Origin: an uncultured Fibrobacteraceae bacterium
GTDB lineage: Bacteria > Krumholzibacteriota > Krumholzibacteriia > LZORAL124-64-63
Assembly (NCBI GenBank): GCA_964343835.1
Contig: CAYFKR010000008.1
Location: forward strand, 64,318 to 128,317
Length of the DNA stretch: 64,000 bases
Direction of reading: 5' to 3'
Shown here: positions 1-64,000 of the stretch, one piece after another
Layout: each line of letters begins with the position of its first letter
Position numbering within the stretch: position 1 is the first letter of the stretch
Made by a program: the position numbers and the translations under genes
Notes under the pieces: generated by a model
The model's input: the letters and a program-made list of their open reading frames with translations, nothing else
Told to the model about the DNA's origin: nothing
Database searches by the model: none

Positions 1-375
1 CTTGTGCATCATGGCGTCCTCGTGGCTCTCCAGAACGCCGTCGCTCCACACGACCTTCCAGAGGGACTCCACCACCGCCAGCTTGCGGTCCCGGGGAAAG
101 CGGTCCTTCACCAGACGGGTGAACTGGTACAGGTCGTTGCTGTCCTCGCGCTCGCGGCGGGCGAGTTCCACCAGCGCGTCCACCTGGTCCCGGTCCATGG
201 GGAAATGGCTGCGGATGGCGGCGGCGACGGCTTCGCGCTCCTCATCGGCGAACTCGTCGTCCGCCAGGGCCACTTCCAGCAGCAGGGCGCAGGTGGCCAG
301 GCGCAGGCCGTTGTCGTCGTCGCCCGGGGCGGCGTCGATCTCCTCGTCGAAGAAGCGCTTGATGGCCGACAGCAC
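1..375 (-). CDS. TerB-like (tellurite-resistance TerB / DjlA-N family) protein, N-terminal part; runs off window start
   Basis: Minus-strand translation from GTG at 375: VLSAIKRFFDEEIDAAPGDDDNGLRLATCALLLEVALADDEFADEEREAVAAAIRSHFPMDRDQVDALVELARRERE... Acidic amphipathic helical pattern typical of the TerB domain. The plus-frame ORF 4..471 is its mirror artefact. Confidence 0.45.
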   Translation of the reverse strand, partial: MLSAIKRFFDEEIDAAPGDDDNGLRLATCALLLEVALADDEFADEEREAVAAAIRSHFPMDRDQVDALVELARREREDSNDLYQFTRLVKDRFPRDRKLAVVESLWKVVWSDGVLESHEDAMMHK

Positions 376-376
376 G

Positions 377-1524
377 CTAGTCCTCCTCTACGCGGGTCCA
401 GGACGGACCGGGGAGCACCAGCACCTCGTAGGGGATGGTGTCGAGCCAGCCGGCCATCTGTTCCGCGGTGATGATCTCGTCGCCCTGGCGACCGAGGAGC
501 ACGGCCTCGTCGCCGCTCTCCACGCCGGGGATGTTGGTCACGTCGACCATGGTCAGGTTCATGCAGACGCGGCCCACCACCGGGGCCCGTCGCCCCTGGA
601 GCAGCACGTGGGCGCGCCCGGACAGGGCCCGGGGATAGCCGTCGGCGTAGCCCACCGGCAGCACCGCGATGCGGCTGTCGGTGCCCGCCTTCCAGCTCCG
701 TCCGTAGCCGACGGTCCTGCCTGCCTCCACCGTCCGCACCTGGGACACCCCGCAGCGCCAGCTCAGGGCGGGCTGCAGGTCCAGGTCGCCGTGGCCGGCG
801 GCCCGGGCCGAGACGAGGGTCTCCTTCGAGGGCCAGATGCCGTAGGCCGACACGCCCACGCGCACCATGTCCGCGCCGTTGTCGGGCCAGAGGATCGCCG
901 CCGCGCTGCACGACATGTGCCGCTGCAGGTCGTCGCGCCCCCGGTCGGCCAGCAGGCCGAGCCAGGCGTCGAAACGGTCCGACTGTTCCCGGGCGAAGCC
1001 GTGGTCGGTGGTGTCCTCGATGTCGGCGAAGTGACTGGAGACGCCCACGAGCCGTACGCCCGGCGACGAATCCAGGGCCGCGAGCACCTCGTCCAGTTCG
1101 GTCTCGACGATGCCCTGGCGGTTCACCCCGGTCTCCACCTTGAGGTGGACGCGCAGGGGCCGGTCGGCGCCCGTTGCGGCGGCCGCCGCGTCCCACGCCC
1201 CGGCCAGCGAGGCCACGGTGATCTCCACGCCCGAGCGGGCCATGAGCACCGCGTCGTCCCGCACCAGGGGCCCCAGGACCAGCACGGGAGCGGCCACGCC
1301 TGCCGTGCGCAACGCGCAGGCCTCAGCCGCCGAATGCACGCCCAGCACGTCGGCGCCGCCCTCGAGGAAGGCGCCGGCCGCCGTCACCAGGCCGTGGCCG
1401 TAGGCGTCGGCCTTGACCACGGCGAGCAGGCGCGCGTCGTCGGGCAGATGACGCCGGAAGCACTGCACGTTGTGACGCAGGGCTCCGCGATGGACCACGA
1501 TCCTCAGCCAGCCTGTGGGATTCA
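377..1524 (-). CDS. alr: alanine racemase
   Basis: AVVKADAYGHG PLP-lysine motif and RIVVHRGALRHN N-terminus. Probable TTG start at 1524, 5 nt after GGGGAGG. The ORF-track start at 1588 is probably upstream of the true start. Confidence 0.85.
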
Positions 1525-1628
1525 ACGATTCCTCCCCTGGAACGGAAAACGGCCGCGCCGGTCGGGGCGCGGCCGCCCCGCGAAACAATGCGGCAACGGG
1601 CCGTCGGAGGCCAGGGCTAATGCAGGGG

Positions 1629-2120
1629 TCAGACGATGCCCTTCTTCTCCGCCTTGCGCTTGGCGCAACCCGCCTCGTCGGCGCACTTGCCGTACAGCTC
1701 CAGGCGGTGACGGTGGATGACGAAGTCGTGCTCCTCCGCCAGCTTTTCCTGCAGGGCCTCGAGCTCGGGGGTGAAGAACTCGAAGATCTTGCCGCACTCC
1801 TGGCAGATCATGTGGTCGTGGTGCTCGACCTGGCTGTGCCCCTCGTAGCGGGCGAGTCCGTCGCCGAACCGGCGCTCCTCCACCAGTCCGCTCTCCACCA
1901 GCAGGTGCAGGGTCCGGTAGACGGTGGCATAGCCGATCTTGGGGTTGACCGCCTTGACCTGGCGCAGGAGTTCCTCCACGGAAATGTGGCCCCGCATGGC
2001 GAAGAACACGCTCACGATGGTGCTGCGCTGCTTGGTCGACTTCAGGCCGCGGGTCTGGATGAACTTCTGGAACTCGCGTTCCTTCTCGGTCACGACATCG
2101 GCGGGAACAGTCTTCTCCAT
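1629..2120 (-). CDS. fur: Fur-family transcriptional regulator
   Basis: HHDHMICQECGKIFEF... and HRLELYGKCADEAGCAKRK metal-site motifs. DNA-binding N-terminus starting at MEKTVPADV (ATG at 2120). Confidence 0.8.
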   Translation of the reverse strand: MEKTVPADVVTEKEREFQKFIQTRGLKSTKQRSTIVSVFFAMRGHISVEELLRQVKAVNPKIGYATVYRTLHLLVESGLVEERRFGDGLARYEGHSQVEHHDHMICQECGKIFEFFTPELEALQEKLAEEHDFVIHRHRLELYGKCADEAGCAKRKAEKKGIV

Positions 2121-2124
2121 GGCC

Positions 2125-2191
2125 ACGGACGCCACCTTCCTCGAACAAATGAGAGTGAACCTGATATCCAAATTCAGATGATATGGATAAC
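2125..2191 (-). promoter_or_regulatory. AT-richer promoter region upstream of fur with a Fur-box-like segment (GATGATATGGATAACTCAAT)
   Basis: GC drops locally. The sequence has partial matches to the GATAATGATAATCATTATC Fur-box consensus. Position fits fur autoregulation. Confidence 0.3.
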
Positions 2192-2992
2192 TCAATCCCT
2201 ACGGGGTGTCAAGGCGTTGGGTTCGATCCCGGTGCGGATGGCGTATCCGGCCCCCTCGGGCACGACCCACAGGTAGCCGAGCCCCCAATGGAGGGTCACC
2301 GCCTCGCCGCGACGGAAGTAGGACCCGGCGTCCACTGTCCCGTTCCAGCGGCTGCCGCCCCGGGTGAGGCGATCCATGCGGCCGGTGGCGTAATCGGTGA
2401 TCCAGAGGTGGTTGCCGTCGTGGGCCACGCCGCAGGGCGAGAAGCCGGGGGCGGGTCGGGAGCGGGTGACGTCCTCGGCCTCGGGGTCGAACCGGTCCAG
2501 TCGACCCCGGTCGCGGTCCACGAGCCAGAGCGAGGTCCCGTCCCAGCTCATGTCCAGGACGCGGTGGCCGGGCAGCTCGTATTCCGCCTCCACGTAGAGG
2601 GTGTCGGCCTCGAGCTGGACCAGGGAGGAGCGGAAGCCGTCGTGGGCGTCGTTGATGCACCAGAGCCACTTGCCGTCGTAGGCCACGCCCCGGGTCGCCG
2701 TGCCGGTGAGGTCGTGCTCCCGCAGCACCTCCCCTTCCCGGTCCGTCCACACGAGGGTCACGCTGAGCGGAGGGGCGTCGACGACCGTGTCGGGCTCCGC
2801 CACCAGGGCGATGGTCGTGTCGTCGCTGATCCAGGCCAGGCCGCGGAGCTCGAAGTCGGTGAAGACGACGGTGTCCGGAGCCGCCAGGCGCATGCCGGGC
2901 GTCTGGGCCACGGCCGCACAGGCGGTCGCCAGCAGGACGGTCGCAAGGAATGCTGCGCGCGTCGCGGTGCGCATGTCACTTCCGGTCTTCAT
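2192..2992 (-). CDS. secreted beta-propeller-repeat protein (glutaminyl-cyclase / SMP-30-like repeats)
   Basis: Signal peptide MRTATRAAFLATVLLATACAAVAQ. Recurring blade-like motifs DGKWLWCIND, DGTSLWLVDRD, DGNHLWITD. Confidence 0.45.
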   Translation of the reverse strand: MKTGSDMRTATRAAFLATVLLATACAAVAQTPGMRLAAPDTVVFTDFELRGLAWISDDTTIALVAEPDTVVDAPPLSVTLVWTDREGEVLREHDLTGTATRGVAYDGKWLWCINDAHDGFRSSLVQLEADTLYVEAEYELPGHRVLDMSWDGTSLWLVDRDRGRLDRFDPEAEDVTRSRPAPGFSPCGVAHDGNHLWITDYATGRMDRLTRGGSRWNGTVDAGSYFRRGEAVTLHWGLGYLWVVPEGAGYAIRTGIEPNALTPRRD

Positions 2993-3872
2993 CGGCGGTC
3001 TCCTGTTCGGGCGTCGCCGGCGGCGACCAGGTCAGCAGGACGCGGGCGTCCCAGGGGCGGTCCCCATCGTCGCCCACGTGGCGCTCGGCGCGCAAGCTCC
3101 AACACGCGCCGTCGCTCCGGCGGTGCGAGGCCTGCAGGGCCGCCACGCGGCGGGAATCGTCGTCGGACTCCTCGACACGGAAGGCGGCGGTCACGATCCA
3201 GCCCCCGCCCGGCCGCACGACGGCTTCGGCCGAGAACGCATCGCGCCCGCCGACGGCGCCGACGCCGAGCATGTCGCCGGCCGCCCCGGTATCCACGGTG
3301 CGGGATGCACCAAGGACCAGCGCGGCCCGGGAGCCGAGCCCCACCACGCGACGCAGGGCCGCCCGTGCGGACACGCCGCGCACGGCGTAGGGATAGAGCT
3401 CATTGGAGGCGAAGGGCATCCACACGCTCAGGGCGTGCCTGGCGTCGCCGATCAGCGGCCAGCGGGAGCGGCCCACCAGCCCGACCTCGGGGCGGTCCCA
3501 CCCCGCATGCCTGTCGTTGGCGCGCCACAGGCCGAGGGCCACGGTGTCCGGCTCGTCGACGGCGACGACCGACGGCCAGCGGTCCGCGGCATGGAGTCCG
3601 GCATCGTCGAAGGACACGTGCCCCCAACGCACGTAGAGCCGCGACGACCCCGTCCGGCCGGCGGGCAGGGTCAGGCCCACCCGTGTGGCGGACCACTGCG
3701 TGGCGTCGTCTTCGGCCAGGGATGCCTGGACGGACCAGCCGGCGCCGTCGTCCAGCAGGAACCAGGGAGGGGCTTCGGTCTCGGGGGAACGGGCCGACGC
3801 CGCGGCCGCGATCGCCAGCACGCAAAGGACGACGGCCGCAGCGGTGCGGGCGCTACCCGGGCCGGGAACCAT
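2976..3872 (-). CDS. hypothetical secreted protein
   Basis: Protein-like sequence with signal peptide MVPGPGSARTAAAVVLCVLAIAAAASA when started at 3872. Overlaps its neighbours in operon fashion. Confidence 0.4.
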   Translation of the reverse strand: MVPGPGSARTAAAVVLCVLAIAAAASARSPETEAPPWFLLDDGAGWSVQASLAEDDATQWSATRVGLTLPAGRTGSSRLYVRWGHVSFDDAGLHAADRWPSVVAVDEPDTVALGLWRANDRHAGWDRPEVGLVGRSRWPLIGDARHALSVWMPFASNELYPYAVRGVSARAALRRVVGLGSRAALVLGASRTVDTGAAGDMLGVGAVGGRDAFSAEAVVRPGGGWIVTAAFRVEESDDDSRRVAALQASHRRSDGACWSLRAERHVGDDGDRPWDARVLLTWSPPATPEQETADEDRK

Positions 3873-4455
3873 CGTCCTCGATGAGCCGGACCAGGCCGGC
3901 CCCCTCGAAGCGGACCTTGACCACCCGGCGGGCGCCGGGCAGCTGCTCTTTGGCGAGTACGATTCCATGGTCGTCCCAGGCCAGATGGTGGATCACCGCG
4001 CCCACGTCGTAGGTCTTCCACGGGCGATAGGGCTCGGCCCGTGAGACGTCCATGGTCTCCAGGAGTTCCAGGCCCTCGTCGGGGTCCTCGGCCGGCTCCT
4101 CGTCGGCATCACCCTCCGCCGGCTCCGCGGCCGGTTCACCGATCACCGTGTCCGCGGCTGCGGGGGCGGGCTCGTCAGCCTCGTCGGCCGTCGGCTCCTC
4201 CTCCACGGGCGCGGTCTCGGGCTCCGGCTCGATGTTCGCGACGGCGGTCTCCTCGGCGGCCGCCTCCTGGCCGGACTCATCGGCCGGGCCAGCGGTGGAG
4301 TCCAGCAGCTCCGGAGGCAGACTGGCGCGCACCTTGGGCAGGTACCCCTTGCACATGGGGCACTGCAGCCAGATGACGCCGTCGTCGTCGTCGGTGGGGA
4401 CGACGTGCATCTCGTACTCGGCCTTGCAGACGGAGCAGTACTGGGAAATCTTCAT
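3853..4455 (-). CDS. zinc-ribbon protein with long acidic Pro/Ala/Glu-rich linker and small C-terminal domain
   Basis: N-terminus CSVCK...CPMCKG (C4 ribbon). About 90 aa of linker with E/D/P/A low complexity. C-terminal WKTYDVGAVIHHLAWDDHGIVL... domain. Confidence 0.5.
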   Translation of the reverse strand: MKISQYCSVCKAEYEMHVVPTDDDDGVIWLQCPMCKGYLPKVRASLPPELLDSTAGPADESGQEAAAEETAVANIEPEPETAPVEEEPTADEADEPAPAAADTVIGEPAAEPAEGDADEEPAEDPDEGLELLETMDVSRAEPYRPWKTYDVGAVIHHLAWDDHGIVLAKEQLPGARRVVKVRFEGAGLVRLIEDDGSRPG

Positions 4456-4507
4456 GACGACCTGATCCGGGAGGGATGACGTGTCGGCGTGAAGCGGCGC
4501 GGTCCCC

Positions 4508-4690
4508 TCACGGGAGGATCTTGCAACAGATCTCCGCCTCGTCCTTGGCGGAGTAGCGCATGCCGCAGGTCAGACACTTGTAGTTGCCGTCGAGGCGTCC
4601 CTCGGACTCGGCCTTGGCGAGCAGTCGCTCGAACTTGACGTAGGACTTGTCCTTGACCAGAAGCTCTTTCTCATCACGAATCCGCTGCAT
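4508..4690 (-). CDS. small (60 aa) Cys-rich zinc-binding protein
   Basis: Start MQRIRDEKELL... preceded by a GGAGG RBS. C-terminal CLTCG...EICC cysteine cluster. Confidence 0.45.
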   Translation of the reverse strand: MQRIRDEKELLVKDKSYVKFERLLAKAESEGRLDGNYKCLTCGMRYSAKDEAEICCKILP

Positions 4691-4862
4691 CCCGGTTCCT
4701 CCTTGAAACACTCCCCGGCCGCGGGGCGGACGTGGAGTCGGATCGCAATTCGTTCGGACGTGTCGGCCCATTCGGATGTCGCGCGGTATCCTAACGCACG
4801 GCGCACGGAGAGTCAACCGGGCCGGGCCGGATTCGCGTTCGATGGTGGATGCGTAGAGGGGA

Positions 4863-5720
4863 TCAGCCGGCGCGAGCGGACATCTCGTCGTCGCCTTCGT
4901 CCACGTCCTCGAGGAGCGAGGTGAGACGATAGAGGTCGCTGAAAGCCTCGGCGCCGTGATCGACGGCCTGGTTCACGGCGTGCGACAGCACGTGGGCGGT
5001 GGCCAGGGCATCCTCGCCGGCGCGGTGCGGCCGGTCGTGGGTCACGGCGAAACTGTCGGCCAGGTCCTGCAGACGCCAGCCTCCGAGGTCGGGCCACAGC
5101 TGCTGGGACAGGCGGAGGGTGCAGAGTCCCGGCATCTCGGGCATGGCGTAGCCGTGACGCTGGAGTTCCCAGCCGAGGAAGTTCAGGTCGAAGCGCACGT
5201 CGTGGGCCACGAACGCGGAGCCTCCGCGCAACAGGTCCATGACGATGGGCGCGACGTCGGCGAACGACGGAGCGTCCTGCAGGTCACTGGGACGGATGCC
5301 GGTGAGGCGGCGGATGCGGCCGGAGATGGGGCGCTCGGTCTTGACGAGGCTGCTGAACGTCTGGGTCACGCGACCGCCCTCGAGGACGGCGATGCCCACC
5401 TCGATGATGCGGTCCACGCCGATCAGGCTGCCCGTGGTCTCCAGGTCCACAACCACGTAGCGCAGGTCGTCGATGTCGCGGTCCAGGAAACCGGCGTCCA
5501 GGGCGACCCAGCGGGCGTCGTGGGCACGGATCGCCGAGGGCTCGTCCTCCAGGATGTTGCGCACCACGAGCTGCGCCACCGGATCCTCGTGCCGGCCGGG
5601 ACCGAAGAGGTGGCGGGCGATCTCCTGGGACGTACAGCTACGGTCGGAACTCAGGAGGAAGCCGTGGGCGTCCGCCCTGAGCTGAGTCAGTTCGTTCGAA
5701 AGCATACCCAATGATAACAT
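4863..5720 (-). CDS. DnaQ-like 3'-5' exonuclease (DEDDh, epsilon-subunit family) with an N-terminal extension
   Basis: Exo I motif VVVDLETTG, Exo II FVAHDVRFD, Exo III HRAGEDALATAHV. Confidence 0.75.
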   Translation of the reverse strand: MLSLGMLSNELTQLRADAHGFLLSSDRSCTSQEIARHLFGPGRHEDPVAQLVVRNILEDEPSAIRAHDARWVALDAGFLDRDIDDLRYVVVDLETTGSLIGVDRIIEVGIAVLEGGRVTQTFSSLVKTERPISGRIRRLTGIRPSDLQDAPSFADVAPIVMDLLRGGSAFVAHDVRFDLNFLGWELQRHGYAMPEMPGLCTLRLSQQLWPDLGGWRLQDLADSFAVTHDRPHRAGEDALATAHVLSHAVNQAVDHGAEAFSDLYRLTSLLEDVDEGDDEMSARAG

Positions 5721-5736
5721 GCGGTTCAGGGCGCCA

Positions 5737-6561
5737 TCAACCCCCCGACCCGATGGGGGTTCGGCCGAAGGAGATCAGCTCCATGGTCTCGGCCTTCACC
5801 TGGGGCGGCGGCTGGCGGCGGCGACCCGGCGGATCCACCTCCGAACGGGTCTCGGCGCGCTCCACGGCATGGACCACGCCCAGGAACGGCACGGTGTCGT
5901 GGAGGGCGACGGTGACGGTCCGCACGTGGATCTGCAGGAGTCGTCCCCTCGGCAGATCGAGGGTCGTGGTGTCCCGGGACGACAGCGCCAGTCCGTCGCA
6001 CATCAGGGTCACGCCGTCCACCCAGCGGGTCGTGGGATCCAGGGGTTCGCGGTCGTCGGGCGTGAAGCCGCCGGACAGGGCCAGGGACAGCAGGGGATCC
6101 TCGCGCCATTCGCGATCGGGGATCGGGCGGTCGCGGCCGCCGTCGCGCCGGACCACGTCGGAGACCCGGTCCCGCAGGTCGGCGTCGCCGTCGCGGGCGA
6201 GGGTGAAGGTCCACACGCCGTCGTCCAGGACATGGAGACCGTCGCGGTCCTCGGCCACCGGGGCCACCTCGAGGCGCCAGGCGTCGCCGCCGGCGTCGAG
6301 GCAACGGATGCGCAGGACGTCGTCGGTGCGGCGTCCCGCCTCGAAGGCGGACATGCGGTAGATGGCCCAGTCGCCGTCCGCGACGACGGGCCCCCGCGCC
6401 GAGGCGTCCCAGAGGGTGAAGAGGTCGAGGGCCTGGGAAGGGGCCGGCCAGGCCAGGACGGCCAGGGACAATGCGAGCACGGCCGGTCCCCGGAGGGACC
6501 GGCCGGCGTTCGCGGGCCGTCGGGCCCGGTCAGTGTGCGATCTTCTGCCAGTATTCGTCAT
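5737..6561 (-). CDS. hypothetical secreted protein
   Basis: Signal-like LRGPAVLALSLAVLAWPAPSQA, then a D/R-rich soluble domain. Start uncertain (ATG at 6561 or internal GTG). Confidence 0.4.
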   Translation of the reverse strand: MTNTGRRSHTDRARRPANAGRSLRGPAVLALSLAVLAWPAPSQALDLFTLWDASARGPVVADGDWAIYRMSAFEAGRRTDDVLRIRCLDAGGDAWRLEVAPVAEDRDGLHVLDDGVWTFTLARDGDADLRDRVSDVVRRDGGRDRPIPDREWREDPLLSLALSGGFTPDDREPLDPTTRWVDGVTLMCDGLALSSRDTTTLDLPRGRLLQIHVRTVTVALHDTVPFLGVVHAVERAETRSEVDPPGRRRQPPPQVKAETMELISFGRTPIGSGG

Positions 6562-7870
6562 AGTCGAAGTCCGGGCTGTTCTCCTCGTCGTGGCACTGCG
6601 TGCAGCTCTCGCGGGCGGCGGCCAGCCAGTCGCCGCTGCGGTCGTGCTCGGTACCGTAGCCGTGGCAGGCCTCGCACTGCACGTTGGAGAGGCGGTTGCG
6701 CGGCGGGCGGTCGTCGTAGCCGCCCTTGTAGAGGTATCCGGTGGTGTGGCAGACCAGGCACTCGGGGCTCTGGGCCTGGCCCTTGCGCGCCAGGGTCGTG
6801 AACGCGGCCTGGTGGCCGGTGTCGCGCAGGGTCTCCCACACGTCCATGTGGCACTTGCGGCATTCGCGCTCGGTCAGGAACGACTCGTCGTCGGAACCCT
6901 TGGTGGGCTGGTAGGGCCCGCGGGAGGCCAGGCGGAAGTCCTCCAGGTGCACCTTGAAGTCGTTCACGCGCTGGAGCATGACCGGGTCGTCGGCCATGGT
7001 CTCACCCAGTTCGGTGACGGTCACGTCGAAGGCCTTCAGGTGGCCGTCGGTGGCCAGGTCCACGTCCATGCGACCCACGTTGCGGCCCTCGAAGGAGGAG
7101 CCGATCAGGCAGGTACGGTCCACCACGCGCTCGGTGCGGTAGGGGCGGCGGCTGTGACCCACCAGGCAGACGTCGATGCCCTTCACGTCGCGCAGCAGCT
7201 GCTCCACCTTGGTGTCGCCCACGTGAGCCAGCACGATGACGTTCTGGGCTCCCTCGGCACGCATGCGCGGGATGAGCTCGCGGAGGGTCTCCACGGGATC
7301 GCCGATGGTGTAGATCTCGTCCTTGGCGCTCATGGTGGTGATGCGCTGCTGGGGATCCATCACCGAGCAGATGCCGAAGGTGAAGCCGGCCCGGTCGACC
7401 ATCAGGTACTCGGGCAGGATCAACTCGCCCGCCTCGTTGCGCACGTTGGCGCTGGTGAAGGGCAGCGAGTAGGTGTCGATCATCTCGCGGAGATAATCGA
7501 TGCCGTAGTTCAGGTCCTTCTCGCCGAGGGCGATGGCGTCGTAGCCGAACTCGCTGTGGACCTCGCAGAGGAAACGGGTCTGCTCGCGCTCCATGCGCGT
7601 GCGGGGGCCGAACATGTCGCCGCCGTCGAGCATGAGCACGGGCTTGCCGGTGTTCCAGATCTCGTCGAGGATCAAGGCACGTCGGGGCAGACCGCCCCGC
7701 TTGTTGCTCTTTCAGCCACAGGGCTCGATCTTGCCCCCCACGTCGCCGGTGTAGACCATGATCATCTGGGTCCAGGGGCCGTCGTCGGCCTGGTCGGCGA
7801 GGGCCGTCGCGGCGGCCAGGAGAGTCGCCAGGGCCAGCAGGACCGCGACCGGCAGTACGGATCGTCGCAT
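6530..7870 (-). CDS. signal peptide / degenerate 5'-nucleotidase-type metallophosphatase domain / tetraheme cytochrome c fusion, with an in-frame TGA (candidate selenocysteine) at about 7711-7713
   Basis: One continuous minus-strand frame: MRRSVLPVAVLLALATLLAAATALA (signal) ...YTGDVGGKIEPCG-TGA-KSNKRGGLPRRALILDEIWNTGKPVLMLDGGDMFG...AIALGEKDLNYG...VIVLAHVGD...CLVGHSRRP... Then four heme motifs: CRKCH, CLVCH, CEACH, CTQCH. A cytochrome c requires export, so the signal peptide upstream of the TGA must belong to the same polypeptide. Coordinates may be off by about 1 nt relative to the ORF track. Confidence 0.6.
7682..7698 (-). other. SECIS-like hairpin 12 nt downstream of the in-frame UGA (CGGGGC-GGUCU-GCCCCG)
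   Basis: Perfect 6-bp GC stem with apical loop GGUCU. It mimics the GCA-GGUCU-GCA apical element of the E. coli fdhF SECIS, at the canonical spacing from the UGA. Confidence 0.5.
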
Positions 7871-7995
7871 ATCGTAGACTCCGTCGGAATCGGTTCGGAA
7901 GATGTGTCAGGGCCGCCGTTCTACGGCGTGGAGGCGGGTGGAGTTCCCGCCTCGCCTTTCATTATACCGCCGCGGCGGAACCCGGGCAAGACGCG

Positions 7996-8030
7996 AGGAG
8001 GGGCGGCCCGAAGGCCGCCCCTCTCCTTTT
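7996..8030. terminator. GC-rich hairpin followed by TTTT (GGAGGGGCGGCC-cgaa-GGCCGCCCCTCC-TTTT)
   Basis: Perfect 12-bp stem seen directly. The T-run follows it on the plus strand, so its orientation relative to the flanking minus-strand genes is odd. Confidence 0.3.
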
Positions 8031-8046
8031 CGTCGAAACCTCGACC

Positions 8047-8343
8047 CTACTTCTTGCCGACGCGGTCCTTGAGGGACTTGCCGGCCGAGAAGGCGGGGTA
8101 CTTGGTCGCCGGGATCATGATCTCGGCGCCGGTCTGGGGGTTGCGTGCCTTGCGCTTCTTGCGGTTGCGGCGCTCGAAGGTGCCGAAGCCCGTCAGCTGG
8201 ACCTTCTTCCCCTTCGCCACCTCGGTAGCGATGATGCCCTCGCGGGGCACGGTGGAGAAGATGGCGTTCACTGCGGACGAAGCATCCTTCTTCGTCATTC
8301 CGGTCTTCTTGACCAAGGCTTCGATGAGTTCGGTCTTGTTCAT
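8047..8343 (-). CDS. hup: HU-family DNA-binding protein
   Basis: [29 protein letters not shown]...[24 protein letters not shown]...; HU/IHF fold signature. Confidence 0.8.
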
Positions 8344-8490
8344 TACAGATCACCTCCTGAAGCCGATGGAACCCGCCCCCATGGGAAGTGTCAACACAAA
8401 AATCGCGAAAACCCGCCCCCAGAGCGGGCTCCCGGAATCGCACACGGCGCATGTCCAGTCGGATCAAGGCGTTTCAGCCCGAGCTTAAAG

Positions 8491-11400
8491 CTAGAAAAAG
8501 CCTCCGCCGGTGGATCCCATGCCCCCGCCGACGAGATCCTCACGTCCCTTGGTGACCTTGATGTCCGGGATCGCCTTCAACCGCACGACGAAACCGAACT
8601 GGGAATCCACCGAACTCACGGTGCGCTGGAAGCGCAGGGACCAGCAGTGCAGGTCCTTCTCCAGGCTCCACGACTGCTGCGACACGAGCCCCGTGTTCAG
8701 GTCGTAGCCGGACCGCCACGTGGCCTTCCAGGTGCGGGTCAGCGTAGCGCTGGCGCTGAGGGTCAGGCGCGCCGTGGTGTCGTCGGTGAGGTGGTTCCTG
8801 GAGAAACGGAGGCCGCCGCTGGCCCGCCAGGGGATGTAGCGGCCGCCCTCGGTCTCGTCGCGGCCGCCCTCGTCGGAGTCCTGGGTGAACTGGAGGGCGG
8901 GATCGTAGAGATCCCGTTCGCTGTCCTCGAACCCGTCGTCGAGCCACTCCTCATCCTCGTCCTCCCATTCGCCGTCGCCGAAGGGATCAGCGTCCGGGTC
9001 GGTTTCCTGGTCCAGGGAGTCGAGTTCGGCCAGGGCCGCGATGGCCTCATTGGTCTCGGGCTCGGGAACGACGATCTCGCCGCCCGTATCGATGCGACCC
9101 GAGACGCCGAGGTTGTAGTTGAAGCGCGTCGACGTGACGCGCATCTCGTACGGGTCGATGCTGCTGTTCACCGTGATCTGGGCGTTGCGGCTGCTGCCGG
9201 GCTTGAAGCGGAAGGTGCTCTGGATCGTGGACCAGCGGTCGTCCCGGTCCAGGTCCGGGTCGTAGCTCGTGCTCAGGTTCCAGTCGACGACGCCGTCCAG
9301 CTTCCGGAACGATTCGGTCGAGTCGGCGGACGCCTCGCCGTCGTCGGCGAATTTCAGGTCGATGCGGTTGCCCAGGGTGAAGCCGAAGCGCTGGTCCGCG
9401 GTCTGGGTGCCGCCGATCTCCGGTCGCCAGGAATGGCTCATGCTGAACTTCATGGTGTGGCGCATGCCGCGCAGCGACCCGATCCGCGGGTAGAAGAGGC
9501 CGTAGAGGGTGGTCGAGGCGCTGGAGTTCATGCCCAGACTCTTGGCGCTCTCCTCGACGAACTGGGTCGCGTCCGACAGGACGGTGTCGCCCTCGACGAC
9601 CTGGAAGAAGTCGCCGCTCCCCTCGTCGCGCTGCCAGTTGAAGCCCGCGCTCACGCCCGTCGACACGTTGAAGATCCACAGCCGCGGCGGCTTGATGCTC
9701 AGGGACAGGTTCCCGGACGCGTTGTCCTTGCGCAGGCTCGTGGTCTCCTTCTCGGTGCGGGTCGACGACGCCCTGTAGTTGTGGGACAGGTAGGTGTTGC
9801 GGAGCACGTTGCCCAGGAACGAGCCCTTCCTGCCGCCGCGCAGGGGCGGCATCAGCGCCCGGCTCTTGAACGACACGGAGAGTTGGGGGAAGTGCTGGGT
9901 CGAGACCAGGTTGTTGGTCAGGATGTTCTCGTCGCCGGCGTTGACGATCTCCTCGCGCTTGAAGGCCAGCGACCCGCTGAGGTTCTCCCAGTTTCGCCCG
10001 ATGCTCACGTTGGAGATCCGGCGCGGGTTCACGACCTGGGTGTAGTCGCCGAGCAGGTCCTCGCGCTCCACCGTGCTGCTGGACATCTTGAGGTCCGCGC
10101 TGAAGCGGTAGTCGTCCAGGAGCTGGGGCTGGTCGTGGCGCCACTGGAGCTGCCATTCCTTCGTCTGGGGACCGTTGCCCAGGGTCGTACGTCGCGAGTA
10201 GCGGACGCTGCCGTTGAAGGCGTCGCGGAGCACGTAGCGGTTGTTGATCTGCCAGGTGAGCTGGCGCCGCTCGTTGTAGTCGCCGAGGAACGAGAAATCG
10301 GTGTAGTCGTTGGTGGCCCAGTAGTAGCCCCAGTTGCGGATGTAACGGCCCGTGCGGCTGCCCCAGCCGGAGTCGAAGGTCGGAAAGTGGATTCCCGAAC
10401 GCCGGCCGGTCTCCAGGTTCTTGAAGTAGAAGGGCAGGGCCACCAGGGGCACCTCGCCGATCTTCATGACGATGGGCGCGGCCACCACCTTGTCGTCGAG
10501 CTGGATCTTCATCCTGTCGGCCCAGAAGTGGTAGTGGGGCTTGGACAGGTTGCAGGACGTCATGCGGCCGCCGCGGATCTTCAGGTCGCCGTCGCCGAAG
10601 CGCTTGATGTGCCGCCCCACGTAGAAGTACTCGTCCATGGTGGTGGCGCCGTCACGGACCGCGCCGGTGCGGTTGCCGAAGTCGTAGGCCATGTCCACGC
10701 CGGCGATCTTCTGGGCGCCGTCCACCAGCAGGGGCTGCTCCTCGGCATAGAGTTCTCGGGACTCGGTGTCCATGCGGATGTCGCCGGCCTTGAGGTCCAG
10801 GGTGCCGTACACGAGCTGCCCGTCGCCGCGGATGGCGATCTGACGCTTGCCGAGCTGAAAGATCCCCATGTCGCCGCTGTACTCCACGGTCTCGCGCAGG
10901 GAGGAGAAGTCGAGGCCGTCGCCGCCGGTGGTGTCGGCGGCGCCGAGGGCCAGGATCCGGCCGGCGGCCTCGGCCACGGCGCTGTCGCCCGCCGCGAACC
11001 CGCCCTCCGCCAGGGCGCCCAGCAGGACGAGGCCCATGGCCGGGTCCATCTCCGCGAGGCCGGAGCGGACGAGTTCCGGGTCGAGCGAAAGGGAGTCGGG
11101 AATCATGGCCGCCATGAGGGAGTCGGGACGGGCCGCCAGCAGGCTGTCCAGGGCCGCCACGGCCTCCTCGGCGGCCTCCTCCACCTCGTCCAGCCGCACG
11201 AAGGAATAGGTGCCCTTCATGGTCCCGCGCACGTCCACCTGGCGGATGCGGCGATCCTTGAAGCCGAGCACGATGGTGTCGCCCGAGACGTCGTTGTACG
11301 CCACCTCCTTGGCGGCTTCGGCGGGCACGTAGACGCTCCTCGCCCCGCCCACGACGAGGGAGCGCACGGGCTCGCCGTCGTCCATGTCCACGGTGATGGT

Positions 11401-12354
11401 GTCGCCGGTCAGGGTGTCGGTGTCGGGCAGGCCGCGGTACTGCGCGGCCAGTTCGGCGGGCTCCGTGTCCACCACGCTGGCGTCGCCCTCCAGTCGCACG
11501 CGCTTCATCTTCCCGTCCTCGTACCAGTACTCCACGGCCGAGGCGGAGAAGGTGCCGCCCTCCCCGTCGTCCATGACCGGGGGGCCGCCCGTGAGCCTCA
11601 TGCGCTCGCGGCCGAAGATGCGGGCGGTATCGGCCACCGCCACCGACTTGCCCTGGCGGATGCGGACGCTGTCCACCATCACCACGCGGTCGAGGTCGCG
11701 CAGGAAATCCATGACCCGCGCCTCGGCCAGCAGGGGGTCGGCGCCCTGGTCGCGGCTCTCCAGCAGGGGCTCGCGGTCCACGGTCATGCGGCCGCCGCCG
11801 CGGTCGAAGGTGGCGTGACCGCCCTTCACGACGCTGGCGGCCCCCGGCTCCACGAGGATCACGTTGCCCCATGCTTCGCCGGTGTCCGACTCCTCGTAGC
11901 TGGCGATGGAGTCGGCGTGGACCACGTAGTCGGGAGAGACCACCCGGGCATCGCGGATCAGCAGGAACATGTCGCCCTCGCGGCGCATCTCGGCGCGGCG
12001 GCTGGTGGCGATGCGGTCGGCGTCGACCAGGCGCACGTCGCCCTCGAAATCGGCGTCGCGGGTGCGGTCGTTGTAGAAGGCGGCGGCGCAGGTGAGGACG
12101 GCCTCGCCGCGGGTGGCGCGGACGTGGCCGAAGAAGTCGTACTCCTCGGTGTCCTCGTAGAAGAGGGCGGAGTCGGCGGCCACGGTCAGCGAATCGCGGA
12201 CGATCAGCACGTCGCCGTAGAGATGGGTCACGGGCTCGCCGTCGATGACGCGATGGACCATGCGCTCGGCCCGCGTGTCCACGACGGCGGGTTGCGCCGC
12301 CGCCAGGGAGGCGGCGAGCGTCATCGCGACGGCGATGCCGAAGAGGCCCCTCAT
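8491..12354 (-). CDS. very large outer-membrane protein, putative LptD/OstA-family (LPS-assembly) with internal acidic insertion
   Basis: Signal peptide MRGLFGIAVAMTLAASLAAAQ. N-terminal OstA-like beta-jellyroll repeats. Long C-terminal region rich in barrel-like alternating strands (W/Y/F, N/S/T). Acidic insertion DPDADPFGDGEWEDEDEEWLDDGFEDSERD. Confidence 0.4.
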   Translation of the reverse strand: MRGLFGIAVAMTLAASLAAAQPAVVDTRAERMVHRVIDGEPVTHLYGDVLIVRDSLTVAADSALFYEDTEEYDFFGHVRATRGEAVLTCAAAFYNDRTRDADFEGDVRLVDADRIATSRRAEMRREGDMFLLIRDARVVSPDYVVHADSIASYEESDTGEAWGNVILVEPGAASVVKGGHATFDRGGGRMTVDREPLLESRDQGADPLLAEARVMDFLRDLDRVVMVDSVRIRQGKSVAVADTARIFGRERMRLTGGPPVMDDGEGGTFSASAVEYWYEDGKMKRVRLEGDASVVDTEPAELAAQYRGLPDTDTLTGDTITVDMDDGEPVRSLVVGGARSVYVPAEAAKEVAYNDVSGDTIVLGFKDRRIRQVDVRGTMKGTYSFVRLDEVEEAAEEAVAALDSLLAARPDSLMAAMIPDSLSLDPELVRSGLAEMDPAMGLVLLGALAEGGFAAGDSAVAEAAGRILALGAADTTGGDGLDFSSLRETVEYSGDMGIFQLGKRQIAIRGDGQLVYGTLDLKAGDIRMDTESRELYAEEQPLLVDGAQKIAGVDMAYDFGNRTGAVRDGATTMDEYFYVGRHIKRFGDGDLKIRGGRMTSCNLSKPHYHFWADRMKIQLDDKVVAAPIVMKIGEVPLVALPFYFKNLETGRRSGIHFPTFDSGWGSRTGRYIRNWGYYWATNDYTDFSFLGDYNERRQLTWQINNRYVLRDAFNGSVRYSRRTTLGNGPQTKEWQLQWRHDQPQLLDDYRFSADLKMSSSTVEREDLLGDYTQVVNPRRISNVSIGRNWENLSGSLAFKREEIVNAGDENILTNNLVSTQHFPQLSVSFKSRALMPPLRGGRKGSFLGNVLRNTYLSHNYRASSTRTEKETTSLRKDNASGNLSLSIKPPRLWIFNVSTGVSAGFNWQRDEGSGDFFQVVEGDTVLSDATQFVEESAKSLGMNSSASTTLYGLFYPRIGSLRGMRHTMKFSMSHSWRPEIGGTQTADQRFGFTLGNRIDLKFADDGEASADSTESFRKLDGVVDWNLSTSYDPDLDRDDRWSTIQSTFRFKPGSSRNAQITVNSSIDPYEMRVTSTRFNYNLGVSGRIDTGGEIVVPEPETNEAIAALAELDSLDQETDPDADPFGDGEWEDEDEEWLDDGFEDSERDLYDPALQFTQDSDEGGRDETEGGRYIPWRASGGLRFSRNHLTDDTTARLTLSASATLTRTWKATWRSGYDLNTGLVSQQSWSLEKDLHCWSLRFQRTVSSVDSQFGFVVRLKAIPDIKVTKGREDLVGGGMGSTGGGFF

Positions 12355-13301
12355 CCCCCGTCGACCTTCTCCCGTGCCAGGGCCGCGGCGCCCATGGCCG
12401 CCGCCCGGTTGCCCAGGGCCGCGGCCACGATGGGCACCGCCCTGCTCCGCTCCCCGAGCACCACGCCCGGCGCCGTCTCGCGGCAGGGCCCGAGCAGCAG
12501 GTCGCCCGCACGGGCCACCCCGCCGCCGATGATCACCACGTCGGGGTCCAGGGCGTTGACCAGGTTGCCCACGGCGAGGCCGAGCATGCGCCCGGCGTCT
12601 CGGAACAGGCTCAGGGCGGCGGCGTTGCCGTCGGCGGCCAGGGCGGCCAGGGATTCCGGGGTCGGGTCGCCTGCGCAGAGGTCGGCCAGCGCCGGATCGG
12701 CGTCGGCGCGGCGCCGGGCCTCGGCCACCAGACCGCGGGCGCCGGCGTAGGCCTCCAGACAGCCGCGGTTGCCACAGCCGCAGGGCGGGCCGTCGGGGTC
12801 GAGGATCATGTGGCCCAGCTCTGCGGCGCCGCAGCGGTTGCCCACCACAAGCTGGCCGTGCACGACGATGCCGCCGCCCACGCCCGTGCCCAGGGCGAGC
12901 ATCACGAGGTCGTCAAGCCCGCGGCCGGCGCCGAAGCGCCACTCGCCGACGAGCGCGCCGTTGACGTCGTTGACCAGGGCGCAGGGTCGGCCGTCCCAGG
13001 TGTCGGCCACGGCGCCCGCCAGGTCCGAGTTCTCCCAGCCGAGCAGGTTGGGGGCCCGCCCCAGGGTGCCGGCGGCGGGGTCCACGATGCCGGCGCAGGC
13101 CAGGCCCACGGCGCGGACGCGGGGCCAGTCGTCGCCCAGACGCGTCGCGACCGCGTCGGCCAGGGCCGCGAGGGTCGCGTGGGCGCTGGCGGCGTCCGTG
13201 GGGATCTCCCCCTCGATGCGGACGGATCCGGCGTCGTCCACGGCCGCGTACTTGACCGCCGTGCCGCCGACGTCGGCGCCGATCACCAGGGTGTCGGTCA
13301 T
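12351..13301 (-). CDS. ROK-family sugar kinase (glucokinase / N-acetylglucosamine kinase-like)
   Basis: VIGADVGGTAVKYA ATP motif. ROK zinc motif GHMILDPDGPPCGCGNRGCLE. Start MTDTLVIG at 13301; 4-nt overlap with the downstream gene. Confidence 0.7.
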   Translation of the reverse strand: MTDTLVIGADVGGTAVKYAAVDDAGSVRIEGEIPTDAASAHATLAALADAVATRLGDDWPRVRAVGLACAGIVDPAAGTLGRAPNLLGWENSDLAGAVADTWDGRPCALVNDVNGALVGEWRFGAGRGLDDLVMLALGTGVGGGIVVHGQLVVGNRCGAAELGHMILDPDGPPCGCGNRGCLEAYAGARGLVAEARRRADADPALADLCAGDPTPESLAALAADGNAAALSLFRDAGRMLGLAVGNLVNALDPDVVIIGGGVARAGDLLLGPCRETAPGVVLGERSRAVPIVAAALGNRAAAMGAAALAREKVDGG

Positions 13302-14710
13302 GGATCCATCCTTCCGCTCAGGACGTCCGACGCAGGGCGGACCGTCCGGGTCTCCTCCAGGTCGCGCACCCCGAGACGCCAGAGGGCGTCTGCCACGAGG
13401 AAGCACGAGCCGGTGCACAGCACGGCGTCGCCGGGGCCGGCGCGCCGGGCCAGGTCGTCGAGGGCGTCGTCGAGGTCGCGATGGACGACCGCGTCATTGT
13501 CTCCCGCGAGTCCCCAGCGGTCCATCAACGATTCCAGCTCTTCCGGGTTCCGCGATCGCGGCAGGGCCACCGGGGCGCACACCACCGAATCGGCCTCGCG
13601 GAGCAGCCGGCCCGCGGCGTCGCCGGGGTCCTTGTCGTGCATGCCGCCGAACAACACATGGCGCCGGCCCTCGCACGGGCGCCCGAGGAACGTCCGCAGC
13701 ACGCCCTCGAGGGCCTCGGGGTTGTGGGCCGTGTCCACGAACCAGTCGGGCCCCGACAGCACCTGCTGGAAGCGGCCGGGCAGGAAGAGCCGACGCAGGG
13801 ATGCGGCGGCGTCCGTCACGTCCGGCACCACGCCGCGCCCGGCCAGCTCCTCCAGGGCCATCAGGGCCAACCCGGCGTTGCGGCGCATCACGGGCGAGCC
13901 GAGGTCCGGCAGGCCGTCGTGCACGCGGGTGCGGGTGGTCAGGCGCCAGCCGTCGCCGTCGTCGTCGATGCGGGTCAGCTCGTCCAGGAAGTGGGCCGGG
14001 GCGCCGGCGGCCACGGCGGCGGCGAAGGCTCGGGACTTCAGGTCGCCGGTCAGGGCAGTGAAGAAAGGCACGCCTTCCTTGAGCAGCCCCAGCTTCTCGT
14101 CGGCGATCTCCTCCACCGTCTCCCCCAGGATGTGCTGGTGGTCCAGGGAGACGCCGGTCAGCAGCACCGCCGCGGGGGGCAGGGCGTTGCTGGCGTCGAG
14201 CCGCCCGCCGAGGCCCGTCTCGCAGCATAGAACGTCCACGCCGGCGTCTCGGCTCAGGCCGACGGCGGCGGCGGTGAGGGTCTCGAACCAGCTGGACTCG
14301 TGGCGATCCACCGACGGGCGGAGGGATTCGACCATGGACCGGAAGGCGTCCGGATCCACGGGCCGGTCGTCGAACGTGAGCCGCTCGTGGACGCGCAGCA
14401 GATGGGGGCTGGTGTAGCAGGCCACCTTGAGGCCGGCGTCCTGGAGCAAGCGGGCCAGCATGCGCGTGGTGCTGCCCTTGCCGTTGGTGCCTGCGGTGAC
14501 GAGGGTCGTCAGCCCCTGCTCGGGATGACCCATGTCTTCGAGCAGGCCGCGGACCCGTCCCAGGCCGGGGCGGATGCCCTTGCGGTTCAGGGCGAAGAGC
14601 CAGCGCGTGACGGGGCAGTCGGCGGCGAAGGGAGGGCGCGCGTCGACGCGCACCCCGGGCTCGCCCGGGAAGACGGGGTCGGCGGGAGTCCCGCGGGAGG
14701 GATCGCTCAT
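13298..14710 (-). CDS. folC: folylpolyglutamate synthase / dihydrofolate synthase (Mur-ligase family)
   Basis: P-loop VTAGTNGKGST and the Mur ligase central/C-terminal pattern. Conserved accD-folC gene order. Confidence 0.8.
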   Translation of the reverse strand: MSDPSRGTPADPVFPGEPGVRVDARPPFAADCPVTRWLFALNRKGIRPGLGRVRGLLEDMGHPEQGLTTLVTAGTNGKGSTTRMLARLLQDAGLKVACYTSPHLLRVHERLTFDDRPVDPDAFRSMVESLRPSVDRHESSWFETLTAAAVGLSRDAGVDVLCCETGLGGRLDASNALPPAAVLLTGVSLDHQHILGETVEEIADEKLGLLKEGVPFFTALTGDLKSRAFAAAVAAGAPAHFLDELTRIDDDGDGWRLTTRTRVHDGLPDLGSPVMRRNAGLALMALEELAGRGVVPDVTDAAASLRRLFLPGRFQQVLSGPDWFVDTAHNPEALEGVLRTFLGRPCEGRRHVLFGGMHDKDPGDAAGRLLREADSVVCAPVALPRSRNPEELESLMDRWGLAGDNDAVVHRDLDDALDDLARRAGPGDAVLCTGSCFLVADALWRLGVRDLEETRTVRPASDVLSGRMDP

Positions 14711-14713
14711 GGG

Positions 14714-15595
14714 TCAGTGGCGGAACGGCTGGCGCATCGAGACGTCCCGGCCGTCGGTGAACCAGTGCAGCACCTCGGCCAGGCGGTCGTGCAGGTCACG
14801 GCGGTGGACGATCATGTCGATCATGCCGTGTTCCAGCAGGAACTCCGACGACTGGAAGCCCTCGGGCAGCTCGCTGTTGATGGTCTGCTCGATCACGCGG
14901 GGACCGGCGAAGCCGATCAGGGCGCCGGGCTCGGCCATGATCACGTCGCCCAGCTGGGCGTAGCTCGCGGTCACGCCGCCGGTGGTCGGGTTGGTCAGGA
15001 TGGAGATGAAGGGCAGGCCCTCCTCCCGCAGCCGGTTGAGCATGGCGCTGGTCTTGGCCATCTGCATCAGCGACAGCAGCGACTCCTGCATGCGGGCGCC
15101 GCCGGAGCGGGACAGGATGATCGCCGCGGTGCGGTCGGCCACGCAGTCCTTGAGCATCCGCGCCAGTTTCTCGCCCACCACCGAGCCCATGCTGCCGCCC
15201 ATGAACGTGAAGTCCATGATGCCGAGGCCCACGGGCATGTCGTCGATCTCGCCGCGGCCCACCACGACGGCGTCGTCGCGGCCGGTCTTCTTGAGGCTGG
15301 CCTTGATGCGGTCGTCGTAGGACTTGGAGTCCTTGAAGCCCAGGGGGTCCCGGGAGGTGATGCCGCGGTGGGTCTCGTTCCACGAGCCCTCGTCCAGCAG
15401 CAGCTCCAGGTACTGGTCGGTGGAGATCCGCAGGTGGTGCTGGCAGTTGCCGCAGACCCAGAGGCTCCGGGACAGCTCCCTGTGGTAGAGCACGTCGCCG
15501 CACGAGGGGCACTTGCTCCACAGGTTGTCCGGGATCTCCTTCTTCTGGGTGGTGAGGGCCTTGATGCCCTTCTTGGCCTGTGTCAACCAGGACAC
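14714..15595 (-). CDS. accD: acetyl-CoA carboxylase carboxyltransferase beta subunit
   Basis: N-terminal zinc ribbon CPSCGDVLYHREL...CGNCQHH and the carboxyltransferase domain FMGGSMGSVVGEK. Confidence 0.85.
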   Translation of the reverse strand: MSWLTQAKKGIKALTTQKKEIPDNLWSKCPSCGDVLYHRELSRSLWVCGNCQHHLRISTDQYLELLLDEGSWNETHRGITSRDPLGFKDSKSYDDRIKASLKKTGRDDAVVVGRGEIDDMPVGLGIMDFTFMGGSMGSVVGEKLARMLKDCVADRTAAIILSRSGGARMQESLLSLMQMAKTSAMLNRLREEGLPFISILTNPTTGGVTASYAQLGDVIMAEPGALIGFAGPRVIEQTINSELPEGFQSSEFLLEHGMIDMIVHRRDLHDRLAEVLHWFTDGRDVSMRQPFRH

Positions 15596-15716
15596 GTCGA
15601 CCTCCCCTGCGGTTGAACTCTGCTGTCGGATCGCATGATGGGCCGCTCCGTCGGCGGCGGTCCCCCACGATAGCCATTCCCTCCGGGCGAAACAACCGAA
15701 AACGGGAGGAACACGG

Positions 15717-16199
15717 TCAGGACAGGTGACCTTCGGCTTCGAGGTCGAGGGTCAGGATCAGGGCATCCTCGCCGTTGTCCGCATAATAATGCGGACGCCT
15801 GCCCCGCTCCCTGAATCCATGGCGCCAATAGAACGATCTCGCCGGCGCGTTGGATACCCTGACTTCGAGGGTGGCGGAGGTGCATCCCGAACCGACGGCT
15901 TCGGCCAATCCGGCCTCCAGCAGCAGCGTCCCGAATCCCCGACGCCGGCCGCCCGGCGCCACGCCCAGGTTCACGATGTGGTACTCGTCCGCCACGATCC
16001 AGGCCATCAGATAGCCTTCCACGACGCCCGCGACCTCCAGGGCGAGGGGACGACGCCGGTCGTCCGCGATCAGCTCGGGGATCAGGGCTCCAATGGGCCA
16101 GGGGTCCTCGAAGCAGAGCTGCTCGAGGGTGAGGATCCGGGGCAGGTCGTCGGGGCGCCCGCGGCGCACCGTCACCCCGTCGCCCGTCACGGGGACTCT
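15717..16199 (-). CDS. rimI: ribosomal-protein-alanine N-acetyltransferase (GNAT)
   Basis: GNAT acetyl-CoA motif LGVAPGGRRRGFGTLLL. Follows tsaE-tsaB as in the canonical cluster. Start approximate (GTG near 16199). Confidence 0.6.
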   Translation of the reverse strand, partial: RVPVTGDGVTVRRGRPDDLPRILTLEQLCFEDPWPIGALIPELIADDRRRPLALEVAGVVEGYLMAWIVADEYHIVNLGVAPGGRRRGFGTLLLEAGLAEAVGSGCTSATLEVRVSNAPARSFYWRHGFRERGRRPHYYADNGEDALILTLDLEAEGHLS

Positions 16200-16987
16200 T
16201 CTCCGGGCCGTCGGTCCTCCATGGCGGCGAGGCCTTCCTCGGCGTCGGCAGGCGTCAGGTCCAGCCCCCTCTTGACCTCGGCGTCGGACGCCCGCAGGTA
16301 CAGGGGCTGAAGCGCGAAGGCGTCGGTGTCGGCCAGGGGGCCGTCGGCGAGGCTCGCCGCCCAGGCCGTGGCCGGCGCCGTGGCCGGGTGCGACGTCGAC
16401 CAGCAGCGCAGCACGGGCTCGCCCTTTGCGGCCAGCTCCGGGCGCAGGGTCTCGCCCTCCCCCAGCAGCAGCGGAGCGCCGCTGCCGGCGAAGCAGGGGG
16501 CGTCCGGGTCGGGGACAGCGGCGAGCACCGCCTCCCACCAGGCGTCGTACGAGCGCGCCGCATCGGCGACGACGGGCGCCACCCAGTCGCCGTCGCGGCG
16601 GTAGACCCCGGCGAAGACCTCGCCCCTGCGGGCGTCCAGGGCCGGCACGGCCCACTCGCGGTCCGCATGCTCCAGGAGCATGGCCGCGGCCATGGCCTCC
16701 AGGGTCGACACGCCCTTCAGGGGCACGCCCAGGGCGTAGGCCAGGGCTTTCGCCGTGGCCACGCCGATGCGCACGCCCGTGAAGCTGCCGGGTCCCCGGG
16801 TCACCGCCAGGACGTCCACGTCCGCCAGGGCCGTGCCGTGCTCCTCCAGCATGGCCTCCATGACGGGCAGCAGGGCGTCGGCGTAGCTGCCCATGACGTT
16901 GTGGGGTCGGTAGACCAGCACCTCGCCGTCGCGGGCGAGGGCGAAGCGTCCCCAGGGGGTGGCGGTGTCGAAGGCAAGGGCGAGCAC
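16187..16987 (-). CDS. tsaB: tRNA t6A biosynthesis protein TsaB (YeaZ)
   Basis: MLALAFDTATPWGRFALARDGEVL... N-terminal Kae1/YeaZ pattern (LALDTST type). Sits beside tsaE and rimI. Confidence 0.75.
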   Translation of the reverse strand: MLALAFDTATPWGRFALARDGEVLVYRPHNVMGSYADALLPVMEAMLEEHGTALADVDVLAVTRGPGSFTGVRIGVATAKALAYALGVPLKGVSTLEAMAAAMLLEHADREWAVPALDARRGEVFAGVYRRDGDWVAPVVADAARSYDAWWEAVLAAVPDPDAPCFAGSGAPLLLGEGETLRPELAAKGEPVLRCWSTSHPATAPATAWAASLADGPLADTDAFALQPLYLRASDAEVKRGLDLTPADAEEGLAAMEDRRPGEESP

Positions 16988-16988
16988 G

Positions 16989-17495
16989 TCAGTCCTCCTC
17001 CATCAGGGCGCGCCAGGGAGCGGGCACGTCGGGACGGCCCAGCAGGCGCCACTCGCGGTCGTCGGGACCGTCGCCGGGGGTGACCAGGAGCTCCAGGCGG
17101 TCGCGGAGCCAGGGCACCAGGGGATCGGGCCATTCCACGAGCAGCACGGCGGAACCGGCGTCCACGTCGTCCAGCATGGCTTCCACGCCGATGTCGTGGA
17201 GATCGTCCTCCGCGGTCAGGCGGTAGAGATCCAGATGGTGCACCGTGAGGCGGCCGACGTAGGTGTTGACCAGGGTGAACGTGGGCGAGTTGACCTCGGG
17301 ATCGTCCACCTCGAGGCCCCGGCTCAGGCCCTGGACGAAGAGGGTCTTGCCCGCACCGAGAGGCCCCCACAGCAGGATGGTCTCGCCGCCGCGCAGCAGC
17401 GAGGCGGCTTCCATGCCGAAGGCGAAGGTCTCGTCCGGCGACGCGCTGCGGCGACGCAGGGGGAACGAGGAGGGGTCGGGCAGGGGGTGCTCCAC
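16989..17495 (-). CDS. tsaE: tRNA t6A biosynthesis ATPase TsaE (YjeE)
   Basis: Walker A LWGPLGAGKTLFVQG. Signature NSPTFTLVNTY...HHLDLYRL. Confidence 0.75.
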   Translation of the reverse strand: MEHPLPDPSSFPLRRRSASPDETFAFGMEAASLLRGGETILLWGPLGAGKTLFVQGLSRGLEVDDPEVNSPTFTLVNTYVGRLTVHHLDLYRLTAEDDLHDIGVEAMLDDVDAGSAVLLVEWPDPLVPWLRDRLELLVTPGDGPDDREWRLLGRPDVPAPWRALMEED

Positions 17496-17504
17496 GTCCG
17501 GCTC

Positions 17505-19058
17505 CTAGCGGGGCTTCATCACCACGAACGGCACGATCATCTCCTCCATGCTGATGCCCCCGTGCTGGAAGCTGTTGCGATAGAGACGCTCGTACTCGTG
17601 GAAGTTGGTGGGGTAGACGAGGTAGTCGTTCCCCGTGGTGATGGCGTAGTTCTCGATGGCCGACTGGCGCGGCAGCATGTAGTCCTCGGGATCCTTCATC
17701 AGGAACACGTGCTTTTCGTCCACGCCCAGGTTGTCGCCGTACTTGTAGCGCACGTTGGTGCTGGTCTCGCGGTTGGCCTTGACCGTCGTGGCGCGATCAC
17801 AGAACACGGAGCCGTGGTCCGTGGTGATGATCACCGTGCAGTCGCGGCGGGCGAGGGTCTTGAGCACGTCGAACAGGTTCGAATGCTCGAACCAGCTGCG
17901 CATCAGGGAGCGGAAGGCCGGCACGTCGGGCGCCAGTTCCTTGAGGATGGTGGACTGGGACCGACCGTGGGCCATGATGTCCAGGAAGTTGTAGACCGCA
18001 GCCACCAGGCGCACGTCGTCCAGGGAGCCCACGTTACGGCTCAGGTCGTCGGTGTCCCGGGCATCGAAGACCTTGTAGTACTTGTAACTGTCGGCGGCCG
18101 GCGATCCCAGGCGCTTGAGCTGTTCGCCCAGCAGTTCGGCCTCGTGGGCGTTCTTGGAGTGCTGCTGACGGCTCGAGCCTCGCCACCAGTCGGGATAGCG
18201 CGACGCGATCTCGCGGGGGTACAGCCCGCTGAACAGTGCGTTGCGGGCGAAGGGCGTGGCCGAGGGCAGGATGGACCAGTAGTGGCGGCGGTCCAGGTGG
18301 TAGAAGGGTTCCAGCAGGCTTTCCACGAAGCGCCACTGATCCAGCCTCATGCAGTCGATGACGATCCAGAAGAGCTGGCTCGAGCCCTCCACCTCGGGTG
18401 CGACCCAGGTGCGGAAGAGATCGGGGCTGAGCAGGGGCGCGCCGTCGGCTCCGTTGACCCAGCCGGCGTAGTTCTCACGGACGTGGCGCACGAAGGCACG
18501 ATTGGCCTCGGCGTGCATCTCGTCGTGGCTGGCCAGCAGGCCGTGGTCGCCGTCGGCGAAGAGATCCAGCTCCCACTGCACGAGGTCGTTGTACAGGGAC
18601 TCCCAGTCGGCCACGCCGGCGGCGGTGCCGATGCGGTCCTGGGTGGCCATGAAGTGGCTCGTGAAGTCGCGGCTGAGCTGCTCGCCGCGGATGCGGCGGC
18701 CCTCCAGCAGGCGCTTCAGGGCCGAGACGATCTGCAGGGGCGACACCGGCTTGACGAGGTAGTCGTCGATGCGCTTGCCGATGGCGCGGTTCATGAGGTC
18801 CTCTTCCTCGCTCTTGGTGATCATGATCACCGGCACCGACTCGCGGACCTTCTTGAGCTCGGCGAGGGTCTCGAGGCCCGTCATGCCGGGCATCATCTCG
18901 TCCAGGAGGATGGCGTCGTAGGGCGTGCCCCGGAGCTTCTCCACGGCGTCCTGCCCGTTGGTCACGCCGTCCACCTCGTAGCCCTTGTCGCCGAGGTACA
19001 CGAGGTGGGAGCGGAGCTCCTCGATCTGGTCGTCAACCCACAGGATCTTGAAGGCCAC
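17505..19058 (-). CDS. porX: PorX-like response regulator: CheY-like receiver + PglZ (alkaline-phosphatase-superfamily) domain
   Basis: Receiver KILWVDDQ...DAILLDEMMPGMTGLE...LVKP. C-terminal PglZ-type domain (...IITTDHGSVF...). Length 517 aa, matching PorX (about 518 aa). Confidence 0.65.
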   Translation of the reverse strand: MAFKILWVDDQIEELRSHLVYLGDKGYEVDGVTNGQDAVEKLRGTPYDAILLDEMMPGMTGLETLAELKKVRESVPVIMITKSEEEDLMNRAIGKRIDDYLVKPVSPLQIVSALKRLLEGRRIRGEQLSRDFTSHFMATQDRIGTAAGVADWESLYNDLVQWELDLFADGDHGLLASHDEMHAEANRAFVRHVRENYAGWVNGADGAPLLSPDLFRTWVAPEVEGSSQLFWIVIDCMRLDQWRFVESLLEPFYHLDRRHYWSILPSATPFARNALFSGLYPREIASRYPDWWRGSSRQQHSKNAHEAELLGEQLKRLGSPAADSYKYYKVFDARDTDDLSRNVGSLDDVRLVAAVYNFLDIMAHGRSQSTILKELAPDVPAFRSLMRSWFEHSNLFDVLKTLARRDCTVIITTDHGSVFCDRATTVKANRETSTNVRYKYGDNLGVDEKHVFLMKDPEDYMLPRQSAIENYAITTGNDYLVYPTNFHEYERLYRNSFQHGGISMEEMIVPFVVMKPR

Positions 19059-20301
19059 GCTGGGGCTCCTCTCCGGGAATCGTGATCAGGAAGGTGGTGC
19101 CGCCGGGACCGGTCTCCTCCACGGAGATCCGCCCGGCGTGATACTGCACGACGATGCGCCGCACGAGTGCGAGGCCCATGCCCCAGCCGCGCGACTTGGT
19201 GGTGAACCCGGGCTCGAAGATCCGGTTCCGCTTGCCGGGCGCGATGCCGCCGCCCGTGTCGCGGACGCGGATGCGGACCGAGCCGCCGGGGCCGTCGTCC
19301 AGGATCACGTCGATGCGGCCGCTGCGGTCCTTGAGGGCGTCGATGCCGTTCTTGATGAGGTTCTCCAGCACCCATTCCATCAGGTCGCGGTTATAGCGGC
19401 AACGGCGCGAGGTCCGACAGTCGCACACCAGCTCCACGCGCCCGCCCAGATGGGGCAGCCGACGCTCGAAATAGGCCACGCTGGAGCGCACGGCGTCGGC
19501 GATGTCCGTATCCTGGAGCTGGGGCTTCGATCCGATCTGGCTGAAGCGCTCGCTCACCTTGCCCAGGCGCTTCACGTCGCGGTCCAGCTCCGTGACGATC
19601 TCGTCGTCGCCGTGACGGTCGTTGAGCACGGCCACCCAGCCCAGGATCGCCGTGATGGGCGTGCCCAGCTGGTGGGCCGTCTCCTTGGCCATGCCCGCGA
19701 AGAGGCGCTGCTCCTCGCCGTCGCGTTTGACGCTCAGGGCCCAGGCGATGGCCAGGAAGAACACGCCCAGCAGGGCCAGCTCCGCCCAGGGCAGCCAGCG
19801 GATCTGGCGCCCCACCGCCGAGTGCCCGTAGTGGAGGGTCAGCATGCGCTGCCCCGTCGACGGGCTGGTGATGGCGAAGGGCTCGTTGATGGCGTCGAAC
19901 TCGTCGACCAGCTCCAGGATACGGTCGATCTCCGGGGAGTTGCCCCCCTCGGGGTTCACTCCCAGCAGCGTGAGCTGCTGGTCGGGCATGGGGATGCCCA
20001 CCACCGGGCCGTTCCACAGCAGCGGCCGCCCCTGGTTGTCGGTCACGATGAAGGGGACCTCGAGCCGCCGCGTCTTGTCCATGACGTCGCGCAGCACGTC
20101 GTTCTCGCCCTGGCCGAGGGACATGCTCGCGAAGTGGGAAAGCAGCCACGTGCTGAGCCGCGACTGCTCCTCCACGCGGTCGGCCACCCGGAAGGAGATG
20201 GCCCCCACCGAGAACACGATGACGGCGGTCCCACCCAGGACGAAGGCCGCGAAGAGCTGACGCTTGCGGACGAAGTTGAGCGTCCGGGGCCACCAGGTCA
20301 T
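19033..20301 (-). CDS. sensor histidine kinase (two TM segments, periplasmic loop; HisKA + HATPase), cognate partner of the PorX-like regulator
   Basis: H-box HQLGTPITAILGW, N-box ENLIKNGIDAL, G-boxes DTGGGI / GWGMGLALV. TM helices flank a periplasmic segment of about 140 aa. 26-nt overlap with the response-regulator gene. Confidence 0.75.
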   Translation of the reverse strand: MTWWPRTLNFVRKRQLFAAFVLGGTAVIVFSVGAISFRVADRVEEQSRLSTWLLSHFASMSLGQGENDVLRDVMDKTRRLEVPFIVTDNQGRPLLWNGPVVGIPMPDQQLTLLGVNPEGGNSPEIDRILELVDEFDAINEPFAITSPSTGQRMLTLHYGHSAVGRQIRWLPWAELALLGVFFLAIAWALSVKRDGEEQRLFAGMAKETAHQLGTPITAILGWVAVLNDRHGDDEIVTELDRDVKRLGKVSERFSQIGSKPQLQDTDIADAVRSSVAYFERRLPHLGGRVELVCDCRTSRRCRYNRDLMEWVLENLIKNGIDALKDRSGRIDVILDDGPGGSVRIRVRDTGGGIAPGKRNRIFEPGFTTKSRGWGMGLALVRRIVVQYHAGRISVEETGPGGTTFLITIPGEEPQRGLQDPVG

Positions 20302-20326
20302 GGGCCTCTCCTCGGGATGCGGGGAC

Positions 20327-21586
20327 TCAGCCGATGAATTCGTCGCCGCCCATGTACGGCCTCAGGGCCTCCGGCACCCGGATGCGGCCGTCGGCGGTCT
20401 GGAAGTTCTCCATGATCGCCACCAGGACGCGGGGCAGGGCCAGTCCCGAGCCGTTGAGGGTGTGGACGAATCCCTTGGCGTCGCCGCCCTTGAAGCGGAT
20501 GCCGGCGCGGCGGGCCTGGAAGTCGCCGAAGTTGCTGCACGACGACACCTCGAGCCACTGCTCCACGCCCGGCGACCAGACCTCCAGGTCGTAGCACTTG
20601 GCCGCGGCGAAGCTCAGGTCGCCCGTCGCCAGGGCCAGCACCCGGTACGGCAGTTCGAGGCGGCGCAGGATCTCCTCGGCGTCGTCGGTCAGGCTCTCGA
20701 GCGTGTCCCAGGACGCCTCGGGGGCGGTGAACTGCACCATCTCCACCTTGTGGAACTGGTGCACGCGGAGCAGGCCGCGGGTGTCCTTGCCCGCGGCGCC
20801 GGCCTCGCGGCGGAAGCAGGGCGAGAAGGCCACGTACTTCACGGGCAGGCGGTCGGCCTCGAGGGTGGACCGGCGATGGATGTTGGTGACCGAGACCTCG
20901 GCCGTGGGGATCAGGTAGAGGTCGTCGACGGCGCAGTGGTACATGTCGTCAGCCATCTTCGGGAGCTGCCCGGTGCCGGTCATGGCCTCGGGGTTCACGA
21001 GGTAGGGGACATTGACCTCCTCGTAGCCCTGCTCCAGGTGGACGTCGATCATGAAGTTGATCAGGGCGCGCTCCAGGCGGGCGCCGGCACCCTTGAGCAG
21101 GGTGAAGCCCGAGCCGCTCATGCCCACGGCGGCCTCGAGGTCCATGATGCCCAGGGCGGCGCCGATGTCCCAGTGGGGCTGCACGTCGAAGTCCGGGTCC
21201 AGGGGCTCGCCCCAGGACCGCACCTCCACGTTGTCCTCCTCCCCGCCCACCGGCACGCTCTCGTGCGGGATGTTGGGGATGCGCATGTAGAGGGCGTCGA
21301 CCTCGGCCTCGGCGCCGTCGGCGGCCGCCTTCAGGTCCTTGATGCGGGCCGAGACGGCTTTCATCTCGGCGATGGCGGCGTCGGCGTCTCCGCCGGACTT
21401 GCGGGCCTCGGCGATGGCCTTGTTGGCCTTGTTGGCCTCGGCCTGGAGGGCCTCGACCTCCTGGAGCGCGGCCCGGCGGGCTGCGTCCTTCTCGTAGTAG
21501 GCGTCGACGTCGACGCTCTCGCGCTTGGCGGCGACGGCGGCCGTGACCGCCTCCCTGTTGTCGCGCAGAAACTTGCGATCCAGCAC
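20327..21586 (-). CDS. serS: seryl-tRNA synthetase
   Basis: N-terminal coiled coil, then class II motifs (FRREAG, GLLRVHQF, GSGLALPR). Confidence 0.9.
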   Translation of the reverse strand: MLDRKFLRDNREAVTAAVAAKRESVDVDAYYEKDAARRAALQEVEALQAEANKANKAIAEARKSGGDADAAIAEMKAVSARIKDLKAAADGAEAEVDALYMRIPNIPHESVPVGGEEDNVEVRSWGEPLDPDFDVQPHWDIGAALGIMDLEAAVGMSGSGFTLLKGAGARLERALINFMIDVHLEQGYEEVNVPYLVNPEAMTGTGQLPKMADDMYHCAVDDLYLIPTAEVSVTNIHRRSTLEADRLPVKYVAFSPCFRREAGAAGKDTRGLLRVHQFHKVEMVQFTAPEASWDTLESLTDDAEEILRRLELPYRVLALATGDLSFAAAKCYDLEVWSPGVEQWLEVSSCSNFGDFQARRAGIRFKGGDAKGFVHTLNGSGLALPRVLVAIMENFQTADGRIRVPEALRPYMGGDEFIG

Positions 21587-21741
21587 GGGGTTGCCCTCCT
21601 GCGGGGTGCCGAGTCCGTCCTTGCATTCGATCGGGTCGATTGCTAGAAGGGTATAGACTATCGCCCCGGAGCGAACAAGGCAAATCGGGAGCGGACAAGG
21701 CCGAACGCCGCTTCCGGACCTTCACAGAACAGGACCCGACC

Positions 21742-22494
21742 ATGGATCGCGAGTCGAAGCTTGCATCCCTGAGGCAGACGCCCGCCGCAGGACGGATCAT
21801 CACGGCCCTGGACGTGCCGGACATCGCCGCCGCCGAGGTGCTCAACGGGCGCCTGGGTCCCCACGCCCACTGGGTGAAGGTGGGTATGGAGCTGTTCACG
21901 GCCACGGGGCCCCGGATCGTGGACGATCTGCGCGACGGCGGCCGCGACGTCTTCCTGGACCTCAAGTTCAAGGACATCCCCAACACCGTCGCCGGCGCCG
22001 TGCGCTCGGCCTGCGGCCTGGGCGTGGGCATGCTCACGCTCCACGCCTCGGGGGGCCGACGCATGCTGGAGGCCGCGGTGGCCGCCGCCCGCGAGACGGC
22101 GGGCGAGGACGGCCCGCGCCCCGCGCTGCTGGCCGTGACGGTCCTGACGAGCTTCACCCTCGAGGAGCTCGACGAGGTGGCTCCCGGCGGCGGCGCCATG
22201 CCCGACCGCATCGTGCGGCTGGCCCGGGTGGCCTGGGAGAGCGGATGCGACGGCATCGTGTGCTCCCCCGCCGACCTGCCCGCCGTCCGCGCCGAGCTGG
22301 GCGACGACATCCTCTGCGTGACCCCGGGCGTACGCCCCGCGGGTTCCGCCGGCGGCGACGACCAGCGTCGCGTCGCCACCCCCGCGAGCGCCGTGGCCGA
22401 CGGCGCCGACTTCCTCGTCGTGGGACGCCCCGTGACGAAGGCCGACGACCCGACCGCCGCCCTCGCGGCCATCGCCAAGGAGATCTCGCCGTGA
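21742..22494 (+). CDS. pyrF: orotidine-5'-phosphate decarboxylase
   Basis: ITALDVPD... and DLKFKDIPNT (catalytic Lys). Start MDRESK at 21742. Confidence 0.8.
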   Translation: MDRESKLASLRQTPAAGRIITALDVPDIAAAEVLNGRLGPHAHWVKVGMELFTATGPRIVDDLRDGGRDVFLDLKFKDIPNTVAGAVRSACGLGVGMLTLHASGGRRMLEAAVAAARETAGEDGPRPALLAVTVLTSFTLEELDEVAPGGGAMPDRIVRLARVAWESGCDGIVCSPADLPAVRAELGDDILCVTPGVRPAGSAGGDDQRRVATPASAVADGADFLVVGRPVTKADDPTAALAAIAKEISP

Positions 22495-23069
22495 CCGAAG
22501 ACATGGACATCCTGGAGCTCATGCGCGAGCTCGGCGCCCTCAAGTCCGGACACTTCCAGCTGAGCAGCGGCCGCCACAGCGACACCTACTTCCAGTGCGC
22601 CCAGATCCTCCAGTTCCCGGACCTGGCCCGGGAGGTGGGTCGCCGCATCGCCGCCCTGGCCGACGCCAACGAGATCGACGTGGTGGTCGCCCCCGCCCTC
22701 GGTGCCGTGCTCCTGGGTCACGAGGTGGCCCGCGCCCTCGGCCGGCGCTTCGTCTTCACGGAGCGCAAGGAGGGCGCCATGACCATGCGCCGCGGCTTCG
22801 CCCTGGAACCCGGCGAGAAGGTGATGATCGTGGAGGACGTGGTGACCCGCGGCACGTCGACGCGCGAGGTCGTGGACATCGTGACGGCCGAGGGCGGCGT
22901 GGTCACCGCCATGGCCTGCCTCGTGGACCGCACGGACGACTCGGTGGAACTCCCCGGCGAGCTGCGCTCCCTGGCCAAGGTGGCGGCGGTGAGCTGGGCG
23001 CCGGAGGAATGCCCCCTCTGCGCCGACGGCAAGGCCATCGAGAGCCCCGGCAGCCGCAGGAGCAACTGA
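22491..23069 (+). CDS. pyrE: orotate phosphoribosyltransferase
   Basis: PRPP-binding loop VMIVEDVVTRGTS. GTGA start/stop overlap with pyrF. Confidence 0.8.
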   Translation: MTEDMDILELMRELGALKSGHFQLSSGRHSDTYFQCAQILQFPDLAREVGRRIAALADANEIDVVVAPALGAVLLGHEVARALGRRFVFTERKEGAMTMRRGFALEPGEKVMIVEDVVTRGTSTREVVDIVTAEGGVVTAMACLVDRTDDSVELPGELRSLAKVAAVSWAPEECPLCADGKAIESPGSRRSN

Positions 23070-24533
23070 GTGGAAGGCCGCCGCCGGCAGGCCGCCGTCC
23101 TCCTGTTGACGGCCCTGGCGGTCGCGGCCTGGCTCGGGACCCATCCTCCCGTCCCCCAGCACCCCGACAGCGACCTCTATACCCACCTGGGCGTCGCCCG
23201 CCACCTGCTGGCGGGCGACGGCTTCCTCTGCGACGTCACCTACCCCCTGTCCCACGCCTTCCCCTTCGCCGCGAGCGTCCCCCAGCCCCTGGTCCACCGC
23301 CCGCCGGGCTACCCGCTGCTGCTGGCCGTGCCGGTGGCCTTCTCCGGCGGCGACCCGGACCTCGCCGTGAACCTGACGCGCCTGTTCACCGCGGCCCTGC
23401 TGGCCGGCGTGCTGATGCTGGGGGCCTTCGAACCGTCCCGACGCGGACGCCCCGAGGCACTGCTGCCCTGGCTGACGATCATGGTCGCCGCCCCGCTGGT
23501 CGACATGACGGTCCGGTGGTGCCAGGTGGAGGTGGCAACGTCGCTGGTGCTGCTCGGGGTCTGGCGCCTGGCGGGACGGGCCGGAGGAGGAGCGGCCCGC
23601 GGTGCCGCGGCCGGAGCGATGGCGGGTGCCGCGGCCCTGCTGCGAATCGAACTCTTCTGGGTGCCGTGGCTCTGGCTGGCCGGCCTGGAACCTCGCCGGG
23701 GCCGCCGCTGGTGGACGGCCGCCGTCCTGGCGTGGCTGGTGCTGGTCGGCCCGTGGCTCGTGCGCAACACGGTCGTGACGGGGAATCCCGCGTTCACCCT
23801 CCAGTCCCACGCCGAGCATCTGAAGGACACGCCCGATCGTCCCGGGATGTCGGCCTATCTGGGCATGGAACCCGAGACCCTGCCGGAGACCCTGCGGCGG
23901 AACCCGGGGCCGGTGCTGCGCAAGACTCTCGACGGACTCGTGTACCAGGCGGCGCGCCTGGACAACTGGTTGCCGTGGCCCCTGCTGCTGGCGGGCGCGG
24001 CGGCCCTGGTCGTGATCCGGGGTCGGGGTCGGAGCGGGCCGCGGGGCCGGCTGACCCTGCTCGCGACGACCTGGGCGGGCATGACCCTCCTCTACGCCCC
24101 CCTCTCCCACGACCTCCGCTACATGATGGCCCTGATGCCCACGGCCTCCCTGGAACTCTGCCTGGCGGCCGCGGCCCTGCTGCGGCGTGCCTCCTGGACC
24201 GACCGGTCACCGGGTTCGCGGTGGATCGTGCTCGGCGCGGCCACGGCGGCCGTGCTCCTGCTCTTCCCCCCGCGCATGCCCGGCTGGGACCGGGCCCGCG
24301 ATTCGGCGGACGGCCTATGGCTCGACGCCGGCGCCGCCCTGGCGCGCACGCGTGTGCTGCCGGACGGTCCCATCATTACGGACCACGCGGCGGTGTTCTG
24401 GCTGTCGGGAAGGGCGGGCGTGGTGAGGCCCGCAACCGAGGAGGTGTCGGAGCGGTTGCGGGCCGAAGTCGTCGGATTGTCGAAGGCCATCGACGTCCGC
24501 GGCGCGGGGAGCGCCGATCAGGGAATCAACTGA
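23070..24533 (+). CDS. polytopic membrane protein, GT-C (GT39/ArnT/PMT-like) glycosyltransferase candidate
   Basis: At least 10 predicted TM helices. N-terminal HPDSDLYTHLGVARHLLAGDGFL loop resembling the PMT/ArnT first loop. No definitive catalytic motif. Confidence 0.35.
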   Translation: MEGRRRQAAVLLLTALAVAAWLGTHPPVPQHPDSDLYTHLGVARHLLAGDGFLCDVTYPLSHAFPFAASVPQPLVHRPPGYPLLLAVPVAFSGGDPDLAVNLTRLFTAALLAGVLMLGAFEPSRRGRPEALLPWLTIMVAAPLVDMTVRWCQVEVATSLVLLGVWRLAGRAGGGAARGAAAGAMAGAAALLRIELFWVPWLWLAGLEPRRGRRWWTAAVLAWLVLVGPWLVRNTVVTGNPAFTLQSHAEHLKDTPDRPGMSAYLGMEPETLPETLRRNPGPVLRKTLDGLVYQAARLDNWLPWPLLLAGAAALVVIRGRGRSGPRGRLTLLATTWAGMTLLYAPLSHDLRYMMALMPTASLELCLAAAALLRRASWTDRSPGSRWIVLGAATAAVLLLFPPRMPGWDRARDSADGLWLDAGAALARTRVLPDGPIITDHAAVFWLSGRAGVVRPATEEVSERLRAEVVGLSKAIDVRGAGSADQGIN

Positions 24534-24792
24534 CGATCGCCACCACCAGGCCGCCCAGCAGACAGAGGGGCAGGATCGCCGCCACCAGCAGCAGGGGGAC
24601 CGCAGCGGTGAGCAGCGCACCGCCGACCAGCAATACGGGCACGAGCACCACGAGGGTCAGCAGGCCCTTGGTCAGGAACAGCAGCAGCTTCAGGGGAATC
24701 AGGGCCACCGAGAAGATCACTTTCAGCAGGAACAGTCCCACCGTCAGCACCACCATCAGGGTCGCCAGTCCGATCACGAGTTCGAAGAACAT
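24526..24792 (-). CDS. small hydrophobic membrane protein (two TM helices)
   Basis: MFFELVIGLATLMVVLTVGLFLLKVIFSVALIPLKLLLFL... Start chosen at MFFEL. Convergent 8-nt overlap with the upstream plus-strand gene. Confidence 0.35.
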   Translation of the reverse strand: MFFELVIGLATLMVVLTVGLFLLKVIFSVALIPLKLLLFLTKGLLTLVVLVPVLLVGGALLTAAVPLLLVAAILPLCLLGGLVVAIVS

Positions 24793-25079
24793 CCTCGGTC
24801 CTTCCATGCAGGGGTCCGGTCGTCGCGCACCGCCATGATACGGCAGGTCGTGCCGCAGGTTGCAGCCAGTCACCGGGATTTCCGCCCAGTACAGCACCAT
24901 TCAGCAAAGATTCTTGCCTCATGGTCATGTTATGTGATATCATCTTCTGTGATGAAGCTGCTCGCTATGGTGACGCCCCGGGGTCCGCAAGGAGTCGCGC
25001 TGCCTGGGTGAGCCCGGGTAGACCTTGCTGCGGCTTCTCTCCCTCCCCGACACGCCGTGGAGACGGTCGCGGGCGGGAT

Positions 25080-25118
25080 CCAAGAAAACGGGCCGTGGTC
25101 CTGGTGACCACGGCCCGT
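25080..25118 (-). terminator. rho-independent terminator after the M16 peptidase gene
   Basis: Minus-strand reading: AACGGGCCGTGGTC-acc-aGGACCACGGCCCGTT followed by TTTCTT. Confidence 0.45.
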
Positions 25119-25137
25119 TTCACATTCCGGAACGCTT

Positions 25138-27258
25138 CTACTGGAAGGTGTCGTCCCCGATGGTCGGGTTCAGGGTGAAGGACCCGACCGTGCCGTCGGC
25201 GAAGTGCTCGTCGTCGTGCAGGATCGTGAGCGCGCCGTAGTAGGTCACGCCGTCCATCTTCTTCCATTCCTTGTAGAACGTCTTCTGGACCACGGGGCCG
25301 CCGGACACGGGGTCCTGGCTCTTGCCCTGCTCCATGAAGGGCAGGCCGGTGGCCTGGTCCATGCAGAGCAGCGTGAAGTCGTCGCCCAGGCCGGTGATGT
25401 ACACGCGGTCGCACATCACGCCGTCCACCTCGGCGGCGTCCAGGGCCTGGCAGGTGAGCTCGGCGCTGTCGCGCAGCATCATCACCAGGTCCGACTTCAG
25501 CTCCTTCATCATCTCGTCCACCGGGGCCTCCTGGCGACCCATGGGCGTCATGGCCCAGGCTTCGTCGCCGTTCAGCACCTGCGACATCTCCCCGAAGGGC
25601 GTCTTCTGGACCATCTTCATGCGGCTGGGCAGGGCCACGGTCTTCTCGATGCCGAAGCTCAGGGCCATGCCCTGGATCTCCAGGTCGAGGGTGGCCTCGC
25701 TGGCGTAGCCGTTCATGCTCGCGAGCTTCGGGCTCATGGCCTGCAGGGCCCTGGCCATCAGCTCCTGGCCCTGGGCCAGGGTCTCGGGCGTGGCGGCGGG
25801 CACGTCGAGGGTCATCTTCGGCTCGGGGATCGTGATGTCGATCTCGTTCACCGGGCCGAACTTGCTCATGTCGCCGTCGAAGTCAACGGGGTTGCCCACC
25901 GCGAGGATGGACATGTCGTCGGTCTCCCACAGCTCGTCGGCGGCGGCGCGGACCTGCTCGGCCGTCATGTTCTGCACGGCGCTGCGGTAGCTGGACAGGA
26001 AGTCCTCCGGGTAGCCGTTCATCTCGAACAGCACCTGGCGGTCCAGCACCTCGCGCTTGGTGTCGTAGTTGAACACGTCGCCGTTGAGGATGCCGTCCAC
26101 GGCCACACGCAGCTCGTCGTCGGTGACCAGCTCGGTGGACATGCGCTCGATCTCGTCGAGCATCACGGTCACGGCCTGCTCCGCGGTCTGGTTCTTGGTG
26201 CCGGTGAAGGCCACGAACGTGCCGGGGAAGCGCCAGCCGGTGCCGGGCTGGCTGCCGGTGGAGTAGGCCAGACCGCGCTTGCTGCGCACCTCGTTGAACA
26301 GGCGCGAGGAGAAGCCGCCGCCCAGGATCTGGTTGGCGACCTGCAGGGCCGCGTACTGAGGGTGGTCGTTGCGGATGCCCTTGTAGCCGATGATGGTCAC
26401 GGCCTGGGTCAGGTCGTCCTTGGGCGCCACGTTCACGGTACGGGGCAGCGCGGGGACCTCGGGGTCCGCAGGCAGCGGAGTCGTCGACTTCTCCCAGCCG
26501 GCGAAGGCGGCCTCGATGGAGGCGATCATGTCGGCCTTCACGAAGTCGCCGATCACCACCAGCCACATACGGTCGGGATGGAAGAACTCCTGGTGGAAGG
26601 CCACCAGGTGGTCGCGGGTGATCGCGTTGACGCTGTCGTACTCCTCGATCCGTCCCAGCGGATGGTCGGGACCGAACATCACGCGACGGAACTCGCGGAT
26701 GGCGATCTGCATGGGCTCGTCGTTGCGGCGCGAGATGCCGGCCTTGTGCTGCGTCTTGCTCAGGTCGATCTTCTCGGGCGCGAACTGCGGGTTCATCAGG
26801 ATGTCGGCGAGGATCTCCAGGGCGAGGCCCGCGTCCTCCTTCAGGGCCGACAGGAACGCCCCGCTGGTGGCCTGGCCGCCGAAGGTCTCCACGGCGGCGC
26901 CCATGTTCTCCACCAGCTCGTCGATCTCGTCGCCCGTCCACTTGGACGTGCCGCCGGTGCGCAGCACCTCGCCGGTGATCTGGGCCAGGCCCGTCAGCTC
27001 GGCGGGCTCGTAGATGGAGCCGGCCTGGATGGTGGCCGAGAGCTGCACCATGGGCAGCTCATGGTCCTCGGCCAGGTACAGCACCATGCCGTTGTCCAGC
27101 ACCACGCGCTCGTAGTCGGGCAGCTGGATCTCGCCCAGGTCGTCGTACTTGAACTTCTCCCAGGGCTTCTTGCGGGCCGCCGCCTCGGGGGCGGTCAGCG
27201 AGACCACGAGCAGGGCGAGCAACAGCACCGCCGCGGTCTTCTGCATGAATCGGGTCAT
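25138..27258 (-). CDS. M16-family peptidase, catalytically inactive subunit (insulinase/pitrilysin fold, HxxEH replaced)
   Basis: Signal peptide present. M16 N-terminal and C-terminal domain pattern. The zinc-site position reads QITGE instead of HxxEH. Confidence 0.7.
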   Translation of the reverse strand: MTRFMQKTAAVLLLALLVVSLTAPEAAARKKPWEKFKYDDLGEIQLPDYERVVLDNGMVLYLAEDHELPMVQLSATIQAGSIYEPAELTGLAQITGEVLRTGGTSKWTGDEIDELVENMGAAVETFGGQATSGAFLSALKEDAGLALEILADILMNPQFAPEKIDLSKTQHKAGISRRNDEPMQIAIREFRRVMFGPDHPLGRIEEYDSVNAITRDHLVAFHQEFFHPDRMWLVVIGDFVKADMIASIEAAFAGWEKSTTPLPADPEVPALPRTVNVAPKDDLTQAVTIIGYKGIRNDHPQYAALQVANQILGGGFSSRLFNEVRSKRGLAYSTGSQPGTGWRFPGTFVAFTGTKNQTAEQAVTVMLDEIERMSTELVTDDELRVAVDGILNGDVFNYDTKREVLDRQVLFEMNGYPEDFLSSYRSAVQNMTAEQVRAAADELWETDDMSILAVGNPVDFDGDMSKFGPVNEIDITIPEPKMTLDVPAATPETLAQGQELMARALQAMSPKLASMNGYASEATLDLEIQGMALSFGIEKTVALPSRMKMVQKTPFGEMSQVLNGDEAWAMTPMGRQEAPVDEMMKELKSDLVMMLRDSAELTCQALDAAEVDGVMCDRVYITGLGDDFTLLCMDQATGLPFMEQGKSQDPVSGGPVVQKTFYKEWKKMDGVTYYGALTILHDDEHFADGTVGSFTLNPTIGDDTFQ

Positions 27259-27292
27259 GTCGGATCCTTTCTATGCGTCGGACGCGGGGTTC

Positions 27293-28954
27293 CTAGTCTT
27301 CCTCGACGGTCTCGATGTAGGCCACCGTACGGTTGTTGGGCACGAAGATCTCCGCCGCGACGCGCTGCACGTCCTCGACGGTGACGGCGTCGATGTCGCC
27401 CAGCTGGTCGAACATGTCGCGCCAGTCGCCGTTGCGGCCCTGGTAGAACGACAGCTGACGGGCGAGGCCCAGGTTGCCCTGCATGCCGCGGATGTAGTTG
27501 GCGCGGGCGCGGCGCTTGACGCCGGCCAGCTCCTCCTCCGTCACGCCCTCGGCCACCATGCGCTCGATCTCCTCGAACACCGCGGCCTCGATCTCCAGGG
27601 CGGTCACGTCCTTGGCGGGCACGCCGATGATGGCCATCAGCGTCGGGTACTTGTCCGACGGGAAGCCGGCGAACGACACGGCCTGAACGGCGATGTTGTC
27701 CTGCTTCACCAGGCGCTTGTACAGGCGGCTGGTGCGGCCCTGGCCGAGGATGTCGGCGATGGCCTGGTAGACGGCGGCGTCGGGGTGCTCGTAGTTGCCG
27801 ATGTGGAAGCCGCACATGTAGAAGGGCTGGGCGTCGTCCTGGACGACCATGCGCTTCTCGCCCTTCTGGCCGGGCTCGCGGGTGTCGAGCTTCGGTGCCG
27901 GGGAGTCGGAGATGTCGGAGAAGTACTTCTTCGCCAGCTTCCGCACCTCGTCGAACTCCACGTCGCCCACGACGGCCACGGTCATGTTCTCGCCCACGTA
28001 GTGGGTGTCGTAGAACTCCTGGCAGTCGTCACGGGTGATCGTGTTGATGTCCGACATCCAGCCGATGGTGCTGTGGTGGTACGGGTGGGCCTTGAACGCA
28101 AGGTTCTGGAACTCCTCCATGAGCATGCCGATGGGACTGTTGTCCGTGCGCATGCGGCGCTCCTCGGTCACCGGGCCGTCCTTCTCGGTGTAGAACTCGC
28201 GCAGCACGGGATCGGCCATGCGGGTGCCCTCGAGGTAGGCCCACAGCTCCAGGCGGTTGCTGGGCATGCTGTAGAAGTAGTTGGTGTCGTCGGTCCAGGT
28301 GCCGGCGTTCATGCCGCGGCCGCCGTTGTTCTCGACGATCTGGCCGAACTCGTTGCTCACGACGAAGGAGCGGGCGTGGTCCTTGGCCAGCTCGAACTCC
28401 TGGGCCAGCACCACGAGGTCGCGGTTGGTCCCGTCGAAGGTCGAGACGTACTGGGTCTCCTCCCAGTCCAGGGCCTTCGCGTCGGCGACGGTGGCCACCT
28501 TGCCGTTGACCACGATCTCACGCACGTCGTCGCCCAGGTCGGCCAGGTCGTCCTCGCCGAGGAAGGCCACGGCGATGTCCTGCCCCGCATCCAGCATGCG
28601 GTTGCGCTCGGTCTTGAGGGCGTCGAAGGCCGCGTCCTCGGCCGCCATGGCCTTGCGCTCCTTCTTGGCGTCCTCGGTGCCGATCTCGGACGTGCCCTTG
28701 AAGGCCATGTGCTCGAGGATGTGGGCGATGCCCGTGACGCCGGTCAGCTCCTGGGCGCTGCCCACGTCCATGTGGATGTTGAAGGAGAACACAGGAACGT
28801 CGTGACGCTCCAGGACGATGAAGTGCACCCCGTTGTCCAGGGTGAACTCCCTGACCTGGTCCTGCAGGTCCTCGTAGCTGCCGGCGGCCAGAGCGGCTCC
28901 GGCGAGCAGGAGGACGGCGGCGGTCAGGCCGAACATCTTGCGGAAGGCGGGCAT
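27293..28954 (-). CDS. M16-family zinc peptidase, active subunit
   Basis: Inverted zincin motif HILEHMAFKGT (HxxEH). Signal peptide MPAFRKMFGLTAAVLLLAGAALAAG. Confidence 0.8.
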   Translation of the reverse strand: MPAFRKMFGLTAAVLLLAGAALAAGSYEDLQDQVREFTLDNGVHFIVLERHDVPVFSFNIHMDVGSAQELTGVTGIAHILEHMAFKGTSEIGTEDAKKERKAMAAEDAAFDALKTERNRMLDAGQDIAVAFLGEDDLADLGDDVREIVVNGKVATVADAKALDWEETQYVSTFDGTNRDLVVLAQEFELAKDHARSFVVSNEFGQIVENNGGRGMNAGTWTDDTNYFYSMPSNRLELWAYLEGTRMADPVLREFYTEKDGPVTEERRMRTDNSPIGMLMEEFQNLAFKAHPYHHSTIGWMSDINTITRDDCQEFYDTHYVGENMTVAVVGDVEFDEVRKLAKKYFSDISDSPAPKLDTREPGQKGEKRMVVQDDAQPFYMCGFHIGNYEHPDAAVYQAIADILGQGRTSRLYKRLVKQDNIAVQAVSFAGFPSDKYPTLMAIIGVPAKDVTALEIEAAVFEEIERMVAEGVTEEELAGVKRRARANYIRGMQGNLGLARQLSFYQGRNGDWRDMFDQLGDIDAVTVEDVQRVAAEIFVPNNRTVAYIETVEED

Positions 28955-29131
28955 GGAAGCCTCCATCGTTCGTGTCCGGGCCGATGCGCGACGGGATCGC
29001 GTCGGGACGGACGTCCACGGATCGGCCCGCGGCGCGGGCCACTTGTACACTCAACGAATCGGTATGCGGGGGGTAGGGGTCCCGGCGGGACGCTACCACC
29101 CCGAACGGCCCCTGTCAAACCGGCCGCTCGA

Positions 29132-29974
29132 TCAGCGGAAGATCTCCTTCCGCCTCAGCAGGCGGGTGCCGAGGAACGTGGTGACGGCCATGACCCCCAG
29201 CAGCACCAGGAACGACTGCCACGACGGCGGCGGCGTCTCGTTCAACAGCATCTGCCGGAGTTCCTGGAGCAGGTTCGGCATGGCCTGGGTGGACTCGGCG
29301 GGGTTGTGGATCATGTTGCGCAGGTGGAAGACCACCGTCATCTCCTGGAGACGGAGCGGCACGTTGCCGCTGATGGACTCCCAGCCGAACGCGAAGAGGA
29401 TCGCCGGCAGCATGGGCTTCTTGAGCCAGGTGCCGAACATGGCGAACACCGCGGTGTAGACGAATCCGCCGTACAGGATGACCAGGCAGGTCGACGCGTA
29501 GAGCTTCAGGAAACCGAAGCTCAGCACGCCGGGGTTGGCCGTGGTCATCACCAGGAAGCAGGCGACGAGGGAGAGCGTGACCAGCACGCCCGAGACCGTC
29601 TGGGCCGCCCAGAGCCGCCCCAGGTAGATGGCCTCGCGGCTCAGGGGCCGCGTCCAGTAGTAGATGATCGTGCCCTCGTCCGCCGTCTCCCCGATGGCCG
29701 ACAGTCCGAACGCCAGGGACACGATGGCCACCATGGCGTGCACGTAGACCATGCCGCTGAGGTTGGCCAGCAGGAGCTGGGCGCTGATGGCGCCTTCGCT
29801 GTCCAGCATGCGCCAGGTCACCGTCAACACCACGGGCAGCAGCATGAGCAGACCCACCGAGACGATGCGCTTGCGGCGGATCATCTCCTTGAAGGAGAAC
29901 CAGCCGATCCAGAAGGCGGAGGTCAGCAGGCCCAGGGGCCGGTCGGCGCCGGCGGTCGCGGTCGTCGTGGTCAT
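29132..29974 (-). CDS. ABC-2 type transporter permease
   Basis: Six hydrophobic helices, no nucleotide-binding motifs. Directly abuts the ATPase gene (1-nt gap). Confidence 0.6.
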   Translation of the reverse strand: MTTTTATAGADRPLGLLTSAFWIGWFSFKEMIRRKRIVSVGLLMLLPVVLTVTWRMLDSEGAISAQLLLANLSGMVYVHAMVAIVSLAFGLSAIGETADEGTIIYYWTRPLSREAIYLGRLWAAQTVSGVLVTLSLVACFLVMTTANPGVLSFGFLKLYASTCLVILYGGFVYTAVFAMFGTWLKKPMLPAILFAFGWESISGNVPLRLQEMTVVFHLRNMIHNPAESTQAMPNLLQELRQMLLNETPPPSWQSFLVLLGVMAVTTFLGTRLLRRKEIFR

Positions 29975-29975
29975 C

Positions 29976-30908
29976 TCAGTCCCCCACCAGGTAGTCGAAG
30001 ACGGCCTGCAGGTTGTCGTCGAGGGTCTGGAATTCCGCCACGGGAATCCCCGCCTCGAGCAGCCGGCCCGGCAGCTCGCGGTAGAAGGTCACGGCGTGCT
30101 CGGTGCGGGCCACCACGCGCCCCATGTCGTCCATCTCCACGCCCATCACCAGCTCCTGGCCGGCCAGGAACGAGGCCAGCTTCCGTGCCTCGGGGCTGGT
30201 GAAGGCCACGATGGTGGGGTGGTCGTGGATGGCGTCGCGGATCTCGGTGATGTCGCCCTCGGCCATGAGCTTGCCGTGATGGATGAGCACGATGGAGCGG
30301 GTCATGGTCTCGATCTCGGGCAGGATGTGGCTGGAGACCACCACGCACTTGCCCTCGTCGCCCAGACGCTTGACCAGGGCGGCGATGTCGCGGCGCGACA
30401 CCGGATCCATGCCGTTGAGAGGCTCGTCCAGGAAGATGATCTCGGGATCGTGGGCCAGGGCCTGGGCCATCTTGATCTTCTGGCGCATGCCCTTGGAGTA
30501 GCCGCCGATGCGGGCGTCGCCGGCGTGGTCCAGGCGCACCAGCTCCAGGGCGCGATCGCAACGGGCGGCCGACTCGGCGCCGTCGAAGCCCATGAGCCGG
30601 ATCATCAGGGTCAGGAACTCGCGGCCGGTGAGCCAGTCGAAGAGCGCGTCGCTCTCGGGACAGAACCCGATGCTGCGGAACAGGCCCACCTGGCGGCGCA
30701 GGGCGCGGTCGCGCACCAGCACCTCGCCCTGGCTGGGCGTGATCAGGCCGGACAGCAGCTTGAAGAGGGTGGTCTTGCCGGCGCCGTTGAGCCCCAGCAG
30801 ACCCGTGACGCCGGGGCCGAGGGACAGGGAGCAGTCGTTGACGGCGATCACCTCGCCGAACCACTTGCTCACGCGGTCGGCCCGCAGCACGGGTGCGTTC
30901 GCGCTCAC
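29976..30908 (-). CDS. ABC transporter ATP-binding protein
   Basis: Walker A GLNGAGKTT, ABC signature YSKGMRQKI, Walker B IIFLDEP. GTG start overlapping the upstream stop (GTGA), preceded by GGAGG. Confidence 0.8.
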   Translation of the reverse strand: MSANAPVLRADRVSKWFGEVIAVNDCSLSLGPGVTGLLGLNGAGKTTLFKLLSGLITPSQGEVLVRDRALRRQVGLFRSIGFCPESDALFDWLTGREFLTLMIRLMGFDGAESAARCDRALELVRLDHAGDARIGGYSKGMRQKIKMAQALAHDPEIIFLDEPLNGMDPVSRRDIAALVKRLGDEGKCVVVSSHILPEIETMTRSIVLIHHGKLMAEGDITEIRDAIHDHPTIVAFTSPEARKLASFLAGQELVMGVEMDDMGRVVARTEHAVTFYRELPGRLLEAGIPVAEFQTLDDNLQAVFDYLVGD

Positions 30909-31753
30909 GAGACCACCTCCACGGGCCGGACACGGCGGGCCAGCACGGCGGCCCCTGCAGCAGTCCACAACAGGACCACGGCGAGGCTCGCGACCGGCGC
31001 CACGCCCTCGGCGGCGCGACCGCCCAGGAAGAGCACGCCCATGTTCAGGTGCATGCCGGGGAAGTCGACGATCTTCAAGGCGGGGGCGAACATGGCCATG
31101 ATCTCGGCCAGGCCGTCGGTGGCGAAGAGCAGCACCCACCACAGGGCCACGAACACGGTCCGCGTGCCCACCGACGACAGCGCCAGCAGCACCATCGAGA
31201 AGCACACGCCCGACAGGGTGCAGTAGGCCAGGCTCTTCAGCGGGATCATCAGCAGCATGTCCAGGCCCGTGGCCCCGTTGGTCACCAGCCATCCGAACAG
31301 GCAGAGCGCGAGCACCGGGAAGAGCGTCACGGCGAAGTAGTAGAAGAGGGTGATGGCTCCCTTGCCCATGACGTAGTCGCGCACGCCCAGGGGCCGCGCG
31401 AAGTAGAGGGCCAGGCCGTTCTCGGCCTTGTCCTTGGTGATCAGCCCCGAGCCCACGATGGCCAGCAGGATCAGCACGAAGGGCGTCTGCCAGTCCAGGA
31501 AGGACCGGAAACCCGGCGAGGAGATGTCGGTCCAGTCGCCGCCGATCAGGCGGCTCAGCTCGCCCATCTTGAAGGTGAAGTAGAGGATGCCCCCCTTGAC
31601 GATGGCCGGCACCCACGCCACCACCAGCAGCAGCAGGAAGCGACGGCTCTTCAGGGGCTCGGTGATGCCGCGGCGGGCGATGGCCCACCAGGCCGGTGCG
31701 GCCGGGCCGCCCGAGTGCTCCCACTTGCGGTATCCGCGTTCATAGACGGGCAT
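30905..31753 (-). CDS. ABC-2 type transporter permease (second copy)
   Basis: Polytopic hydrophobic profile. Translationally coupled to both flanking genes. Confidence 0.6.
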   Translation of the reverse strand: MPVYERGYRKWEHSGGPAAPAWWAIARRGITEPLKSRRFLLLLVVAWVPAIVKGGILYFTFKMGELSRLIGGDWTDISSPGFRSFLDWQTPFVLILLAIVGSGLITKDKAENGLALYFARPLGVRDYVMGKGAITLFYYFAVTLFPVLALCLFGWLVTNGATGLDMLLMIPLKSLAYCTLSGVCFSMVLLALSSVGTRTVFVALWWVLLFATDGLAEIMAMFAPALKIVDFPGMHLNMGVLFLGGRAAEGVAPVASLAVVLLWTAAGAAVLARRVRPVEVVS

Positions 31754-31754
31754 C

Positions 31755-32756
31755 TCAGCTCCCCTCCCCTTCTCCGCCGGTAAAGACGCCCAGCACGCCG
31801 GCGGCCTCGTCGCCGCTCTCGTCCACGAGCTGGAAGAAGAGGTCCTCGAGGGTCTCGGTGTGACGCTGCAGGCGACGCAGGGCGTAGCCCGAGGCCGCGG
31901 CGGCCTCCAGCACGGCCCTGGGGCCGGCGTCCACGTCCAGTTCCACGGTCAGGTGGCCGTCGGCCGGGGTCGGTTCGATGCCGCGTTCGCGCAGGGCGGA
32001 GGAAAAGGCGTCCGTGTCGCCGAAGCCCTCCACCAGGAAGACGGCGGTGGCGGTCTCGGCGTCGGCGTCCACGCGGCCGTGGTCCAGAAGGCGTCCTTGG
32101 CGCAGCACCACGATCTCCTCGCACACGGCCTTCACGTCGGCCAGCAGGTGGGTCGAGAGGATCACGCCGAAGCCCTTGTCCCGCGCGAGGTCCTTGACCA
32201 GGTCCAGCATGGAGAGGCGGCCGCGGGGGTCCAGGCCGGCGGTGGGTTCGTCCAGGAAGAGCCAGGCGGGGTCGTGGACCAAGGCCTGGGCCAGCTTCAG
32301 GCGCTGGCGCATGCCCTGGCTGTAGGTGTCGGCCTGGCGGTAGCGCTCGTCGGCCAGCCCCACGTAGTTCAGCACCTCGTGGGCCCGCTGCAGGGCGTCG
32401 GTGCGGGGCATGCCCCCCAGCTCGCCCATGTAGGCCACCATGGCCACGCCGCTCATGCCCGGCAGGATGCCGCCGCGCTCGGGCATCCAGCCGATGCGGC
32501 GCCGGGCGGCATAGGGATCTCGGGCCATGTCGTGGCCCAGGACCTCCACCGAGCCCGTCGGCACCTTCAAATGGCCGAGGAGAGCCCGCAGCAGGGTGGT
32601 CTTGCCGGAGCCGTTGGGCCCGAGCAGACCCACGGACCGCTGCTCCAGGCTGAAGGTCACGTTCTTCAGCACGGGCTCGACGGCGTAGGCGAAGCTCAGG
32701 TCGCTGACGCGGATCCCGGCGCCGGAAGGTTTGACTTCGTTGGGGCTGCTGGCCAT
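31755..32756 (-). CDS. ABC transporter ATP-binding protein (second copy)
   Basis: Walker A GPNGSGKTT, signature YSQGMRQRL, Walker B LFLDEPTAGLD. Confidence 0.8.
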   Translation of the reverse strand: MASSPNEVKPSGAGIRVSDLSFAYAVEPVLKNVTFSLEQRSVGLLGPNGSGKTTLLRALLGHLKVPTGSVEVLGHDMARDPYAARRRIGWMPERGGILPGMSGVAMVAYMGELGGMPRTDALQRAHEVLNYVGLADERYRQADTYSQGMRQRLKLAQALVHDPAWLFLDEPTAGLDPRGRLSMLDLVKDLARDKGFGVILSTHLLADVKAVCEEIVVLRQGRLLDHGRVDADAETATAVFLVEGFGDTDAFSSALRERGIEPTPADGHLTVELDVDAGPRAVLEAAAASGYALRRLQRHTETLEDLFFQLVDESGDEAAGVLGVFTGGEGEGS

Positions 32757-32880
32757 GATTCATCCTGTGATCGGGCGGTGTTTCCATCCGGTCGGCGCTC
32801 GTACGGGGCCGAAGGCCCATTGTTTCAGACGTGATCGGGATTGCAACCCCCAAGAGGGGACGCGACGGGAGGATCGGTCC

Positions 32881-34083
32881 ATGGCGAAGCTCGGATTCAA
32901 CACCAGGTGCGTCCACGGTTCCCATCGGAGCGACGAGCGCTGGCACAGGGCCATGCCCGTCTCCACGCCCATCTTCCAGACGTCGACCTTCGCCTTCGAG
33001 AACGCCGACCACGGCGCCGCCATCTTCGCCGGCGAGAACGACGGCTTCCTCTACACTCGCCTGGGCAACCCCACCCAGGAGACCCTCGAGGAGAAGATGG
33101 CGTCGGTCGAGGGCGGCGAGGCCGCCCTGGCCCTGGCCAGCGGCATGGCCGCCGCCACCACCGCCGTGCTCACCCTCTGCGAGAGCGGCGACCACATCGT
33201 GTCCGGTGACACCCTCTACGGCGGCACCCACCAGCTCTTCACCCACACCCTGCCCCGGCTGGGCATCGAGGTGACCGAGGTGAAGGCGGACGAGCCCGCC
33301 AACTTCGAGGCCGCCATCACCGATCGCACGAAACTGATCTACCTGGAGAGCCCGGCGAACCCGACCCTCGTGCTCACCGACATCGCCGCCGTGGCCGAGA
33401 TCGCCCATGCCCGGGGCATCCCCGTGCTGGTGGACAATACCTTCTGCACGCCCTACCTGCAGCGTCCCCTGGAGCTGGGCGCCGACATCGTGCTGCACAG
33501 CTGCACCAAGTACATCGGCGGCCACGGCGACGCCATCGCCGGCATGCTGGTGGGCAGCGAGGAGTTCATCACCCGCGCCCGATTCGAAACCCTGCGCGAC
33601 GTGGGCGGCTGCATCTCCCCCTTCAACGCCTGGCTGCTGATCCGCGGCCTGAAGACGCTCTCGGTGCGCATGGACCGCCACTGCATCAACTCCCTGAAGG
33701 TGGCGGAGTGGTTGGAGACCCACCCCAAGGTGACCCGCGTGATCCATCCCGGGCTGCCGTCCCATCCCCAGCATGAGCTCGCGAAGAAGCAGCAGTCGGG
33801 CTTCGGCGGGCTGGTGAGCTTCCACGTGGCCGGCACCGATGCCATGACGCCGCGGGAAGCCGGCAAGGTGGTCATGGACAACGTCCACCTCTGCACGCTG
33901 GCGGTGAGCCTGGGAGACGTGGACACCCTCATCGAGCATCCCGGCACCATGACCCACTCCACCTACTCGGAGGAGGAGCTGCTCAAGGTCGGGATCGATC
34001 CCGCCATGATCAGGCTGTCGGTGGGGCTGGAGGATCCGGAGGACGTGATCGCGGATCTGGAGCAGGCGCTGGCCCGCATCTGA
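32881..34083 (+). CDS. PLP-dependent Cys/Met-metabolism enzyme (methionine gamma-lyase / O-acetylhomoserine sulfhydrylase family)
   Basis: Family pattern ...RLGNPT...LESPANPT...DNTFCTPY...HSCTKYIGGHGD (PLP-binding lysine). Confidence 0.8.
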   Translation: MAKLGFNTRCVHGSHRSDERWHRAMPVSTPIFQTSTFAFENADHGAAIFAGENDGFLYTRLGNPTQETLEEKMASVEGGEAALALASGMAAATTAVLTLCESGDHIVSGDTLYGGTHQLFTHTLPRLGIEVTEVKADEPANFEAAITDRTKLIYLESPANPTLVLTDIAAVAEIAHARGIPVLVDNTFCTPYLQRPLELGADIVLHSCTKYIGGHGDAIAGMLVGSEEFITRARFETLRDVGGCISPFNAWLLIRGLKTLSVRMDRHCINSLKVAEWLETHPKVTRVIHPGLPSHPQHELAKKQQSGFGGLVSFHVAGTDAMTPREAGKVVMDNVHLCTLAVSLGDVDTLIEHPGTMTHSTYSEEELLKVGIDPAMIRLSVGLEDPEDVIADLEQALARI

Positions 34084-34108
34084 TCTTGCGTCCGCTCCGG
34101 CCCGGGGG

Positions 34109-35086
34109 TTGAATGGGGCCATGTCCGATCTGCTGCCACGCGTCGAATCCTGTCAGAACTGCGGCTCGCCCGCCGGGGCCAACTATTGCCCCGCCTGCGG
34201 CCAGGACAGCCGCGACCACGCCGTCTCGGTCCGCCTCCTGATGCGGGACTTCGCCGCGGACGTCTTCACCTACGACTCCCGCTTCTTCCGCAGCTTCGTC
34301 CCCCTGCTCTTCAGGCCCGGCGACCTCACCGTGGAGTACGTGCGCGGCCGGCGCGTCAGGTACATTCCTCCGCTGAGGCTGTACGTCTTCGTGAGCCTGC
34401 TCTTCTTCTTCGTGCTGTCGGTGCAAGTCAACACGGGCCTATCGGAGTCGGGATGGTTCGACCAGGACGGCGCCCTGCCGGATTCCTCGGAGGTGGCCCT
34501 CGTCCTGGATCTCGCCGATGCATATCCCGGCACGGAGGCGGCAGGAGCGTCGCTGCCAGTCTGGGTGGCAGCCAGGATCGCCGAGCAGGATTCCGTCGGG
34601 GAGACCGGGGAGCGGGGCGATGGGCCCTGGTTCCAGGTGTCGGGCGAGGAGGTGTCGGCGAACGAGTTTCGCGCGGTCATCGACGGTGTTCAGCGTCTGG
34701 TACCCAAGGCGATGATCCTGCTCCAGCCCCTCATGGCGGCGCTGCTGGCCCTGGTCTACAGACGGAGCCGTCGACGCTTCATCGAACACCTGGTCATGTC
34801 CCTGCACCTCCACGCCTACATGTTCCTCGTCTTCACCGTCGTCATGATGGTGCCCTGGGACCTGTTCGGGTTGATCGTGCTGCTGGCGATCCATGTCTAC
34901 ATCTTCCTGGCGCTCCGTCGCGTCTACGGCCAGGGGTGGATGAAGACCGGTGTGAAGTTCATGCTCCTCAGCGGTGCCTACAACACCCTCGTCTTCACCG
35001 CCGCCCTCGCGGTCCTCGCCTCCACGGCCGGTCTCGTGGGGCTGTCCGAATCGCATCCCACCCTCGTGAAGTGGCTGCTCCACTAG
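34109..35086 (+). CDS. DUF3667-type membrane protein with N-terminal zinc ribbon
   Basis: CQNCGSPAGANYCPACGQ N-terminal ribbon characteristic of DUF3667. Several C-terminal TM helices. Confidence 0.55.
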   Translation: MNGAMSDLLPRVESCQNCGSPAGANYCPACGQDSRDHAVSVRLLMRDFAADVFTYDSRFFRSFVPLLFRPGDLTVEYVRGRRVRYIPPLRLYVFVSLLFFFVLSVQVNTGLSESGWFDQDGALPDSSEVALVLDLADAYPGTEAAGASLPVWVAARIAEQDSVGETGERGDGPWFQVSGEEVSANEFRAVIDGVQRLVPKAMILLQPLMAALLALVYRRSRRRFIEHLVMSLHLHAYMFLVFTVVMMVPWDLFGLIVLLAIHVYIFLALRRVYGQGWMKTGVKFMLLSGAYNTLVFTAALAVLASTAGLVGLSESHPTLVKWLLH

Positions 35087-35152
35087 CTCCCCGATGAAAC
35101 GAAAACGACCCCCGGCAAGGCCGGGGGCCGTCGTTCTCGGAGATCGGCGTCG

Positions 35153-36847
35153 TCAGTGGACGGCTGCCGTATCGCTCTCGGCGTCCGTATCGGCCGCCAC
35201 GCGCTCCGCCTCCCACTCCCTGGCCAGGTCCAGGAGCTCGGCGGTGGTGCGTGCGCGGGAGAAGAACTCCAGGGCCTCCTGCAGCTGCACGTCGTCCTCG
35301 ATGGCCACCTTGTAGGCGGCCTCCTGACCGAACTCGAGGCGCATGAGTTCGCGGCGCAGGCCCTTGGCGATGTAGTCGTGCTCCTCGGCCAGCAGCCCGT
35401 CGTTGAGCTCGAGCTCGTAGACGTCCAGGTACTCCGGCAGGTTCTCGCGGGTCTCCAGGAATGCGTGGAACTCGTCGATCATGGCCTGGTCGGCCGTGAG
35501 GTCCGCGGTCACGTCGTGGCGGGCGGCCCACTTGGTGGCGAACTGGAAGAGGGAGTAGTCGCGCTCCAGGGCCACCTCGAAGTCGGTGAGGAAGGGCTGG
35601 TCGATCTCGATGTCCGGCGTGATGCCGCCGCCTCCGTAGACCGTCCGGCCACCGTCGGTCTGGAACCGCTCGCGCTCCTCGCGCGGGACCTCCACCTCGT
35701 GGGCCTCGTCCACGGGCGCCTCGGTCAGGTCGATGCTGTCGTCGCGATGGCGGTCCTTGTGGATGGAGCGGCCCGAGGGCGTGTAGTACTTGGCCGTGGT
35801 CAGTTTGAGGGCGCGCTCCTCGCTCAGGGGGAAGACCGTCTGCACGGAACCCTTGCCGAAGGAGGTCTTGCCCACCACCAGGCCGCGGTCGTGGTCCTGG
35901 ACGGCGGCCGAGACGATCTCGCTGGCCGACGCGCTCGAGCCGTTGATCATGACCACCAGGGGCAGGTCGCCCACGTCGATTCCCTTGTGCTCCTCGGCGA
36001 AGTAGCTGCGGTTCTGGTTCCGCAGGCGGCCCTTGGTGTAGACGATCAGGTCGTCGCGGTTCAGGAACATCTCGCTCACGGCACAGGCCGCGTCGAGCAG
36101 TCCGCCCGGATTCCAGCGCAGGTCCAGCAGCAGCCCGCGGGCGCCCTGGGCCTGCAGGGAGGCCACGGCCTCCTCCAGCTCCTCGGAGGTGGTCCGGGAG
36201 AAGTTGGAGATCCGCACGTAGCCGATGTCGTCGATCATGAAGGCGTAGGGAACGCTCTCGACCTTGATGATGTCGCGCACGATGGTCAAGGGGAACGGCT
36301 TCTCCACGCCCTCGCGCTCGATGGTGATCTCCACCGCCGTGCCCGGCTCGCCGCGCAGCAGCTTGACGGCCTCGTTGCTGGTGAAGTCGCGGGTCGTCTC
36401 GCCCTCGATCTCGATGATCCGGTCGCCGCCCTGGATGCCCATCAGGAACGCCGGCGTGCCCTCGATGGGCGAGACCACCGTGGGGTAGTGGTCGCGGATG
36501 TTGATGGTGATGCCCAGGCCTCCGAACTCGCCCTCGGTGGACATCATCAGGTCGTCGTAATGGACGGGGGGCAGGTACGCGGAGTGCTCGTCCAGGTAGT
36601 CCATCATGCCCGAGATGCCGCTCTCGAGGAGCTCGTAGGGGTCCACCTCGTCCACGTAGTTGTAGTACACGCGCTCGTAGACCGCGCCGAGGATCTTGAT
36701 CCCCTCCAGGAACTGCTGGCGGCTGGTTCCGCGCTCCGGCGTGGCCAGGGACTGGGCGGCGCCAAGGAGCAGCAGGGCCGTCAGCCCCAGGACGAGGGAA
36801 ACGCGGCGCAAACGGCCGCTGTTCTGCAACGTGTTGAACGGCATCAT
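35153..36847 (-). CDS. ctpA: carboxyl-terminal processing protease (S41, tail-specific protease family)
   Basis: PDZ domain. Serine-peptidase core GLLLDLRWNPGG...NGSSASASEIVSAAVQD...GKTSFGKG (S41 Ser/Lys dyad region). Signal peptide when started at MMPFNTL. Confidence 0.8.
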   Translation of the reverse strand: MMPFNTLQNSGRLRRVSLVLGLTALLLLGAAQSLATPERGTSRQQFLEGIKILGAVYERVYYNYVDEVDPYELLESGISGMMDYLDEHSAYLPPVHYDDLMMSTEGEFGGLGITINIRDHYPTVVSPIEGTPAFLMGIQGGDRIIEIEGETTRDFTSNEAVKLLRGEPGTAVEITIEREGVEKPFPLTIVRDIIKVESVPYAFMIDDIGYVRISNFSRTTSEELEEAVASLQAQGARGLLLDLRWNPGGLLDAACAVSEMFLNRDDLIVYTKGRLRNQNRSYFAEEHKGIDVGDLPLVVMINGSSASASEIVSAAVQDHDRGLVVGKTSFGKGSVQTVFPLSEERALKLTTAKYYTPSGRSIHKDRHRDDSIDLTEAPVDEAHEVEVPREERERFQTDGGRTVYGGGGITPDIEIDQPFLTDFEVALERDYSLFQFATKWAARHDVTADLTADQAMIDEFHAFLETRENLPEYLDVYELELNDGLLAEEHDYIAKGLRRELMRLEFGQEAAYKVAIEDDVQLQEALEFFSRARTTAELLDLAREWEAERVAADTDAESDTAAVH

Positions 36848-36905
36848 GTTGGCTCTTTCTGGTCGGTGTGGGGCCCCTGGGGGGCTCCTGGACACGAGTA
36901 ACCGA

Positions 36906-37589
36906 TTAAAGGCCGGACAGCAAATCGTGTTCCAGATTACGGAGATGAACGAGGGTCTGTTCCAGCACCGAGGCCGGATCGGCGGCCGCGTCCACGGTCC
37001 GGAAGCGGGGATCGCCGGAATCCGCCATGGCCCGGTAGGCGTCGTAGACGCGGTCGTGGAAGGCGACATCCTCCTGCTCGAGGCGATCACGGGCCCGGTC
37101 CCCGAGCCGGGCACGGCCCTCGGCCGGCGGCAGCAGGCAGAGCAGGGTCAGGTCCGGTACGGCGGGGCCTACGGCGAAGGCGTTGAGGCGGTCCACCGCC
37201 TCCTTCCCCATCTCGCGCCCTCCCCCCTGGTAGGCCACCGACGCATCGGCGTAGCGGTCGCAGATCACCATGCGGCCGTCGGCCAGGGCGGGCAGGATGG
37301 TCTCCCGCACCAGCTGGGCCCGGCTGGCCACCATCAGCAGCAGCTCGGTCTCGGCCGTCTGCTCGGTGAGGGCGGCGTCGAGCAGGACGTCGCGGATGCG
37401 CTCACCCACGCGGGTGCCGCCGGGCTCGCGCACCACCAGGGGTTCGCAGCCCACGGCGGCGAGACGCTCCGACAGCGAGCGGATGAGGGTCGACTTGCCA
37501 CTGCCCTCGGGACCTTCGAAGGTCACCAGCAGGCCCGGCAGGCCGTGGACGGAGGTGCGATCAGGCACCGCCGCCCTCCCCCAGGTCAC
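36906..37589 (-). CDS. tmk: thymidylate kinase
   Basis: P-loop FEGPEGSGKST. DRY motif CDRYADAS. The true start may be the internal GTG near 37550. Confidence 0.75.
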   Translation of the reverse strand: MTWGRAAVPDRTSVHGLPGLLVTFEGPEGSGKSTLIRSLSERLAAVGCEPLVVREPGGTRVGERIRDVLLDAALTEQTAETELLLMVASRAQLVRETILPALADGRMVICDRYADASVAYQGGGREMGKEAVDRLNAFAVGPAVPDLTLLCLLPPAEGRARLGDRARDRLEQEDVAFHDRVYDAYRAMADSGDPRFRTVDAAADPASVLEQTLVHLRNLEHDLLSGL

Positions 37590-38157
37590 GGTTCACGGTC
37601 CAGATGCGCTGGGCGGTCGTGGCCCAGGTGGCCACGGCCAGCACCGCGAGGATCAGCGACAGGATGTGCCGTCCCAGCAGCATGCCCGCGATGACCAGCA
37701 CCATGCGCTCGGGGCGCTGCAGCCAGCCGCCGTAGCAGGTGGTGCCCAGGCCCTCGGCCCGGGCCCGGGCGTAGCTCGTGGTGAGCGAGCCGGCCAGGGT
37801 CAGCAGGCAGAGCAGGGCCGAGCGGTCGTCGAAGTGCTGCATGTAGAACCAGGCCAGACCGGCGAAGAGGGCCGACTCGGCCAGGCGGTCGAAGTTGGAG
37901 TCCAGGAAGGCTCCCTGCTTCGACTCGCGGCCCTGGAGTCGGGCCAGGTCGCCGTCGAGCATGTCGAAGGCCGAGCCCACGAGCAACACGATCGCCCCCA
38001 GGAAGAGTCGCCCCTCCGCCGCGATCCACGCCGCGACGAAGGTGATCAGCAGGCCGATCACCGACACCGAGTTGGGGGTCAGGCCGAGGCGGTCCAGCCC
38101 CAGCACGATGGGGCGGACCCGCGCGCGGGCCTGTTGCTTGAGATCGTTACGGTCCAT
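37561..38157 (-). CDS. CDP-alcohol phosphatidyltransferase (PgsA-like)
   Basis: Signature D-G-x2-A-R...G...D (DMLDGDLARLQG...GAFLDSNFDRLAE). Multiple TM helices. Confidence 0.7.
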   Translation of the reverse strand: MDRNDLKQQARARVRPIVLGLDRLGLTPNSVSVIGLLITFVAAWIAAEGRLFLGAIVLLVGSAFDMLDGDLARLQGRESKQGAFLDSNFDRLAESALFAGLAWFYMQHFDDRSALLCLLTLAGSLTTSYARARAEGLGTTCYGGWLQRPERMVLVIAGMLLGRHILSLILAVLAVATWATTAQRIWTVNRDLGEGGGA

Positions 38158-38175
38158 CGTCGCTCCTTCCGGCGG

Positions 38176-38898
38176 TCAGGCCCCCTTGGCCCCCCGCAGC
38201 AGCAGGACCAGCTCGCCCTTCAGGCGGGGCCCCTCCATGACCTCGAGGAGTTCGGCGGCCGTGCCGCGCAGGACCTCCTCGTGCAGTTTCGTCAGTTCCC
38301 GGGCCACGGCCAGTTCGCGCTCGGGCGCGAGTTCGACCAGGGCGTCGAGGGTCTTGCGGATGCGGTGCACCGACTCCAGCAGCACCACCGTGCCGGGCTC
38401 CTCCAGCATCTCGCCCAGGAAGGTGCGGAGCCGGCCCGACTTCCGGGGCGTGTAGCCCCCGAAGAGGAAACGGTCGGTGGGCAGTCCCGACATCACCAGC
38501 GCCGCCAGCACGCTCGACGGCCCCGGCACCACGCTGTAGGGCAGGTCCGCTTCGCGCAGGGCCCGCACCAGCACGAACCCGGGGTCGGCCACCGCGGGCA
38601 TGCCCGCATCGCTGACCAGGGCCACCGTGCCGCCGGCCCGCAGCCGCTCGACCACCTTGGGCGTCTGGCGCTCCTTGTTGTGGTCGTGGAACGGCTCGAG
38701 GCGGCTCTTCAGGCCGTAGCGGGCGAAGAGCTGCCGCGTGCGGCGCGTGTCCTCGGCCAGCACCAGGTCCACGGCGCCCAGCACCGAGAGGGCGCGCAGG
38801 GACACGTCGTCCAGGTTGCCGATGGGCGTGGCCACCAGCCAGCAGGTGCCGGGTTCGAGCTTCGCCTCGGGCAGCGCGACGGTCCGTCCGTCCTCCAT
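38176..38898 (-). CDS. rsmI: 16S rRNA (cytidine1402-2'-O)-methyltransferase
   Basis: Tetrapyrrole-methylase-like fold, LVATPIGNLDD...LAEDTR. Confidence 0.8.
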   Translation of the reverse strand: MEDGRTVALPEAKLEPGTCWLVATPIGNLDDVSLRALSVLGAVDLVLAEDTRRTRQLFARYGLKSRLEPFHDHNKERQTPKVVERLRAGGTVALVSDAGMPAVADPGFVLVRALREADLPYSVVPGPSSVLAALVMSGLPTDRFLFGGYTPRKSGRLRTFLGEMLEEPGTVVLLESVHRIRKTLDALVELAPERELAVARELTKLHEEVLRGTAAELLEVMEGPRLKGELVLLLRGAKGA

Positions 38899-38899
38899 C

Positions 38900-39733
38900 T
38901 CAGCCCCGGCCCCTCAGCTCGGCCAGGTCGGGCATCGGGCGGTCGGCCACGCGGGCGTACGGCACCTCGAGCCACTTGAAGGCCTGGGCCAGCACGCGGC
39001 GCCGGACGTCGGCCACCAGCTCCGGGGCGAAACCCAGGGCCGCCAGCTGCCTGTCTTCCAGGCCCTCGTCGATCATGCGGTGGAGGATGTCGTCGGCCTC
39101 GGCGTAGGTGAAGCCCAGCTCGTCCTCGTCGGTCTGGTCGGCCCAGAGATCGGCGCTCGGGGCCTTGCTCAGCACGATCCCCGGCAACCCCAGATGACGG
39201 GCCAGAGCCCGGACCTCCGCCTTGTAGAGGTCGCCCAGGGGATTCAGGGCGAAGGCCGCGTCGCCATGGAGGGTGGCGTAGCCCAGCAGGGTCTCGGTGC
39301 GGTTGCCCGTGCCCAGCACCAGGGAGCCGTCCCGGGCGGACAGGTCGTAGAGCATGACCATGCGGCAACGGGCCATCACGTTCCCCCGTCGCAGCAGGGC
39401 GTCACCGGGGATGCCTTCGAGGAAGGCGTCGGCCATGGCGGAGATCTCGTGGTACTCGCTCTCGATGCCCAGGGTCTCGGCCACGTCCTTGGCGTCGGCC
39501 AGGGACGACGGGTGGCTCGTGCGGTAGGGCAGATACACGCCCAGCACGCGATCGCGGCCGAGGCCGCGGACGGCGAGGGCCGCCGCCACGGCGGAGTCGA
39601 TGCCGCCGCTCAGTCCGATGACCACGCCGGACGCGCCGGCGGCCTCCACCGTCTCGCGGATGAATTCGGCGCAGACGGGAGCCGCCTCGTCGGCGGGGAT
39701 GATCCAGTCGGGATCGGGGGTCGTCGCGTTCAT
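38900..39733 (-). CDS. nadE: NH3-dependent NAD+ synthetase
   Basis: PP-loop SGGIDSAV. Confidence 0.8.
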   Translation of the reverse strand: MNATTPDPDWIIPADEAAPVCAEFIRETVEAAGASGVVIGLSGGIDSAVAAALAVRGLGRDRVLGVYLPYRTSHPSSLADAKDVAETLGIESEYHEISAMADAFLEGIPGDALLRRGNVMARCRMVMLYDLSARDGSLVLGTGNRTETLLGYATLHGDAAFALNPLGDLYKAEVRALARHLGLPGIVLSKAPSADLWADQTDEDELGFTYAEADDILHRMIDEGLEDRQLAALGFAPELVADVRRRVLAQAFKWLEVPYARVADRPMPDLAELRGRG

Positions 39734-39759
39734 CTCGGTTCCTCCGGGCCCCGCGCCGC

Positions 39760-41226
39760 TCAGATGCGACGCCAGGTGGCGGGCATGAGCAGCACGAGCA
39801 CGGTGTACAGTTCCAGTCGCCCGATGAGCATCAGCAGCACGAGCAGCCACTTCTCGGCGCCGATCATGAAGGCGAAGTTGCAGGTCGGGCCCACGTCGCC
39901 GAGGCCGGGACCGATGTTGCCCAGGGTGGCGGCCACGGCCCCCACCGCCGTCACGATATCCCGACCCGAGAGCGTGAGCAAGACCGTCCCCGCGATGAAG
40001 ACCGTCATGAACAGCAGGAAAAAGCCCAGCACGTTGGTGGCCAGGGCCGGCGGCACGGCCCGTTCGTTGAACCAGATGGTCTGGATGGCCCGGGGGTGCA
40101 ACAGCTTCTTGAGCTCCACGTGGGCGTGCTTCATCAGGATCAGCACGCGCATCATCTTCACGCCGCCGCCGGTGGAACCGGCACAGCCGCCCATGGTCAT
40201 CAGCAGCAGCAGGATCGTATGGGCCAGGGGCGGCCACAGCACGTAGTCGGCGGATCCGTAGCCCGTGGTGGTGCAGATGGAGACCACCTGGAAGACCGCG
40301 GTTCGGATGTTCGCCTCGGCGCCGTCGATCAGCCCGGCCGGCACCAGCACCAGCAGGATCAGCAGCGTGGCGGCAGCCAGGACGGTGCCGTAGAACCGGA
40401 ATTCGTCGTCGCGCCAATACGCGCCGAGCCGGCCCCGCAGGGCCAGGTAGTGGAGGGAGAAGTTCACGCCCGCCAGGAACATGAAGACGATGATGATCCA
40501 CTCCACGGCCGCCGACCCGAAGCCGCCCACGCTGGAATCGAGGGTGGAGAAACCGCCGGTGGCCATGGTGGTCAGGGCGTGGTTCGCGGCGTCGAAGGGC
40601 GACATGCCCCCCACGCCCCACAGCAGCGCCGCCTCCACGCCGGTGATCAGCACGTACACGCCCCACAGCAGCCGCGCCGTCTCGCTGATGCGGCTGGTGA
40701 TGCGGTCCGGCGCCGGCCCGGGAGCTTCGGCGCGGAAGAGCTGCATGCCGCCCACGCCCAGCAGGGGCAGGATGGCCAGGGCCAGCACCACGATCCCCAT
40801 GCCGCCCAGCCACTGGATCATCGACCGCCAGAAGATCACGGCGTGGTGGTCGGCGCACACGCCCTCGATGTCGGTCATGATGGTCGAACCGGTGGTCGTG
40901 AACCCGGACACCGATTCGAAGACGGCGTCGGTGAACGACGGGATGGCGCCCGTCCCCATGAACGGGACCGCGCCCAGGAGTCCGACCGCGATCCAGCCCA
41001 GGGTCACGATGGCGAAGCCCTCGCGGTGCCGCAGTTCCGGCTTCGAGCGCCCCAGCCACATGAGGCCGGCGCCGGCGGCGGCTCCGCCCAGGGCCGTGAG
41101 CACGAACACGTCCCAGTCGCCCTCGCCGTAGGCCAGGTCCAGGGCGGCGGGCACGAGCAGGGCCCCCGCCGTGACCAGCAGGAGGAAACCCAGGACTCGT
41201 CCGACGCCGCGCAGGTTCATGGTCAC
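39760..41226 (-). CDS. trkH: Trk-type K+ uptake membrane subunit
   Basis: Polytopic TrkH/KtrB family protein with repeated selectivity-filter-like glycine motifs (SGFTTTG, TTTGYGS). Confidence 0.8.
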   Translation of the reverse strand: MTMNLRGVGRVLGFLLLVTAGALLVPAALDLAYGEGDWDVFVLTALGGAAAGAGLMWLGRSKPELRHREGFAIVTLGWIAVGLLGAVPFMGTGAIPSFTDAVFESVSGFTTTGSTIMTDIEGVCADHHAVIFWRSMIQWLGGMGIVVLALAILPLLGVGGMQLFRAEAPGPAPDRITSRISETARLLWGVYVLITGVEAALLWGVGGMSPFDAANHALTTMATGGFSTLDSSVGGFGSAAVEWIIIVFMFLAGVNFSLHYLALRGRLGAYWRDDEFRFYGTVLAAATLLILLVLVPAGLIDGAEANIRTAVFQVVSICTTTGYGSADYVLWPPLAHTILLLLMTMGGCAGSTGGGVKMMRVLILMKHAHVELKKLLHPRAIQTIWFNERAVPPALATNVLGFFLLFMTVFIAGTVLLTLSGRDIVTAVGAVAATLGNIGPGLGDVGPTCNFAFMIGAEKWLLVLLMLIGRLELYTVLVLLMPATWRRI

Positions 41227-42566
41227 CTACCGGAAGAGAAGAACGATTCGACCGCCGCCACTCCTGACGGCAGGGCGAAGACCACGACCTCGTCGCCGGC
41301 CTGCAGCACCGTGTCGCCCCGGGGGGTGACCACGTGGCCGCGCTTGAGCACGGCGCCGATGACGGCGTCGCGGGGGAAGTCGAGCTTGGCCAGGGGCTTG
41401 TCGAGGGCCCTGCAGCCGGCCTCCAGGTGGAACTGGAGGATCTCGGAGCCGCTGAAGCCCAGGCTGTGGGTGCTGACCACGCCGCCGCGCTTCACGAAGC
41501 GGGCGATGGCGTCGGCCGTGGACAGACGGGGCGAGACGGCGGCGTCCACCCCGAGCTGAGGCAGCAGCGGCACGTAGTCGGGCCGGTCCACCTGGCAGAC
41601 CGTCTTGCGGACGCCCTGGTTGTGGGCCATGAGGCACGACATGACGTTGGTCTCCTCGTCGCCGGCCACGGCCACGAACCCGTCCATGGACTCGATGCCC
41701 TCGCTGCGCAGCAGCTCCACGTCGGTGCCGTCGCCGTGGAGCACCAGCACGTGGTGCAGCTTCTCGGCGGCCTTGCGGCACTGCTCCTCGTTGCTGTCGA
41801 TGAGCTTCACATGGACGCCCAGGGACGTGAGGTCCCGGGCCAGCTCGAGGCCGGTGGTGCCCGCCCCCACGATCATCACGTTCTGCAGGCGGTCCGCCGG
41901 GGCGTGGACGTAGGCCAGGGCCCGGTCCACGGCGCCGCGGGCGCCGGCCACGTAGACCTGGTCGCCGGGGCGGATCACGGTGTCGCCGCGGGGGATCACG
42001 GTCTCGCCGTCGCGGACCACGGAGATCACCAGGGCCCATCGGGAGCCCAGGGCCTTCTCGGTCTGCTGGAGGGACTTGCCCGCCACGAACGCCGACTCCT
42101 CCACCCTGGCCCCCACCACGCGCACGCGGCCGCCGGCGAACTCGTGGACGTCGGTGGCGCCGCTCTCCCAGAGGATCTGGCGCATGGCGCGGACGGCCTC
42201 GAGGTCGGGGTTGATGGCCAGGTCGATGCCGTCGAGCACGAGCTGGTCGCCCCGGTAGTACTCGGGCGAACGCACGCGGGCCGCCTTGACCCGCGCCCCC
42301 ATGCGGTGGGCGGTGAGGCAGGAGATGATGTTGGTCTCGTCGGAATCGGTGACGGCGGCGAAGAGGTCCGTGTCGTCCATGCCGACCTGCTCGAGGAAGG
42401 CTGGGTTGACCCCGTTGCCCTGCAGCACGCGGCAGTCCAGGTGCTCCTGGGCCTGGACCACCCGGGCCGGGTCCAGCTCCACGACCACGACGTCGCGCTC
42501 ACGGCGGCTCACGTGGCGGGCGAGGTCGTCGCCCACCGCGCCGGCGCCGACGATCACGATCTTCAT
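41223..42566 (-). CDS. trkA: Trk system NAD-binding subunit (two RCK/TrkA-N + TrkA-C repeats)
   Basis: Two Rossmann motifs: [12 protein letters not shown] and [11 protein letters not shown]. Confidence 0.8.
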
Positions 42567-43585
42567 GCGGGCTCCTCCACGTAGTCGTTCAGGGCGGCCA
42601 GGGCCGTCTCGACCTGGGCGTCGTCCACCATCAGGTGGGTCACCAGGCGGACCCTGCCGCGGCCGAACGCCACGCCCAGCACACCGCGCTCCTGCAGGTG
42701 GGCGAGGAGCCGGTCCTCCCGGGCGGTGCGGTAGATGACGATGTTGGTCTCGACCGCATGATCCAGGGTGACGTGCGGGTTGTCCAGACCTTCCGCCAGG
42801 CGCCGGGCTCGGCGGTGGTCGTCGGCCAGGCGCGGGAGGTGGTGATCGAGGGCATGGAGGCAGGCGGCTGCCAGCACGCCGGCCTGGCGCATGCCGCCGC
42901 CGAAGAGCTTGCGGGCGCGCTTCGCCTCGGCGACGGCGTCGACGTCGCCGGCCACGCACGACCCGACCGGAGCGCCCATCCCCTTGGAGAAGCAGACGCT
43001 GACGGTGTGGAACGGCGCCGCCAGGTCGGAAAGGGACGTGCCCGTGGCCACGTGGGCGTTCCAGAGCCGCGCCCCGTCCAGGTGCATGCGCAGGCCCCGG
43101 GCGCGGGCCTCGCGGCCGATGCGTTCCACCTCGTCCTGGGGCAGGACGGCACCGCCGGCCCGGTTGTGGGTGTTCTCCAGGCAGATCAGGGACGGGCGGG
43201 CGGCGTGGAGGTCGTCGGGATTCAGGGCGGCGTCGATGTCCTCCCACGCCAGGGCGCCCCGCTCCCCCTCCAGGCACGAGAGGCTCAGGCCCGAGAGGGC
43301 GGCAGGTCCACCCTGCTCGTAGCGGTAGATGTGGCATCCCGCCTCACAGACCACCTGGTCGCCGGGGCGGGTCTGGGCCCGCAGGGCCACCTGGTTGGCC
43401 ATGGTGCCGCTGGGGACGTAGAGGGCGGCCTCCTTGCCCAGCAGGTCGGCCACACGTTCCTGGAGGCGCAGGACGGTGGGGTCGTCGCCGAAGACGTCGT
43501 CGCCCACCTCGGCGGCGGCGATGGCGCGGCGCATGGCCTCGTCGGGACGGGTGACGGTGTCGCTGCGCAGATCGATGGGATTCAC
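42563..43585 (-). CDS. ltaE: low-specificity L-threonine aldolase
   Basis: [11 protein letters not shown]-terminus, GTMANQ motif, PLP-lysine region [12 protein letters not shown]. Confidence 0.75.
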
Positions 43586-43693
43586 GGTCGGATCCTCCGG
43601 AGCGGGCGGGAAGGGTCTGACGGACGCACGGCCCCTCCGGCGTTCACCGCCGGAGAGGCCGTTGTGGTGGGGTCGGGTCCTCGGACGCGGGCG

Positions 43694-43981
43694 TCACGGA
43701 GTGTTCGACGTCGCCACGCGGTCCTTCAGCATCTTGGAGACCTTGAAGATGGGGACCTTGCGGGCCGGAACGGGCACGGCCTCCCCGGTGCGGGGATTGC
43801 GCGCCATCCGTTCCTTGCGCTCCTTCACCTTGAAGGTGCCGAAACCGCGGATCTCCAGATGATGACCGTCTTCGAGGAGCTTGCTGATCTCCTCCAGGAA
43901 GAGGTCGACGGTCTCGCCCACTTCCTTCTTCGTCAGCCCGGTCTTCTGGGCGATATCCTCTACGATATCAGCCTTGGTCAT
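43694..43981 (-). CDS. HU/IHF-family DNA-binding protein (second copy)
   Basis: MTKADIVEDIAQKTGLTKKEVGETVDLF...GFGTFKVKERKERMARNPRTGE. Confidence 0.7.
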   Translation of the reverse strand: MTKADIVEDIAQKTGLTKKEVGETVDLFLEEISKLLEDGHHLEIRGFGTFKVKERKERMARNPRTGEAVPVPARKVPIFKVSKMLKDRVATSNTP

Positions 43982-44396
43982 GACACACCCCTTTCTTGGA
44001 CCGGCCGTCCAATTTGTCACGATCCCTAGGGCTTCCAATCCCGATCGTCCCGTATAACTCCTGCTCTGTCAAGGACATTCTCGCCCGGCGGCCGTTCAGA
44101 GGCAGAATGCACGGCCGGACTGCCGGCATTTCGCAAGATCGGGGCAGCGCGAGGCCCCACGAGGCATCACCGGGAACGGCGGGGCATCACCCGGCCGATG
44201 GCGTTGCGCCCTAACCCCATGATCATGAACACCTTGCAGTACCGGCCCCTATCCACAGCACACCGTGGCACCCCCCTTGCAGTCCCCCGGTCGTACGAGC
44301 CGCTGACCATGCACAGTTCGACGTGCGACAACCCTTGGCATGGCTTTCGACTTCGGCTCCGACATCTTCGTCAAGGAGGAAGACTGGTGACTGGCA

Positions 44397-44803
44397 AGAC
44401 TTTCAAGACCCTGGGCGCCCTCGCCCTGATCGTCCTGGCCCTGACGGGCTGCAGCTCCGACAGCAACAACCCGTCCCCCACGGCCGTGGACACCGCTCCC
44501 CCCGCCGTGCCCGCCGACGTGAACGGCCAGCCGTATGACGGCGCCGTCGCGCTGAGCTGGGCCGCCAACACGGTCGACGCCGACCTGGCCGGCTACAACG
44601 TCTACCGCGTGAACGGTGATCGGGTCGCCGCCCTGACCGCCGCTCCCCAGGTGCAGACCAGCTACACGGACGTCAACCCCGTGCCCGGCACGAACACCTA
44701 CCGCGTGACGTCGGTCGACATGACCGGCAACGAGAGCGCCTACCAGACGGTCGAGGTCGAGGTGGAGGCCAGCTACGGTCCCTACCACCCGGACCAGCCG
44801 TAG
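44397..44803 (+). CDS. lipoprotein with fibronectin-type-III-like domain
   Basis: GTG start 8 nt after AGGAGG. Lipobox LALTGC. FN3-like segment ...GAVALSWAANTVDADLAGYNVYRVNG...YRVTSVDMTGNES. Confidence 0.45.
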
Positions 44804-44854
44804 GCGTACGGTTCCCTACCCGGAACCTGCCGCACGGACCTCCGTCGGCGAAGA

Positions 44855-44885
44855 CGAGGCCGGCCCCACCCGGGGCCGGCCTTCG
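44855..44885. terminator. bidirectional GC-rich hairpin between convergent genes (GGCCGGCCCC-accc-GGGGCCGGCC)
   Basis: Perfect 10-bp stem, followed by TTCGCTCGTT. Confidence 0.4.
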
Positions 44886-44903
44886 CTCGTTCATGGGCCG
44901 GGA

Positions 44904-45584
44904 TCAGGCGAAGAGGCTGCCGATCTCGTGGACGATGCGGAAGTAGACGAGGCTGACGTCGTAGCGCACCGCGTTGAGCACCTTCCAGAGCCCCAGATTC
45001 AGCAGCACGATGATCAGGATGAACCCAAAGGGTCGGATGCGCAGGTAGAGCTCGGCGGCTTCGCCCCGCAGGAAGGTCAGCAGGATCCAGCTGCCGTCCA
45101 GGGGCGGGATGGGGATCAGGTTGAAGATCGCCAGCAGCACGTTGAGGATGATGCCCATCTCCAGCAGCCTGGACAGGAACACGAGGCTGCCGCCCGGTCC
45201 GGTCTGCCCCGGGTTGAGGTGGGCCACTCCCATCACGATCCCCAGCAGGATCGCCGACACCAGGGCCAGGGCCAGGTTGCTCAGGGGGCCGGCCGCGGCC
45301 ACCAGGGCGTGGTCGCGCAGGGGGTTGCCGAGCCGCAGGGGGTTGACCGGCACGGGCTTGGCCCAGCCGAAGAGGTATCCGCCCAGCATGAGGCCCAGCA
45401 CCGGGAAGACGAGGGACCCGATGGGGTCGAGGTGGGCCACGGGATTGAGGGTCAGGCGCCCCATGCGCAGGGCCGTGTCGTCGCCGAGGCGCAGGGCGGC
45501 CCAGGCGTGGGCGCATTCGTGCACCACCAGCGACAGCAGCAGCACGAAGACGGCGATGATCATCTGTTGGACGTCCATGGTCAT
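44904..45584 (-). CDS. site-2 protease family (M50) membrane zinc metalloprotease
   Basis: HExxH within TM helix (VVHECAHAWAA). Second zinc-ligand region NLIPIPPLDGS. Confidence 0.7.
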   Translation of the reverse strand: MTMDVQQMIIAVFVLLLSLVVHECAHAWAALRLGDDTALRMGRLTLNPVAHLDPIGSLVFPVLGLMLGGYLFGWAKPVPVNPLRLGNPLRDHALVAAAGPLSNLALALVSAILLGIVMGVAHLNPGQTGPGGSLVFLSRLLEMGIILNVLLAIFNLIPIPPLDGSWILLTFLRGEAAELYLRIRPFGFILIIVLLNLGLWKVLNAVRYDVSLVYFRIVHEIGSLFA

Positions 45585-46711
45585 CCTTGTCCGGGGTCTC
45601 GTCCGGGGTGCTCCCGGAAGGCGGCCTCGACGTGTTCCGTCGACAGGGCCATCAGGTCGCCGCTCCCGTCGCGGAGCGGTCGGAGCGCCGGATGGCGCGG
45701 GGCCCAGACGCCGGGGTCGGTGGGACCGAAGAGGGCCACCGTCGGCGCCCCCACGGCCCCGGCCACGTGCATCAGGCCGGTGTCGTTACAAAGAAAGCGA
45801 TCCGCGCGTTCCAGCAAGGCCGCACAGACGCCGACGGTGACCGGAGGCAACTCCAGCCAGCCGTCGTGGCACTCGGGGGACAGCAGGCCGGCCATCTCGC
45901 GACGGAAGGCCTCGAGCACGGCGCCATCAGCCGGGCCCTGGAGCACGAGCATGCGACGCCCTTCCCTCACAGCCGAGGCGGCCACCGCGGCGAATCGTTC
46001 CACGGGCCACAGGTTCTGGGTCTTTCCCGCCCCGGGGTGCATGACCCACAGGGGCCCCTCCCCCGGCACGTCCGCCTCGATCTCCTCCGCCCGCCTGCGT
46101 TCCTCGTCCGCCGGCACGACCACCGTGGCCCGGTCCGACGGTGCGATGCCCACGGCCTCCAGGGGCGCCAGGTTGTGGTCCACGGCGTGGCCGTCGAACT
46201 CGGGGAACGAGGGCATGACCAGGCTGTAGGCGTGGCGGCTGACGTCGTAGCCGTAAGGGGTGCTGTCGCTGCCTACCAGGATGCGGGCGCCGGAGGCGGC
46301 GGCCAGGGCGGCGCTGGTCACCGACCACGATACGGAGTTGAGGACCAGGGCAAGGTCGGGCCGGAATCGGCGCAGGCCGCCCACGAAATCCAGGAGCGGG
46401 CCGGGGCGGGTGCAGGCCCGCTTGTCGAAGAGAAAGACCCGGTCCAGGTGGGGACTGTGGAGCACGACGTCGCGGTTGACCGGGGCGCAGACCAGGGCGA
46501 TCTCCGCGTCGGGCCAGGTCTCGCGCACGGCCCGGAAGCAGGGGGTGGCGCAGACCATGTCCCCCATCTGGTTGTGCTGCCGCACGATGAGGATGCGCTC
46601 CGGGGCGGCGGCGCACACCTGCTCCGGCGTCAGTCGGGGACGGCCCCACAGCCGGGCGACGGCCCCCGAGAGGGTCCGTTTGATCTGCCTGCGGAACGAC
46701 GTGTCGGCCAT
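45581..46711 (-). CDS. glycosyltransferase family 9 (LPS heptosyltransferase-like)
   Basis: ILIVRQHNQMGDMVCATP N-terminal pattern and C-terminal GNDTGLMHVAGAVGAPTVALFGPTDP motif of GT9. Confidence 0.7.
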   Translation of the reverse strand: MADTSFRRQIKRTLSGAVARLWGRPRLTPEQVCAAAPERILIVRQHNQMGDMVCATPCFRAVRETWPDAEIALVCAPVNRDVVLHSPHLDRVFLFDKRACTRPGPLLDFVGGLRRFRPDLALVLNSVSWSVTSAALAAASGARILVGSDSTPYGYDVSRHAYSLVMPSFPEFDGHAVDHNLAPLEAVGIAPSDRATVVVPADEERRRAEEIEADVPGEGPLWVMHPGAGKTQNLWPVERFAAVAASAVREGRRMLVLQGPADGAVLEAFRREMAGLLSPECHDGWLELPPVTVGVCAALLERADRFLCNDTGLMHVAGAVGAPTVALFGPTDPGVWAPRHPALRPLRDGSGDLMALSTEHVEAAFREHPGRDPGQG

Positions 46712-46761
46712 GGGTCGAGTGGCACTCCCGTTGCATGGAGGCTCCCCCAGGGGAGGAACCG

Positions 46762-47005
46762 TCCGATGGATGTCATCCGGAAAACCGTCCGAATCGTACT
46801 CTGGAGCCTGTTCGTGGCCATCGCGCACTACGAGCTGGTGGCCAAGTCGAACCTGCTGCTGGACCAGCCCCTGCCGGGCTGGCTGGAAGCCGACCGGGCC
46901 GAGCGGAGCGTCGCCTACCGTCCGGTGACGGGGATCGTCCCCATGGACCGATTGCTCCACGAGGGCCGCGAGGCCCGCGTCTTCTACGAACGCCTCCTGC
47001 GCTGA
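46762..47005 (+). CDS. small hypothetical protein (81 aa, one TM helix)
   Basis: Open frame with protein-like composition (MDVIRKTVRIVLWSLFVAIAHYELVAK...). Weak support only. Confidence 0.25.
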
Positions 47006-47949
47006 GGCCCCCTCTGCGCGATCCTCTCCTCCAGATCCTTCAGCATGCCCAGGTAGGCCTCGAAGCGCCAGGCGGGTAACCGTCCGTCGTCCACGGCCGC
47101 CTTCACGCCGCAGTCGGGCTCGTCGCGGTGGACGCAGGTGGTGAAGCGGCACTCGGCCCCCGGGTCGGCCATCTCGGGAAAATAGTCGCGCAGGTCCTGG
47201 GGCTCCAGGTCCCAGGCGTCGAAGCCGCGGATGCCCGGGGAGTCGGCGATGAACCCGCCGTCGTCCAGGGGGAAGAGCTCGGTGAGGGTGGTCGTGTGGC
47301 GGCCGAGGCCCGTCTTGTCGGTGACGTCGCCCACGCGCAGGTCCATGCCGGTGGCCCGGGCCAGCAGGGAACTCTTGCCGGTGCCCGAGGCGCCCAGCAG
47401 CAGGGACGTGCGGTCGTGGAGGAGGTCGTGGAAAGCGTCGACGCCCTCTCCCGTTTCCGCCGACGTGCGCAGCACGCGGCAGCCGATGGACGCGTACCAG
47501 TCCCAGCGGGGGTCGGCGGCCTCGTCGAGATCCAGGTCGACCTTGTTGAGGCAGAGCACACCGTCCACGTCGTAGCGCTCGGCCGAGACGAGCAGGCGGT
47601 CCACGAACCCCGCCACGGGGTCGGGACGGCTCACCGACTGCACGACGATGACCTGGTCGAGGTTGGCCATGAGCACCTGCTCGACCCGTCCCTTGTCGCG
47701 GCGCGAGGACATGCGGGAGATCTTGTTGCGCCGGGGCAGGACCTCGTCGATGACGCCGGCGACGCCGTCGTCCTGCATCTCCAGGCGCACGCGATCGCCG
47801 GCCACGGCCACGGTGCGGGCCTCGCGACGGCCCTGCTTGAGCCGGCCGCGGAGACGGCAGTCCACCTCGCCGTCGTCGCAGAGCACGCGACAGTGGCCGC
47901 TGTGGGAGCGGAGCACCACGCCTTCGATTCGGGGGGTCGGGTCGGTCAA
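46984..47949 (-). CDS. rsgA: ribosome small-subunit-dependent GTPase A
   Basis: Circularly permuted GTPase: LNKVDL before GASGTGKSSL. C-terminal zinc knuckle CRFTTCVHRDEPDC. Confidence 0.8.
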   Translation of the reverse strand: MTDPTPRIEGVVLRSHSGHCRVLCDDGEVDCRLRGRLKQGRREARTVAVAGDRVRLEMQDDGVAGVIDEVLPRRNKISRMSSRRDKGRVEQVLMANLDQVIVVQSVSRPDPVAGFVDRLLVSAERYDVDGVLCLNKVDLDLDEAADPRWDWYASIGCRVLRTSAETGEGVDAFHDLLHDRTSLLLGASGTGKSSLLARATGMDLRVGDVTDKTGLGRHTTTLTELFPLDDGGFIADSPGIRGFDAWDLEPQDLRDYFPEMADPGAECRFTTCVHRDEPDCGVKAAVDDGRLPAWRFEAYLGMLKDLEERIAQRGPQRRRRS

Positions 47950-48075
47950 CGTATTCCCATCCGTGGCTCCTGCGAATCAGGAGTCAAATGCGCCTTGAGT
48001 CGGGGTGATCGATTGCTTAGTTTAGGCCGAACCAGGAATGTCGTAAAACAAAACCGGTTGCTCAAGGTGGTCCCG

Positions 48076-48537
48076 ATGGACATCCAGGACGTCCTGAAGC
48101 TCACGTCGCCCGACCTCTTCATCCCCGCCCTGTCCGCCAAGGACAAGAACGGCGTGCTGGAGGAGATGGTCGAGACCCTGCTCGCCGACCGCAGGCTCAC
48201 CAAGAAGGAGACCGTGCTGACCATGCTCGCGCACCGCGAGGAGATGGGCAGCACCGCCGTGGGTCCGGGCGTGGCCTTCCCCCACGGCCGCACGCTGGCG
48301 ACGGACGACCTGATCATCGTGGTCGCCCGCTCCGCCGACGGGGTCGACTTCGACTCCGTGGACGGCAATCCCACCCACCTGTTCTTCATGCTGATCGCGC
48401 CGCCCCAGGACTCCGGGAACCAGTACATCCGGTCCCTGGCCGTGCTGACCGAGAAGCTGGGCGACGAGGCCGTGCGCTCGGCCCTTCTCGAGGCCGCCGA
48501 CTACGACGCCTTCTGCGCCGCCCTGACGGAGGAGTGA
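48076..48537 (+). CDS. PTS EIIA (fructose/nitrogen family, PtsN-like) protein
   Basis: EIIA-Ntr fold with phospho-histidine region TAVGPGVAFPHGRT. Confidence 0.7.
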   Translation: MDIQDVLKLTSPDLFIPALSAKDKNGVLEEMVETLLADRRLTKKETVLTMLAHREEMGSTAVGPGVAFPHGRTLATDDLIIVVARSADGVDFDSVDGNPTHLFFMLIAPPQDSGNQYIRSLAVLTEKLGDEAVRSALLEAADYDAFCAALTEE

Positions 48538-48881
48538 CGATGAACCGCCAGCTGAACATCCTCGTCGACATCCAGAACAAGGAACTGACCCTGCGCGACG
48601 CCGAGGACGCCGAGAAGGCCAAGGAATTCGAGGCCCTGGGCTTCGCCATGGACCCGGACAAGATCCGCGGCGAGATCGAGAATCTGCTGCAGGAGGTCGA
48701 TCCGAAGCACCGCGGCTACTACCTGCGCCTCAAGACCAAGTACTCGGACCCCGTGGTGCCGGTGCGCGACGGGCACTGCACCGGGTGCTACGCGAACGTG
48801 CCCACCTCGTTCACCTCGGTGATGAACGAGAACAAGGTCCAGAACTGCGAAAGCTGCGGACGGATCATCTTCCAGATCTGA
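48534..48881 (+). CDS. small zinc-ribbon protein
   Basis: C-terminal CTGC...x18...CESCGRIIF four-Cys ribbon. 4-nt overlap with the upstream EIIA gene. Confidence 0.5.
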   Translation: MTMNRQLNILVDIQNKELTLRDAEDAEKAKEFEALGFAMDPDKIRGEIENLLQEVDPKHRGYYLRLKTKYSDPVVPVRDGHCTGCYANVPTSFTSVMNENKVQNCESCGRIIFQI

Positions 48882-48908
48882 TCCGGTTGCGGAGGGCAAA
48901 GAGAAAGG

Positions 48909-48940
48909 GGCGACCCGGTCGGGTCGCCCCTTCTTCGTCC
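48909..48940. terminator. hairpin GGGGCGACCCGG-tc-GGGTCGCCCC followed by TTCTTCG between convergent genes
   Basis: Perfect 11-12 bp stem seen directly. Confidence 0.4.
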
Positions 48941-48988
48941 GCGGCACATCCGGCGTGGGCGGGAGGTCCCTCGCCGTCGGTCGCGGCC

Positions 48989-50245
48989 TCAGTCGTGCCA
49001 GGCGCCGGTGAGGGTCTGGCTCATGGTCAGACCGCTCCCCTCCTCCTCCTCGAACTTCTTCTTCTCGCCGCCGTCGTCGCGCACGCCCAGGTCGGTGCGG
49101 GCCCACTTGGTGGAACCGGCGGGCAGGACGGTGGTCTCGGCCTCCCAGTCGATGCCGGGCTCCTTGCGGAAGACGAAGTCGGTGCCGTCGTGGTCGATCA
49201 TCACGAGATCGCCGCGGCGGATCTGCTCGCTGCAGATGTAGTGGGAGATGGGGGTCACCAGACGCTTCTCCACCACGCGCTTCAGGGGACGGGCGCCGAA
49301 CTCGGGGTCGGTGCCCTCGTCCACGAGACGGGCCTTGGCGTCCGCCGAAACCTCCAGCAGGAAGGGCTCGGAGCACAGCAGGGCGCGGTGGTGGATCTGG
49401 GCGATCTGGTTGTCGAGGATGCTGTAGAGGTGCTCCTCCTTCAGCGTCCCGTAGGTGATCAGGTCGTCGAAGCGGTTCAGGAACTCGGCCGGGAAGACCT
49501 TCTTGGCCTCGCGGTTCACGGCCTCGACGATGTCCCGGTCCATCTGCTCGCCGGTCTGGCCGGAGCTGAAGCCGATGTTGTTCTGGGACAGGTGCCGGTT
49601 CATGACCTTGCTGCCGACGTTCGAGGTGAGCACGATGATCGACCGGGTGAAGTCGACTTCCTCGTTGTTGGCGAGGATCAGGTGACCGTCCTCCAGGATG
49701 CCGAGCAGCGTATTCCACATCTTCGGGTGAGCCTTCTCGACCTCGTCGAAGAGAACGATGTTCAGGTACTGCTCGGCTTCCGGAGGGAACATCTCGCCCA
49801 GGCGGCTGCCCGCCTCGCTGATGAGTCCCGTGCGCTTCTCGATGGCCTTCAGGTGGTGCCGGTCCAGGTTCTCCTGGGCCAGCAGGGGACGGATCTCGCC
49901 GCCCACGTAACCCGGGGGCGAACCGAGGAGCTTGGAGATGTTGTAGTGCGCGGAGAATTCCTGGCAGTTGATCCGGGTGAAGGCCCGGCGGTCGCCGAAG
50001 ATCGTCTCGGCGAGGCAGCGCACGGTCTCGGTCTTGCCCACGCCGGTGGGGCCGAGGAACATCATCGTCAGCAGGGGCCGGTCGGGATCGTGGATCCCGG
50101 CGATCAGCCGGCTGAAGCTGTCGGTGATGCGCGAGCTGGCGTCGGGCTGCCCGATGACCATCTCGTCCATGCGATGCTGAAACCTGCGGAGCTGTCCACC
50201 CACCATGCCCGGCTTAAGTTCGATCACGTTCGGCACCTCGTCCAT
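48989..50245 (-). CDS. stand-alone AAA+ ATPase of the Clp (ClpA/ClpB D2-module) type with unknown C-terminal extension
   Basis: VIGQPDA...FLGPTGVGKTE (Walker A)...GSPPGYVGG...IVLFDEVEKAHP (Walker B)...LTSN (sensor 1)...GARPLKR (Clp D2 signature). No D1 module, N-domain or ClpX zinc finger. Confidence 0.7.
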   Translation of the reverse strand: MDEVPNVIELKPGMVGGQLRRFQHRMDEMVIGQPDASSRITDSFSRLIAGIHDPDRPLLTMMFLGPTGVGKTETVRCLAETIFGDRRAFTRINCQEFSAHYNISKLLGSPPGYVGGEIRPLLAQENLDRHHLKAIEKRTGLISEAGSRLGEMFPPEAEQYLNIVLFDEVEKAHPKMWNTLLGILEDGHLILANNEEVDFTRSIIVLTSNVGSKVMNRHLSQNNIGFSSGQTGEQMDRDIVEAVNREAKKVFPAEFLNRFDDLITYGTLKEEHLYSILDNQIAQIHHRALLCSEPFLLEVSADAKARLVDEGTDPEFGARPLKRVVEKRLVTPISHYICSEQIRRGDLVMIDHDGTDFVFRKEPGIDWEAETTVLPAGSTKWARTDLGVRDDGGEKKKFEEEEGSGLTMSQTLTGAWHD

Positions 50246-50385
50246 TCTCGCTATGGTAACCGGTTGTCGTCCCGGTCATTCGTTCCAGATGTTTCCCTTG
50301 GTCTGGAAAGCGGAAGCCCGCCTCTGCCCCATCATCGGACGGGCGGAGGCGGGCTTGAGCTTTTCCCTGCAAGAAATTCCGTATT

Positions 50386-52113
50386 CTACGGAGTCTCCAC
50401 GTCGAGGTACGGGATGCAGAGGTACGGCGCCTGCTCCTGGCCGGGCCTCTCCACCCAGCGGTCGTCGATGGACGCCCGCACCGGGGAGTGGGCCTTGATG
50501 TAGGCCTCGAAGGCCTCAGCCGTGGTGATCTGGGTCAGTTCGATGCGGTCGGCCGGGATCGTGGTCAGGAAGTCCAGGCCGCTGTTGCCCTCCATGAGGA
50601 AGGAGGTGCAGACCACCCGGTATTCCTTCTCGAGATCCAGGGGCTCGCCGTTGACGAGCAGGGCGCAGCAGCGGTCCCAGTCGGGGCGGCTGCGGTCGAA
50701 GACCACCTGCAGGCCCGAGGTGCACAGGCCGCCCGAGTTGCCCCGGACCTTCCGCTCCACGATGCGGCGGATCATGGAGCCCTTCATGGTCACGAGCACC
50801 AGCTCGTTGCCGAAGGGCAGCACGCTGAAGACGTCGCGGGCGGTGATGTCGCCGGCCGGGACGTCGGCGCGCAGGCCGCCGGTGTTCTGGAACGAGAAGT
50901 CGGCGTCGAAGTGGGCGCGCATGGCGTCGGTCACGAGGTTCCCCATGACGCTGTTGGCCCCGCCGCGGGTCAGGTTGACCGACGCGGAACCGATGACGCG
51001 GCCCATCTCGGCCTCGGTCATCTCGATGTACGGGCGCAGGGCCTCGGTCATCTCCTCGTGGGGCCAGAGCTCGTCCTCGAAGAGGGTGACCAGGGTGCCG
51101 CGGTCGTGGGGACCGGCCCAGTCGATGATCGTGCCGCTGTCGCGGTGGATCGTGAGGATGGCGTGGCCCACGCTCGAACCGTTGCCGTAGCTCTCGAAGC
51201 ACATGGTGTGGTTCACGGGGTCGATCCAGGGCTCCGGATAGCCGCGATGGGTGTGGCCGCCCACGGCGAAGTCGATGCCCGACACCGCGTTGACCAGCTC
51301 CATGAGGTTCATGACGCCGGACTGGACGTAGCCGTAGCCGCCGCCCGCGTCGCCCTGGGTGTCCTCGGCCTCGGCCTGGCTGCCCACGATGCGGGCCCAG
51401 CCGGCATCGGGGTCGTAGGGCAGGCCCTCGTGGATCAGCAGGCCCACGATGTCCACGCCGTCGGCCCGGAGCTCGTCGCGCCAGTGCTCGATGGTCGGGG
51501 CCATGGGCTCGAACGACAGGCCCCGGATGTTGTCCGGGAACGCCATGTGCTCGGTGGCCGGCGTGCAGATGCCGATCAGGCCGAGGCGCAGGCCGCCCAC
51601 GTCGAACTCGATGGTTGGCTCGCACCAGTCCACCACCTCGCCCGTGGACTCCTCCACGATGTTGGCGCAGATCCACGGCGCGTCGGTGGAGCGGGCCAGC
51701 TTCTCGCAGTTGTCACGGCCCATGTCGAAGTCGTGGTTGCCGGGCACGATGGCGTCGTAGCCGATGGTGTTGAAGAACTCCACCACCGCCTCGCCCTTGG
51801 TCTTGGTGCCCACCGGCGTGCCCTGGAAGGTGTCGCCGGCGTCCAGGAGCATCACGTACTCCCCGGCCGCGGCGGCCCTCTCGCGCACCTCCTCCACGTA
51901 GGTCATCATGGATGCGCCGCCGCCCAGGGGGGGCGGGAAGGCGGGGTTCATGAAGCGCGCCATCTCGGGCGCGATGTGGCCGTGGACGTCGTTGGTCCAC
52001 ATCAGGTGCAGGGTCACCATGCCGTCGTCGTCGGCTGCCGCGGCTCCCGTCGCCCCGAGGACGACGAGGGCCAGGGCCAGCAGGACGGCGCGTGTTCCGT
52101 TCATGGTTCTCAT
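50386..52113 (-). CDS. secreted bifunctional-type 5'-nucleotidase / metallophosphatase (UshA-like)
   Basis: Signal peptide MRTMNGTRAVLLALALVVLGATGAAAA. Intact motifs NDVHGH, DAGDTFQG, GNHDFD, GGHTHRGY, plus the C-terminal nucleotide-binding domain. ATG at 52113 after GGAGGAGAC. Confidence 0.8.
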   Translation of the reverse strand: MRTMNGTRAVLLALALVVLGATGAAAADDDGMVTLHLMWTNDVHGHIAPEMARFMNPAFPPPLGGGASMMTYVEEVRERAAAAGEYVMLLDAGDTFQGTPVGTKTKGEAVVEFFNTIGYDAIVPGNHDFDMGRDNCEKLARSTDAPWICANIVEESTGEVVDWCEPTIEFDVGGLRLGLIGICTPATEHMAFPDNIRGLSFEPMAPTIEHWRDELRADGVDIVGLLIHEGLPYDPDAGWARIVGSQAEAEDTQGDAGGGYGYVQSGVMNLMELVNAVSGIDFAVGGHTHRGYPEPWIDPVNHTMCFESYGNGSSVGHAILTIHRDSGTIIDWAGPHDRGTLVTLFEDELWPHEEMTEALRPYIEMTEAEMGRVIGSASVNLTRGGANSVMGNLVTDAMRAHFDADFSFQNTGGLRADVPAGDITARDVFSVLPFGNELVLVTMKGSMIRRIVERKVRGNSGGLCTSGLQVVFDRSRPDWDRCCALLVNGEPLDLEKEYRVVCTSFLMEGNSGLDFLTTIPADRIELTQITTAEAFEAYIKAHSPVRASIDDRWVERPGQEQAPYLCIPYLDVETP

Positions 52114-52147
52114 GGTCTCCTCCCGGATCGTCGGTCCGACGACCAAT

Positions 52148-53431
52148 CTAGAACCGATAGATGAAGGTCGCACCCAGGCGGAAGCGGTTGTCCTCCACGC
52201 GGGCCGTGGGCACGGTCTCGAAGTCCTCGGGGTACGGGAACCAGTGCTCCTGCACCGAGGAGACCTTGCCCAGCTGGGCCGAGACGTCGAACATGCCGCC
52301 GCCGTAGGGCATGCCGATGCCGGCGGAGAACAGGCTCGCCGAGGCCTCGGTGTCCGCATACAGGTCGAAGTGGCGGAAGCCGAAGCGCACGGGCATGCCA
52401 TTGTAGAACACGTGCTCCACGCCCACACGGTAGTCGCGGGTGTTCTCGTCGAAGACCTTCGTGCCGTCGTCCTCGAACTGGGTCCACTCGGTCCAGACCA
52501 TCTCCAAGGTCACGACCGTGCGGGGCTCGGAACGGGGGTGATAGGCCAGGCCCATGCGGTACTGCTTGGGGTACGAGAACGTGCGGCCGACGGTCTCCCC
52601 CACCGGGTTCGCCAGGTCGGCGCCGGAGGCGGTGACGGTCTCCAGGTCGCCCTCGATGTCCACGGCCGTCTCGACCGAGGCGCCCAGGGTGAAGCGCTCG
52701 TCGGCCTCCACCAGGATGCCCGCCGTCCAGCCGAAGCCGTCGGCGTCGAGGGTCGAGTCCATGCTGTAGGTGTCGCCGGGGTTCTCGAAGACGCGCCTGT
52801 TGACGGCCCCCTCGAGGTCGGTGAACAGGTAGTGGGCCGTCAGACCCAGGCTCACCCGCTCGTTCAGGGCGTAGCCCGCGCCCAGGGCCAGGTCGCGCAG
52901 GGCGCCCGACGAGGACAGGGAACGCTCCTCCAGAATGCGGTCGCGGGGGTCGGAGAAGGAATCCGGGTCCCGCACCTGCTCCTCGAAGTCGTAGGCGAAG
53001 TCGTAGCGCTCGGTGAGCGACAGGCCGAGGCCGAAGCCCTCGCCGAAACTCCTCGCCACGGCGAAGCCGGCGTCGAGGTAGTGATGGCGGTTGCTGGCGA
53101 TGGCCGTGTCGGTGACGTAGCTGCCGAAGCTGTCGAAGAGGGGCTGGAAGCGGTCCTCGTGGTCCTGGGCCAGGGCCGCGCCGGCGTCCAGGCGCCAGGC
53201 GCCCGCCGCCGACAGGGTGGCCGGGTTGAGGACCGTGCCGAAGCCGCCGCGGTCGGCGGCCACGCCGGTGCCGCCCAGCGCGGCGATCTCTCCGCTGAGC
53301 CAGACGTCCGCCGAGCCGTAGCCGGGAGCGTCCACCGCCGAGCCCGCCCACGCGGCCGACGCCGCCGTCAGCAGGAGCGCGGCGAGGGCCGCGGTCCCGA
53401 TCCGGCTCGTGTATCGCTTGTTCTGCGTCAT
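52148..53431 (-). CDS. FadL/PorV-like outer-membrane beta-barrel protein
   Basis: Signal peptide. N-terminal NPA motif (GTVLNPATL). Amphipathic beta-strand pattern. C-terminal aromatic ending ...FIYRF. Confidence 0.5.
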   Translation of the reverse strand: MTQNKRYTSRIGTAALAALLLTAASAAWAGSAVDAPGYGSADVWLSGEIAALGGTGVAADRGGFGTVLNPATLSAAGAWRLDAGAALAQDHEDRFQPLFDSFGSYVTDTAIASNRHHYLDAGFAVARSFGEGFGLGLSLTERYDFAYDFEEQVRDPDSFSDPRDRILEERSLSSSGALRDLALGAGYALNERVSLGLTAHYLFTDLEGAVNRRVFENPGDTYSMDSTLDADGFGWTAGILVEADERFTLGASVETAVDIEGDLETVTASGADLANPVGETVGRTFSYPKQYRMGLAYHPRSEPRTVVTLEMVWTEWTQFEDDGTKVFDENTRDYRVGVEHVFYNGMPVRFGFRHFDLYADTEASASLFSAGIGMPYGGGMFDVSAQLGKVSSVQEHWFPYPEDFETVPTARVEDNRFRLGATFIYRF

Positions 53432-53447
53432 TCTATCCTTCTCCCTA

Positions 53448-55973
53448 TCAGAAGGTGTAGTCCATCTGCAGGCGGAACGAGGTCCAGTCCCGCGGGGCGT
53501 AGCTGCTTTCGATGTCCGCTCCGTACTGCTCGCCGTACTGGCGCACGTCCAGGTAGGTGCGCGGCAGGTTGTGGTCGCGCGTCACCTTGAGCTGGAAGAG
53601 CATCTGGTCGGAGACGCGGCTCTCGACCTTGAACCAGTTGCGGAAGCCCCGGCCGTCCACCACCACGAACTCGTTCCCCTCGAAGTTCCAGAGGAAGCCG
53701 TTGTAGATCTCGGAGCTCAGGAGCAGCCGGATCGTCGGCGACAGGTGGTGTTCGTACATGGCCTGGAACGCGTTGGCCGGGATGCCGGCCGTGCCCACGC
53801 CGGGCACGCCGGCGTAACTGCGGGGTTCGGCCGCCTCGGGCACGCCGCTCAGGCGCTGACGGGCGGGGAACCACACGTTGGAGGTCATGTACATGAAGCG
53901 CAGCCGGTTGTAGTTGGACAGCAGCGTGATGAGCTCGAAGCGCGACTCCCAGGAGCGGAACCAGCGCACGTCGTTCAGGTTGTCCTCTGAACGGCTGCTG
54001 TACCGGTGCCGCATCCTCAGGCGGAAGTTGAACTTGGGCTGGTACTCCACGCGCATGGTGTAGCGCGTCATGTCCGTGCCGTCGGACTTCCTCTCCCACT
54101 GGTCGAACTCGAGCCCGTTGAGGATCAGGCTGCGGCTGATCCGGTAGCGGGTCTGCAGGAACATGCCCCGCTCGGGCTTGGGCTGGGGCGTGTTCAGCGA
54201 CAGCCAGCTGTAGTAGTCGTCGTTGAGGCGGTACCCCGAGTCGAGCAGGGTCTGCTCGTAGCGGCTGTCGTTGCTGAAGCCGCGGTTGTAGGGGTTGTCG
54301 TAGCCCACGTCGTAGTCGCGCCACAGGGCCAGCAGGTGCAGGTTCTCCCACTGGGCGAAGGCGTTGAGGACCAGGGCGTCGTTGCGCTCGCCCTTGAACC
54401 AGTCGGCCTTCGGGTCCTGGAGCACGCCGTACTCCCCCTGGAACGACACGTTGTCCACCACGTGCTGGAACTCGGCGCCGTACACGCGGCGGAACTTGTG
54501 CTCCGTCACCGTGCCGTCCTTGTCCTCGCTGCGCTCGACGCTGTTGTAGCCCTGCCAGACCTCGCTGTCGCGGGCGTCCAGGTAGCCCTGGTTCAGGCTG
54601 TACTGGCTGACCAGGGTGGTCGGGTCGGGGTCGAAGCCGCGGTTGTAGCGGGCCTCGTACGCCGTCACGCCCACGTAGGTCGCGTCGCCCAGCATGTAGC
54701 GCAGGTTGCCGCCCACCAGATCCTCCCGGAGGCCGTCGCGGCGCAGGAGGGTCGGGGTGTCCGGGGCGTCGCCGGCGCCGTAGAGACGGCCGGGCTCGTA
54801 GGCCAGGTGCTCGTCGTACCACGAGTCGTAGGGACGCGGGAACGTGGAGACCTGACGGTTGATGGTGCCGTCCGGGTTGACGATGACGTCCCTCTTCTGC
54901 CAGCTCGCGAAGAACGTGGTGTAGAGGTTGCCGACGCGGCCCTCCATGGCGGCGCCCGTCAGGTCGTAGTCGTAGCTCCGGCTCAGATCGCCGCGCACGC
55001 CGATGGGGCGCTTGTTCCAGCCGAAGCCGGTCTTGCGGAACAGCACGTAGTCCGTGTTGTCCATGACCAGGCCCTGGCCGAAGGCCACGCGGAAGTTGCC
55101 GAAGTACAGGCCCTTGACGTGGAAGGGACCGAAGTCCTTGTCCTCCATGCCGTAGTAGGCCTTGGTGGTCTGGTTCCAGTGCTCCTCGTACATCTGACGG
55201 TCGGTGAGCACGCCCGCCTTGAACCCGTTGGTGAGGTTCAGGGTGAGCTTGTGGGTCAGGTGGAAGTCGCCGCCGTTGGGCAGGGTCGACGCGGCGATCT
55301 CCTCCTCGTCCATGGACAGCGGCGTGTTGTAGTACCGCGTCTGGTAGTTGCCGTGGACCTTGTCGCTGGCGCCGGCCTGCTCGTCCGAGTAGACCACGAA
55401 GTCGCGCAGGTTCCGGAACGACCAGTAGCGCAGCCCGTCGGCCCGGCGCAGCTGGCGCTGGGTCTCGAAACCGCCGAGGCGGTCGCGAGCCGCGATGATG
55501 TTCCGGGCGTCCACCGGCGAGACGTTCTGGAACGTCTGCAGGTCGAAGAGGTCCAGGTTGTTCACGTTGACCGGATCACGCATGAGGTCCAGGTACTCGT
55601 CCACGAGTCCCTCGCTGGCGCCCTCCTGGCCCAGGTAACGGCTCACCTGCCGGTACGAGGCCGCCAGGCGGGCGATGGACGCGTCCTGCGGGTCCGGGGG
55701 CATGGTCGAGACCAGGGGCTTGAGGGCCGCCAGGTGCTCGGCGGTCATGCCCTCGACCTCCATGAGGTCGTAGAGGCTGCCGAAGTACCGCACGTAGGTG
55801 CGATAGTCGATGATGCTCCGCGCCACCTCCTCGGGGATCGGCAGGTCCATCACCTCGGCCATGGAGGCCCGGTTCAGGTCCAGTCGATCCGCCGGGGCGG
55901 CCGCGGCCGCTCCGCACAGGATCGCGCCCAGCAGCAGGCACGCGATCCCGACGGTCGTTCTGCGCATCGTCAC
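53448..55973 (-). CDS. helix-hairpin-helix (ComEA-like) domain fused to a large outer-membrane beta-barrel
   Basis: Signal peptide, then LDLNRASMAEVMDLPIPEEVARSIIDYR (HhH) and a second HhH-like segment (VSPVDARNIIAARDRLGGFE). About 650 aa of barrel-like sequence ending ...QMDYTF. Confidence 0.5.
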   Translation of the reverse strand: MTMRRTTVGIACLLLGAILCGAAAAAPADRLDLNRASMAEVMDLPIPEEVARSIIDYRTYVRYFGSLYDLMEVEGMTAEHLAALKPLVSTMPPDPQDASIARLAASYRQVSRYLGQEGASEGLVDEYLDLMRDPVNVNNLDLFDLQTFQNVSPVDARNIIAARDRLGGFETQRQLRRADGLRYWSFRNLRDFVVYSDEQAGASDKVHGNYQTRYYNTPLSMDEEEIAASTLPNGGDFHLTHKLTLNLTNGFKAGVLTDRQMYEEHWNQTTKAYYGMEDKDFGPFHVKGLYFGNFRVAFGQGLVMDNTDYVLFRKTGFGWNKRPIGVRGDLSRSYDYDLTGAAMEGRVGNLYTTFFASWQKRDVIVNPDGTINRQVSTFPRPYDSWYDEHLAYEPGRLYGAGDAPDTPTLLRRDGLREDLVGGNLRYMLGDATYVGVTAYEARYNRGFDPDPTTLVSQYSLNQGYLDARDSEVWQGYNSVERSEDKDGTVTEHKFRRVYGAEFQHVVDNVSFQGEYGVLQDPKADWFKGERNDALVLNAFAQWENLHLLALWRDYDVGYDNPYNRGFSNDSRYEQTLLDSGYRLNDDYYSWLSLNTPQPKPERGMFLQTRYRISRSLILNGLEFDQWERKSDGTDMTRYTMRVEYQPKFNFRLRMRHRYSSRSEDNLNDVRWFRSWESRFELITLLSNYNRLRFMYMTSNVWFPARQRLSGVPEAAEPRSYAGVPGVGTAGIPANAFQAMYEHHLSPTIRLLLSSEIYNGFLWNFEGNEFVVVDGRGFRNWFKVESRVSDQMLFQLKVTRDHNLPRTYLDVRQYGEQYGADIESSYAPRDWTSFRLQMDYTF

Positions 55974-56857
55974 GGCGTCTCACCACCCCAGGCGAAGGTC
56001 ATGCCGAACTGGTGGCTGGGCTTGAGGATGCCGCCGCCGCTGGAGAAGGCGTAGTCCACGCCGAAGCCCTCGAAGACGTAGCCGAAGCCGGCGGTCATCT
56101 TGTTCGGGTTCGACAGGACGCCCGCCCGCAGGGCCAGCCGGTCCAGCACGGTGAACTCGACGCCGCCGTGGTACTGGGGGTCGTAGCCCAGCGCGGACTC
56201 GATCTCGAAGACCGTCGTCACGCCGTCGTAGGGCTCGTAGGCCAGGCCTGCGTGGAGGCGCTGGGTGAGCTCCTCGTTGTCCAGGCCGATGGTCGGGTTG
56301 TTCACGTTCTTCACCATCACGCCCAGGCGGGTGCGGCGGTGGAGGGTGACCAGCAGGCCCACGTCGCCGCCCACGGCGCCGGCGTCGCCGGGGTCGATCC
56401 CGGAGACCGTCTCGCCGAACTCGAGGCGGTAGAAGTTCAGGGCCGTACCCACGTCGACGGTGGTGTGCAGGTCCTCGTACAGGCGGATGCCGTGGGCGAG
56501 GGTGAACGTGGTCTCGTTGTGGAGATCCACGCCGTCGTACGTGGTGGCGAAGCGCCGCAGGCCGAAGCCCAGGCCGCCGTAGCGGCCCACGGGCATCACG
56601 CCGCCGAAGTAGAGCTGGTCCGTGAAGTCCAGCTGGTACGGCTTGACGTAACTGTTGCCCAGGGCGTAGCCGACCTGGTTGGCCATGCCGGCGGGGTTGA
56701 AGTAGGGGGCGAAGGCATCGTCAGCCGTCGCCACGCCCGAGTCGCCCATGCCGCGGGCGCGCGGGCTCGTATCGACGTTCTCGAAAGCCGCAAGCGCCGG
56801 CCCCGCTGCGAAGCACAGGGCCAGGGCGGCGAGCGTCAGGATCGTCAGTCGCTTCAT
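55970..56857 (-). CDS. small FadL-like / PorQ-PorP-like outer-membrane beta-barrel protein
   Basis: Signal peptide MKRLTILTLAALALCFAAGPALA. NPAG motif. C-terminal ...FAWGGETP. ATGA overlap with the downstream gene. Confidence 0.4.
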   Translation of the reverse strand: MKRLTILTLAALALCFAAGPALAAFENVDTSPRARGMGDSGVATADDAFAPYFNPAGMANQVGYALGNSYVKPYQLDFTDQLYFGGVMPVGRYGGLGFGLRRFATTYDGVDLHNETTFTLAHGIRLYEDLHTTVDVGTALNFYRLEFGETVSGIDPGDAGAVGGDVGLLVTLHRRTRLGVMVKNVNNPTIGLDNEELTQRLHAGLAYEPYDGVTTVFEIESALGYDPQYHGGVEFTVLDRLALRAGVLSNPNKMTAGFGYVFEGFGVDYAFSSGGGILKPSHQFGMTFAWGGETP

Positions 56858-56870
56858 GGCTCGCGTCCTC

Positions 56871-59800
56871 CTAGCGGCTCAGGGTGGTGGCCACGACCGC
56901 GGGGGCGACGACTTCGTCGCGCTGTCCCGTGATCTCGTCCACCACCAGAAGGTGGATGATGTAGGTGCCGGCCTTGACCAGCTCGAAGGTGTCGGTGCGT
57001 CCGTCCCACTCCATGTCCAGACGATTGATCTCGGCCTCGCCGAGGTCGAACCGGCTGTCGAAGAGGTTGCGGACGACCCGGCCCTCCAGATCGAAGATCC
57101 GCACCTGGGCCTCGGAGCCGCTCGGGTAGGTGACGGTGAAGGGGAACGCCTCGCCCAGATAGGCCAGGAAGGTCTTCGCCGGCACGTTCAGGGAGAAGGG
57201 CGCCAGGATGTCCATCAGCATGGGCGCGGCCTCCCAGGAGGCCGGGAAGTACAGCACGTCCTCGCCGGTGTGCACGCTCACCCACCAGCTCACCGTGACG
57301 CCCTCGTCGAAGGCGGGCACGGAGCAGGACCAGGCGCCGGTCTCGTCGGCGGTCATGTCCACCGTGCGCTCCGAGCCGCCGTCCACCGCGTAGTGGAAGA
57401 CGATGGAGTCGGGGGTCTCCAGACCGTCCACGTCCACCAGTTCCAGGGTGAAGGTCGACGGCGTGCCCGCGGGGGGCTGCGGAGGCGAGAAGGCGAAGCC
57501 GGCCACGATCTCGCTGAACACGCCCGGGGTGCCGGTGTTGACCACCCAGGTGTTGCTCAGGTCCTCGCCGGTCTCGTCGTGGCCCAGGGTGCCGTTGCCG
57601 CCGGTGGTGGGCTCGGCGCCCTCGGTGGCGTCCAGGCGCTGGAACGTCTGGCCGATCTCGTGGGTGTCCAGGAACTGGTCCTGGGAGCCCACCGGCGTGT
57701 CGTCCTCGTAGGGCGTGCCGTTGATGGAGTAGTTGTTGCGGTACACGCGGGCGCTGGTGGACTCGCCCCACATGAACATGTCGATGTCCTTCACCAGGTC
57801 GCTGACCTGGTCCCAGTAGTACAGGACCATGATCTCGGCGCCGTTGGTGAGGGTCGCGGCGTCGCCGGTGGGACTGCCCAGGCGGCTGCCCGGGAAGACG
57901 TCCAGCAGGTCGGGCACGTCGTCGGACGAGGAGCCGTCCTCGATGAGCTCGAAGTCAGGCGCCACGGCCCAGACGCCCTCGAAGGCGTCGCTGCCGGCGA
58001 TGGAGATGGTCAGGCTCTGGCCCGGCTGGATCACCGCGTCGGCGGGGAAGCGGGCGTGGAAGTCGTAGAAGTCGCCGCCGCCGATGGTGGACTGCTGGGG
58101 GTTGCCCTCGGGCAGTCGCCAGTAGGCCTGCGTGTTGTAGACGGCGTCGGTCAGGTAGTAGTTGTCCAGCTCCACGGCCTCGTTCGTCGGGTTGTAGATC
58201 TCGACGAACTCGTGGGTGGTCCCCATGACGCAGACCTCCGTCAGCAGCAGCTTCGGAGGGTTGGGTACGGGTTCGAGGGGCTCCTGGATCGTGAAGGTCT
58301 CCACGGTGCCGGGGGCGCCGGCGGGCCAGACGGCGGTGTCGCCGCCCGAGGCCGTGGCCGTGACGTACCAGGTGACCACGGCATCGAGGGCCTGGGTCGG
58401 GATGTCGCCCGACCACATGCCGCCGCCACCGTCGGTGCAGGTCACGTTCGCGTAGGCGCCGCCGTCGACGGCGTAGCTCAGGGTCACGCCTGTGACCGGC
58501 ACCAGGTTGACCACCGTGGCGGTGACCGTGGTGGGCTCGTCGGGGTTGGGCCGCGCAGGCGAAGTGGAGGCGGCGGTGATGGTCAGCGACTCGGAGCTGA
58601 ACTCGCCGGGGGTGCCGGCGGTGGCGACCACCCAGGTGGAGCTGACGTTCTCGCCGGTCTCGTCGTCGCCGCCGGGACCATTGCCCACCAGGTCGGGCTC
58701 GCTGCCCTCGGAGGGGTCGATGCGCTCGAAGGTGCCGCCGATCTCGTGGGCGGTCATGAACCGGTCCTGGGATGCGACCGGAGTGTCGGCCTGGTAGGTA
58801 GACGAACCGATGGTGTAGCCGGTGCGGTCCACCGCGGCGCTCGTGCTGGAGCCCCACATGAACATGTCCACGTCGGAGACCAGTTCCGTCACGCCGTCCC
58901 AGTAGTACAGCACCAGGATCTCGGCGCTGTTGGTCAGGGTGGCGGCGGCGGAGCCGTCCGGGGCGCCCAGCAGGCTGCCCGGGAAGATCTCGCGCATGTC
59001 CGCCACGTCGTCGGCGGAACCGCCGTCCTCGAGGAGCTCGAAGTCGGGGTCCATGCCCCAGACGGAGCTGAAGGCGTCGCTGCCGGCGATGGAGATGGTC
59101 AGGGTCTCCCCCGGGCCGATCTCGGCGTCGGCCGGGAAGCGGGCGTGGAAGTCGTTGAAGTCGCCGCCGCCGACGGTGTTCTGGGCCGGGCTGCCCTCGG
59201 GCAGGCGCCAGTAGCCCTGGTCGTTGTAGACGGCGTCGGTGAGGTAGTAGTCGTCCAGGGACACGGCCTCGTCGGTCGGGTTGTGGATCTCGACGAACTC
59301 GTGGTCGGTGCCCTGCACGCAGACCTCGGTCAGCAGCAGGTGCACGGGACCGTCGCCCGGATCCGGGGCCTCCTGGACCGTGTAGGTGGTGGCGTAGAAG
59401 GGGGCGTTGGCCGGGGCCTGGGCGGTGCCGCCGCCGGTGCCGACGGCCTCGAACCACCAGGCCACCTGGGCGCCGAGGGCCTGGGCCGGGATCTGGGCGC
59501 TCCAGTCGTCGCCGGCGGCCGAGGCCGCAACGTCGGTCCAGGCGCCGCCGTCCACGCTGTAGTGCAGCGTGGCCGAGGCGACCGCGTCGTTGGCCAGCAC
59601 CGTGGCCGTGACGTTCACCGGGAAGCCCACGTAGGCCGTGGCCGGCGAGGCCTCCAGGGCCGTCACGATGGGCGAGGGAGCCGGGCCCGTGCCGGTGGAG
59701 GCCGGGGTCTGGTCGCCCGTGTTGGTCCAGGTGGAGGTCAGGGGCTCGCTGGTCTCGTCGTCGCCGCCGGAGCCGTTGCCGCCGGTGGCGGTCTCGCCCG

Positions 59801-60587
59801 TCTCCTCGGCGTCGGTACGGACCAGGGCGTCGCCGTAGGTGTGGACGGCCAGGTCGTCCTGGGCGGCCACCGGGGTGTCCGCCTGGTAGGCGGTGGCCGT
59901 CTCGTCGGCGTCAGGGCCGTCCACGCTCACGCCGGTCTTGTCGACGCGGTAGACGTTGGAGGTGCCCCACAGCACGTAGTCCAGGTCGGTGACCAGGTCC
60001 GAGGCGCCGTCCCAGGTGTACAGCACCAGGCTCTCGCCGCTGTCGCCGAGCCAGCCTTCGCTGGGCAGGTCGTTGGTGCCGGTGCTGCCGAGGCCGAAGG
60101 CGATGGCGCCGGGGAAGGCCTCGCGCATGTCCGGCACGGCGTCGGGGGCGCTGCCGTCCTCGAAGAGCTCGAAGTCGGGGGCCTCGCCGGGGTAGGACAG
60201 GGCGAAGAGGTCGGAACCCCGCAGGGAGATCACGAAGGTCTCTCCTGCTCCCAGGGTGGTGCCGTCGGGGAAGCGGGCGTTGAAGTCGCCGCCGGTACCG
60301 CCGCCGCCCGCCTGGCCGCCCTCGACGAGCTGCCAGTAGCCGGAGCCGGTGTAGAGGGCGTCGGTCAGGTAGACGTCGGAAAGGTCCACGGCCGCCGCGG
60401 TGGGGTTGTGGATCTTCACGTACTCGCTGCCGAAGGACGGAATGCCCGGCCGCTCCCGCATCACCACTTCGGCGATCTGCAGGTGGTCGGCCGCGGCCGA
60501 GGCGATCGTCGGGACGAACGCCAGGACGGCGGCGAGGGCCAGCAGCGCCTTGGTGACGGCGTGCGTGCTCCTGTTCGGGTATGTCAT
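56871..60587 (-). CDS. 1238-aa secreted protein with three tandem lamin-tail-domain (LTD) repeats and a T9SS-type / FlgD-Ig-like C-terminal sorting domain
   Basis: Signal peptide. LTD core repeated three times: LQIAEVV...EYVKIHNPTAAAVDLSDVYLTD, LLLTEVCVQGTDHEFVEIHNPTDEAVSLDDYYLTD, LLLTEVCVMGTTHEFVEIYNPTNEAVELDNYYLTD. Each repeat continues ...YWRLPEG...GGGDF.DFHARFPADA.I.PG..LTISIAGSDAF. C-terminus AQVRIFDLEGRVVRNLFD...EWDGRTD.FELVKAGTYIIHL. Confidence 0.6.
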   Translation of the reverse strand: MTYPNRSTHAVTKALLALAAVLAFVPTIASAAADHLQIAEVVMRERPGIPSFGSEYVKIHNPTAAAVDLSDVYLTDALYTGSGYWQLVEGGQAGGGGTGGDFNARFPDGTTLGAGETFVISLRGSDLFALSYPGEAPDFELFEDGSAPDAVPDMREAFPGAIAFGLGSTGTNDLPSEGWLGDSGESLVLYTWDGASDLVTDLDYVLWGTSNVYRVDKTGVSVDGPDADETATAYQADTPVAAQDDLAVHTYGDALVRTDAEETGETATGGNGSGGDDETSEPLTSTWTNTGDQTPASTGTGPAPSPIVTALEASPATAYVGFPVNVTATVLANDAVASATLHYSVDGGAWTDVAASAAGDDWSAQIPAQALGAQVAWWFEAVGTGGGTAQAPANAPFYATTYTVQEAPDPGDGPVHLLLTEVCVQGTDHEFVEIHNPTDEAVSLDDYYLTDAVYNDQGYWRLPEGSPAQNTVGGGDFNDFHARFPADAEIGPGETLTISIAGSDAFSSVWGMDPDFELLEDGGSADDVADMREIFPGSLLGAPDGSAAATLTNSAEILVLYYWDGVTELVSDVDMFMWGSSTSAAVDRTGYTIGSSTYQADTPVASQDRFMTAHEIGGTFERIDPSEGSEPDLVGNGPGGDDETGENVSSTWVVATAGTPGEFSSESLTITAASTSPARPNPDEPTTVTATVVNLVPVTGVTLSYAVDGGAYANVTCTDGGGGMWSGDIPTQALDAVVTWYVTATASGGDTAVWPAGAPGTVETFTIQEPLEPVPNPPKLLLTEVCVMGTTHEFVEIYNPTNEAVELDNYYLTDAVYNTQAYWRLPEGNPQQSTIGGGDFYDFHARFPADAVIQPGQSLTISIAGSDAFEGVWAVAPDFELIEDGSSSDDVPDLLDVFPGSRLGSPTGDAATLTNGAEIMVLYYWDQVSDLVKDIDMFMWGESTSARVYRNNYSINGTPYEDDTPVGSQDQFLDTHEIGQTFQRLDATEGAEPTTGGNGTLGHDETGEDLSNTWVVNTGTPGVFSEIVAGFAFSPPQPPAGTPSTFTLELVDVDGLETPDSIVFHYAVDGGSERTVDMTADETGAWSCSVPAFDEGVTVSWWVSVHTGEDVLYFPASWEAAPMLMDILAPFSLNVPAKTFLAYLGEAFPFTVTYPSGSEAQVRIFDLEGRVVRNLFDSRFDLGEAEINRLDMEWDGRTDTFELVKAGTYIIHLLVVDEITGQRDEVVAPAVVATTLSR
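57800..60500 (-). repeat. three tandem intragenic repeats of about 0.95-1.0 kb encoding the LTD-containing units
   Basis: Repeated nucleotide stretches (for example GAAGTCGCCGCCGCCGA(T/C)GGTG..., CTCGAAGTCGGGG..., GTAGTACAGCACCAGGATCTCGGCGC...) at roughly 1-kb spacing. They parallel the protein repeats. Confidence 0.5.
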
Positions 60588-60699
60588 CGGATCCCGCTCC
60601 CTTTCTGAAGGGGTCGTACGGACTGGGGTTCACAGGTGGCTCGATGTTGGCCGGCAAACATAGGCCAACCGGAGCCTCGATTCAACAGGGTCGGGGGCG

Positions 60700-61161
60700 T
60701 CAGCCCTGGGGGGCCGGATCGCCGAAGCAGGCCAGCAGTTCCTCTGCCGTCGCCGCTCCTCGCAGGCAATCCAGGAAACCGTCTTCACGGACGGCGCGCA
60801 CGAGGCGTGCGAGCAGCCGCAGCATGGTCCGGGGATCCGTCTCCGGGCCGACGATCAGGAAGAGCACGTCCACCTCGGCGTCGGGGCCGTGCTCGTGGGG
60901 TACCGGGGCTTCCAGGGTCGCCACGGCGAGTCGTGGGGTGGTCACATGACGCGATCGTACGTGCGGAATGGCCACGCCGCGGCCCACGGCGGTGTCGCCG
61001 ACGAGCTCGCGGGCCAGGATGTCGCGCAACAGCGCCTCATCGTCCGCCACCACGCCGTCGCGGGCCAGGGCTTGGACGAGACGCGCGATGGCCTTATCCT
61101 TGGCATCGCAGTCCAGACGGGGCAACATGCAGGTGCCCGCGGTGAAATCCTGAAGCATCAT
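60700..61161 (-). CDS. PTS EIIA (PtsN-like) protein, second paralogue
   Basis: Phospho-histidine region TAVGRGVAIPHVRS. Same fold and length as the gene at 48076..48537. Confidence 0.65.
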   Translation of the reverse strand: MMLQDFTAGTCMLPRLDCDAKDKAIARLVQALARDGVVADDEALLRDILARELVGDTAVGRGVAIPHVRSRHVTTPRLAVATLEAPVPHEHGPDAEVDVLFLIVGPETDPRTMLRLLARLVRAVREDGFLDCLRGAATAEELLACFGDPAPQG

Positions 61162-61217
61162 GGCCCCCAACTGTAACGACAGCCCATGACCCTGTCCAGA
61201 GTCGGAAACGAGAAACC

Positions 61218-62714
61218 TTGGCTTACCGGGATCCCTTCGCTCCACTGACACGACGACGCCGGCTGGCGGCCCTCCGGGACCGTGCGGTGCGGGGCCTGCT
61301 GCGTCCGTTTCGGGGCACCCGCGTGGGTCACAGCGGCGACGGCCCGCCGAGCCTGCTGGTGGTAGCCGTGGACACGCTGCGCGACGATCACGTCGGGGAC
61401 AGGCGGACCGGCGAATCCCTGACCCCGGCCATGGATCGCCTCGCCGCCGAAGGCGTACGCTACTCATCCGTGTCCGCCCCCGCCCCCTGGACCCTCCCCT
61501 CGTTCACCAGCGCCCTGACCGGCGTGATGCCCACGGTCCACGGCGCCGGCATGACCGGCGGCATGCGCAACATGGCCCACGACGCCCCGCGCCCCCTGCC
61601 GGATCGGGCCGTGACCCTGGCCCGCCACCTCGGCGCCCAGGGCTACGCCACCGCGGCCTTCCACTCCAATCCCTTCGTGACCTTCGGCCTGGCCGAGAGC
61701 TTCGGCGAGCACCACTACCGCAACCACGCCTGCGCCGACGTGGCCGCCGGCGCCCTGGACTGGATCCGCCGCCACGGCGACCGTCCGTTCTTCTGCTTCG
61801 TGCTGTTCAACGACCCCCACGAGCCCACCCTGCCGACCCCGCGTCACTTCGGCCCCCTGCTCGAGGCCGCCGGGCAGGGCCCCGGCACATGGTCGCCGGA
61901 AGACCTGCGCTCCCTGGCCCGCTGGGGCGGCACCGACGCCGCGCCCCACCTGGGCCGCGAGCCCCTCCCCCTGTCCGACGCCGCCCGCCGGACCCTGGAC
62001 GCCAAGCTGGCCCTCTACGGCGGCGCGGTCGCGTCGGTGGACGCGGCCCTGGACGGCATGCTGCGCCAGCTCGAGCGCTGGGGCCTGGACGGCACCACCC
62101 TGGTGACGGTGCTGTCCGACCACGGCGAAGAATTCCTGGAGCACACCGAGGCCGCCCACGCCTGGAACCACGACCCCCGCGACCTGCGGGCCATCGGCCA
62201 CGGCCACACCCTGTTCGAGGAACTGCTCCACGTGCCGTGGATCGCCCGGGGACCGGGGTTGCCGAACGGAGCCCTGCGCAGCGGCGACGTCTCCCTGTGC
62301 GACGTGGGCCCGACGCTGAGCCGCTGGCTGGGCGCCCCCGACCTGCCGCTGCCCGCGGTGGACATGCCCGAGCTCCTGGGTGGCCCCCTGCCGGCGGACG
62401 GCGACGACGACGCCCCGCGGATCCTCCTGGCGGAGAACATCGCCTACGGACCGGATCTGGTGTCGGTGAGGAAGGGGACCTGGAAGCTGACGGCCCACCG
62501 CGACGGACGCGTGCTGGCCCTGCATGATCTGGGAGATGATCCCGGCGAGATGCGGGACCGGGCCGACGACCATCCGCAGATGCTGGCGGAACTCAGCGCC
62601 GTGCTCGACCGCTGGCGCGAAGCGGCGGCCCGGGGCGACGACGGCGGCGACGGCTGGGAGTCGACGGACGAGCGGATCCTCCGCCAGCTGCGGGAGCTGG
62701 GCTACGCGGAGTAG
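61218..62714 (+). CDS. sulfatase-like hydrolase (alkaline-phosphatase superfamily) lacking the canonical C/S-x-P-x-R formylglycine motif
   Basis: LLVVAVDTLRDD metal-binding start. The signature position reads APWTLPSFTSALTG instead of (C/S)xPxRxxxxTG. C-terminal TVLSDHGEEF. Confidence 0.6.
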   Translation: MAYRDPFAPLTRRRRLAALRDRAVRGLLRPFRGTRVGHSGDGPPSLLVVAVDTLRDDHVGDRRTGESLTPAMDRLAAEGVRYSSVSAPAPWTLPSFTSALTGVMPTVHGAGMTGGMRNMAHDAPRPLPDRAVTLARHLGAQGYATAAFHSNPFVTFGLAESFGEHHYRNHACADVAAGALDWIRRHGDRPFFCFVLFNDPHEPTLPTPRHFGPLLEAAGQGPGTWSPEDLRSLARWGGTDAAPHLGREPLPLSDAARRTLDAKLALYGGAVASVDAALDGMLRQLERWGLDGTTLVTVLSDHGEEFLEHTEAAHAWNHDPRDLRAIGHGHTLFEELLHVPWIARGPGLPNGALRSGDVSLCDVGPTLSRWLGAPDLPLPAVDMPELLGGPLPADGDDDAPRILLAENIAYGPDLVSVRKGTWKLTAHRDGRVLALHDLGDDPGEMRDRADDHPQMLAELSAVLDRWREAAARGDDGGDGWESTDERILRQLRELGYAE

Positions 62715-63909
62715 CCCCGGCGGCCGAGCCGAGGGCCAGGCCGAGGACCAGGAAGAAGACCAGGCTCATCTCGGCGTCGCCGAAGGACCAGTCCACCAGC
62801 CCCACCACGTTCAGCACCACCCACACGCCCAGTCCGGCCACGAGCCAGGTGTCGGCCCAGGACGGCCAGCGTCCCCGCTCGCGCAGGCGGTCCAGGCGCA
62901 GGCGCCACAGCCGCCGGCCCGCGGCCAGCAGGAACCACGTGCCCAGCCCCAGTCCGGGCAGTCCCCAGAGCACGGCCATCATCACCTGGTTCTGGTGGAA
63001 ATGACGCAGGCGCACGTCGATGCGCCGGCCGCCGCGCCATTTGTGGTAGGTGGGCGAGTAGTCCTCGAGGCTGCGGTCCCCCACGCCCGTGATCGGATGC
63101 TCGCGGACCAGGTCGGACCCGATCCCCCACATCTCGATGCGCTGGGCGTTGGTGCGGAACTCCGGGTCGAAGATTGTGGCCGCCCGTTCCCGGACCGATG
63201 CGGGACCGGCCAGCAGCACCACGGCTCCCGCCACCGCCAGGGCCGGCAGCCAGCGGGGGCGCAACAGGGCCAGCACGGCGGTCATCCCGCCGGCGGCGCC
63301 GATCCAGCCGCTGCGGGTCCACGTGAACAGCAGGATGGCCAGGATCACCGGCACCGCCGTCCACCCCGCCACCCGCGCCCGCCACGACGGCGCCGACAGG
63401 GCCATGGCGAAAGCCACCGTGGCCGCCACGGCCATGAGCCAGGCGCCGGTCATGGGGCTGTGCTGGAGCAGGCCGTTGCGGCCGGAGAAGTCGCCGGCGG
63501 CGATCACGTCCACCCCCAGGGACCAAGCCGCATTGACGAAGGCCGCGGTCACGAAGGCCCCCAGCATCCAGGCCCGGGCCCGCTCGTCGCGGGCGGCGGC
63601 GTAGCCCACCCACAGCGGGGCGTACAGGAAGAAGCGCTTGGTCATGGCCAGGCTGGCCGGGATGTCGGTGCTGAAGGGGATGGTCAGCAGGGCCCAGCCC
63701 GTGAAGAGTCCCAGGGGCAGCTCCAGGCCGGTACGCGGCCATGGCCACCAACCGAGGCGCACGCCTGCCAGAAGCAGGAGCAGGGAGCAACCCAGCAGGA
63801 TCTGCGAGACGGCGATGGACAGCACCGAGGCGGCGGCCAGGGCCGTCACCAGGCCCAGGAGCCAGGTGCGGGCCCGGTCGGCGCCCGGTGTTGCCGTCGT
63901 CGTCGTCAT
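62593..63909 (-). CDS. O-antigen ligase / polymerase-like (Wzy_C family) polytopic membrane protein
   Basis: At least 10 TM helices with a large periplasmic loop. The low-complexity C-terminal tail overlaps the convergent sulfatase gene, so the true 3' end is uncertain. Confidence 0.4.
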   Translation of the reverse strand: MTTTTATPGADRARTWLLGLVTALAAASVLSIAVSQILLGCSLLLLLAGVRLGWWPWPRTGLELPLGLFTGWALLTIPFSTDIPASLAMTKRFFLYAPLWVGYAAARDERARAWMLGAFVTAAFVNAAWSLGVDVIAAGDFSGRNGLLQHSPMTGAWLMAVAATVAFAMALSAPSWRARVAGWTAVPVILAILLFTWTRSGWIGAAGGMTAVLALLRPRWLPALAVAGAVVLLAGPASVRERAATIFDPEFRTNAQRIEMWGIGSDLVREHPITGVGDRSLEDYSPTYHKWRGGRRIDVRLRHFHQNQVMMAVLWGLPGLGLGTWFLLAAGRRLWRLRLDRLRERGRWPSWADTWLVAGLGVWVVLNVVGLVDWSFGDAEMSLVFFLVLGLALGSAAGATPRSPAPAAGGGSARPSTPSRRRRRRPGPPLRASGRARR

Positions 63910-63910
63910 C

Positions 63911-64000
63911 TCAGAGGGACACCTTCGCCGTGACCTGGTCGGCCAGGGAGAGGAAGGCGTCGCGGGCGGGGCCTTCGCCGGACTCCACCACGGGGCGGCC
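63911..64000 (-). CDS. C-terminal end of a probable Mrp/ApbC-family Fe-S cluster carrier ATPase (partial, continues beyond window)
   Basis: Minus-strand translation ...GRPVVESGEGPARDAFLSLADQVTAKVSL-stop. Resembles the conserved ApbC C-terminus. Very short fragment. Confidence 0.3.
   Translation of the reverse strand, partial: GRPVVESGEGPARDAFLSLADQVTAKVSL

Follow-up and report, generated by a model that had tools for sequence, protein, structure and literature searches.

A minus-strand gene with one in-frame UGA very probably encodes an exported tetraheme selenoprotein of the UshA-like family

The window, the whole 64-kb stretch of DNA that was analysed, contains a 446-codon frame on the minus strand, which runs from an ATG at 7870-7868 to its own stop TGA at 6532-6530 in the sequence and its translation. 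Codon 53 of this frame, a TGA at 7714-7712, is its sole internal stop and lies within ...GKIEPCG-U-KSNKRGGLPRRA. The N-terminus of the protein reads MRRSVLPVAVLLALATLLAAATALA, followed by DQ, and resembles a Sec-type signal peptide. An earlier note on this DNA had described an uninterrupted exported frame with a single TGA break, and both were borne out by the sequence and translation. Its position for the TGA (about 7711-7713) was one base off, and the TTG start that it placed 27 nt past the TGA actually lies 36 nt past it (TTG 7675-7673). The features of the locus, all on the minus strand, are listed below.

6530..7870, minus strand: predicted complete coding sequence of the selenoprotein, with the UGA-Sec as codon 53 (NF041198 match, 1e-75, 255.2 bits)
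7879..7882, minus strand: GGAG, a Shine-Dalgarno-like element 8 nt 5' of the ATG at 7868-7870 (sequence reading)
7796..7870, minus strand: predicted Sec-type signal peptide, residues 1-25 (...ATALA/DQ), judged by eye from the translation
7712..7714, minus strand: in-frame TGA, probably read as selenocysteine (Sec; U53), in the P-C-G-U motif (73-homologue alignment)
7683..7699, minus strand: candidate SECIS stem-loop CGGGGC/GGUCU/GCCCCG with a 6-bp GC stem, 12 nt past the TGA
6956..7768, minus strand: domain of the 5'-nucleotidase/SoxB-type metallophosphatase fold with degenerate ligands, about residues 35-305 (profiles, alignment, AF2/Foldseek)
6533..6883, minus strand: cytochrome c554-like tetraheme domain, about residues 330-446 (PF13435, 42.8 bits against a cut-off of 20.8)
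6848-6862, 6746-6760, 6662-6676 and 6590-6604, minus strand: CxxCH motifs CRKCH, CLVCH, CEACH and CTQCH
6530..7675, minus strand: truncated TTG-start ORF of 381 aa without a signal peptide, 100% identical to P0001 (NCBI/ENA)
5737..6480, minus strand: downstream gene, likely to start with the GTG at 6480, whose product is a secreted hypothetical protein; possible operon partner

A screen of the whole window revealed no credible in-frame TGA site other than codon 53. TGA is the commonest stop codon here and terminates 33 of the 49 window genes, including this one, and a genome-wide reassignment of UGA was therefore ruled out. The same abundance of TGA stops would suit a true stop at codon 53, with the locus then representing a pseudogene, an error of assembly or sequencing, or a pair of genes for a 52-aa peptide and a 381-aa cytochrome; gene callers yield precisely this split. 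We regard a true stop as scarcely credible. The frame and its coding signal continue past the TGA, with coding-like GC3 both upstream and downstream of 7712-7714. The 381-aa product would begin inside a conserved domain and would have no signal peptide, although it needs heme attachment in the periplasm. The comparative data in effect already refute a true stop; 56 independent assemblies, drawn from several phyla, have a TGA at this very codon, and 17 others have Cys there.

These comparative data come from a genome scan that found the family in at least 493 species-level genomes, in Krumholzibacteriota, Eisenbacteria, Thermodesulfobacteriota, Nitrospinota, Planctomycetota, and other phyla. 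Codons and residues were counted in 73 aligned full-length homologous genes from many phyla. The codon aligned to the window TGA was TGA in 56/73 genes and Cys in 17/73, which answers the question raised in the earlier note, whether homologues carry Cys or U at this position, with Cys or TGA in every case. Gly52 and Sec/Cys53 were invariant (73/73), and Pro50 and Cys51 were found in 67/73 and 68/73 homologues, respectively. The P-C-G-U/C motif lies on the loop past the first beta-strand and D-x-H, and it is present in the window protein as EPCGU. The family shows Sec/Cys alternation at this single aligned column. Judging from the alignment, the in-frame TGA is clearly non-random, and selenocysteine is the strongly supported best reading of codon 53, as had been proposed. 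The proposal of one exported protein rather than two genes was likewise supported by the frame and the 73 homologues. The window locus is thus very probably a genuine gene in which selenocysteine is encoded, its product being an exported four-heme protein, and we give a probability of about 0.9 to the reading that it is a single gene for an exported selenoprotein of the NF041198 family, split by gene callers at the Sec codon. The Cys-Gly-Sec triad, put forward earlier as a possible selenenylsulfide pair, is present in the window protein. The pairing itself is weaker, because Cys51 is replaced by Ala or Val in 5/73 homologues, thereby indicating that a selenenylsulfide is not essential family-wide.

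The predicted hairpin CGGGGC-GGUCU-GCCCCG, 12 nt 3' of the TGA, was found at 7699-7683. Its GGUCU loop (7689-7693) occupies nt 22-26 counted from the U of the UGA. This hairpin had been described as a copy of the E. coli fdhF SECIS, and the comparison was made on the real E. coli K-12 gene. The loop sequence and register agree, with GGUCUG at nt 22-27 from the U of the UGA in both genes, a stem that begins at nt 15-16, and G23 and U24 of the fdhF-type apical loop in matching register. The likeness does not extend to the bulged U17, which is absent from the perfect 6-bp GC stem of the window. Taken alone, the window hairpin showed a fold z-score of -0.63, and an equally stable hairpin arose in 38% of synonymous recodings under the codon usage of the window and in 75% under the gene's own codon usage. 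An Rfam scan of positions 7560-7800, with E values up to 10, returned chance matches only, without a SECIS model. Because the single-sequence significance tests failed, the hairpin alone was rejected as proof of a SECIS.

Among the homologues, every one of the 56 Sec genes carried a stem-loop in one of two registers, and all 56 shared the spacing U-x5-GG. Compensatory changes were observed at the pairs 27-39, 25-41, and 24-42. Close relatives retain the window hairpin, with a single change from G-C to G-U; most relatives use a register other than that of fdhF, in which the loop at nt 32-34 is GGA or GGC. In 10 of the 11 genes that have the hairpin register of the window, U24 comes from the rare Gly codon GGT, against 2.2 expected. 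The median hairpin energy was -11.6 kcal/mol for Sec genes and -5.7 kcal/mol for Cys genes (P = 8e-5, Mann-Whitney test), in a comparison that ignores kinship and is partly confounded by GC content, and the difference persisted against gene-specific synonymous recoding (P = 0.014). On this sequence evidence, UGA codon 53 would be decoded as Sec by means of a SelB-dependent stem-loop that starts 12 nt 3' of it.

The UGA might also be read through without selenocysteine, by a near-cognate tRNA (Cys or Trp) or by a lineage-specific suppressor in a host without Sec machinery. This explanation agrees with the lack of significance of the window hairpin alone and with the search for the machinery, in which neither the 64-kb window nor about 1.2 Mb of homologous flanks yielded selA, selB, selD, or tRNA-Sec. 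With ARAGORN, the window gave no tRNA, and 60 related loci gave no tRNA-Sec. Sec machinery was likewise absent from the Pfam annotation of 48 window genes and from tblastn searches in which E. coli SelA, SelB, and SelD were compared with the window and 1.2 Mb of related loci. The single SelB match, in locus L076, covered the N-terminal 252 residues only, with 32% identity, and was taken as another translation GTPase. Read-through by another tRNA is nevertheless very unlikely. An invariant site that alternates between U and Cys is the standard hallmark of Sec, the conserved stem-loops with their compensatory changes and selected U24 point to SelB-type recoding, and the family is curated as selenoproteins (PMC13188914).

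The assignment to this family came from the NCBIfam model NF041198, 'UshA-like (seleno)protein' (UshA_like_PCGU), whose short name refers to the P-C-G-U motif. The window protein, queried with C in place of U, matched it in two stretches with 255.2 bits (E = 1.1e-75), 20 bits short of the curated equivalog cut-off of 275 bits. The related sequences L066, L036, L026, L025, and L058 exceeded this cut-off with 281-473 bits. Positions 2-519 of the 519 in the model aligned to L066 (472.8 bits), heme domain included, and positions 348-519 matched the heme domains of L047 and L061. The window protein has the two-domain architecture of the model, with a 5'-nucleotidase-like N-terminal domain and a multiheme c C-terminal domain. 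The earlier claim that this architecture is not a described family therefore fails, since NF041198 models both domains end to end. The family is listed, as UshA-like (COG0737, motif CxU), among the prokaryotic selenoprotein families of Zhang and Gladyshev in 2008 (PMC2398784), and it also appears in reviews of 2022 and 2026 (PMC9312934, PMC13188914). Because the family is already catalogued as selenoproteins, the window protein is no new protein type; it is a slightly divergent, unannotated member, and the finding reveals no new kind of system.

The window protein resembles other NF041198 members in the matching place of P-C-G-U, the presence of both domains, and the Sec/Cys alternation, and it shares the register of the post-UGA stem-loop with deltaproteobacterial members. 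In contrast, it has 446 aa against the 519 positions of the model, being shorter because the long linker of the model sequences is missing, and its clade, probably Krumholzibacteriia, has its own LptD-HU synteny. A second NCBIfam model, NF049981 ('UshA-like (seleno)protein family 2'), also describes a 5'-nucleotidase-like selenoprotein and gave a weak N-terminal match (1.8e-8), but it has the motif CxxU and 262 positions, and the window protein scored 34 against its cut-off of 140. A literature search found no functional study of the UshA-like family, and the 2007 paper on the Olavius symbionts does not mention it.

The fold of the N-terminal domain was examined with an AF2 model built on the full-length Cys homologue P0053, which is 49% identical to the window protein. 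Foldseek matched this model to 5'-nucleotidases and SoxB (E about 1e-21); the model is without hemes, its heme domain is of low confidence, and its CGC loop has a pLDDT below 50. In an alignment to the Thermus 5'-nucleotidase 2z1a, D-x-H is changed to D-V-G, GNHE to GEKD, and GHSH to GHSR, and the degeneracy of the phosphatase ligands described in the earlier note is real. Instead of the complete dimetal set (D-x-H, G-D, G-N-H-[ED], H, and G-H-x-H), the window protein has D-V-G, G-D, G-E-K-D, H, and G-H-S-R. Compared with UshA, CD73, and SoxB, the fold and motif order are kept, together with D(I), D(II), H(IV), and the first H(V), whereas substitutions affect the H of D-x-H, both N and H in GNHE, and the second H in GHxH. 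The window protein further differs from these enzymes in its added Sec/Cys, its heme fusion, and its lack of PF02872, the C-terminal substrate-binding domain of 5'-nucleotidases, to which it gave no match. A canonical 5'-nucleotidase elsewhere in the window, at 50389-52428, does carry PF02872.

Much of the dimetal phosphatase site thus appears to have been lost. The protein could conceivably have kept a functional metal centre and act as a phosphoesterase or a SoxB-type sulfate thiohydrolase, with the Sec/Cys and the hemes in accessory or regulatory roles. The window clade retains D43, D85, E117, H216, and H239, the intact equivalents of the second metal site and the bridging Asp; the fold fits both enzyme types, and SoxB (TIGR04486) was the second-best NCBIfam match. 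We consider such an activity unlikely. The first metal site is missing two of its ligands, GNHE has lost its catalytic His, the nucleotide-binding PF02872 is absent, and the SoxB match reached 79.4 bits against a cut-off of 550. In addition, the metal-ligand positions vary within the family, being conserved in only 42-54 of the 73 homologues (58-74%), whereas the Sec/Cys is invariant.

The C-terminal domain contains four CxxCH heme sites, as had been noted, and matches the c554 structure 1bvb in the PDB (8e-7). All four CxxCH and the three residues H353, H409, and H446 are invariant among the homologues. Cytochrome c554 has three bis-His hemes and one five-coordinate heme. The Nitrosomonas protein (PF13435; 1bvb, 1ft5) shares the four CxxCH with the window domain, in which the presence of just three further invariant His fits this heme pattern; the Nitrosomonas protein is a free electron carrier, whereas the window version is the C-terminal domain of a larger enzyme-like protein. 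Because four CxxCH are accompanied by three further invariant His only, the invariant Sec/Cys, rather than being a free redox residue, could serve as the distal ligand, or as the substrate-binding partner, of the heme without an invariant distal His. This arrangement is improbable; if true, it would represent a Sec-ligated or Sec-adjacent catalytic c-heme.

According to known c-type cytochrome biology, the protein would be exported through its signal peptide and would then receive its four c-type hemes in the periplasm. The invariant Gly-Sec/Cys, on the loop past the first metal-binding motif, may form a redox-active or nucleophilic centre, and the c554-like tetraheme domain may link this centre to a periplasmic electron-transfer chain. 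Our best inference is that the members of the family are periplasmic redox enzymes in which a Sec/Cys centre is wired to hemes. With its remodelled phosphatase fold and an invariant Sec/Cys connected to four hemes, the family is a sensible choice for biochemical work.

The gene neighbourhoods were also considered. The product of the downstream gene at 5737..6480 had no Pfam match, and a homologous ORF abuts or overlaps the selenoprotein gene in at least 13 loci and likewise in close relatives. In 10 Cys-type loci (Nitrospinota and Nitrospirota-type MAGs), the gene immediately downstream is DsbA-like, and two other loci have a MauE/DoxX gene on the upstream side. In other phyla, the neighbouring genes thus suggest thiol, disulfide, or sulfur chemistry. 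It is also conceivable, though improbable, that the family acts in the periplasm as a thiol oxidase or reductase, wired to its hemes and paired with DsbA-like proteins; if so, the conserved place of the gene beside lptD in the Krumholzibacteriia-like lineage would tie it to envelope biogenesis.

The chief value of the finding lies in annotation, as gene calls in the window lineage break this gene at its Sec codon and the NF041198 model narrowly misses the window clade. A slightly lower NF041198 cut-off or a clade-specific model would be expected to recover hundreds of selenoprotein genes. The protein database has the window gene only as the 381-aa truncated ORF, and its relatives are named 'multiheme c-type cytochrome' in GenBank. 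Among the 120 closest database proteins, 118 were N-terminally truncated right past the Sec site, and both of the full-length proteins (P0053 and P0102) read CGC at that site.

The probable selenoprotein gene spans 446 codons of a single frame at 7870-6530, on the minus strand. Sequence and translation agree with the organization first described for it: an ATG start with GGAG 8 nt upstream, a typical signal peptide (MRRSVLPVAVLLALATLLAAATALA, with predicted cleavage before DQ), a 5'-nucleotidase-like region and four CxxCH motifs at the end. The sole interruption of the frame is a TGA at 7712-7714 (codon 53), in the context ...GKIEPCG-U-KSNKRGGLPRRA..., and this is the only credible in-frame TGA within the 64-kb window. 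GC3 was 0.92 both upstream and downstream of the TGA, indicating that coding continues across it. Genome-wide reassignment of UGA was ruled out because TGA terminates 33 of the 49 window genes, including the selenoprotein gene itself. The gene-caller ORF begins at a TTG located 36 nt past the TGA, not 27 nt as first counted, and the database form of the gene (P0001; 381 aa, 100% identical) is this truncated ORF.

The homologues were examined at two levels. Among the 120 best database matches (47-100% identical to the window protein), 118 begin just past the TGA position, with query coverage of about 79-87%, as expected if those genes too were split at TGA. The two full-length proteins, P0053 and P0102, carry C-G-C at the Sec site. 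A one-genome-per-species scan gave at least 493 relatives, from which 80 loci were kept, labeled as Krumholzibacteriia, Eisenbacteria, Thermodesulfobacteriota and other Deltaproteobacteria, Nitrospinota, Planctomycetota, Acidobacteriota, and others; 73 full-length genes were translated across stops and aligned. The best genome match among those listed was locus L002 (70% identity), which together with the shared gene order assigns the window to Krumholzibacteriia or a near relation. The codon at the Sec column was TGA in 56 genes and Cys in 17, and Gly52 and Sec/Cys53 were invariant (73/73). Judged from the alignment, this distribution at an invariant column is a classical Sec/Cys signature. 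A sequencing error, a pseudogene and two separate genes, the last raised in the earlier note, were ruled out by this signature. The selenoprotein reading of the window gene is very probably right (probability of about 0.9).

Pro50 was present in 67 and Cys51 in 68 of the 73 aligned genes, with Cys51 replaced by Ala or Val in the remaining five. In one subclade (L047, L050, L052, L053, and L060), the motif is A-G-U or V-G-U, so that the Cys of the proposed selenenylsulfide pair can be dispensed with there. Paralogues were found in tandem or nearby at four loci (L046, L051, L057, and L069). Locus L051 has two copies (3866 and 8067), one with CGU and the other with CGC, and L046, L069, and L057 have a second 5'-nucleotidase-like ORF just upstream, apparently without the N-terminal part. 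The homologue at L023 (7885-9342) is apparently frameshifted around the Sec region, reflecting a pseudogene or an assembly error.

In addition, we searched for the Sec machinery. No tRNA was found within the 64-kb window, and no SelA, SelB, or SelD domain was found in the 48 of its genes that were annotated. A tblastn search with E. coli SelA, SelB, and SelD against the window and 1.2 Mb of related loci returned nothing but a partial N-terminal match to SelB at L076, which was taken as another translation GTPase. The negative result weighs little because the window covers 64 kb of the genome.

The hairpin CGGGGC-GGUCU-GCCCCG (7699-7683) lies 12 nt after the TGA and folds with 6 bp, as originally proposed. 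Taken alone, it is unremarkable: its z-score was -0.63 against dinucleotide shuffles, and 38% (window codon usage) or 75% (the gene's own usage) of synonymous recodings of the same peptide were equally stable. Coding for the conserved peptide RGGL(A/P)RRA in a genome of 69% GC in itself favors hairpins, and an Rfam search returned no model matching the hairpin region. The comparative evidence for a putative SECIS, drawn from the aligned genes, is better than the single-sequence evidence. The spacing U-x5-GG is common to all 56 Sec genes, and nearly all of them fold into a stem-loop that takes either of two registers (nucleotides counted from the U of UGA). Register A, found at 40 loci, has a GGA or GGC loop at nt 32-34 and compensatory changes at pairs 27-39, 25-41, and 24-42. 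Register B, with a G(G)UCU loop at about nt 22-26, occurs in the window gene, its three closest relatives, and deltaproteobacterial members. Hairpins after TGA were more stable than those after Cys codons (median, -11.6 versus -5.7 kcal/mol; P = 8e-5, uncorrected for phylogeny). It persisted when each gene was set against synonymous recodings of its own (median empirical P, 0.175 for Sec versus 0.43 for Cys; Mann-Whitney P = 0.014, likewise uncorrected). Of the 11 register-B genes, 10 have GGT as the second Gly codon, versus an expectation of 2.2; GGT accounts for 8% of Gly codons in the window. The T of this codon is U24, a position that in the E. coli fdhF SECIS belongs to the loop bases contacted by SelB. 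Checked against the real fdhF gene, the supposed copy of its SECIS held for the loop (GGUCUG at nt 22-27 in both genes) but not for the bulged U17, which is absent from the window hairpin. Over nt 1-48 after the UGA (L002-L081), the window clade shares its register with the deltaproteobacterial members and not with its nearest sister group (L002), and the register switch coincides with a change from Ala to Pro or Ser in GGL(A/P/S)RRA.

The best NCBIfam match of the window protein was NF041198, "UshA-like (seleno)protein" (UshA_like_PCGU; E = 1.1e-75), at 255.2 bits, below the cutoff of 275 bits. The P-C-G-U of the family's short name is the motif of the window protein. The architecture had been thought undescribed; it is that of NF041198 itself, because the deltaproteobacterial homologue L066, with its CxxCH domain, aligns to positions 2-519 of the 519-position model (472.8 bits). 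In other homologues, the heme domain is matched by model positions 348-519. The family is listed as "COG0737, UshA-like, CxU" in the Global Ocean Sampling selenoproteome (PMC2398784), as UshA-like in a 2022 review (PMC9312934), and under NF041198 in a 2026 review (PMC13188914). The literature search found no functional study of it. The window gene is a slightly divergent, misannotated member of a known, curated selenoprotein family, and novelty is unsupported.

The N-domain aligns with 5'-nucleotidases. Compared with Thermus 5'-nucleotidase 2z1a, the window protein has D-V-G for D-x-H, GEKD for GNHE, and GHSR for GHSH; it keeps the Asp of GD, the His of motif IV, and the first His of motif V. 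The suggested partial degeneracy of the metal ligands is real. Mapped on the canonical dimetal site, the second metal site is largely intact and two His are missing from the first. The C-G-U loop immediately follows the first motif. Only 42-54 of the 73 family sequences retain the residues at these ligand positions, whereas Gly-Sec/Cys never varies; hydrolysis of phosphoesters by a dimetal center is therefore unlikely to be the common function of the family. For the Cys homologue P0053, an AlphaFold2 model had pLDDT above 90 over most of the N-domain, and with it Foldseek retrieved 5'-nucleotidases, CD73, and SoxB (E of about 1e-21); the CGC loop (pLDDT < 50) and the heme domain were poorly modeled. 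A canonical 5'-nucleotidase (Metallophos and 5_nucleotid_C, 680 aa) is encoded at 50389-52428 (minus strand), so the organism has a conventional enzyme beside the degenerate Sec paralogue. The C-domain scored above the Pfam threshold for cytochrome c554. All four CxxCH motifs and another three His residues (H353, H409, and H446) are invariant, the pattern of c554, in which three hemes are bis-His ligated and one is five-coordinate.

The genes flanking the selenoprotein gene in the window are as follows.

8491-12354, minus strand, lptD
8047-8343, minus strand, HU gene
5737-6480, minus strand, secreted hypothetical protein
4863-5720, minus strand, RNase T-like exonuclease

This order is shared by the window and up to 33 related loci (lptD upstream in 33, HU in 29) and is kept down to about 30% identity, the close-relative loci L082-L085 being among them. 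It appears to be lineage synteny with housekeeping genes and offers no clear clue to function. Even at E = 1, Pfam gave no match for the downstream secreted protein (247-279 aa). In 10 Cys-type loci (L039, L042, L045, L056, L059, L061, L063, L074, L077, and L079; MAG labels Nitrospinota, Nitrospirae/Thermodesulfovibrionia [Nitrospirota-type], and Thermodesulfobacteriota), a DsbA-like CxxC thioredoxin-fold gene lies 12-121 nt downstream. L040 and L055 instead have a MauE/DoxX membrane protein gene upstream. Together with the invariant Sec/Cys and the wiring to hemes, these neighborhoods lead us to favor a putative redox role in the periplasm, in thiol, selenol, or sulfur chemistry. At L057, a 766-aa CxxCH-containing protein is encoded 41 nt downstream; it resembles a NapC/NirT-type multiheme cytochrome and may be a link to quinol-coupled electron transfer. 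Elsewhere in the window, a second HU-family gene (114 aa) lies at 43694-44038 (minus strand), and a response-regulator/PglZ fusion adjoins a histidine kinase (17505-19058 and 19033-20301, minus strand); the PglZ protein also occurs in the close relatives L082-L084.

Follow-up and report, generated by a model that had tools for sequence, protein, structure and literature searches.

The closest described counterpart of the locus examined here is the PorX/PorY system of Porphyromonas gingivalis (PGN_1019 and PGN_2001). Purified PorY and PorX interact, and phosphate is transferred from PorY to PorX in vitro (PMC4800418, PMC5005315); besides this phosphotransfer, activation of PorY by the C-terminal domain of PorA has been reported (PMC4800418, PMC12152298). 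PorX itself has been described as an oligonucleotide phosphodiesterase that binds PorL and SigP (PMC9757075, PMC5005315), its substrates including both cyclic and linear oligonucleotides (PMC9757075), and it is reported to occur alongside type IX secretion systems (T9SS) across the FCB group (PMC9757075). Some 1000 genes separate porX from porY in P. gingivalis (PMC5005315), and the PorXY literature treats them as orphans. The phenotypes of porX and porY mutants overlap poorly, and some authors doubt PorY as the physiological kinase of PorX (PMC9757075, PMC11320123); because the mutant phenotypes differ, this debate continues. Our literature search found no report of linked porXY genes outside Bacteroidia, and no paper on T9SS in Krumholzibacteriota.

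In this study, we analysed a 64-kb stretch of high-GC DNA, hereafter the window (64,000 nucleotides), from an apparently Krumholzibacteriota-like host. We consider, with a probability of roughly 0.78, that the region encodes an orthologous PorY-PorX system, a normal translationally coupled pair inside a packed gene string, the output of which would be the tuning of T9SS. The proteins are ordinary orthologues and the kind of system is already known; the usefulness of the locus lies in its evolutionary implications.

A porY-porX pair inside a tight gene string

The pair sits in a tight string, serS-porY-porX-tsaE-tsaB-rimI-accD-folC, in which every gene is on the minus strand. The placement of serS relative to porY-porX is kept in a series of related loci (L001-L005, L012, L016, L018, L019, L031, L032, L034 and L038). 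The features are as follows.

20327-21586, minus strand: serS (seryl-tRNA synthetase), which opens the string; Pfam Seryl_tRNA_N and tRNA-synt_2b
19033-20301, minus strand: PorY-family sensor histidine kinase, 422 aa; Pfam HATPase_c and weak HisKA, BLASTP to PorY
about 20188-20256, minus strand: first membrane segment (TM1) of the kinase, from a hydropathy scan
19798-20187, minus strand: periplasmic sensor domain, kinase residues 39-168, from the hydropathy scan
about 19726-19797, minus strand: second membrane segment (TM2) of the kinase, from the hydropathy scan
19672-19674, minus strand: codon of His210, predicted autophosphorylation site, in the H-box KETAHQLGTPITAILGW
19033-19058, minus strand: 26 nt shared by the 3′ end of the kinase gene and the 5′ end of porX
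17505-19058, minus strand: PorX response regulator, 517 aa; NCBIfam NF052313 and PDB matches
18900-18902, minus strand: codon of Asp53, predicted phospho-acceptor, equivalent to P. gingivalis PorX Asp58
18255-18257, minus strand: codon of Thr268, predicted catalytic Thr, equivalent to P. gingivalis PorX Thr272
16989-17495, minus strand: tsaE (UbK/YjeE family P-loop protein); Pfam TsaE, 108.9 bits
16187-16987, minus strand: tsaB, 1 nt past tsaE; Pfam TsaD-family match
15717-16190, minus strand: rimI-like GNAT acetyltransferase, its GTG start overlapping the tsaB stop
14714-15595, minus strand: accD, string tail, retained downstream in the loci named above
13298-14710, minus strand: folC, string tail, likewise retained downstream in these loci

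The kinase gene begins with ATG, with GAGGAGAGG just ahead of it, 25 nt after the end of serS. For porX, the GTG at 19058 was taken as the start since it is the only one that leaves the receiver domain intact, and PorX homologues, which start at the same MAF/MAY position, agree with this choice. The Shine-Dalgarno-like GGAGAGGAG preceding it sits within the kinase gene and, together with the coding overlap, points to coupled translation of kinase and regulator. In the closest relative (L001), the two genes overlap to a comparable extent, by about 25 nt. Spacing is equally tight downstream, with a gap of 9 nt between porX and tsaE and a 4-nt overlap (GTGA) between tsaB and rimI. Scans of the string found no sigma-70-like promoter sites, and terminator-like sites at chance level (3 found, 1.8 expected). 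Co-transcription of the genes would be expected. Among the genes called on a public contig of 168 kb are two whose products (P0001, P0121) are identical to the regulator and the kinase of the window. The initial annotation had described the serS...tsaE-tsaB-rimI string, the 25 nt between serS and kinase and the 26-nt overlap of kinase and regulator, and Pfam matches and coordinates bear out each of these; only its 10-nt spacing between regulator and tsaE has to be corrected, by one nucleotide.

In their arrangement, the two genes resemble EnvZ-OmpR and PhoR-PhoB, which are likewise adjacent and translationally coupled and include a periplasm-sensing kinase with two membrane segments. In contrast to these systems, the kinase gene comes first, the kinase has no HAMP domain, the output of the regulator is an enzymatic PglZ domain instead of a DNA-binding one, and the pair lies among housekeeping genes and not beside target genes.

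Membership of the PorX and PorY families

The regulator combines a receiver, a helical bundle and a PglZ/alkaline-phosphatase-like phosphodiesterase domain, in this order. Both expected Pfam domains were matched (Response_reg, 85.6 bits; PglZ, 62.4 bits), and the NCBIfam equivalog NF052313 (T9SS_RR_PorX) scored 634 bits, its cut-off being 300, with PorX residues 4-517 aligning to positions 2-513 of the 513-position model. Full-length matches were also obtained to the solved PorX structures of P. gingivalis (PDB 7pv7, E = 4e-128) and F. johnsoniae (PDB 8ted, E = 6e-123). The F. johnsoniae protein (PDB 8ted, 8p6f) has the same domain order and active-site residues, despite an identity to the window PorX of only about 38%. 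Among 82 aligned PorX sequences, the columns of Asp53 and Thr268 are invariant (82/82 each), the latter corresponding to the residue altered in the P. gingivalis mutant structure 7pvk. In the comparison with both solved PorX proteins, D235, D360, H364, D414, H415 and H499 are invariant as well. The BREX-type PglZ proteins (e.g. BREX-3) share a C-terminal PglZ/alkaline-phosphatase-like fold with the regulator, whereas its N-terminus is a phospho-receiver; assignment to this group was rejected, as NF033449 (BREX_PglZ_3) scored 79 bits, far short of its cut-off of 250, and the window is devoid of BREX neighbours.

Assigning the kinase took a less direct route. On Pfam it matched HATPase_c (80.1 bits), with HisKA sub-threshold (22.6 against 26.9 bits), while its N-terminal 260 residues gave no NCBIfam match. 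NCBIfam holds no PorY model, and authentic PorY matches generic kinase families only, the top five of which appear in the same order for the window kinase and for PorY. Supplements of PorXY papers yielded primers only and no PorY sequence; we obtained the P. gingivalis sequence from metagenome contigs that were fished with a published primer. By BLASTP, the window kinase aligns with this PorY from end to end (kinase residues 1-411, PorY residues 1-391) at 30% identity (191 bits, E = 4e-61), the best solved kinase reaching just 65 bits. Every porX-linked kinase was matched by PorY at 181-220 bits, compared with 26-67 bits for seven unrelated kinases from the same loci; this large difference, along with the end-to-end alignment, indicates that the linked PorXY pair is genuine. 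Judged by sequence similarity, the window kinase is thus a true member of the PorY family and not a mere neighbour of porX.

The layout of the kinase is in line with the published topology of PorY, that is, a membrane segment, a periplasmic loop of about 115 aa, a second membrane segment and a histidine some 20 residues later, without HAMP (PMC5005315). In the window kinase, the hydropathy scan places membrane segments at residues ~16-38 and ~169-192, flanking a loop of about 130 aa, again with no HAMP domain, and His210 follows 18 residues past the second segment. A 13-sequence alignment includes it along with PorY and porX-linked kinases from other phyla; in it the His210 column is invariant and lines up with PorY His193. 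From the window organism to Porphyromonas, the kinase H-box and helix 1 of the PorX receiver are both strongly conserved. The initial annotation's proposal of a linked PorXY pair, made up of a 517-aa regulator with PorX architecture and a periplasmic-sensing histidine kinase, is therefore upheld by the two family matches, the loop between two membrane helices and the HATPase_c domain.

Within the periplasmic loop, Pro83 does not vary across phyla including PorY, and Pro93, Trp96 and Tyr158 hardly do; a Pro/Trp/Tyr motif is common to PorY and the window kinase. An AlphaFold2 model of the sensor domain (mean pLDDT 80.8) shows a mixed alpha/beta fold, for which Foldseek returned weak PAS/PDC-like matches only, and the N-terminal sensor region (residues 1-205) is matched by just 73 cluster representatives among 1.84 billion. 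Direct similarity between the two loops is weak and surfaces only through intermediate sequences: iterative searching that started with the PorY loop reached the window loop, in register, via an Ignavibacterium kinase, and a profile built from close relatives alone did not detect the PorY loop. For the latter reason we make no claim of direct sensor-loop homology, and regard the two loops, which also differ in length, as distantly similar only.

Under the PorY-PorX reading, the kinase would sense a periplasmic cue through its PAS/PDC-like loop, autophosphorylate at His210 and donate the phosphoryl group to PorX Asp53. On the model of P. gingivalis, PorX phosphorylated in this way would dimerise and may act through an ECF sigma factor, the motor protein PorL/GldL and its own PglZ phosphodiesterase site, by which type IX secretion would be tuned.

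Linkage across phyla and the tsaE neighbour

For comparison, we used the best 80 by score of at least 600 loci, which is hence not an unbiased sample. Of the 73 loci that could be evaluated, 17 carry a PorY-family kinase gene directly upstream of porX, with an overlap in some cases, and four more have one within 6 kb of porX. The linked loci belong to at least six phylum-level groups (Krumholzibacteriota-like, Eisenbacteria, some Ignavibacteria, Zixibacteria, Latescibacterota and Gemmatimonadota), whereas none of the sampled loci from Bacteroidia has such a kinase directly upstream of porX, and those from Flavobacteriales lack a kinase beside porX. Being common to several FCB phyla, the linkage is, as far as these gene orders tell, probably the ancestral state and not a rarity, which argues that the Porphyromonas "orphans" began as an ordinary linked pair. 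The data are most simply read as an ancestral linked order with the pair split in Bacteroidia, and also in Cloacimonadota and many Ignavibacteria. The contrast already drawn in the initial annotation, between a regulator coupled to its own kinase here and unlinked genes in Porphyromonas, holds accordingly: one string with serS and overlapping reading frames in the window, as opposed to widely separated genes in P. gingivalis. PorY orthologues directly upstream of porX in these groups offer an independent, comparative line of evidence for an ancient and genuine pairing, and such unambiguous cognate pairs could be used to study covariation at the kinase-regulator interface and conserved periplasmic motifs.

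Since the entire string is syntenic, adjacency alone could reflect the inertia of inherited gene order, with the kinase serving another regulator and PorX being phosphorylated by acetyl phosphate, another kinase or TsaE/UbK; acetyl phosphate and other kinases have indeed been raised for P. gingivalis PorX (PMC9757075, PMC11320123). We hold this to be highly improbable, given that PorY binds PorX and transfers phosphate to it in vitro (PMC4800418, PMC5005315), that the overlap and internal ribosome-binding site suggest coupled translation, and that the H-box and receiver helix 1 are conserved as far as Porphyromonas. Moreover, in no linked locus is the kinase flanked by another regulator gene. 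Phosphotransfer from PorY to PorX would be expected in this organism as well.

The most conserved neighbour of porX is tsaE, adjacent to it in 62 of 74 evaluable loci, and not the mere housekeeping context for which it had initially been taken. Nearly all lineages keep the two genes side by side, including those in which serS, porY, tsaB, rimI, accD and folC are dispersed, and in P. gingivalis too tsaE/ubK1 lies directly downstream of porX. The window tsaE product is a homologue of UbK1 and carries GPLGAGKT at residue 44, SPT at 70, HLDLYR at 87 and EW at 121, in keeping with the motifs listed for TsaE/UbK (Walker A, SPT/S, HxDxYR and EW; PMC13241743). UbK1 was reported in 2026 to phosphorylate PorX in vitro, a modification separable from secretion (PMC13241743). 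Its target in P. gingivalis PorX, Tyr79, is replaced by Ser74 in the window PorX, and the mapped phosphosite is not conserved. A tentative extension, which we find somewhat doubtful, is that porY-porX-tsaE forms an ancestral FCB three-gene signalling cassette, in which PorX would receive input from PorY and TsaE/UbK kinases encoded on either side. Selection keeping porX and tsaE together would in that case imply a conserved coupling of PorX to TsaE/UbK or the t6A machinery, and one independent of the Tyr79 site, as this residue is not conserved. Irrespective of mechanism, an adjacency observed in 2026 within P. gingivalis strains is now extended to the whole superphylum.

Type IX secretion as the probable output

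Several of these observations also fit a genuine PorY-PorX system whose main task is not T9SS, an envelope signal being passed instead, by way of the PglZ phosphodiesterase, to the turnover of oligonucleotides or nanoRNA, or else to TsaE/UbK and translation-related housekeeping. The operon context is housekeeping throughout, the porX-tsaE adjacency is the only one to survive everywhere, oligonucleotides, cyclic as well as linear, are cleaved by PorX (PMC9757075), and phosphorylation of PorX by UbK1 can be separated from secretion (PMC13241743). The T9SS genes of the window add to this: T9SS-type cargo and PorV/PorQ-like genes had been noted there initially, and the matches are present, but all of them are sub-threshold, at 68 bits (cut-off 90) for a PorV/PorQ-family barrel and 16 bits (cut-off 23) for a sorting-domain-like C-terminus. 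Among the large proteins of the window, no T9SS sorting domain or core component exceeded curated thresholds.

Nevertheless, we consider such a diversion from secretion unlikely, and favour T9SS control as the output of the PorY-PorX system in this organism, which would be consistent with the co-occurrence of PorX and T9SS reported across the FCB group (PMC9757075). Within the window, the PorV/PorQ-like barrel lies directly downstream of the large protein with the sorting-domain-like C-terminus. Furthermore, orphan PorY-family kinases in other phyla adjoin genes that bear a T9SS sorting domain.

An operon-linked PorY-PorX pair

The initial annotation described a receiver-PglZ regulator coupled to its sensor kinase within a gene string from serS to rimI, and this linked pair is real, correctly described and identifiable as an operon-linked PorY-PorX. 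In DNA of ~70% G+C, the gene order, the 25-nt gap between serS and the kinase gene and the 26-nt overlap of the kinase and regulator genes were all confirmed, as was the tight adjacency of the regulator to tsaE, at 9 nt rather than the 10 nt originally given. Further along, tsaE and tsaB are 1 nt apart, and tsaB and rimI meet in a GTGA overlap. A GGAG-rich ribosome-binding sequence lies ahead of every start codon in the string, none of the junctions from serS to rimI has room for a promoter or terminator, and a simple scan of the string for such sites gave none above chance.

Genes of the string in the window
20327-21586, minus strand: serS
19033-20301, minus strand: histidine kinase, 422 aa
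17505-19058, minus strand: receiver-PglZ protein (PorX), 517 aa
16989-17495, minus strand: tsaE
16187-16987, minus strand: tsaB
15717-16190, minus strand: rimI-like acetyltransferase
14714-15595, minus strand: accD
13298-14710, minus strand: folC

By sequence, the regulator is PorX. Against the NCBIfam equivalog for PorX, the T9SS response regulator, it reaches 634 bits (cut-off 300, whole model covered), and it matches full length the solved PorX structures 7pv7 from P. gingivalis (E 4e-128) and 8ted from F. johnsoniae (E 6e-123). In alignment, Asp53 occupies the position of the phospho-acceptor Asp58, and Thr268 that of Thr272, which is mutated in structure 7pvk; neither position varies among 82 PorX sequences spanning the FCB superphylum. 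The C-terminal domain is PglZ, as first proposed, with six further Asp/His positions invariant relative to both solved PorX proteins.

No curated PorY model exists, authentic PorY matching only generic kinase families, and the P. gingivalis sequence was therefore needed for comparison. A cloning primer from the supplementary material of Vincent et al. 2016 (PMC5005315) exactly matched five metagenome contigs, which encode a 395-aa PorY with the published ends and His193. Residues 1-411 of the window kinase align with it (30% identity, 191 bits, E 4e-61); the best solved kinase structure gave just 65 bits against the window kinase, and the top five NCBIfam kinase families come in the same order for the window kinase and PorY. 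The window kinase has a membrane helix, a ~130-aa periplasmic loop, a second membrane helix and a His ~20 residues on, without HAMP, which is the layout published for P. gingivalis PorY apart from the latter's ~115-aa loop. In a PorY search of every open reading frame in the window and in 85 comparison loci, scores split into two separate groups: kinases adjoining porX all reached 181-220 bits and two orphan relatives 155-211 bits, against 26-67 bits for seven other kinases of the same loci. Across 13 aligned kinases from at least seven lineages, H-box residues K206, A209, H210, Q211, G213, T214, P215 and W222 and periplasmic Pro83 are invariant, and Pro93, Trp96 and Tyr158 nearly so. On this evidence we assign the window kinase to the PorY family as a PorY orthologue, and both window proteins are ordinary orthologues of the known PorXY system.

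For the sensor loops, direct similarity is weak, and a profile of close relatives missed the PorY loop. Iterative searching that began with the PorY loop reached the window loop in register via an Ignavibacterium kinase, and homology of the two loops is likely but unproven. The modelled window loop is a mixed alpha/beta domain (mean pLDDT 80.8) with weak PAS/PDC-like structural matches only, and residues 1-205, the N-terminal sensor region, fall in a narrow family, with 73 cluster representatives out of 1.84 billion proteins. In four PorY-family kinases linked to porX in Latescibacterota and Gemmatimonadota, reading frames run to ~600-680 codons (loci L014, 4100-5959; L033, 4095-5921; L036, 4097-5920; L065, 3947-5983); the PorY loop aligns to two or three distinct stretches of each, a pattern suggestive of enlargement or duplication of the periplasmic domain.

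Association of porX with tsaE

In 81 P. gingivalis strains, ubK1, encoding a TsaE/YjeE-family kinase, is reported to lie downstream of porX, and UbK1 to phosphorylate PorX on Tyr79 in vitro (PMC13241743, 2026). Our survey extends that report, previously limited to P. gingivalis strains, to the FCB groups sampled: among 80 comparison loci, 74 could be evaluated, and in 62 of these tsaE starts no more than 300 nt after porX, with examples from each phylum-level group sampled. The comparison exposes a superphylum-wide association. In Bacteroidia only tsaE still stands beside porX; an alanine-dehydrogenase-like gene comes after tsaE, and the gene upstream is variable. With the rest of the string gone there, the part of the synteny that stays invariant is porX-tsaE. 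The window tsaE carries all four UbK motifs. Tyr79 is found in just one of 82 PorX sequences, that of P. gingivalis itself, the commonest residues being Ser, Asn, His and Gly (Ser74 in the window, codon 18837-18839); this residue therefore cannot be what any conserved PorX-tsaE coupling depends on.

Linkage of porY and porX across phyla

The value of the window pair is comparative. The 80 loci compared are the best-scoring of at least 600 from a PorX-alignment scan with one genome per species. Linkage was counted where a same-strand PorY-family kinase lay no more than 200 nt upstream of porX; by this measure 17 of the 73 loci with enough upstream sequence carry the pair.

Linked porY-porX loci by lineage
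Krumholzibacteriota-like: all 4 loci
Eisenbacteria: 2 loci, with the kinase 0.9-5.5 kb away in 4 more
Ignavibacteria: 4 loci
Zixibacteria: the single locus
Latescibacterota: all 3 loci
Gemmatimonadota: the single locus
Unclassified: 2 loci

The full string from serS through porY, porX, tsaE, tsaB, rimI and accD to folC is common to five linked groups, Latescibacterota and Gemmatimonadota excepted. A linked kinase is missing from the 52 other evaluable loci, among them all sampled Flavobacteriales, Bacteroidales, Sphingobacteriales, Balneolales/Rhodothermales, Cloacimonadota and Calditrichota and most Ignavibacteriaceae. The kinase may persist where linkage is missing: in Cloacimonadota (L081, 6001-7224) and one metagenome (L084, 6001-7191), PorY-family kinases with no regulator beside them sit amid housekeeping genes and adjoin T9SS sorting-domain genes, so orphan PorY is not peculiar to Porphyromonas. 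Read most simply, though from a sample skewed toward the query's relatives, linkage would be ancestral and lost several times, which would make the P. gingivalis "orphans" a derived state. The comparison points to an ancient pairing, with linkage widespread beyond Bacteroidia, and this bears on the live debate over whether PorY is the PorX kinase. Our literature search found no paper on porY-porX linkage, or on the porX-tsaE association beyond P. gingivalis, though earlier publication is possible.

In the separated Eisenbacteria loci (L017, L028, L049 and L041), other sequence of 0.9-5.5 kb lies between porY and porX and serS still adjoins porY, which looks like an intermediate stage in break-up of the pair. 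Ignavibacteria-type whole-string loci have a second, non-PorY-like kinase (43-67 bits to PorY) directly after folC (L012, 9129-10535; L016, 11178-12632; L018, 11131-12630; L031, 11171-12631; L032, 8484-9905). Homologues of the window PorX and kinase with 51-69% identity carry the source labels Candidatus Krumholzibacteriia or Krumholzibacteriota, and the closest genome loci among the best 80 of at least 600 are labelled "uncultured Fibrobacteraceae". The window probably comes from a Krumholzibacteriota-like bacterium within the FCB superphylum.

Secretion context and other genes in the window

According to the literature, PorX occurs in no group but the FCB and goes together with T9SS (PMC9757075), which supports a T9SS context here only indirectly. 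The T9SS cargo and PorV/PorQ genes proposed for the window were borne out weakly, by PorV/PorQ-like and sorting-domain-like matches that all fall below cut-offs, and a scan of large proteins in the 64 kb turned up no core T9SS component. The gene at 55970-56878 matches the PorV/PorQ family model full length (68 bits, cut-off 90). Directly upstream, 56871-60629 encodes a 1252-aa protein with lamin-tail and CBM56 domains, whose C-terminal domain reaches 16 bits against the type A sorting-domain model, where the cut-off is 23, and 19.5 bits against FlgD_ig; 52148-53581 encodes a BamG/FadL/PorV-like barrel.

These genes belong to an envelope cluster (50386-60629, minus strand) comprising the 1252-aa lamin-tail/CBM56 protein, the PorV/PorQ-like and BamG/FadL-like barrels, an 843-aa protein with ComEA-type helix-hairpin-helix motifs and a 707-aa 5'-nucleotidase. 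The cluster may serve in scavenging extracellular DNA or nucleotides. Elsewhere, 6530-7870 (minus strand) encodes a probable selenoprotein, with a signal peptide, then the motif E-P-C-G-TGA with an in-frame TGA at 7712-7714, a hairpin directly after it and a fused C-terminal multihaem cytochrome c domain. Read through, the product scores 255 bits on the UshA-like (seleno)protein PCGU family (cut-off 275), and the fragment after the TGA 210.6 bits. The LptD-like outer-membrane protein at 8491-12912 (minus strand), with LptD_2 and OstA-like domains, is unusually long at 1473 codons.

What the first reader, a model, noticed from the sequence alone, without database searches (positions are those of the whole stretch)
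50386..60587. Five-gene outer-membrane locus combining LTD repeats, a T9SS-type C-terminal domain, FadL/PorV-like barrels, an HhH-barrel fusion and a secreted 5'-nucleotidase: possible extracellular DNA capture/utilisation system
Tightly packed minus-strand genes, from 5' to 3':
1. A 1238-aa protein with three lamin-tail-domain repeats and a T9SS/FlgD-Ig-like sorting tail.
2. A small FadL/PorQ-like barrel.
3. An 841-aa ComEA-like helix-hairpin-helix domain fused to a large beta-barrel.
4. A FadL/PorV-like barrel.
5. A UshA-like periplasmic 5'-nucleotidase with all catalytic motifs intact.

Spacing is operon-like (ATGA overlaps and 13-34 nt gaps). Bacterial LTDs are characteristic of ExeM/NucH-family extracellular nucleases. 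HhH domains of the ComEA type bind dsDNA non-specifically. UshA-type nucleotidases complete eDNA-to-nucleoside/phosphate scavenging.

The combination suggests a surface-anchored, T9SS-exported system for binding and processing extracellular nucleic acid, conceptually a SusC/D-like utilisation locus for DNA. As far as I know it is not a described system. No nuclease gene is present in the locus itself, so the LTD protein may act purely as a capture or adhesion scaffold.
Basis: inference. Interest (0 to 1): 0.8.

Follow-up and report, generated by a model that had tools for sequence, protein, structure and literature searches.

The report
Outer-membrane DNA capture-and-scavenging operon
A five-gene operon of an uncultured Krumholzibacteriota bacterium encodes a surface protein, three outer-membrane barrels (one fused to ComEA-like domains) and a periplasmic 5'-nucleotidase; its relatives in several phyla carry nucleic-acid-binding receptors and nucleases, so it is most likely an undescribed machine for taking up and digesting extracellular DNA.

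Summary
They have their own conserved promoter and a terminator-like hairpin.

- g1: three lamin-tail domains, each followed by a CBM56-like sandwich, then a weak T9SS-type C-terminal domain (CTD).
- g3: two ComEA-type helix-hairpin-helix (HhH) modules fused to a barrel of about 24 strands with no specific known relative.
- g4: FadL-like, and a distant paralog of g2.
- g5: a 5'-nucleotidase with intact motifs.

The module is conserved across Krumholzibacteriota and in lineages labelled WOR-3 and TA06, plus unnamed marine ones. In loci with g3 below 50% identity, g2 was present in 59/59, g4 in 54/63 and the nucleotidase in 29/32.

In these relatives the surface protein carries OB-fold or DUF5689 modules. 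DUF5689 is the family of the DNA receptor of the Bacteroides ddb and Riemerella DNA-uptake systems. Three unrelated nuclease folds occupy the operon: ComEC-like MBL, NucT-like PLD and EEP.

This supports a nucleic-acid capture, import and degradation role. PUL-like DNA-utilisation loci were published in 2025, but with a different, TonB-type channel.

Caveats: g1 and HhH1 are strongly acidic, the window has no nuclease, and nothing has been tested experimentally.

The parts
60657..60685 (-). Promoter of the operon: -35 TTGAAT (60685-60680), 17-nt spacer, -10 TATGTT (60662-60657).
   Evidence: The same TTGnnn-N17-TAT(n)GT pattern, followed by GCGGCC, aligns upstream of g1 in more than 12 Krumholzibacteriota loci. 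The sequence was read. It falls below the threshold of the simple consensus scan.
56871..60587 (-). g1: secreted surface protein of 1238 aa. It has a signal peptide, then 3 x (lamin-tail domain + CBM56-like beta-sandwich), then a C-terminal T9SS-type domain.
   Evidence: Pfam LTD E 2.5e-27 (3 stretches) and CBM_56 E 5e-14. A third CBM_56-like copy and FlgD_ig E 8e-4 were found in the C-terminus. Net charge is -151.
56874..57215 (-). g1 C-terminal domain (residues ~1125-1238): putative T9SS signal and anchor domain.
   Evidence: FlgD_ig 19.8 bits, below cut-off. NCBIfam hit to the PorU C-terminus, E 0.0037. BLASTP homology to the C-terminal domains of surface proteins in distant loci, E 6e-13 to 7e-3. 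Those proteins hit Por_Secre_tail, FlgD_ig or CHU_C.
55970..56857 (-). g2: 14-strand PorV-like outer-membrane barrel (295 aa). Proposed anchor or shuttle for the g1 C-terminal domain, and a possible lateral partner of g3.
53448..55973 (-). g3: HhH-barrel fusion (841 aa). It has a signal peptide, two ComEA-type HhH modules, and a beta-barrel of about 24 strands ending in the beta-signal ...DYTF.
55389..55892 (-). g3 N-terminal region (residues ~28-195): HhH1 (28-95) and HhH2 (130-195), presumably periplasmic.
52148..53431 (-). g4: FadL/TodX-like outer-membrane barrel (427 aa), a distant paralog of g2.
   Evidence: Toluene_X 39.3 bits, above the cut-off of 29.7. Weak BamG and PorV_fam hits. hhalign of the g2 profile against g4: probability 93.8%, E 1.8e-7. 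Follows g3 in 76/76 close and 54/63 distant loci.
50386..52113 (-). g5: UshA-like 5'-nucleotidase (575 aa). It has a Sec signal peptide, no lipobox and no C-terminal sorting domain, so it is presumably periplasmic.
   Evidence: 5_nucleotid_C E 1e-34 and Metallophos E 5e-9. All NCBIfam hits are far below equivalog cut-offs. All five metallophosphoesterase motifs are present in the translation.
50378..50392 (-). Terminator-like hairpin overlapping the g5 stop codon.
   Evidence: It is the only terminator-like site on either strand of 48800-61600. It is weak: 6 pairs, 3 of them G-C.

Best explanation
The operon encodes an outer-membrane complex for capturing extracellular nucleic acid, moving it into the periplasm and degrading it for nucleoside and phosphate scavenging.

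Proposed steps. All are inferred unless marked otherwise.
[quoted passage not shown] It stays on the cell surface because its conserved C-terminal domain binds the adjacent PorV-like barrel g2. This mirrors PorU-PorV, PorZ-PorQ and type-B-CTD/PorP pairs.
2. The modules of g1 (LTDs here; OB-fold or DUF5689 in orthologs) hold DNA or RNA at the surface, possibly through bridging divalent cations.
3. The polymer, or large fragments of it, passes through the ~24-strand g3 barrel, which has no TonB-type plug. The two ComEA-like HhH modules tethered to the periplasmic face retain the incoming strand, acting as a built-in ComEA-style ratchet.
4. g2 and g4 are 14-strand PorV/FadL-type barrels. They sit beside g3 as accessory subunits, as PorV does with SprA and BamG with BamA.
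5. Periplasmic nucleases cut the polymer. They are encoded in the operon in relatives and must lie elsewhere in this genome. The g5 5'-nucleotidase then converts the nucleotides to nucleosides plus phosphate for uptake.

Shown here: the gene content, the folds of g2 and of the g3 HhH region, the operon structure, and the cross-phylum conservation and context. Not shown: any binding, transport or catalytic activity.
For: Gene order. Surface protein, g2, g3, g4 and 5'-nucleotidase keep this order in 168 related loci.
- Close loci: g2 80/82, surface protein 75/75, g4 76/76, 5'-nucleotidase 59/59.
- Distant loci (g3 below 50% identity): g2 59/59, surface protein 40/42, g4 54/63, 5'-nucleotidase 29/32.
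- Flanking genes differ between lineages.

Surface proteins. Among 40 surface proteins encoded in the upstream operon chain, next to g2:
- 25 have LTD.
- 22 have the OB-fold nucleic-acid-binding domain (best E 5e-15).
- 7 match DUF5689 (best E 2.4e-12). This is the family of DdbD / RA0C_RS04920, the proposed DNA-binding surface subunit of systems required for DNA uptake or depletion (PMC12478041, PMC8459023).
- 19 have T9SS-type C-terminal domains (sum of per-family counts: FlgD_ig 10, Por_Secre_tail 8, CHU_C 1; some proteins may match more than one).

Nucleases. Three unrelated folds sit in the same operon in different lineages.
- A ComEC-like MBL lipoprotein in 11 of the 79 genome loci, plus one metagenome locus. 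It matches PDB ComEC 30bt at E 2.4e-17 and TIGR00361 at E 1e-19.
- A NucT-like PLD: PLDc_2 E 5e-24, NucT E 4e-15.
- An EEP enzyme: 34.5 bits against a cut-off of 24.5.

Structures.
- g3 HhH region resembles ComEA by sequence and fold.
- The g1 C-terminal domain is conserved across all orthologous surface proteins.
- L084 has a second pair, a CTD protein followed by a g2 paralog.

Operon. One conserved promoter, tight spacing and one terminator-like site.

Precedent for CTD-barrel anchoring: PMC9143113.
Against: - The window has no nuclease in the operon, and the ComEC-like gene is absent from the whole 64 kb.
- g1 is extremely acidic: net -151, with each LTD at -34 to -43. That is 2-4 times more acidic per residue than other window proteins.
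- HhH1 is acidic (pI 4.4), and only one of its four canonical hairpin glycines is kept. Only HhH2 is basic.
- The function of bacterial LTDs is unknown, and the LTD is dispensable for DNA degradation by ExeM in vivo (PMC6085458).
- CBM_56-like modules suggest a possible carbohydrate ligand.
- The g3 model is only moderate (pLDDT 70). Its lumen and gating could not be inspected.
- No T9SS core gene and no inner-membrane nucleoside transporter were seen in the window.
- Eight loci have only surface protein, g2 and g3, followed by housekeeping genes. The nucleotidase is therefore not obligatory.
- No expression or biochemical data exist.
Confidence: 0.55

Rival explanations
1. The module is the outer-membrane step of natural transformation. 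It would be a DNA-uptake channel with a built-in ComEA, serving gene acquisition rather than feeding. The nucleotidase and nucleases would only tidy up the non-transforming strand.
For: - ComEA-type HhH modules are present.
- The in-operon nucleases of relatives resemble competence-linked enzymes: the ComEC MBL domain and NucT.
- DUF5689 receptors are homologous to a Riemerella protein essential for transformation (PMC8459023).
- The ddb feeding locus and the Riemerella transformation locus are themselves related.
- Minimal three-gene loci lack the nucleotidase.
Against: - A 5'-nucleotidase, which is a catabolic enzyme, is kept in 88 of the 91 loci where it could be checked.
- No comEC, dprA or comF lies next to any examined locus.
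- The promoter looks like a plain housekeeping sigma-70 type.
- The two roles are not mutually exclusive.
Confidence: 0.2
2. The locus is a T9SS cargo-anchoring complex for an acidic adhesin or matrix protein. g1 would bind cations, minerals or polysaccharide. The link to nucleic acid would come only from shared domain families and from a phosphate-scavenging neighbour gene.
For: - g1 has net charge -151 and carries CBM_56-like modules.
- The function of LTDs is unknown.
- g2 is PorV-like, and pairs of a CTD protein with a barrel are a general T9SS anchoring device.
- HhH1 is acidic with degenerate hairpins.
- HHH_3-type domains also occur in proteins that do not bind DNA, for example GspK (weak hit).
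Against: - It does not explain why OB-fold and DUF5689 modules, three nuclease folds and a nucleotidase recur in the same operon across distant lineages.
- It does not explain why a large dedicated barrel with ComEA-like domains is always present.
Confidence: 0.12
3. The module imports small phosphorylated compounds for phosphate scavenging by g5: free nucleotides, NAD, UDP-sugars or short oligonucleotides made by other organisms. g3 would be a specific porin rather than a polymer translocon.
For: - The window has no nuclease, while the nucleotidase is conserved.
- UshA-type enzymes act on mononucleotides and UDP-sugars (established knowledge of the family).
- FadL-type and porin-like barrels usually pass small molecules.
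- 'Cheater' use of DNA subcomponents has been proposed for other sediment bacteria (PMC8289736).
Against: - A ~24-strand barrel is much larger than a nucleotide porin needs to be.
- Multi-domain surface receptors with OB or DUF5689 modules point to a polymeric ligand.
- Relatives do carry nucleases in the operon.
Confidence: 0.13

Closest known systems
ddbABCDEF DNA-utilisation locus of Bacteroides thetaiotaomicron (PMC12478041)
   Same: - It follows the same logic: a surface DNA-binding protein, an outer-membrane channel and secreted or periplasmic nucleic-acid hydrolases in one PUL-like locus.
- Orthologs of g1 in other lineages carry the same DUF5689 receptor family as DdbD.
   Different: - The ddb channel DdbC is a TonB-dependent-type barrel with a CarboxypepD_reg domain. 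g3 has no such domain or plug and has HhH modules instead. hhalign against a CarboxypepD_reg barrel gave probability 0.6%.
- ddb proteins are lipoproteins, whereas this surface protein has a T9SS-type C-terminal domain and a PorV-like partner.
- ddb encodes three nucleases, and the window locus encodes none.
- ddb has no 5'-nucleotidase.
Riemerella anatipestifer natural-transformation genes RA0C_RS04920/04915 plus the HhH protein RA0C_RS02645 (PMC8459023)
   Same: It is an FCB-group system in which a surface DUF5689 protein, an outer-membrane barrel and a periplasmic HhH protein are all needed for DNA uptake. The same three functions appear here.
   Different: - Here the HhH modules are fused to the barrel rather than forming a separate protein.
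- The barrel family is different.
- Two extra PorV/FadL-type barrels and a nucleotidase are present.
- No link to transformation has been shown.
ComEA (periplasmic DNA-binding competence protein)
   Different: - The modules are fused to an outer-membrane barrel.
- HhH1 is acidic and has lost most hairpin glycines.
- ComEA works with the PilQ secretin and type IV pili.
T9SS cargo-barrel pairs: SprA-PorV, PorU-PorV, PorZ-PorQ, and type-B-CTD protein with a PorP/SprF-like barrel (PMC9143113)
   Same: - A protein bearing a C-terminal sorting domain is encoded directly upstream of a small PorV/PorP-type barrel.
- The g2 model superposes best on PorV.
- Some g2 homologs carry precomputed PorV or PorP_SprF Pfam hits.
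   Different: - g2 scores below the PorV and PorQ family cut-offs.
- The pair is embedded in an operon with a large HhH-barrel and a nucleotidase, which no described T9SS component has.
ExeM/Xds/NucH extracellular nucleases and the Shewanella eDNA-utilisation pathway with UshA
   Same: - The same domain vocabulary occurs: LTD, OB-fold, EEP and a UshA-like 5'-nucleotidase.
- It uses the same two-stage logic of polymer hydrolysis followed by dephosphorylation.
   Different: - In ExeM the domains are fused in one enzyme.
- Here the LTD protein has no catalytic domain, and the functions are spread over an operon built around outer-membrane barrels.

Membership tests
Ddb / Riemerella-type outer-membrane DNA uptake-utilisation locus | DdbC-type channel: a CarboxypepD_reg plus TonB-dependent-receptor-like barrel. 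| tested here: not met
   g3 has no CarboxypepD_reg, plug or TonB_dep_Rec hit. hhalign of the g3 family profile against a CarboxypepD_reg barrel (L088, 1024 aa) gave probability 0.6%. DdbC itself was not available for comparison.
Ddb / Riemerella-type outer-membrane DNA uptake-utilisation locus | DUF5689 (DdbD-type) surface DNA-binding partner encoded next to the channel. | tested here: inconclusive
   The window's g1 has LTDs and no DUF5689 or OB-fold hit. Among 40 orthologous-position surface proteins, 7 hit DUF5689 (best E 2.4e-12) and 22 hit the OB-fold domain.
Ddb / Riemerella-type outer-membrane DNA uptake-utilisation locus | Secreted or periplasmic nucleases in the locus. | tested here: not met
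   There is none in the window operon, and the ComEC-like gene gives no tblastn hit anywhere in the window. Relatives carry MBL, PLD or EEP nucleases.
ComEA-type HhH DNA-binding domain (HHH_3) | Sequence match above the family cut-off, and a ComEA-like fold. | tested here: met
ComEA-type HhH DNA-binding domain (HHH_3) | Canonical G-hydrophobic-G hairpins and a basic DNA-binding surface. | tested here: not met
   The HhH1 hairpins read LPIP and EGMT where Thermus ComEA has GIG and GIG. HhH1 has pI 4.4 and net charge -6. HhH2 has pI 9.9.
ComEA-type HhH DNA-binding domain (HHH_3) | Sequence-independent dsDNA binding. | not testable with these tools
   This needs EMSA or fluorescence anisotropy with the purified g3 N-terminal region.
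T9SS cargo protein | C-terminal sorting domain recognised by Por_Secre_tail, FlgD_ig or CHU_C models. | tested here: inconclusive
   g1 C-terminus: FlgD_ig 19.8 bits, below the cut-off of 27, and PorU C-terminus E 0.0037. It is homologous to the C-terminal domains of orthologs. Of 40 such proteins, 8 hit Por_Secre_tail and 10 hit FlgD_ig.
T9SS cargo protein | T9SS core genes (sprA/sov, porK-N, porU, porV) in the same genome. | not tested
   None were found among the window genes scanned. The rest of the genome is not available. Neighbouring Krumholzibacteriota genes with FlgD_ig tails only hint at a T9SS.
PorV/PorQ family (g2) | 14-strand FadL-type barrel most similar to PorV. | tested here: met
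PorV/PorQ family (g2) | Score above the curated family cut-off. | tested here: not met
   NF033709 PorV_fam 68.1 bits against 90. PF19572 22.5 bits against 27.
FadL/TodX family (g4) | Pfam Toluene_X above the gathering score. | tested here: met
   39.3 bits against 29.7, covering residues 32-321.
UshA-like 5'-nucleotidase (g5) | Metallophosphoesterase N-domain with all catalytic motifs, plus the 5_nucleotid_C domain. | tested here: met
   Pfam E 5e-9 and 1e-34. The motifs NDVHG, GDTFQG, GNHDFD, LIHEG and GGHTH are read. It is not an UshA equivalog: 173 bits against a cut-off of 600.
ExeM/Xds/NucH extracellular nuclease (g1) | LTD plus OB-fold plus an EEP nuclease domain in one protein. | tested here: not met
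   g1 has LTDs only. No OB-fold or Exo_endo_phos hit was found.
SusC/SusD polysaccharide-utilisation locus | A SusC-like TonB-dependent transporter with a SusD-like lipoprotein. | tested here: not met
   None of the five proteins hit SusC, SusD or TonB-dependent-receptor models.

The most novel reading that the evidence does not exclude
g3 would be the founding member of a new class of TonB-independent outer-membrane nucleic-acid translocons. It would consist of a ~24-strand barrel with a covalently tethered ComEA-like periplasmic ratchet, flanked by two PorV/FadL-type barrels, and fed by a T9SS-displayed receptor. This machine would be the general route by which Krumholzibacteriota, WOR-3, TA06 and related uncultured lineages import environmental DNA. 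It could serve both as food and as the missing outer-membrane step of natural transformation.
Probability: 0.3. Interest if true: 0.85.

Novelty: new variant of a known kind. Interest (0 to 1): 0.72.

Why it matters
Extracellular DNA is a major pool of phosphorus, nitrogen and carbon in sediments and water. It is also the substrate of natural transformation. Only two kinds of outer-membrane DNA entry route are described so far:
- the PilQ secretin working with type IV pili and ComEA;
- the recently described TonB-type DdbC/DdbD system of Bacteroidota.

This operon would add a third architecture, built from different parts but sharing the DUF5689/OB receptor family. It is found in lineages that are abundant in sediments, wastewater and the ocean and that have no cultured model.

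It gives concrete targets for binding, transport and structural work: g3, the g1-g2 pair, and the in-operon nucleases of relatives. It also provides a genomic marker for predicting DNA-foraging capacity in metagenomes.

Tried and rejected
Hypotheses tested and rejected.
- g3 as a TonB-dependent or DdbC-like barrel. Rejected: no plug or CarboxypepD_reg domain, and hhalign probability 0.6%.
- A Pho box upstream of g1. Alignment of upstream regions shows only a sigma-70-like promoter and a ribosome-binding site, with no conserved direct repeat.
- The AAA+ gene downstream (48989-50245) as part of the module. It is syntenic in all Krumholzibacteriota loci but absent from distant ones. It is treated as lineage-specific synteny.
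- PtsN-like EIIA as the first gene of the operon. Its position varies between loci, and g1 has its own promoter.

Searches that led nowhere.
- The AFDB Foldseek library was not available.
- The exact look-up of P0001 failed.
- The look-up of P0320 gave only short metagenome contigs.
- Four of the full-text literature searches, aimed at an HhH-barrel fusion or this gene combination, found no description. This is not proof of absence, because subscription journals are largely missing from the library.
- The genome-contig scan with close-family patterns returned only Krumholzibacteriota-like loci. Distant members came from the HMM search and the metagenome scan.

Full report

Yes. The window is about 69% G+C. 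Five consecutive minus-strand ORFs have the third-position G+C of real genes, 0.92-0.97.

| Gene | Coordinates | Length |
|---|---|---|
| g1 | 56871-60587 | 1238 aa |
| g2 | 55970-56857 | 295 aa |
| g3 | 53448-55973 | 841 aa |
| g4 | 52148-53431 | 427 aa |
| g5 | 50386-52113 | 575 aa |

- The mechanical ORF for g5 runs to 52428. The start that gives a signal peptide is MRTMNG at 52113.
- Spacing is 13 nt, a 4-nt GTGA overlap, 16 nt and 34 nt.
- All five products begin with a Sec-type signal peptide. g3 and g4 end in an aromatic beta-signal...DYTF and ...IYRF (read).
- The only terminator-like hairpin in 48800-61600 sits on the g5 stop codon.
- Aligning the 160 nt upstream of g1 from related loci shows a conserved sigma-70-like promoter. 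In the window it reads TTGAAT-N17-TATGTT at 60685-60657, followed by an AAGGGAG ribosome-binding site. No Pho-box-like repeat is present.

The five genes therefore form one transcription unit by every criterion available without RNA data.

**2. What the proteins are**

*g1*
- It consists of three lamin-tail domains (Pfam LTD, E 2.5e-27). Each is followed by a beta-sandwich that matches CBM_56 (E 5e-14; a third copy at E 1.6e-4).
- Its C-terminal ~110 residues match FlgD_ig only weakly (19.8 bits, cut-off 27). They also match the C-terminus of the T9SS sortase PorU (E 0.004).

*g2*
- It falls below the PorV/PorQ family cut-offs by sequence (68 bits against 90).
- Its AlphaFold model (pLDDT 84, pTM 0.79) is a 14-strand barrel.

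*g4*
- It passes the Pfam FadL/Toluene_X threshold.
- It is a distant paralog of g2 (hhalign probability 93.8%).

*g5*
- It is a 5'-nucleotidase/metallophosphoesterase with all catalytic motifs.
- It is not an equivalog of UshA or any other curated enzyme.

*g3*
- This is the unusual protein. Residues ~28-195 hold two HHH_3 modules (E 7.8e-18).
- Residues ~205-841 form a barrel of about 24 long strands (AF2 pLDDT 70, pTM 0.66).
- It is not LptD, because the window has its own LptD at 8491-12354.
- By the usual topology of even-stranded barrels, the N-terminal HhH modules should face the periplasm. This is an inference.

**3. Organism and conservation**

- g3 homologs of 55-73% identity are named Candidatus Krumholzibacteria.
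- A scan of one genome per species returned 79 loci. Wherever the contig allows, the order g1-g2-g3-g4-g5 is kept, down to 41% identity of g3.
- An exhaustive HMM search of 1.84 billion representative proteins found 131 clusters at E<1e-30. Full-length members of 750-890 aa are named WOR-3, TA06 and 'Elusimicrobiota', or come from Tara Oceans contigs.
- A metagenome scan with a diverse alignment found 373 relatives.

Counts across all 168 loci:

| Feature | Close loci (g3 at least 50% identical) | Distant loci (g3 below 50%) |
|---|---|---|
| g2 upstream | 80/82 | 59/59 |
| Surface protein upstream of g2 | 75/75 | 40/42 |
| g4 downstream | 76/76 | 54/63 |
| 5'-nucleotidase | 59/59 | 29/32 |

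- The genes flanking the module differ completely between lineages. The association is therefore functional, not residual synteny.
- A minimal form with only surface protein, g2 and g3 exists in WOR-3 and one other group.

**4. Evidence for a nucleic-acid role**

It comes mainly from the relatives.

*(a) The surface proteins.* Of 40 surface proteins encoded in the upstream operon chain, next to g2:

| Domain | Members | Best E-value |
|---|---|---|
| LTD | 25 | 9.9e-30 |
| OB-fold nucleic-acid-binding (PF01336) | 22 | 5.4e-15 |
| DUF5689 | 7 | 2.4e-12 |
| FlgD_ig | 10 | 1.9e-07 |
| Por_Secre_tail | 8 | 1.5e-14 |
| CHU_C | 1 | 0.00087 |

DUF5689 is the family of DdbD and RA0C_RS04920. These are the proposed DNA-binding surface subunits of the Bacteroides ddbABCDEF DNA-utilisation locus and of the Riemerella natural-transformation machinery. 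Both systems were shown genetically to be required for DNA depletion or uptake (PMC12478041, PMC8459023).

*(b) Nucleases.* Three unrelated nuclease folds appear inside the operon in different lineages.
- A ~450-aa lipoprotein sits between g4 and g5 in 11 of the 79 genome loci and in one metagenome locus. Its MBL domain is closest to the ComEC nuclease domain (PDB 30bt E 2.4e-17; TIGR00361 E 1e-19).
- A 192-aa PLD enzyme is closest to NucT.
- A 294-aa EEP enzyme follows the nucleotidase in marine loci.

*(c) One locus is flanked by a purine-nucleoside phosphorylase*.

*(d) LTD partners.* The enzyme families that accompany LTDs in bacteria generally are MBL, EEP and calcineurin-like phosphoesterases (PMC6085458). 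These are exactly the ones seen here.

**5. Proposed mechanism**

All steps are inferred.
1. g1 is exported by the T9SS and retained on the surface. Its C-terminal domain binds the PorV-like barrel g2. That domain is conserved in all orthologous surface proteins (E 6e-13 to 7e-3).
   - Precedents are PorU-PorV, PorZ-PorQ and type-B-CTD proteins with PorP/SprF-like barrels (PMC9143113).
   - Locus L084 carries a second pair, a CTD protein followed by a g2 paralog, which supports the pairing.
2. The receptor holds the polymer at the surface.
3. The polymer passes through g3, where the tethered ComEA-like modules retain it in the periplasm.
5. Nucleases and then g5 release nucleosides and phosphate.

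**6. What speaks against it**

- The window locus has no nuclease, and the ComEC-like gene is absent from the 64 kb.
- g1 is extraordinarily acidic: net -151, pI 4.1, with each LTD at -34 to -43. That is -12 per 100 residues, against -3 to -7 for other window proteins.
- The best-scoring HhH module is acidic too (pI 4.4) and keeps one of four hairpin glycines. Only HhH2 is basic.
- Direct electrostatic DNA binding by these parts is therefore doubtful. Cation bridging or another ligand must be considered.
- The role of bacterial LTDs is not established.
- The CBM_56-like modules could indicate a glycan ligand.
- I could not show a T9SS in this genome.
- I could not inspect the g3 lumen.
- The taxonomic labels of many MAG records are unreliable. 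Records labelled 'Fibrobacteraceae' or 'Gemmatimonas' carry loci 60-70% identical to Krumholzibacteria ones.

**7. Rival explanations**

- *Natural transformation.* This rival shares most of the evidence and is not exclusive. The near-universal catabolic nucleotidase and the absence of comEC, dprA or comF nearby favour scavenging.
- *A pure adhesin-anchoring complex.* This explains the acidity and the CBM-like modules. It does not explain the recurring nucleic-acid domains and nucleases.
- *A small-nucleotide porin model.* This explains the missing nuclease. It does not explain the size of the barrel or the multi-domain receptors.

**8. Comparison with what is known, and novelty**

- The machinery is different. 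There is no TonB-type channel. Instead there is a ComEA-barrel fusion with no described relative, two PorV/FadL-type barrels, T9SS-type anchoring and a nucleotidase.
- Four full-text searches aimed at such a fusion or gene combination found no description.
- I file it as a new variant of a known kind, namely FCB-group outer-membrane DNA uptake/utilisation loci.
- It is not a member of the Ddb family, because the defining channel was tested and not met.
- Interest is high but tempered, because the function is wholly inferred.

Noticed in passing
window 60657-60685 (minus strand): A sigma-70-like promoter (TTGAAT-N17-TATGTT, then GCCGGCC) lies upstream of g1. It is conserved in more than 12 Krumholzibacteriota loci, with an AAGGGAG ribosome-binding site 6-9 nt before the ATG. 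This may be a useful first view of promoter structure in this uncultured phylum.
   Followed up: partly
L016 11719-13071; L062 11845-13275; L023 11820-13190; L106 4568-5959: A ~450-aa lipoprotein sits between g4 and g5 in 11 of the 79 genome loci and in one metagenome locus. Its MBL domain is closest to the nuclease domain of ComEC (PDB 30bt E 2.4e-17). It is a stand-alone, probably periplasmic or surface-exposed ComEC-type nuclease. It is absent from the window.
   Followed up: partly
window 48989-50245 (minus strand): A stand-alone 418-aa AAA+ protein resembles only the second nucleotide-binding domain of ClpB/ClpA (AAA_2 + ClpB_D2-small). It has no N-domain and no ClpX zinc finger. It follows g5 in every Krumholzibacteriota locus but not in distant lineages. 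Its function is unknown.
   Followed up: partly
window 56871-60587 (g1): g1 is extremely acidic: net charge -151 and pI 4.1, about 12 excess acidic residues per 100. Orthologous OB/DUF5689 surface proteins are acidic too. This suggests cation-dependent ligand binding, or a ligand other than naked DNA.
   Followed up: partly
window 60700-61152 (minus strand): A PtsN-like EIIA (PTS_EIIA_2, E 4e-25) lies directly upstream of the operon here and in many, but not all, related loci. It might be a regulatory link to nitrogen or phosphate status.
   Followed up: no
L088 15108-18901: Convergent with one distant locus lie a 1024-aa CarboxypepD_reg/OMP_b-brl_4 barrel (the general type of DdbC) and a purine-nucleoside phosphorylase. 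The two kinds of DNA-related outer-membrane barrel may coexist.
   Followed up: no
L082 5365-6534: In the WOR-3 locus a NamZ/DUF1343 gene is the divergent neighbour of the three-gene module. A DUF1343 gene was one of the unexplained genes essential for Riemerella transformation (PMC8459023). This may be coincidence.
   Followed up: no
L084 15130-17219: A second cargo/barrel pair lies downstream of the nucleotidase: a 432-aa Por_Secre_tail protein followed by a 264-aa g2 paralog. In this locus no surface protein is encoded upstream of the first g2.
   Followed up: partly
window 17505-20301 (minus strand): A response regulator with a PglZ (alkaline-phosphatase-like) output domain lies next to a histidine-kinase-type ATPase.
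   Followed up: no
L004, L006-L011, L016, L018-L020 and other loci: Many MAG records titled 'uncultured Fibrobacteraceae', 'Gemmatimonas sp.', 'Fibrobacter sp.' or 'Latescibacterota' carry loci 60-70% identical to Krumholzibacteria ones, with the same wider synteny. Their taxonomic labels are probably wrong.
   Followed up: no
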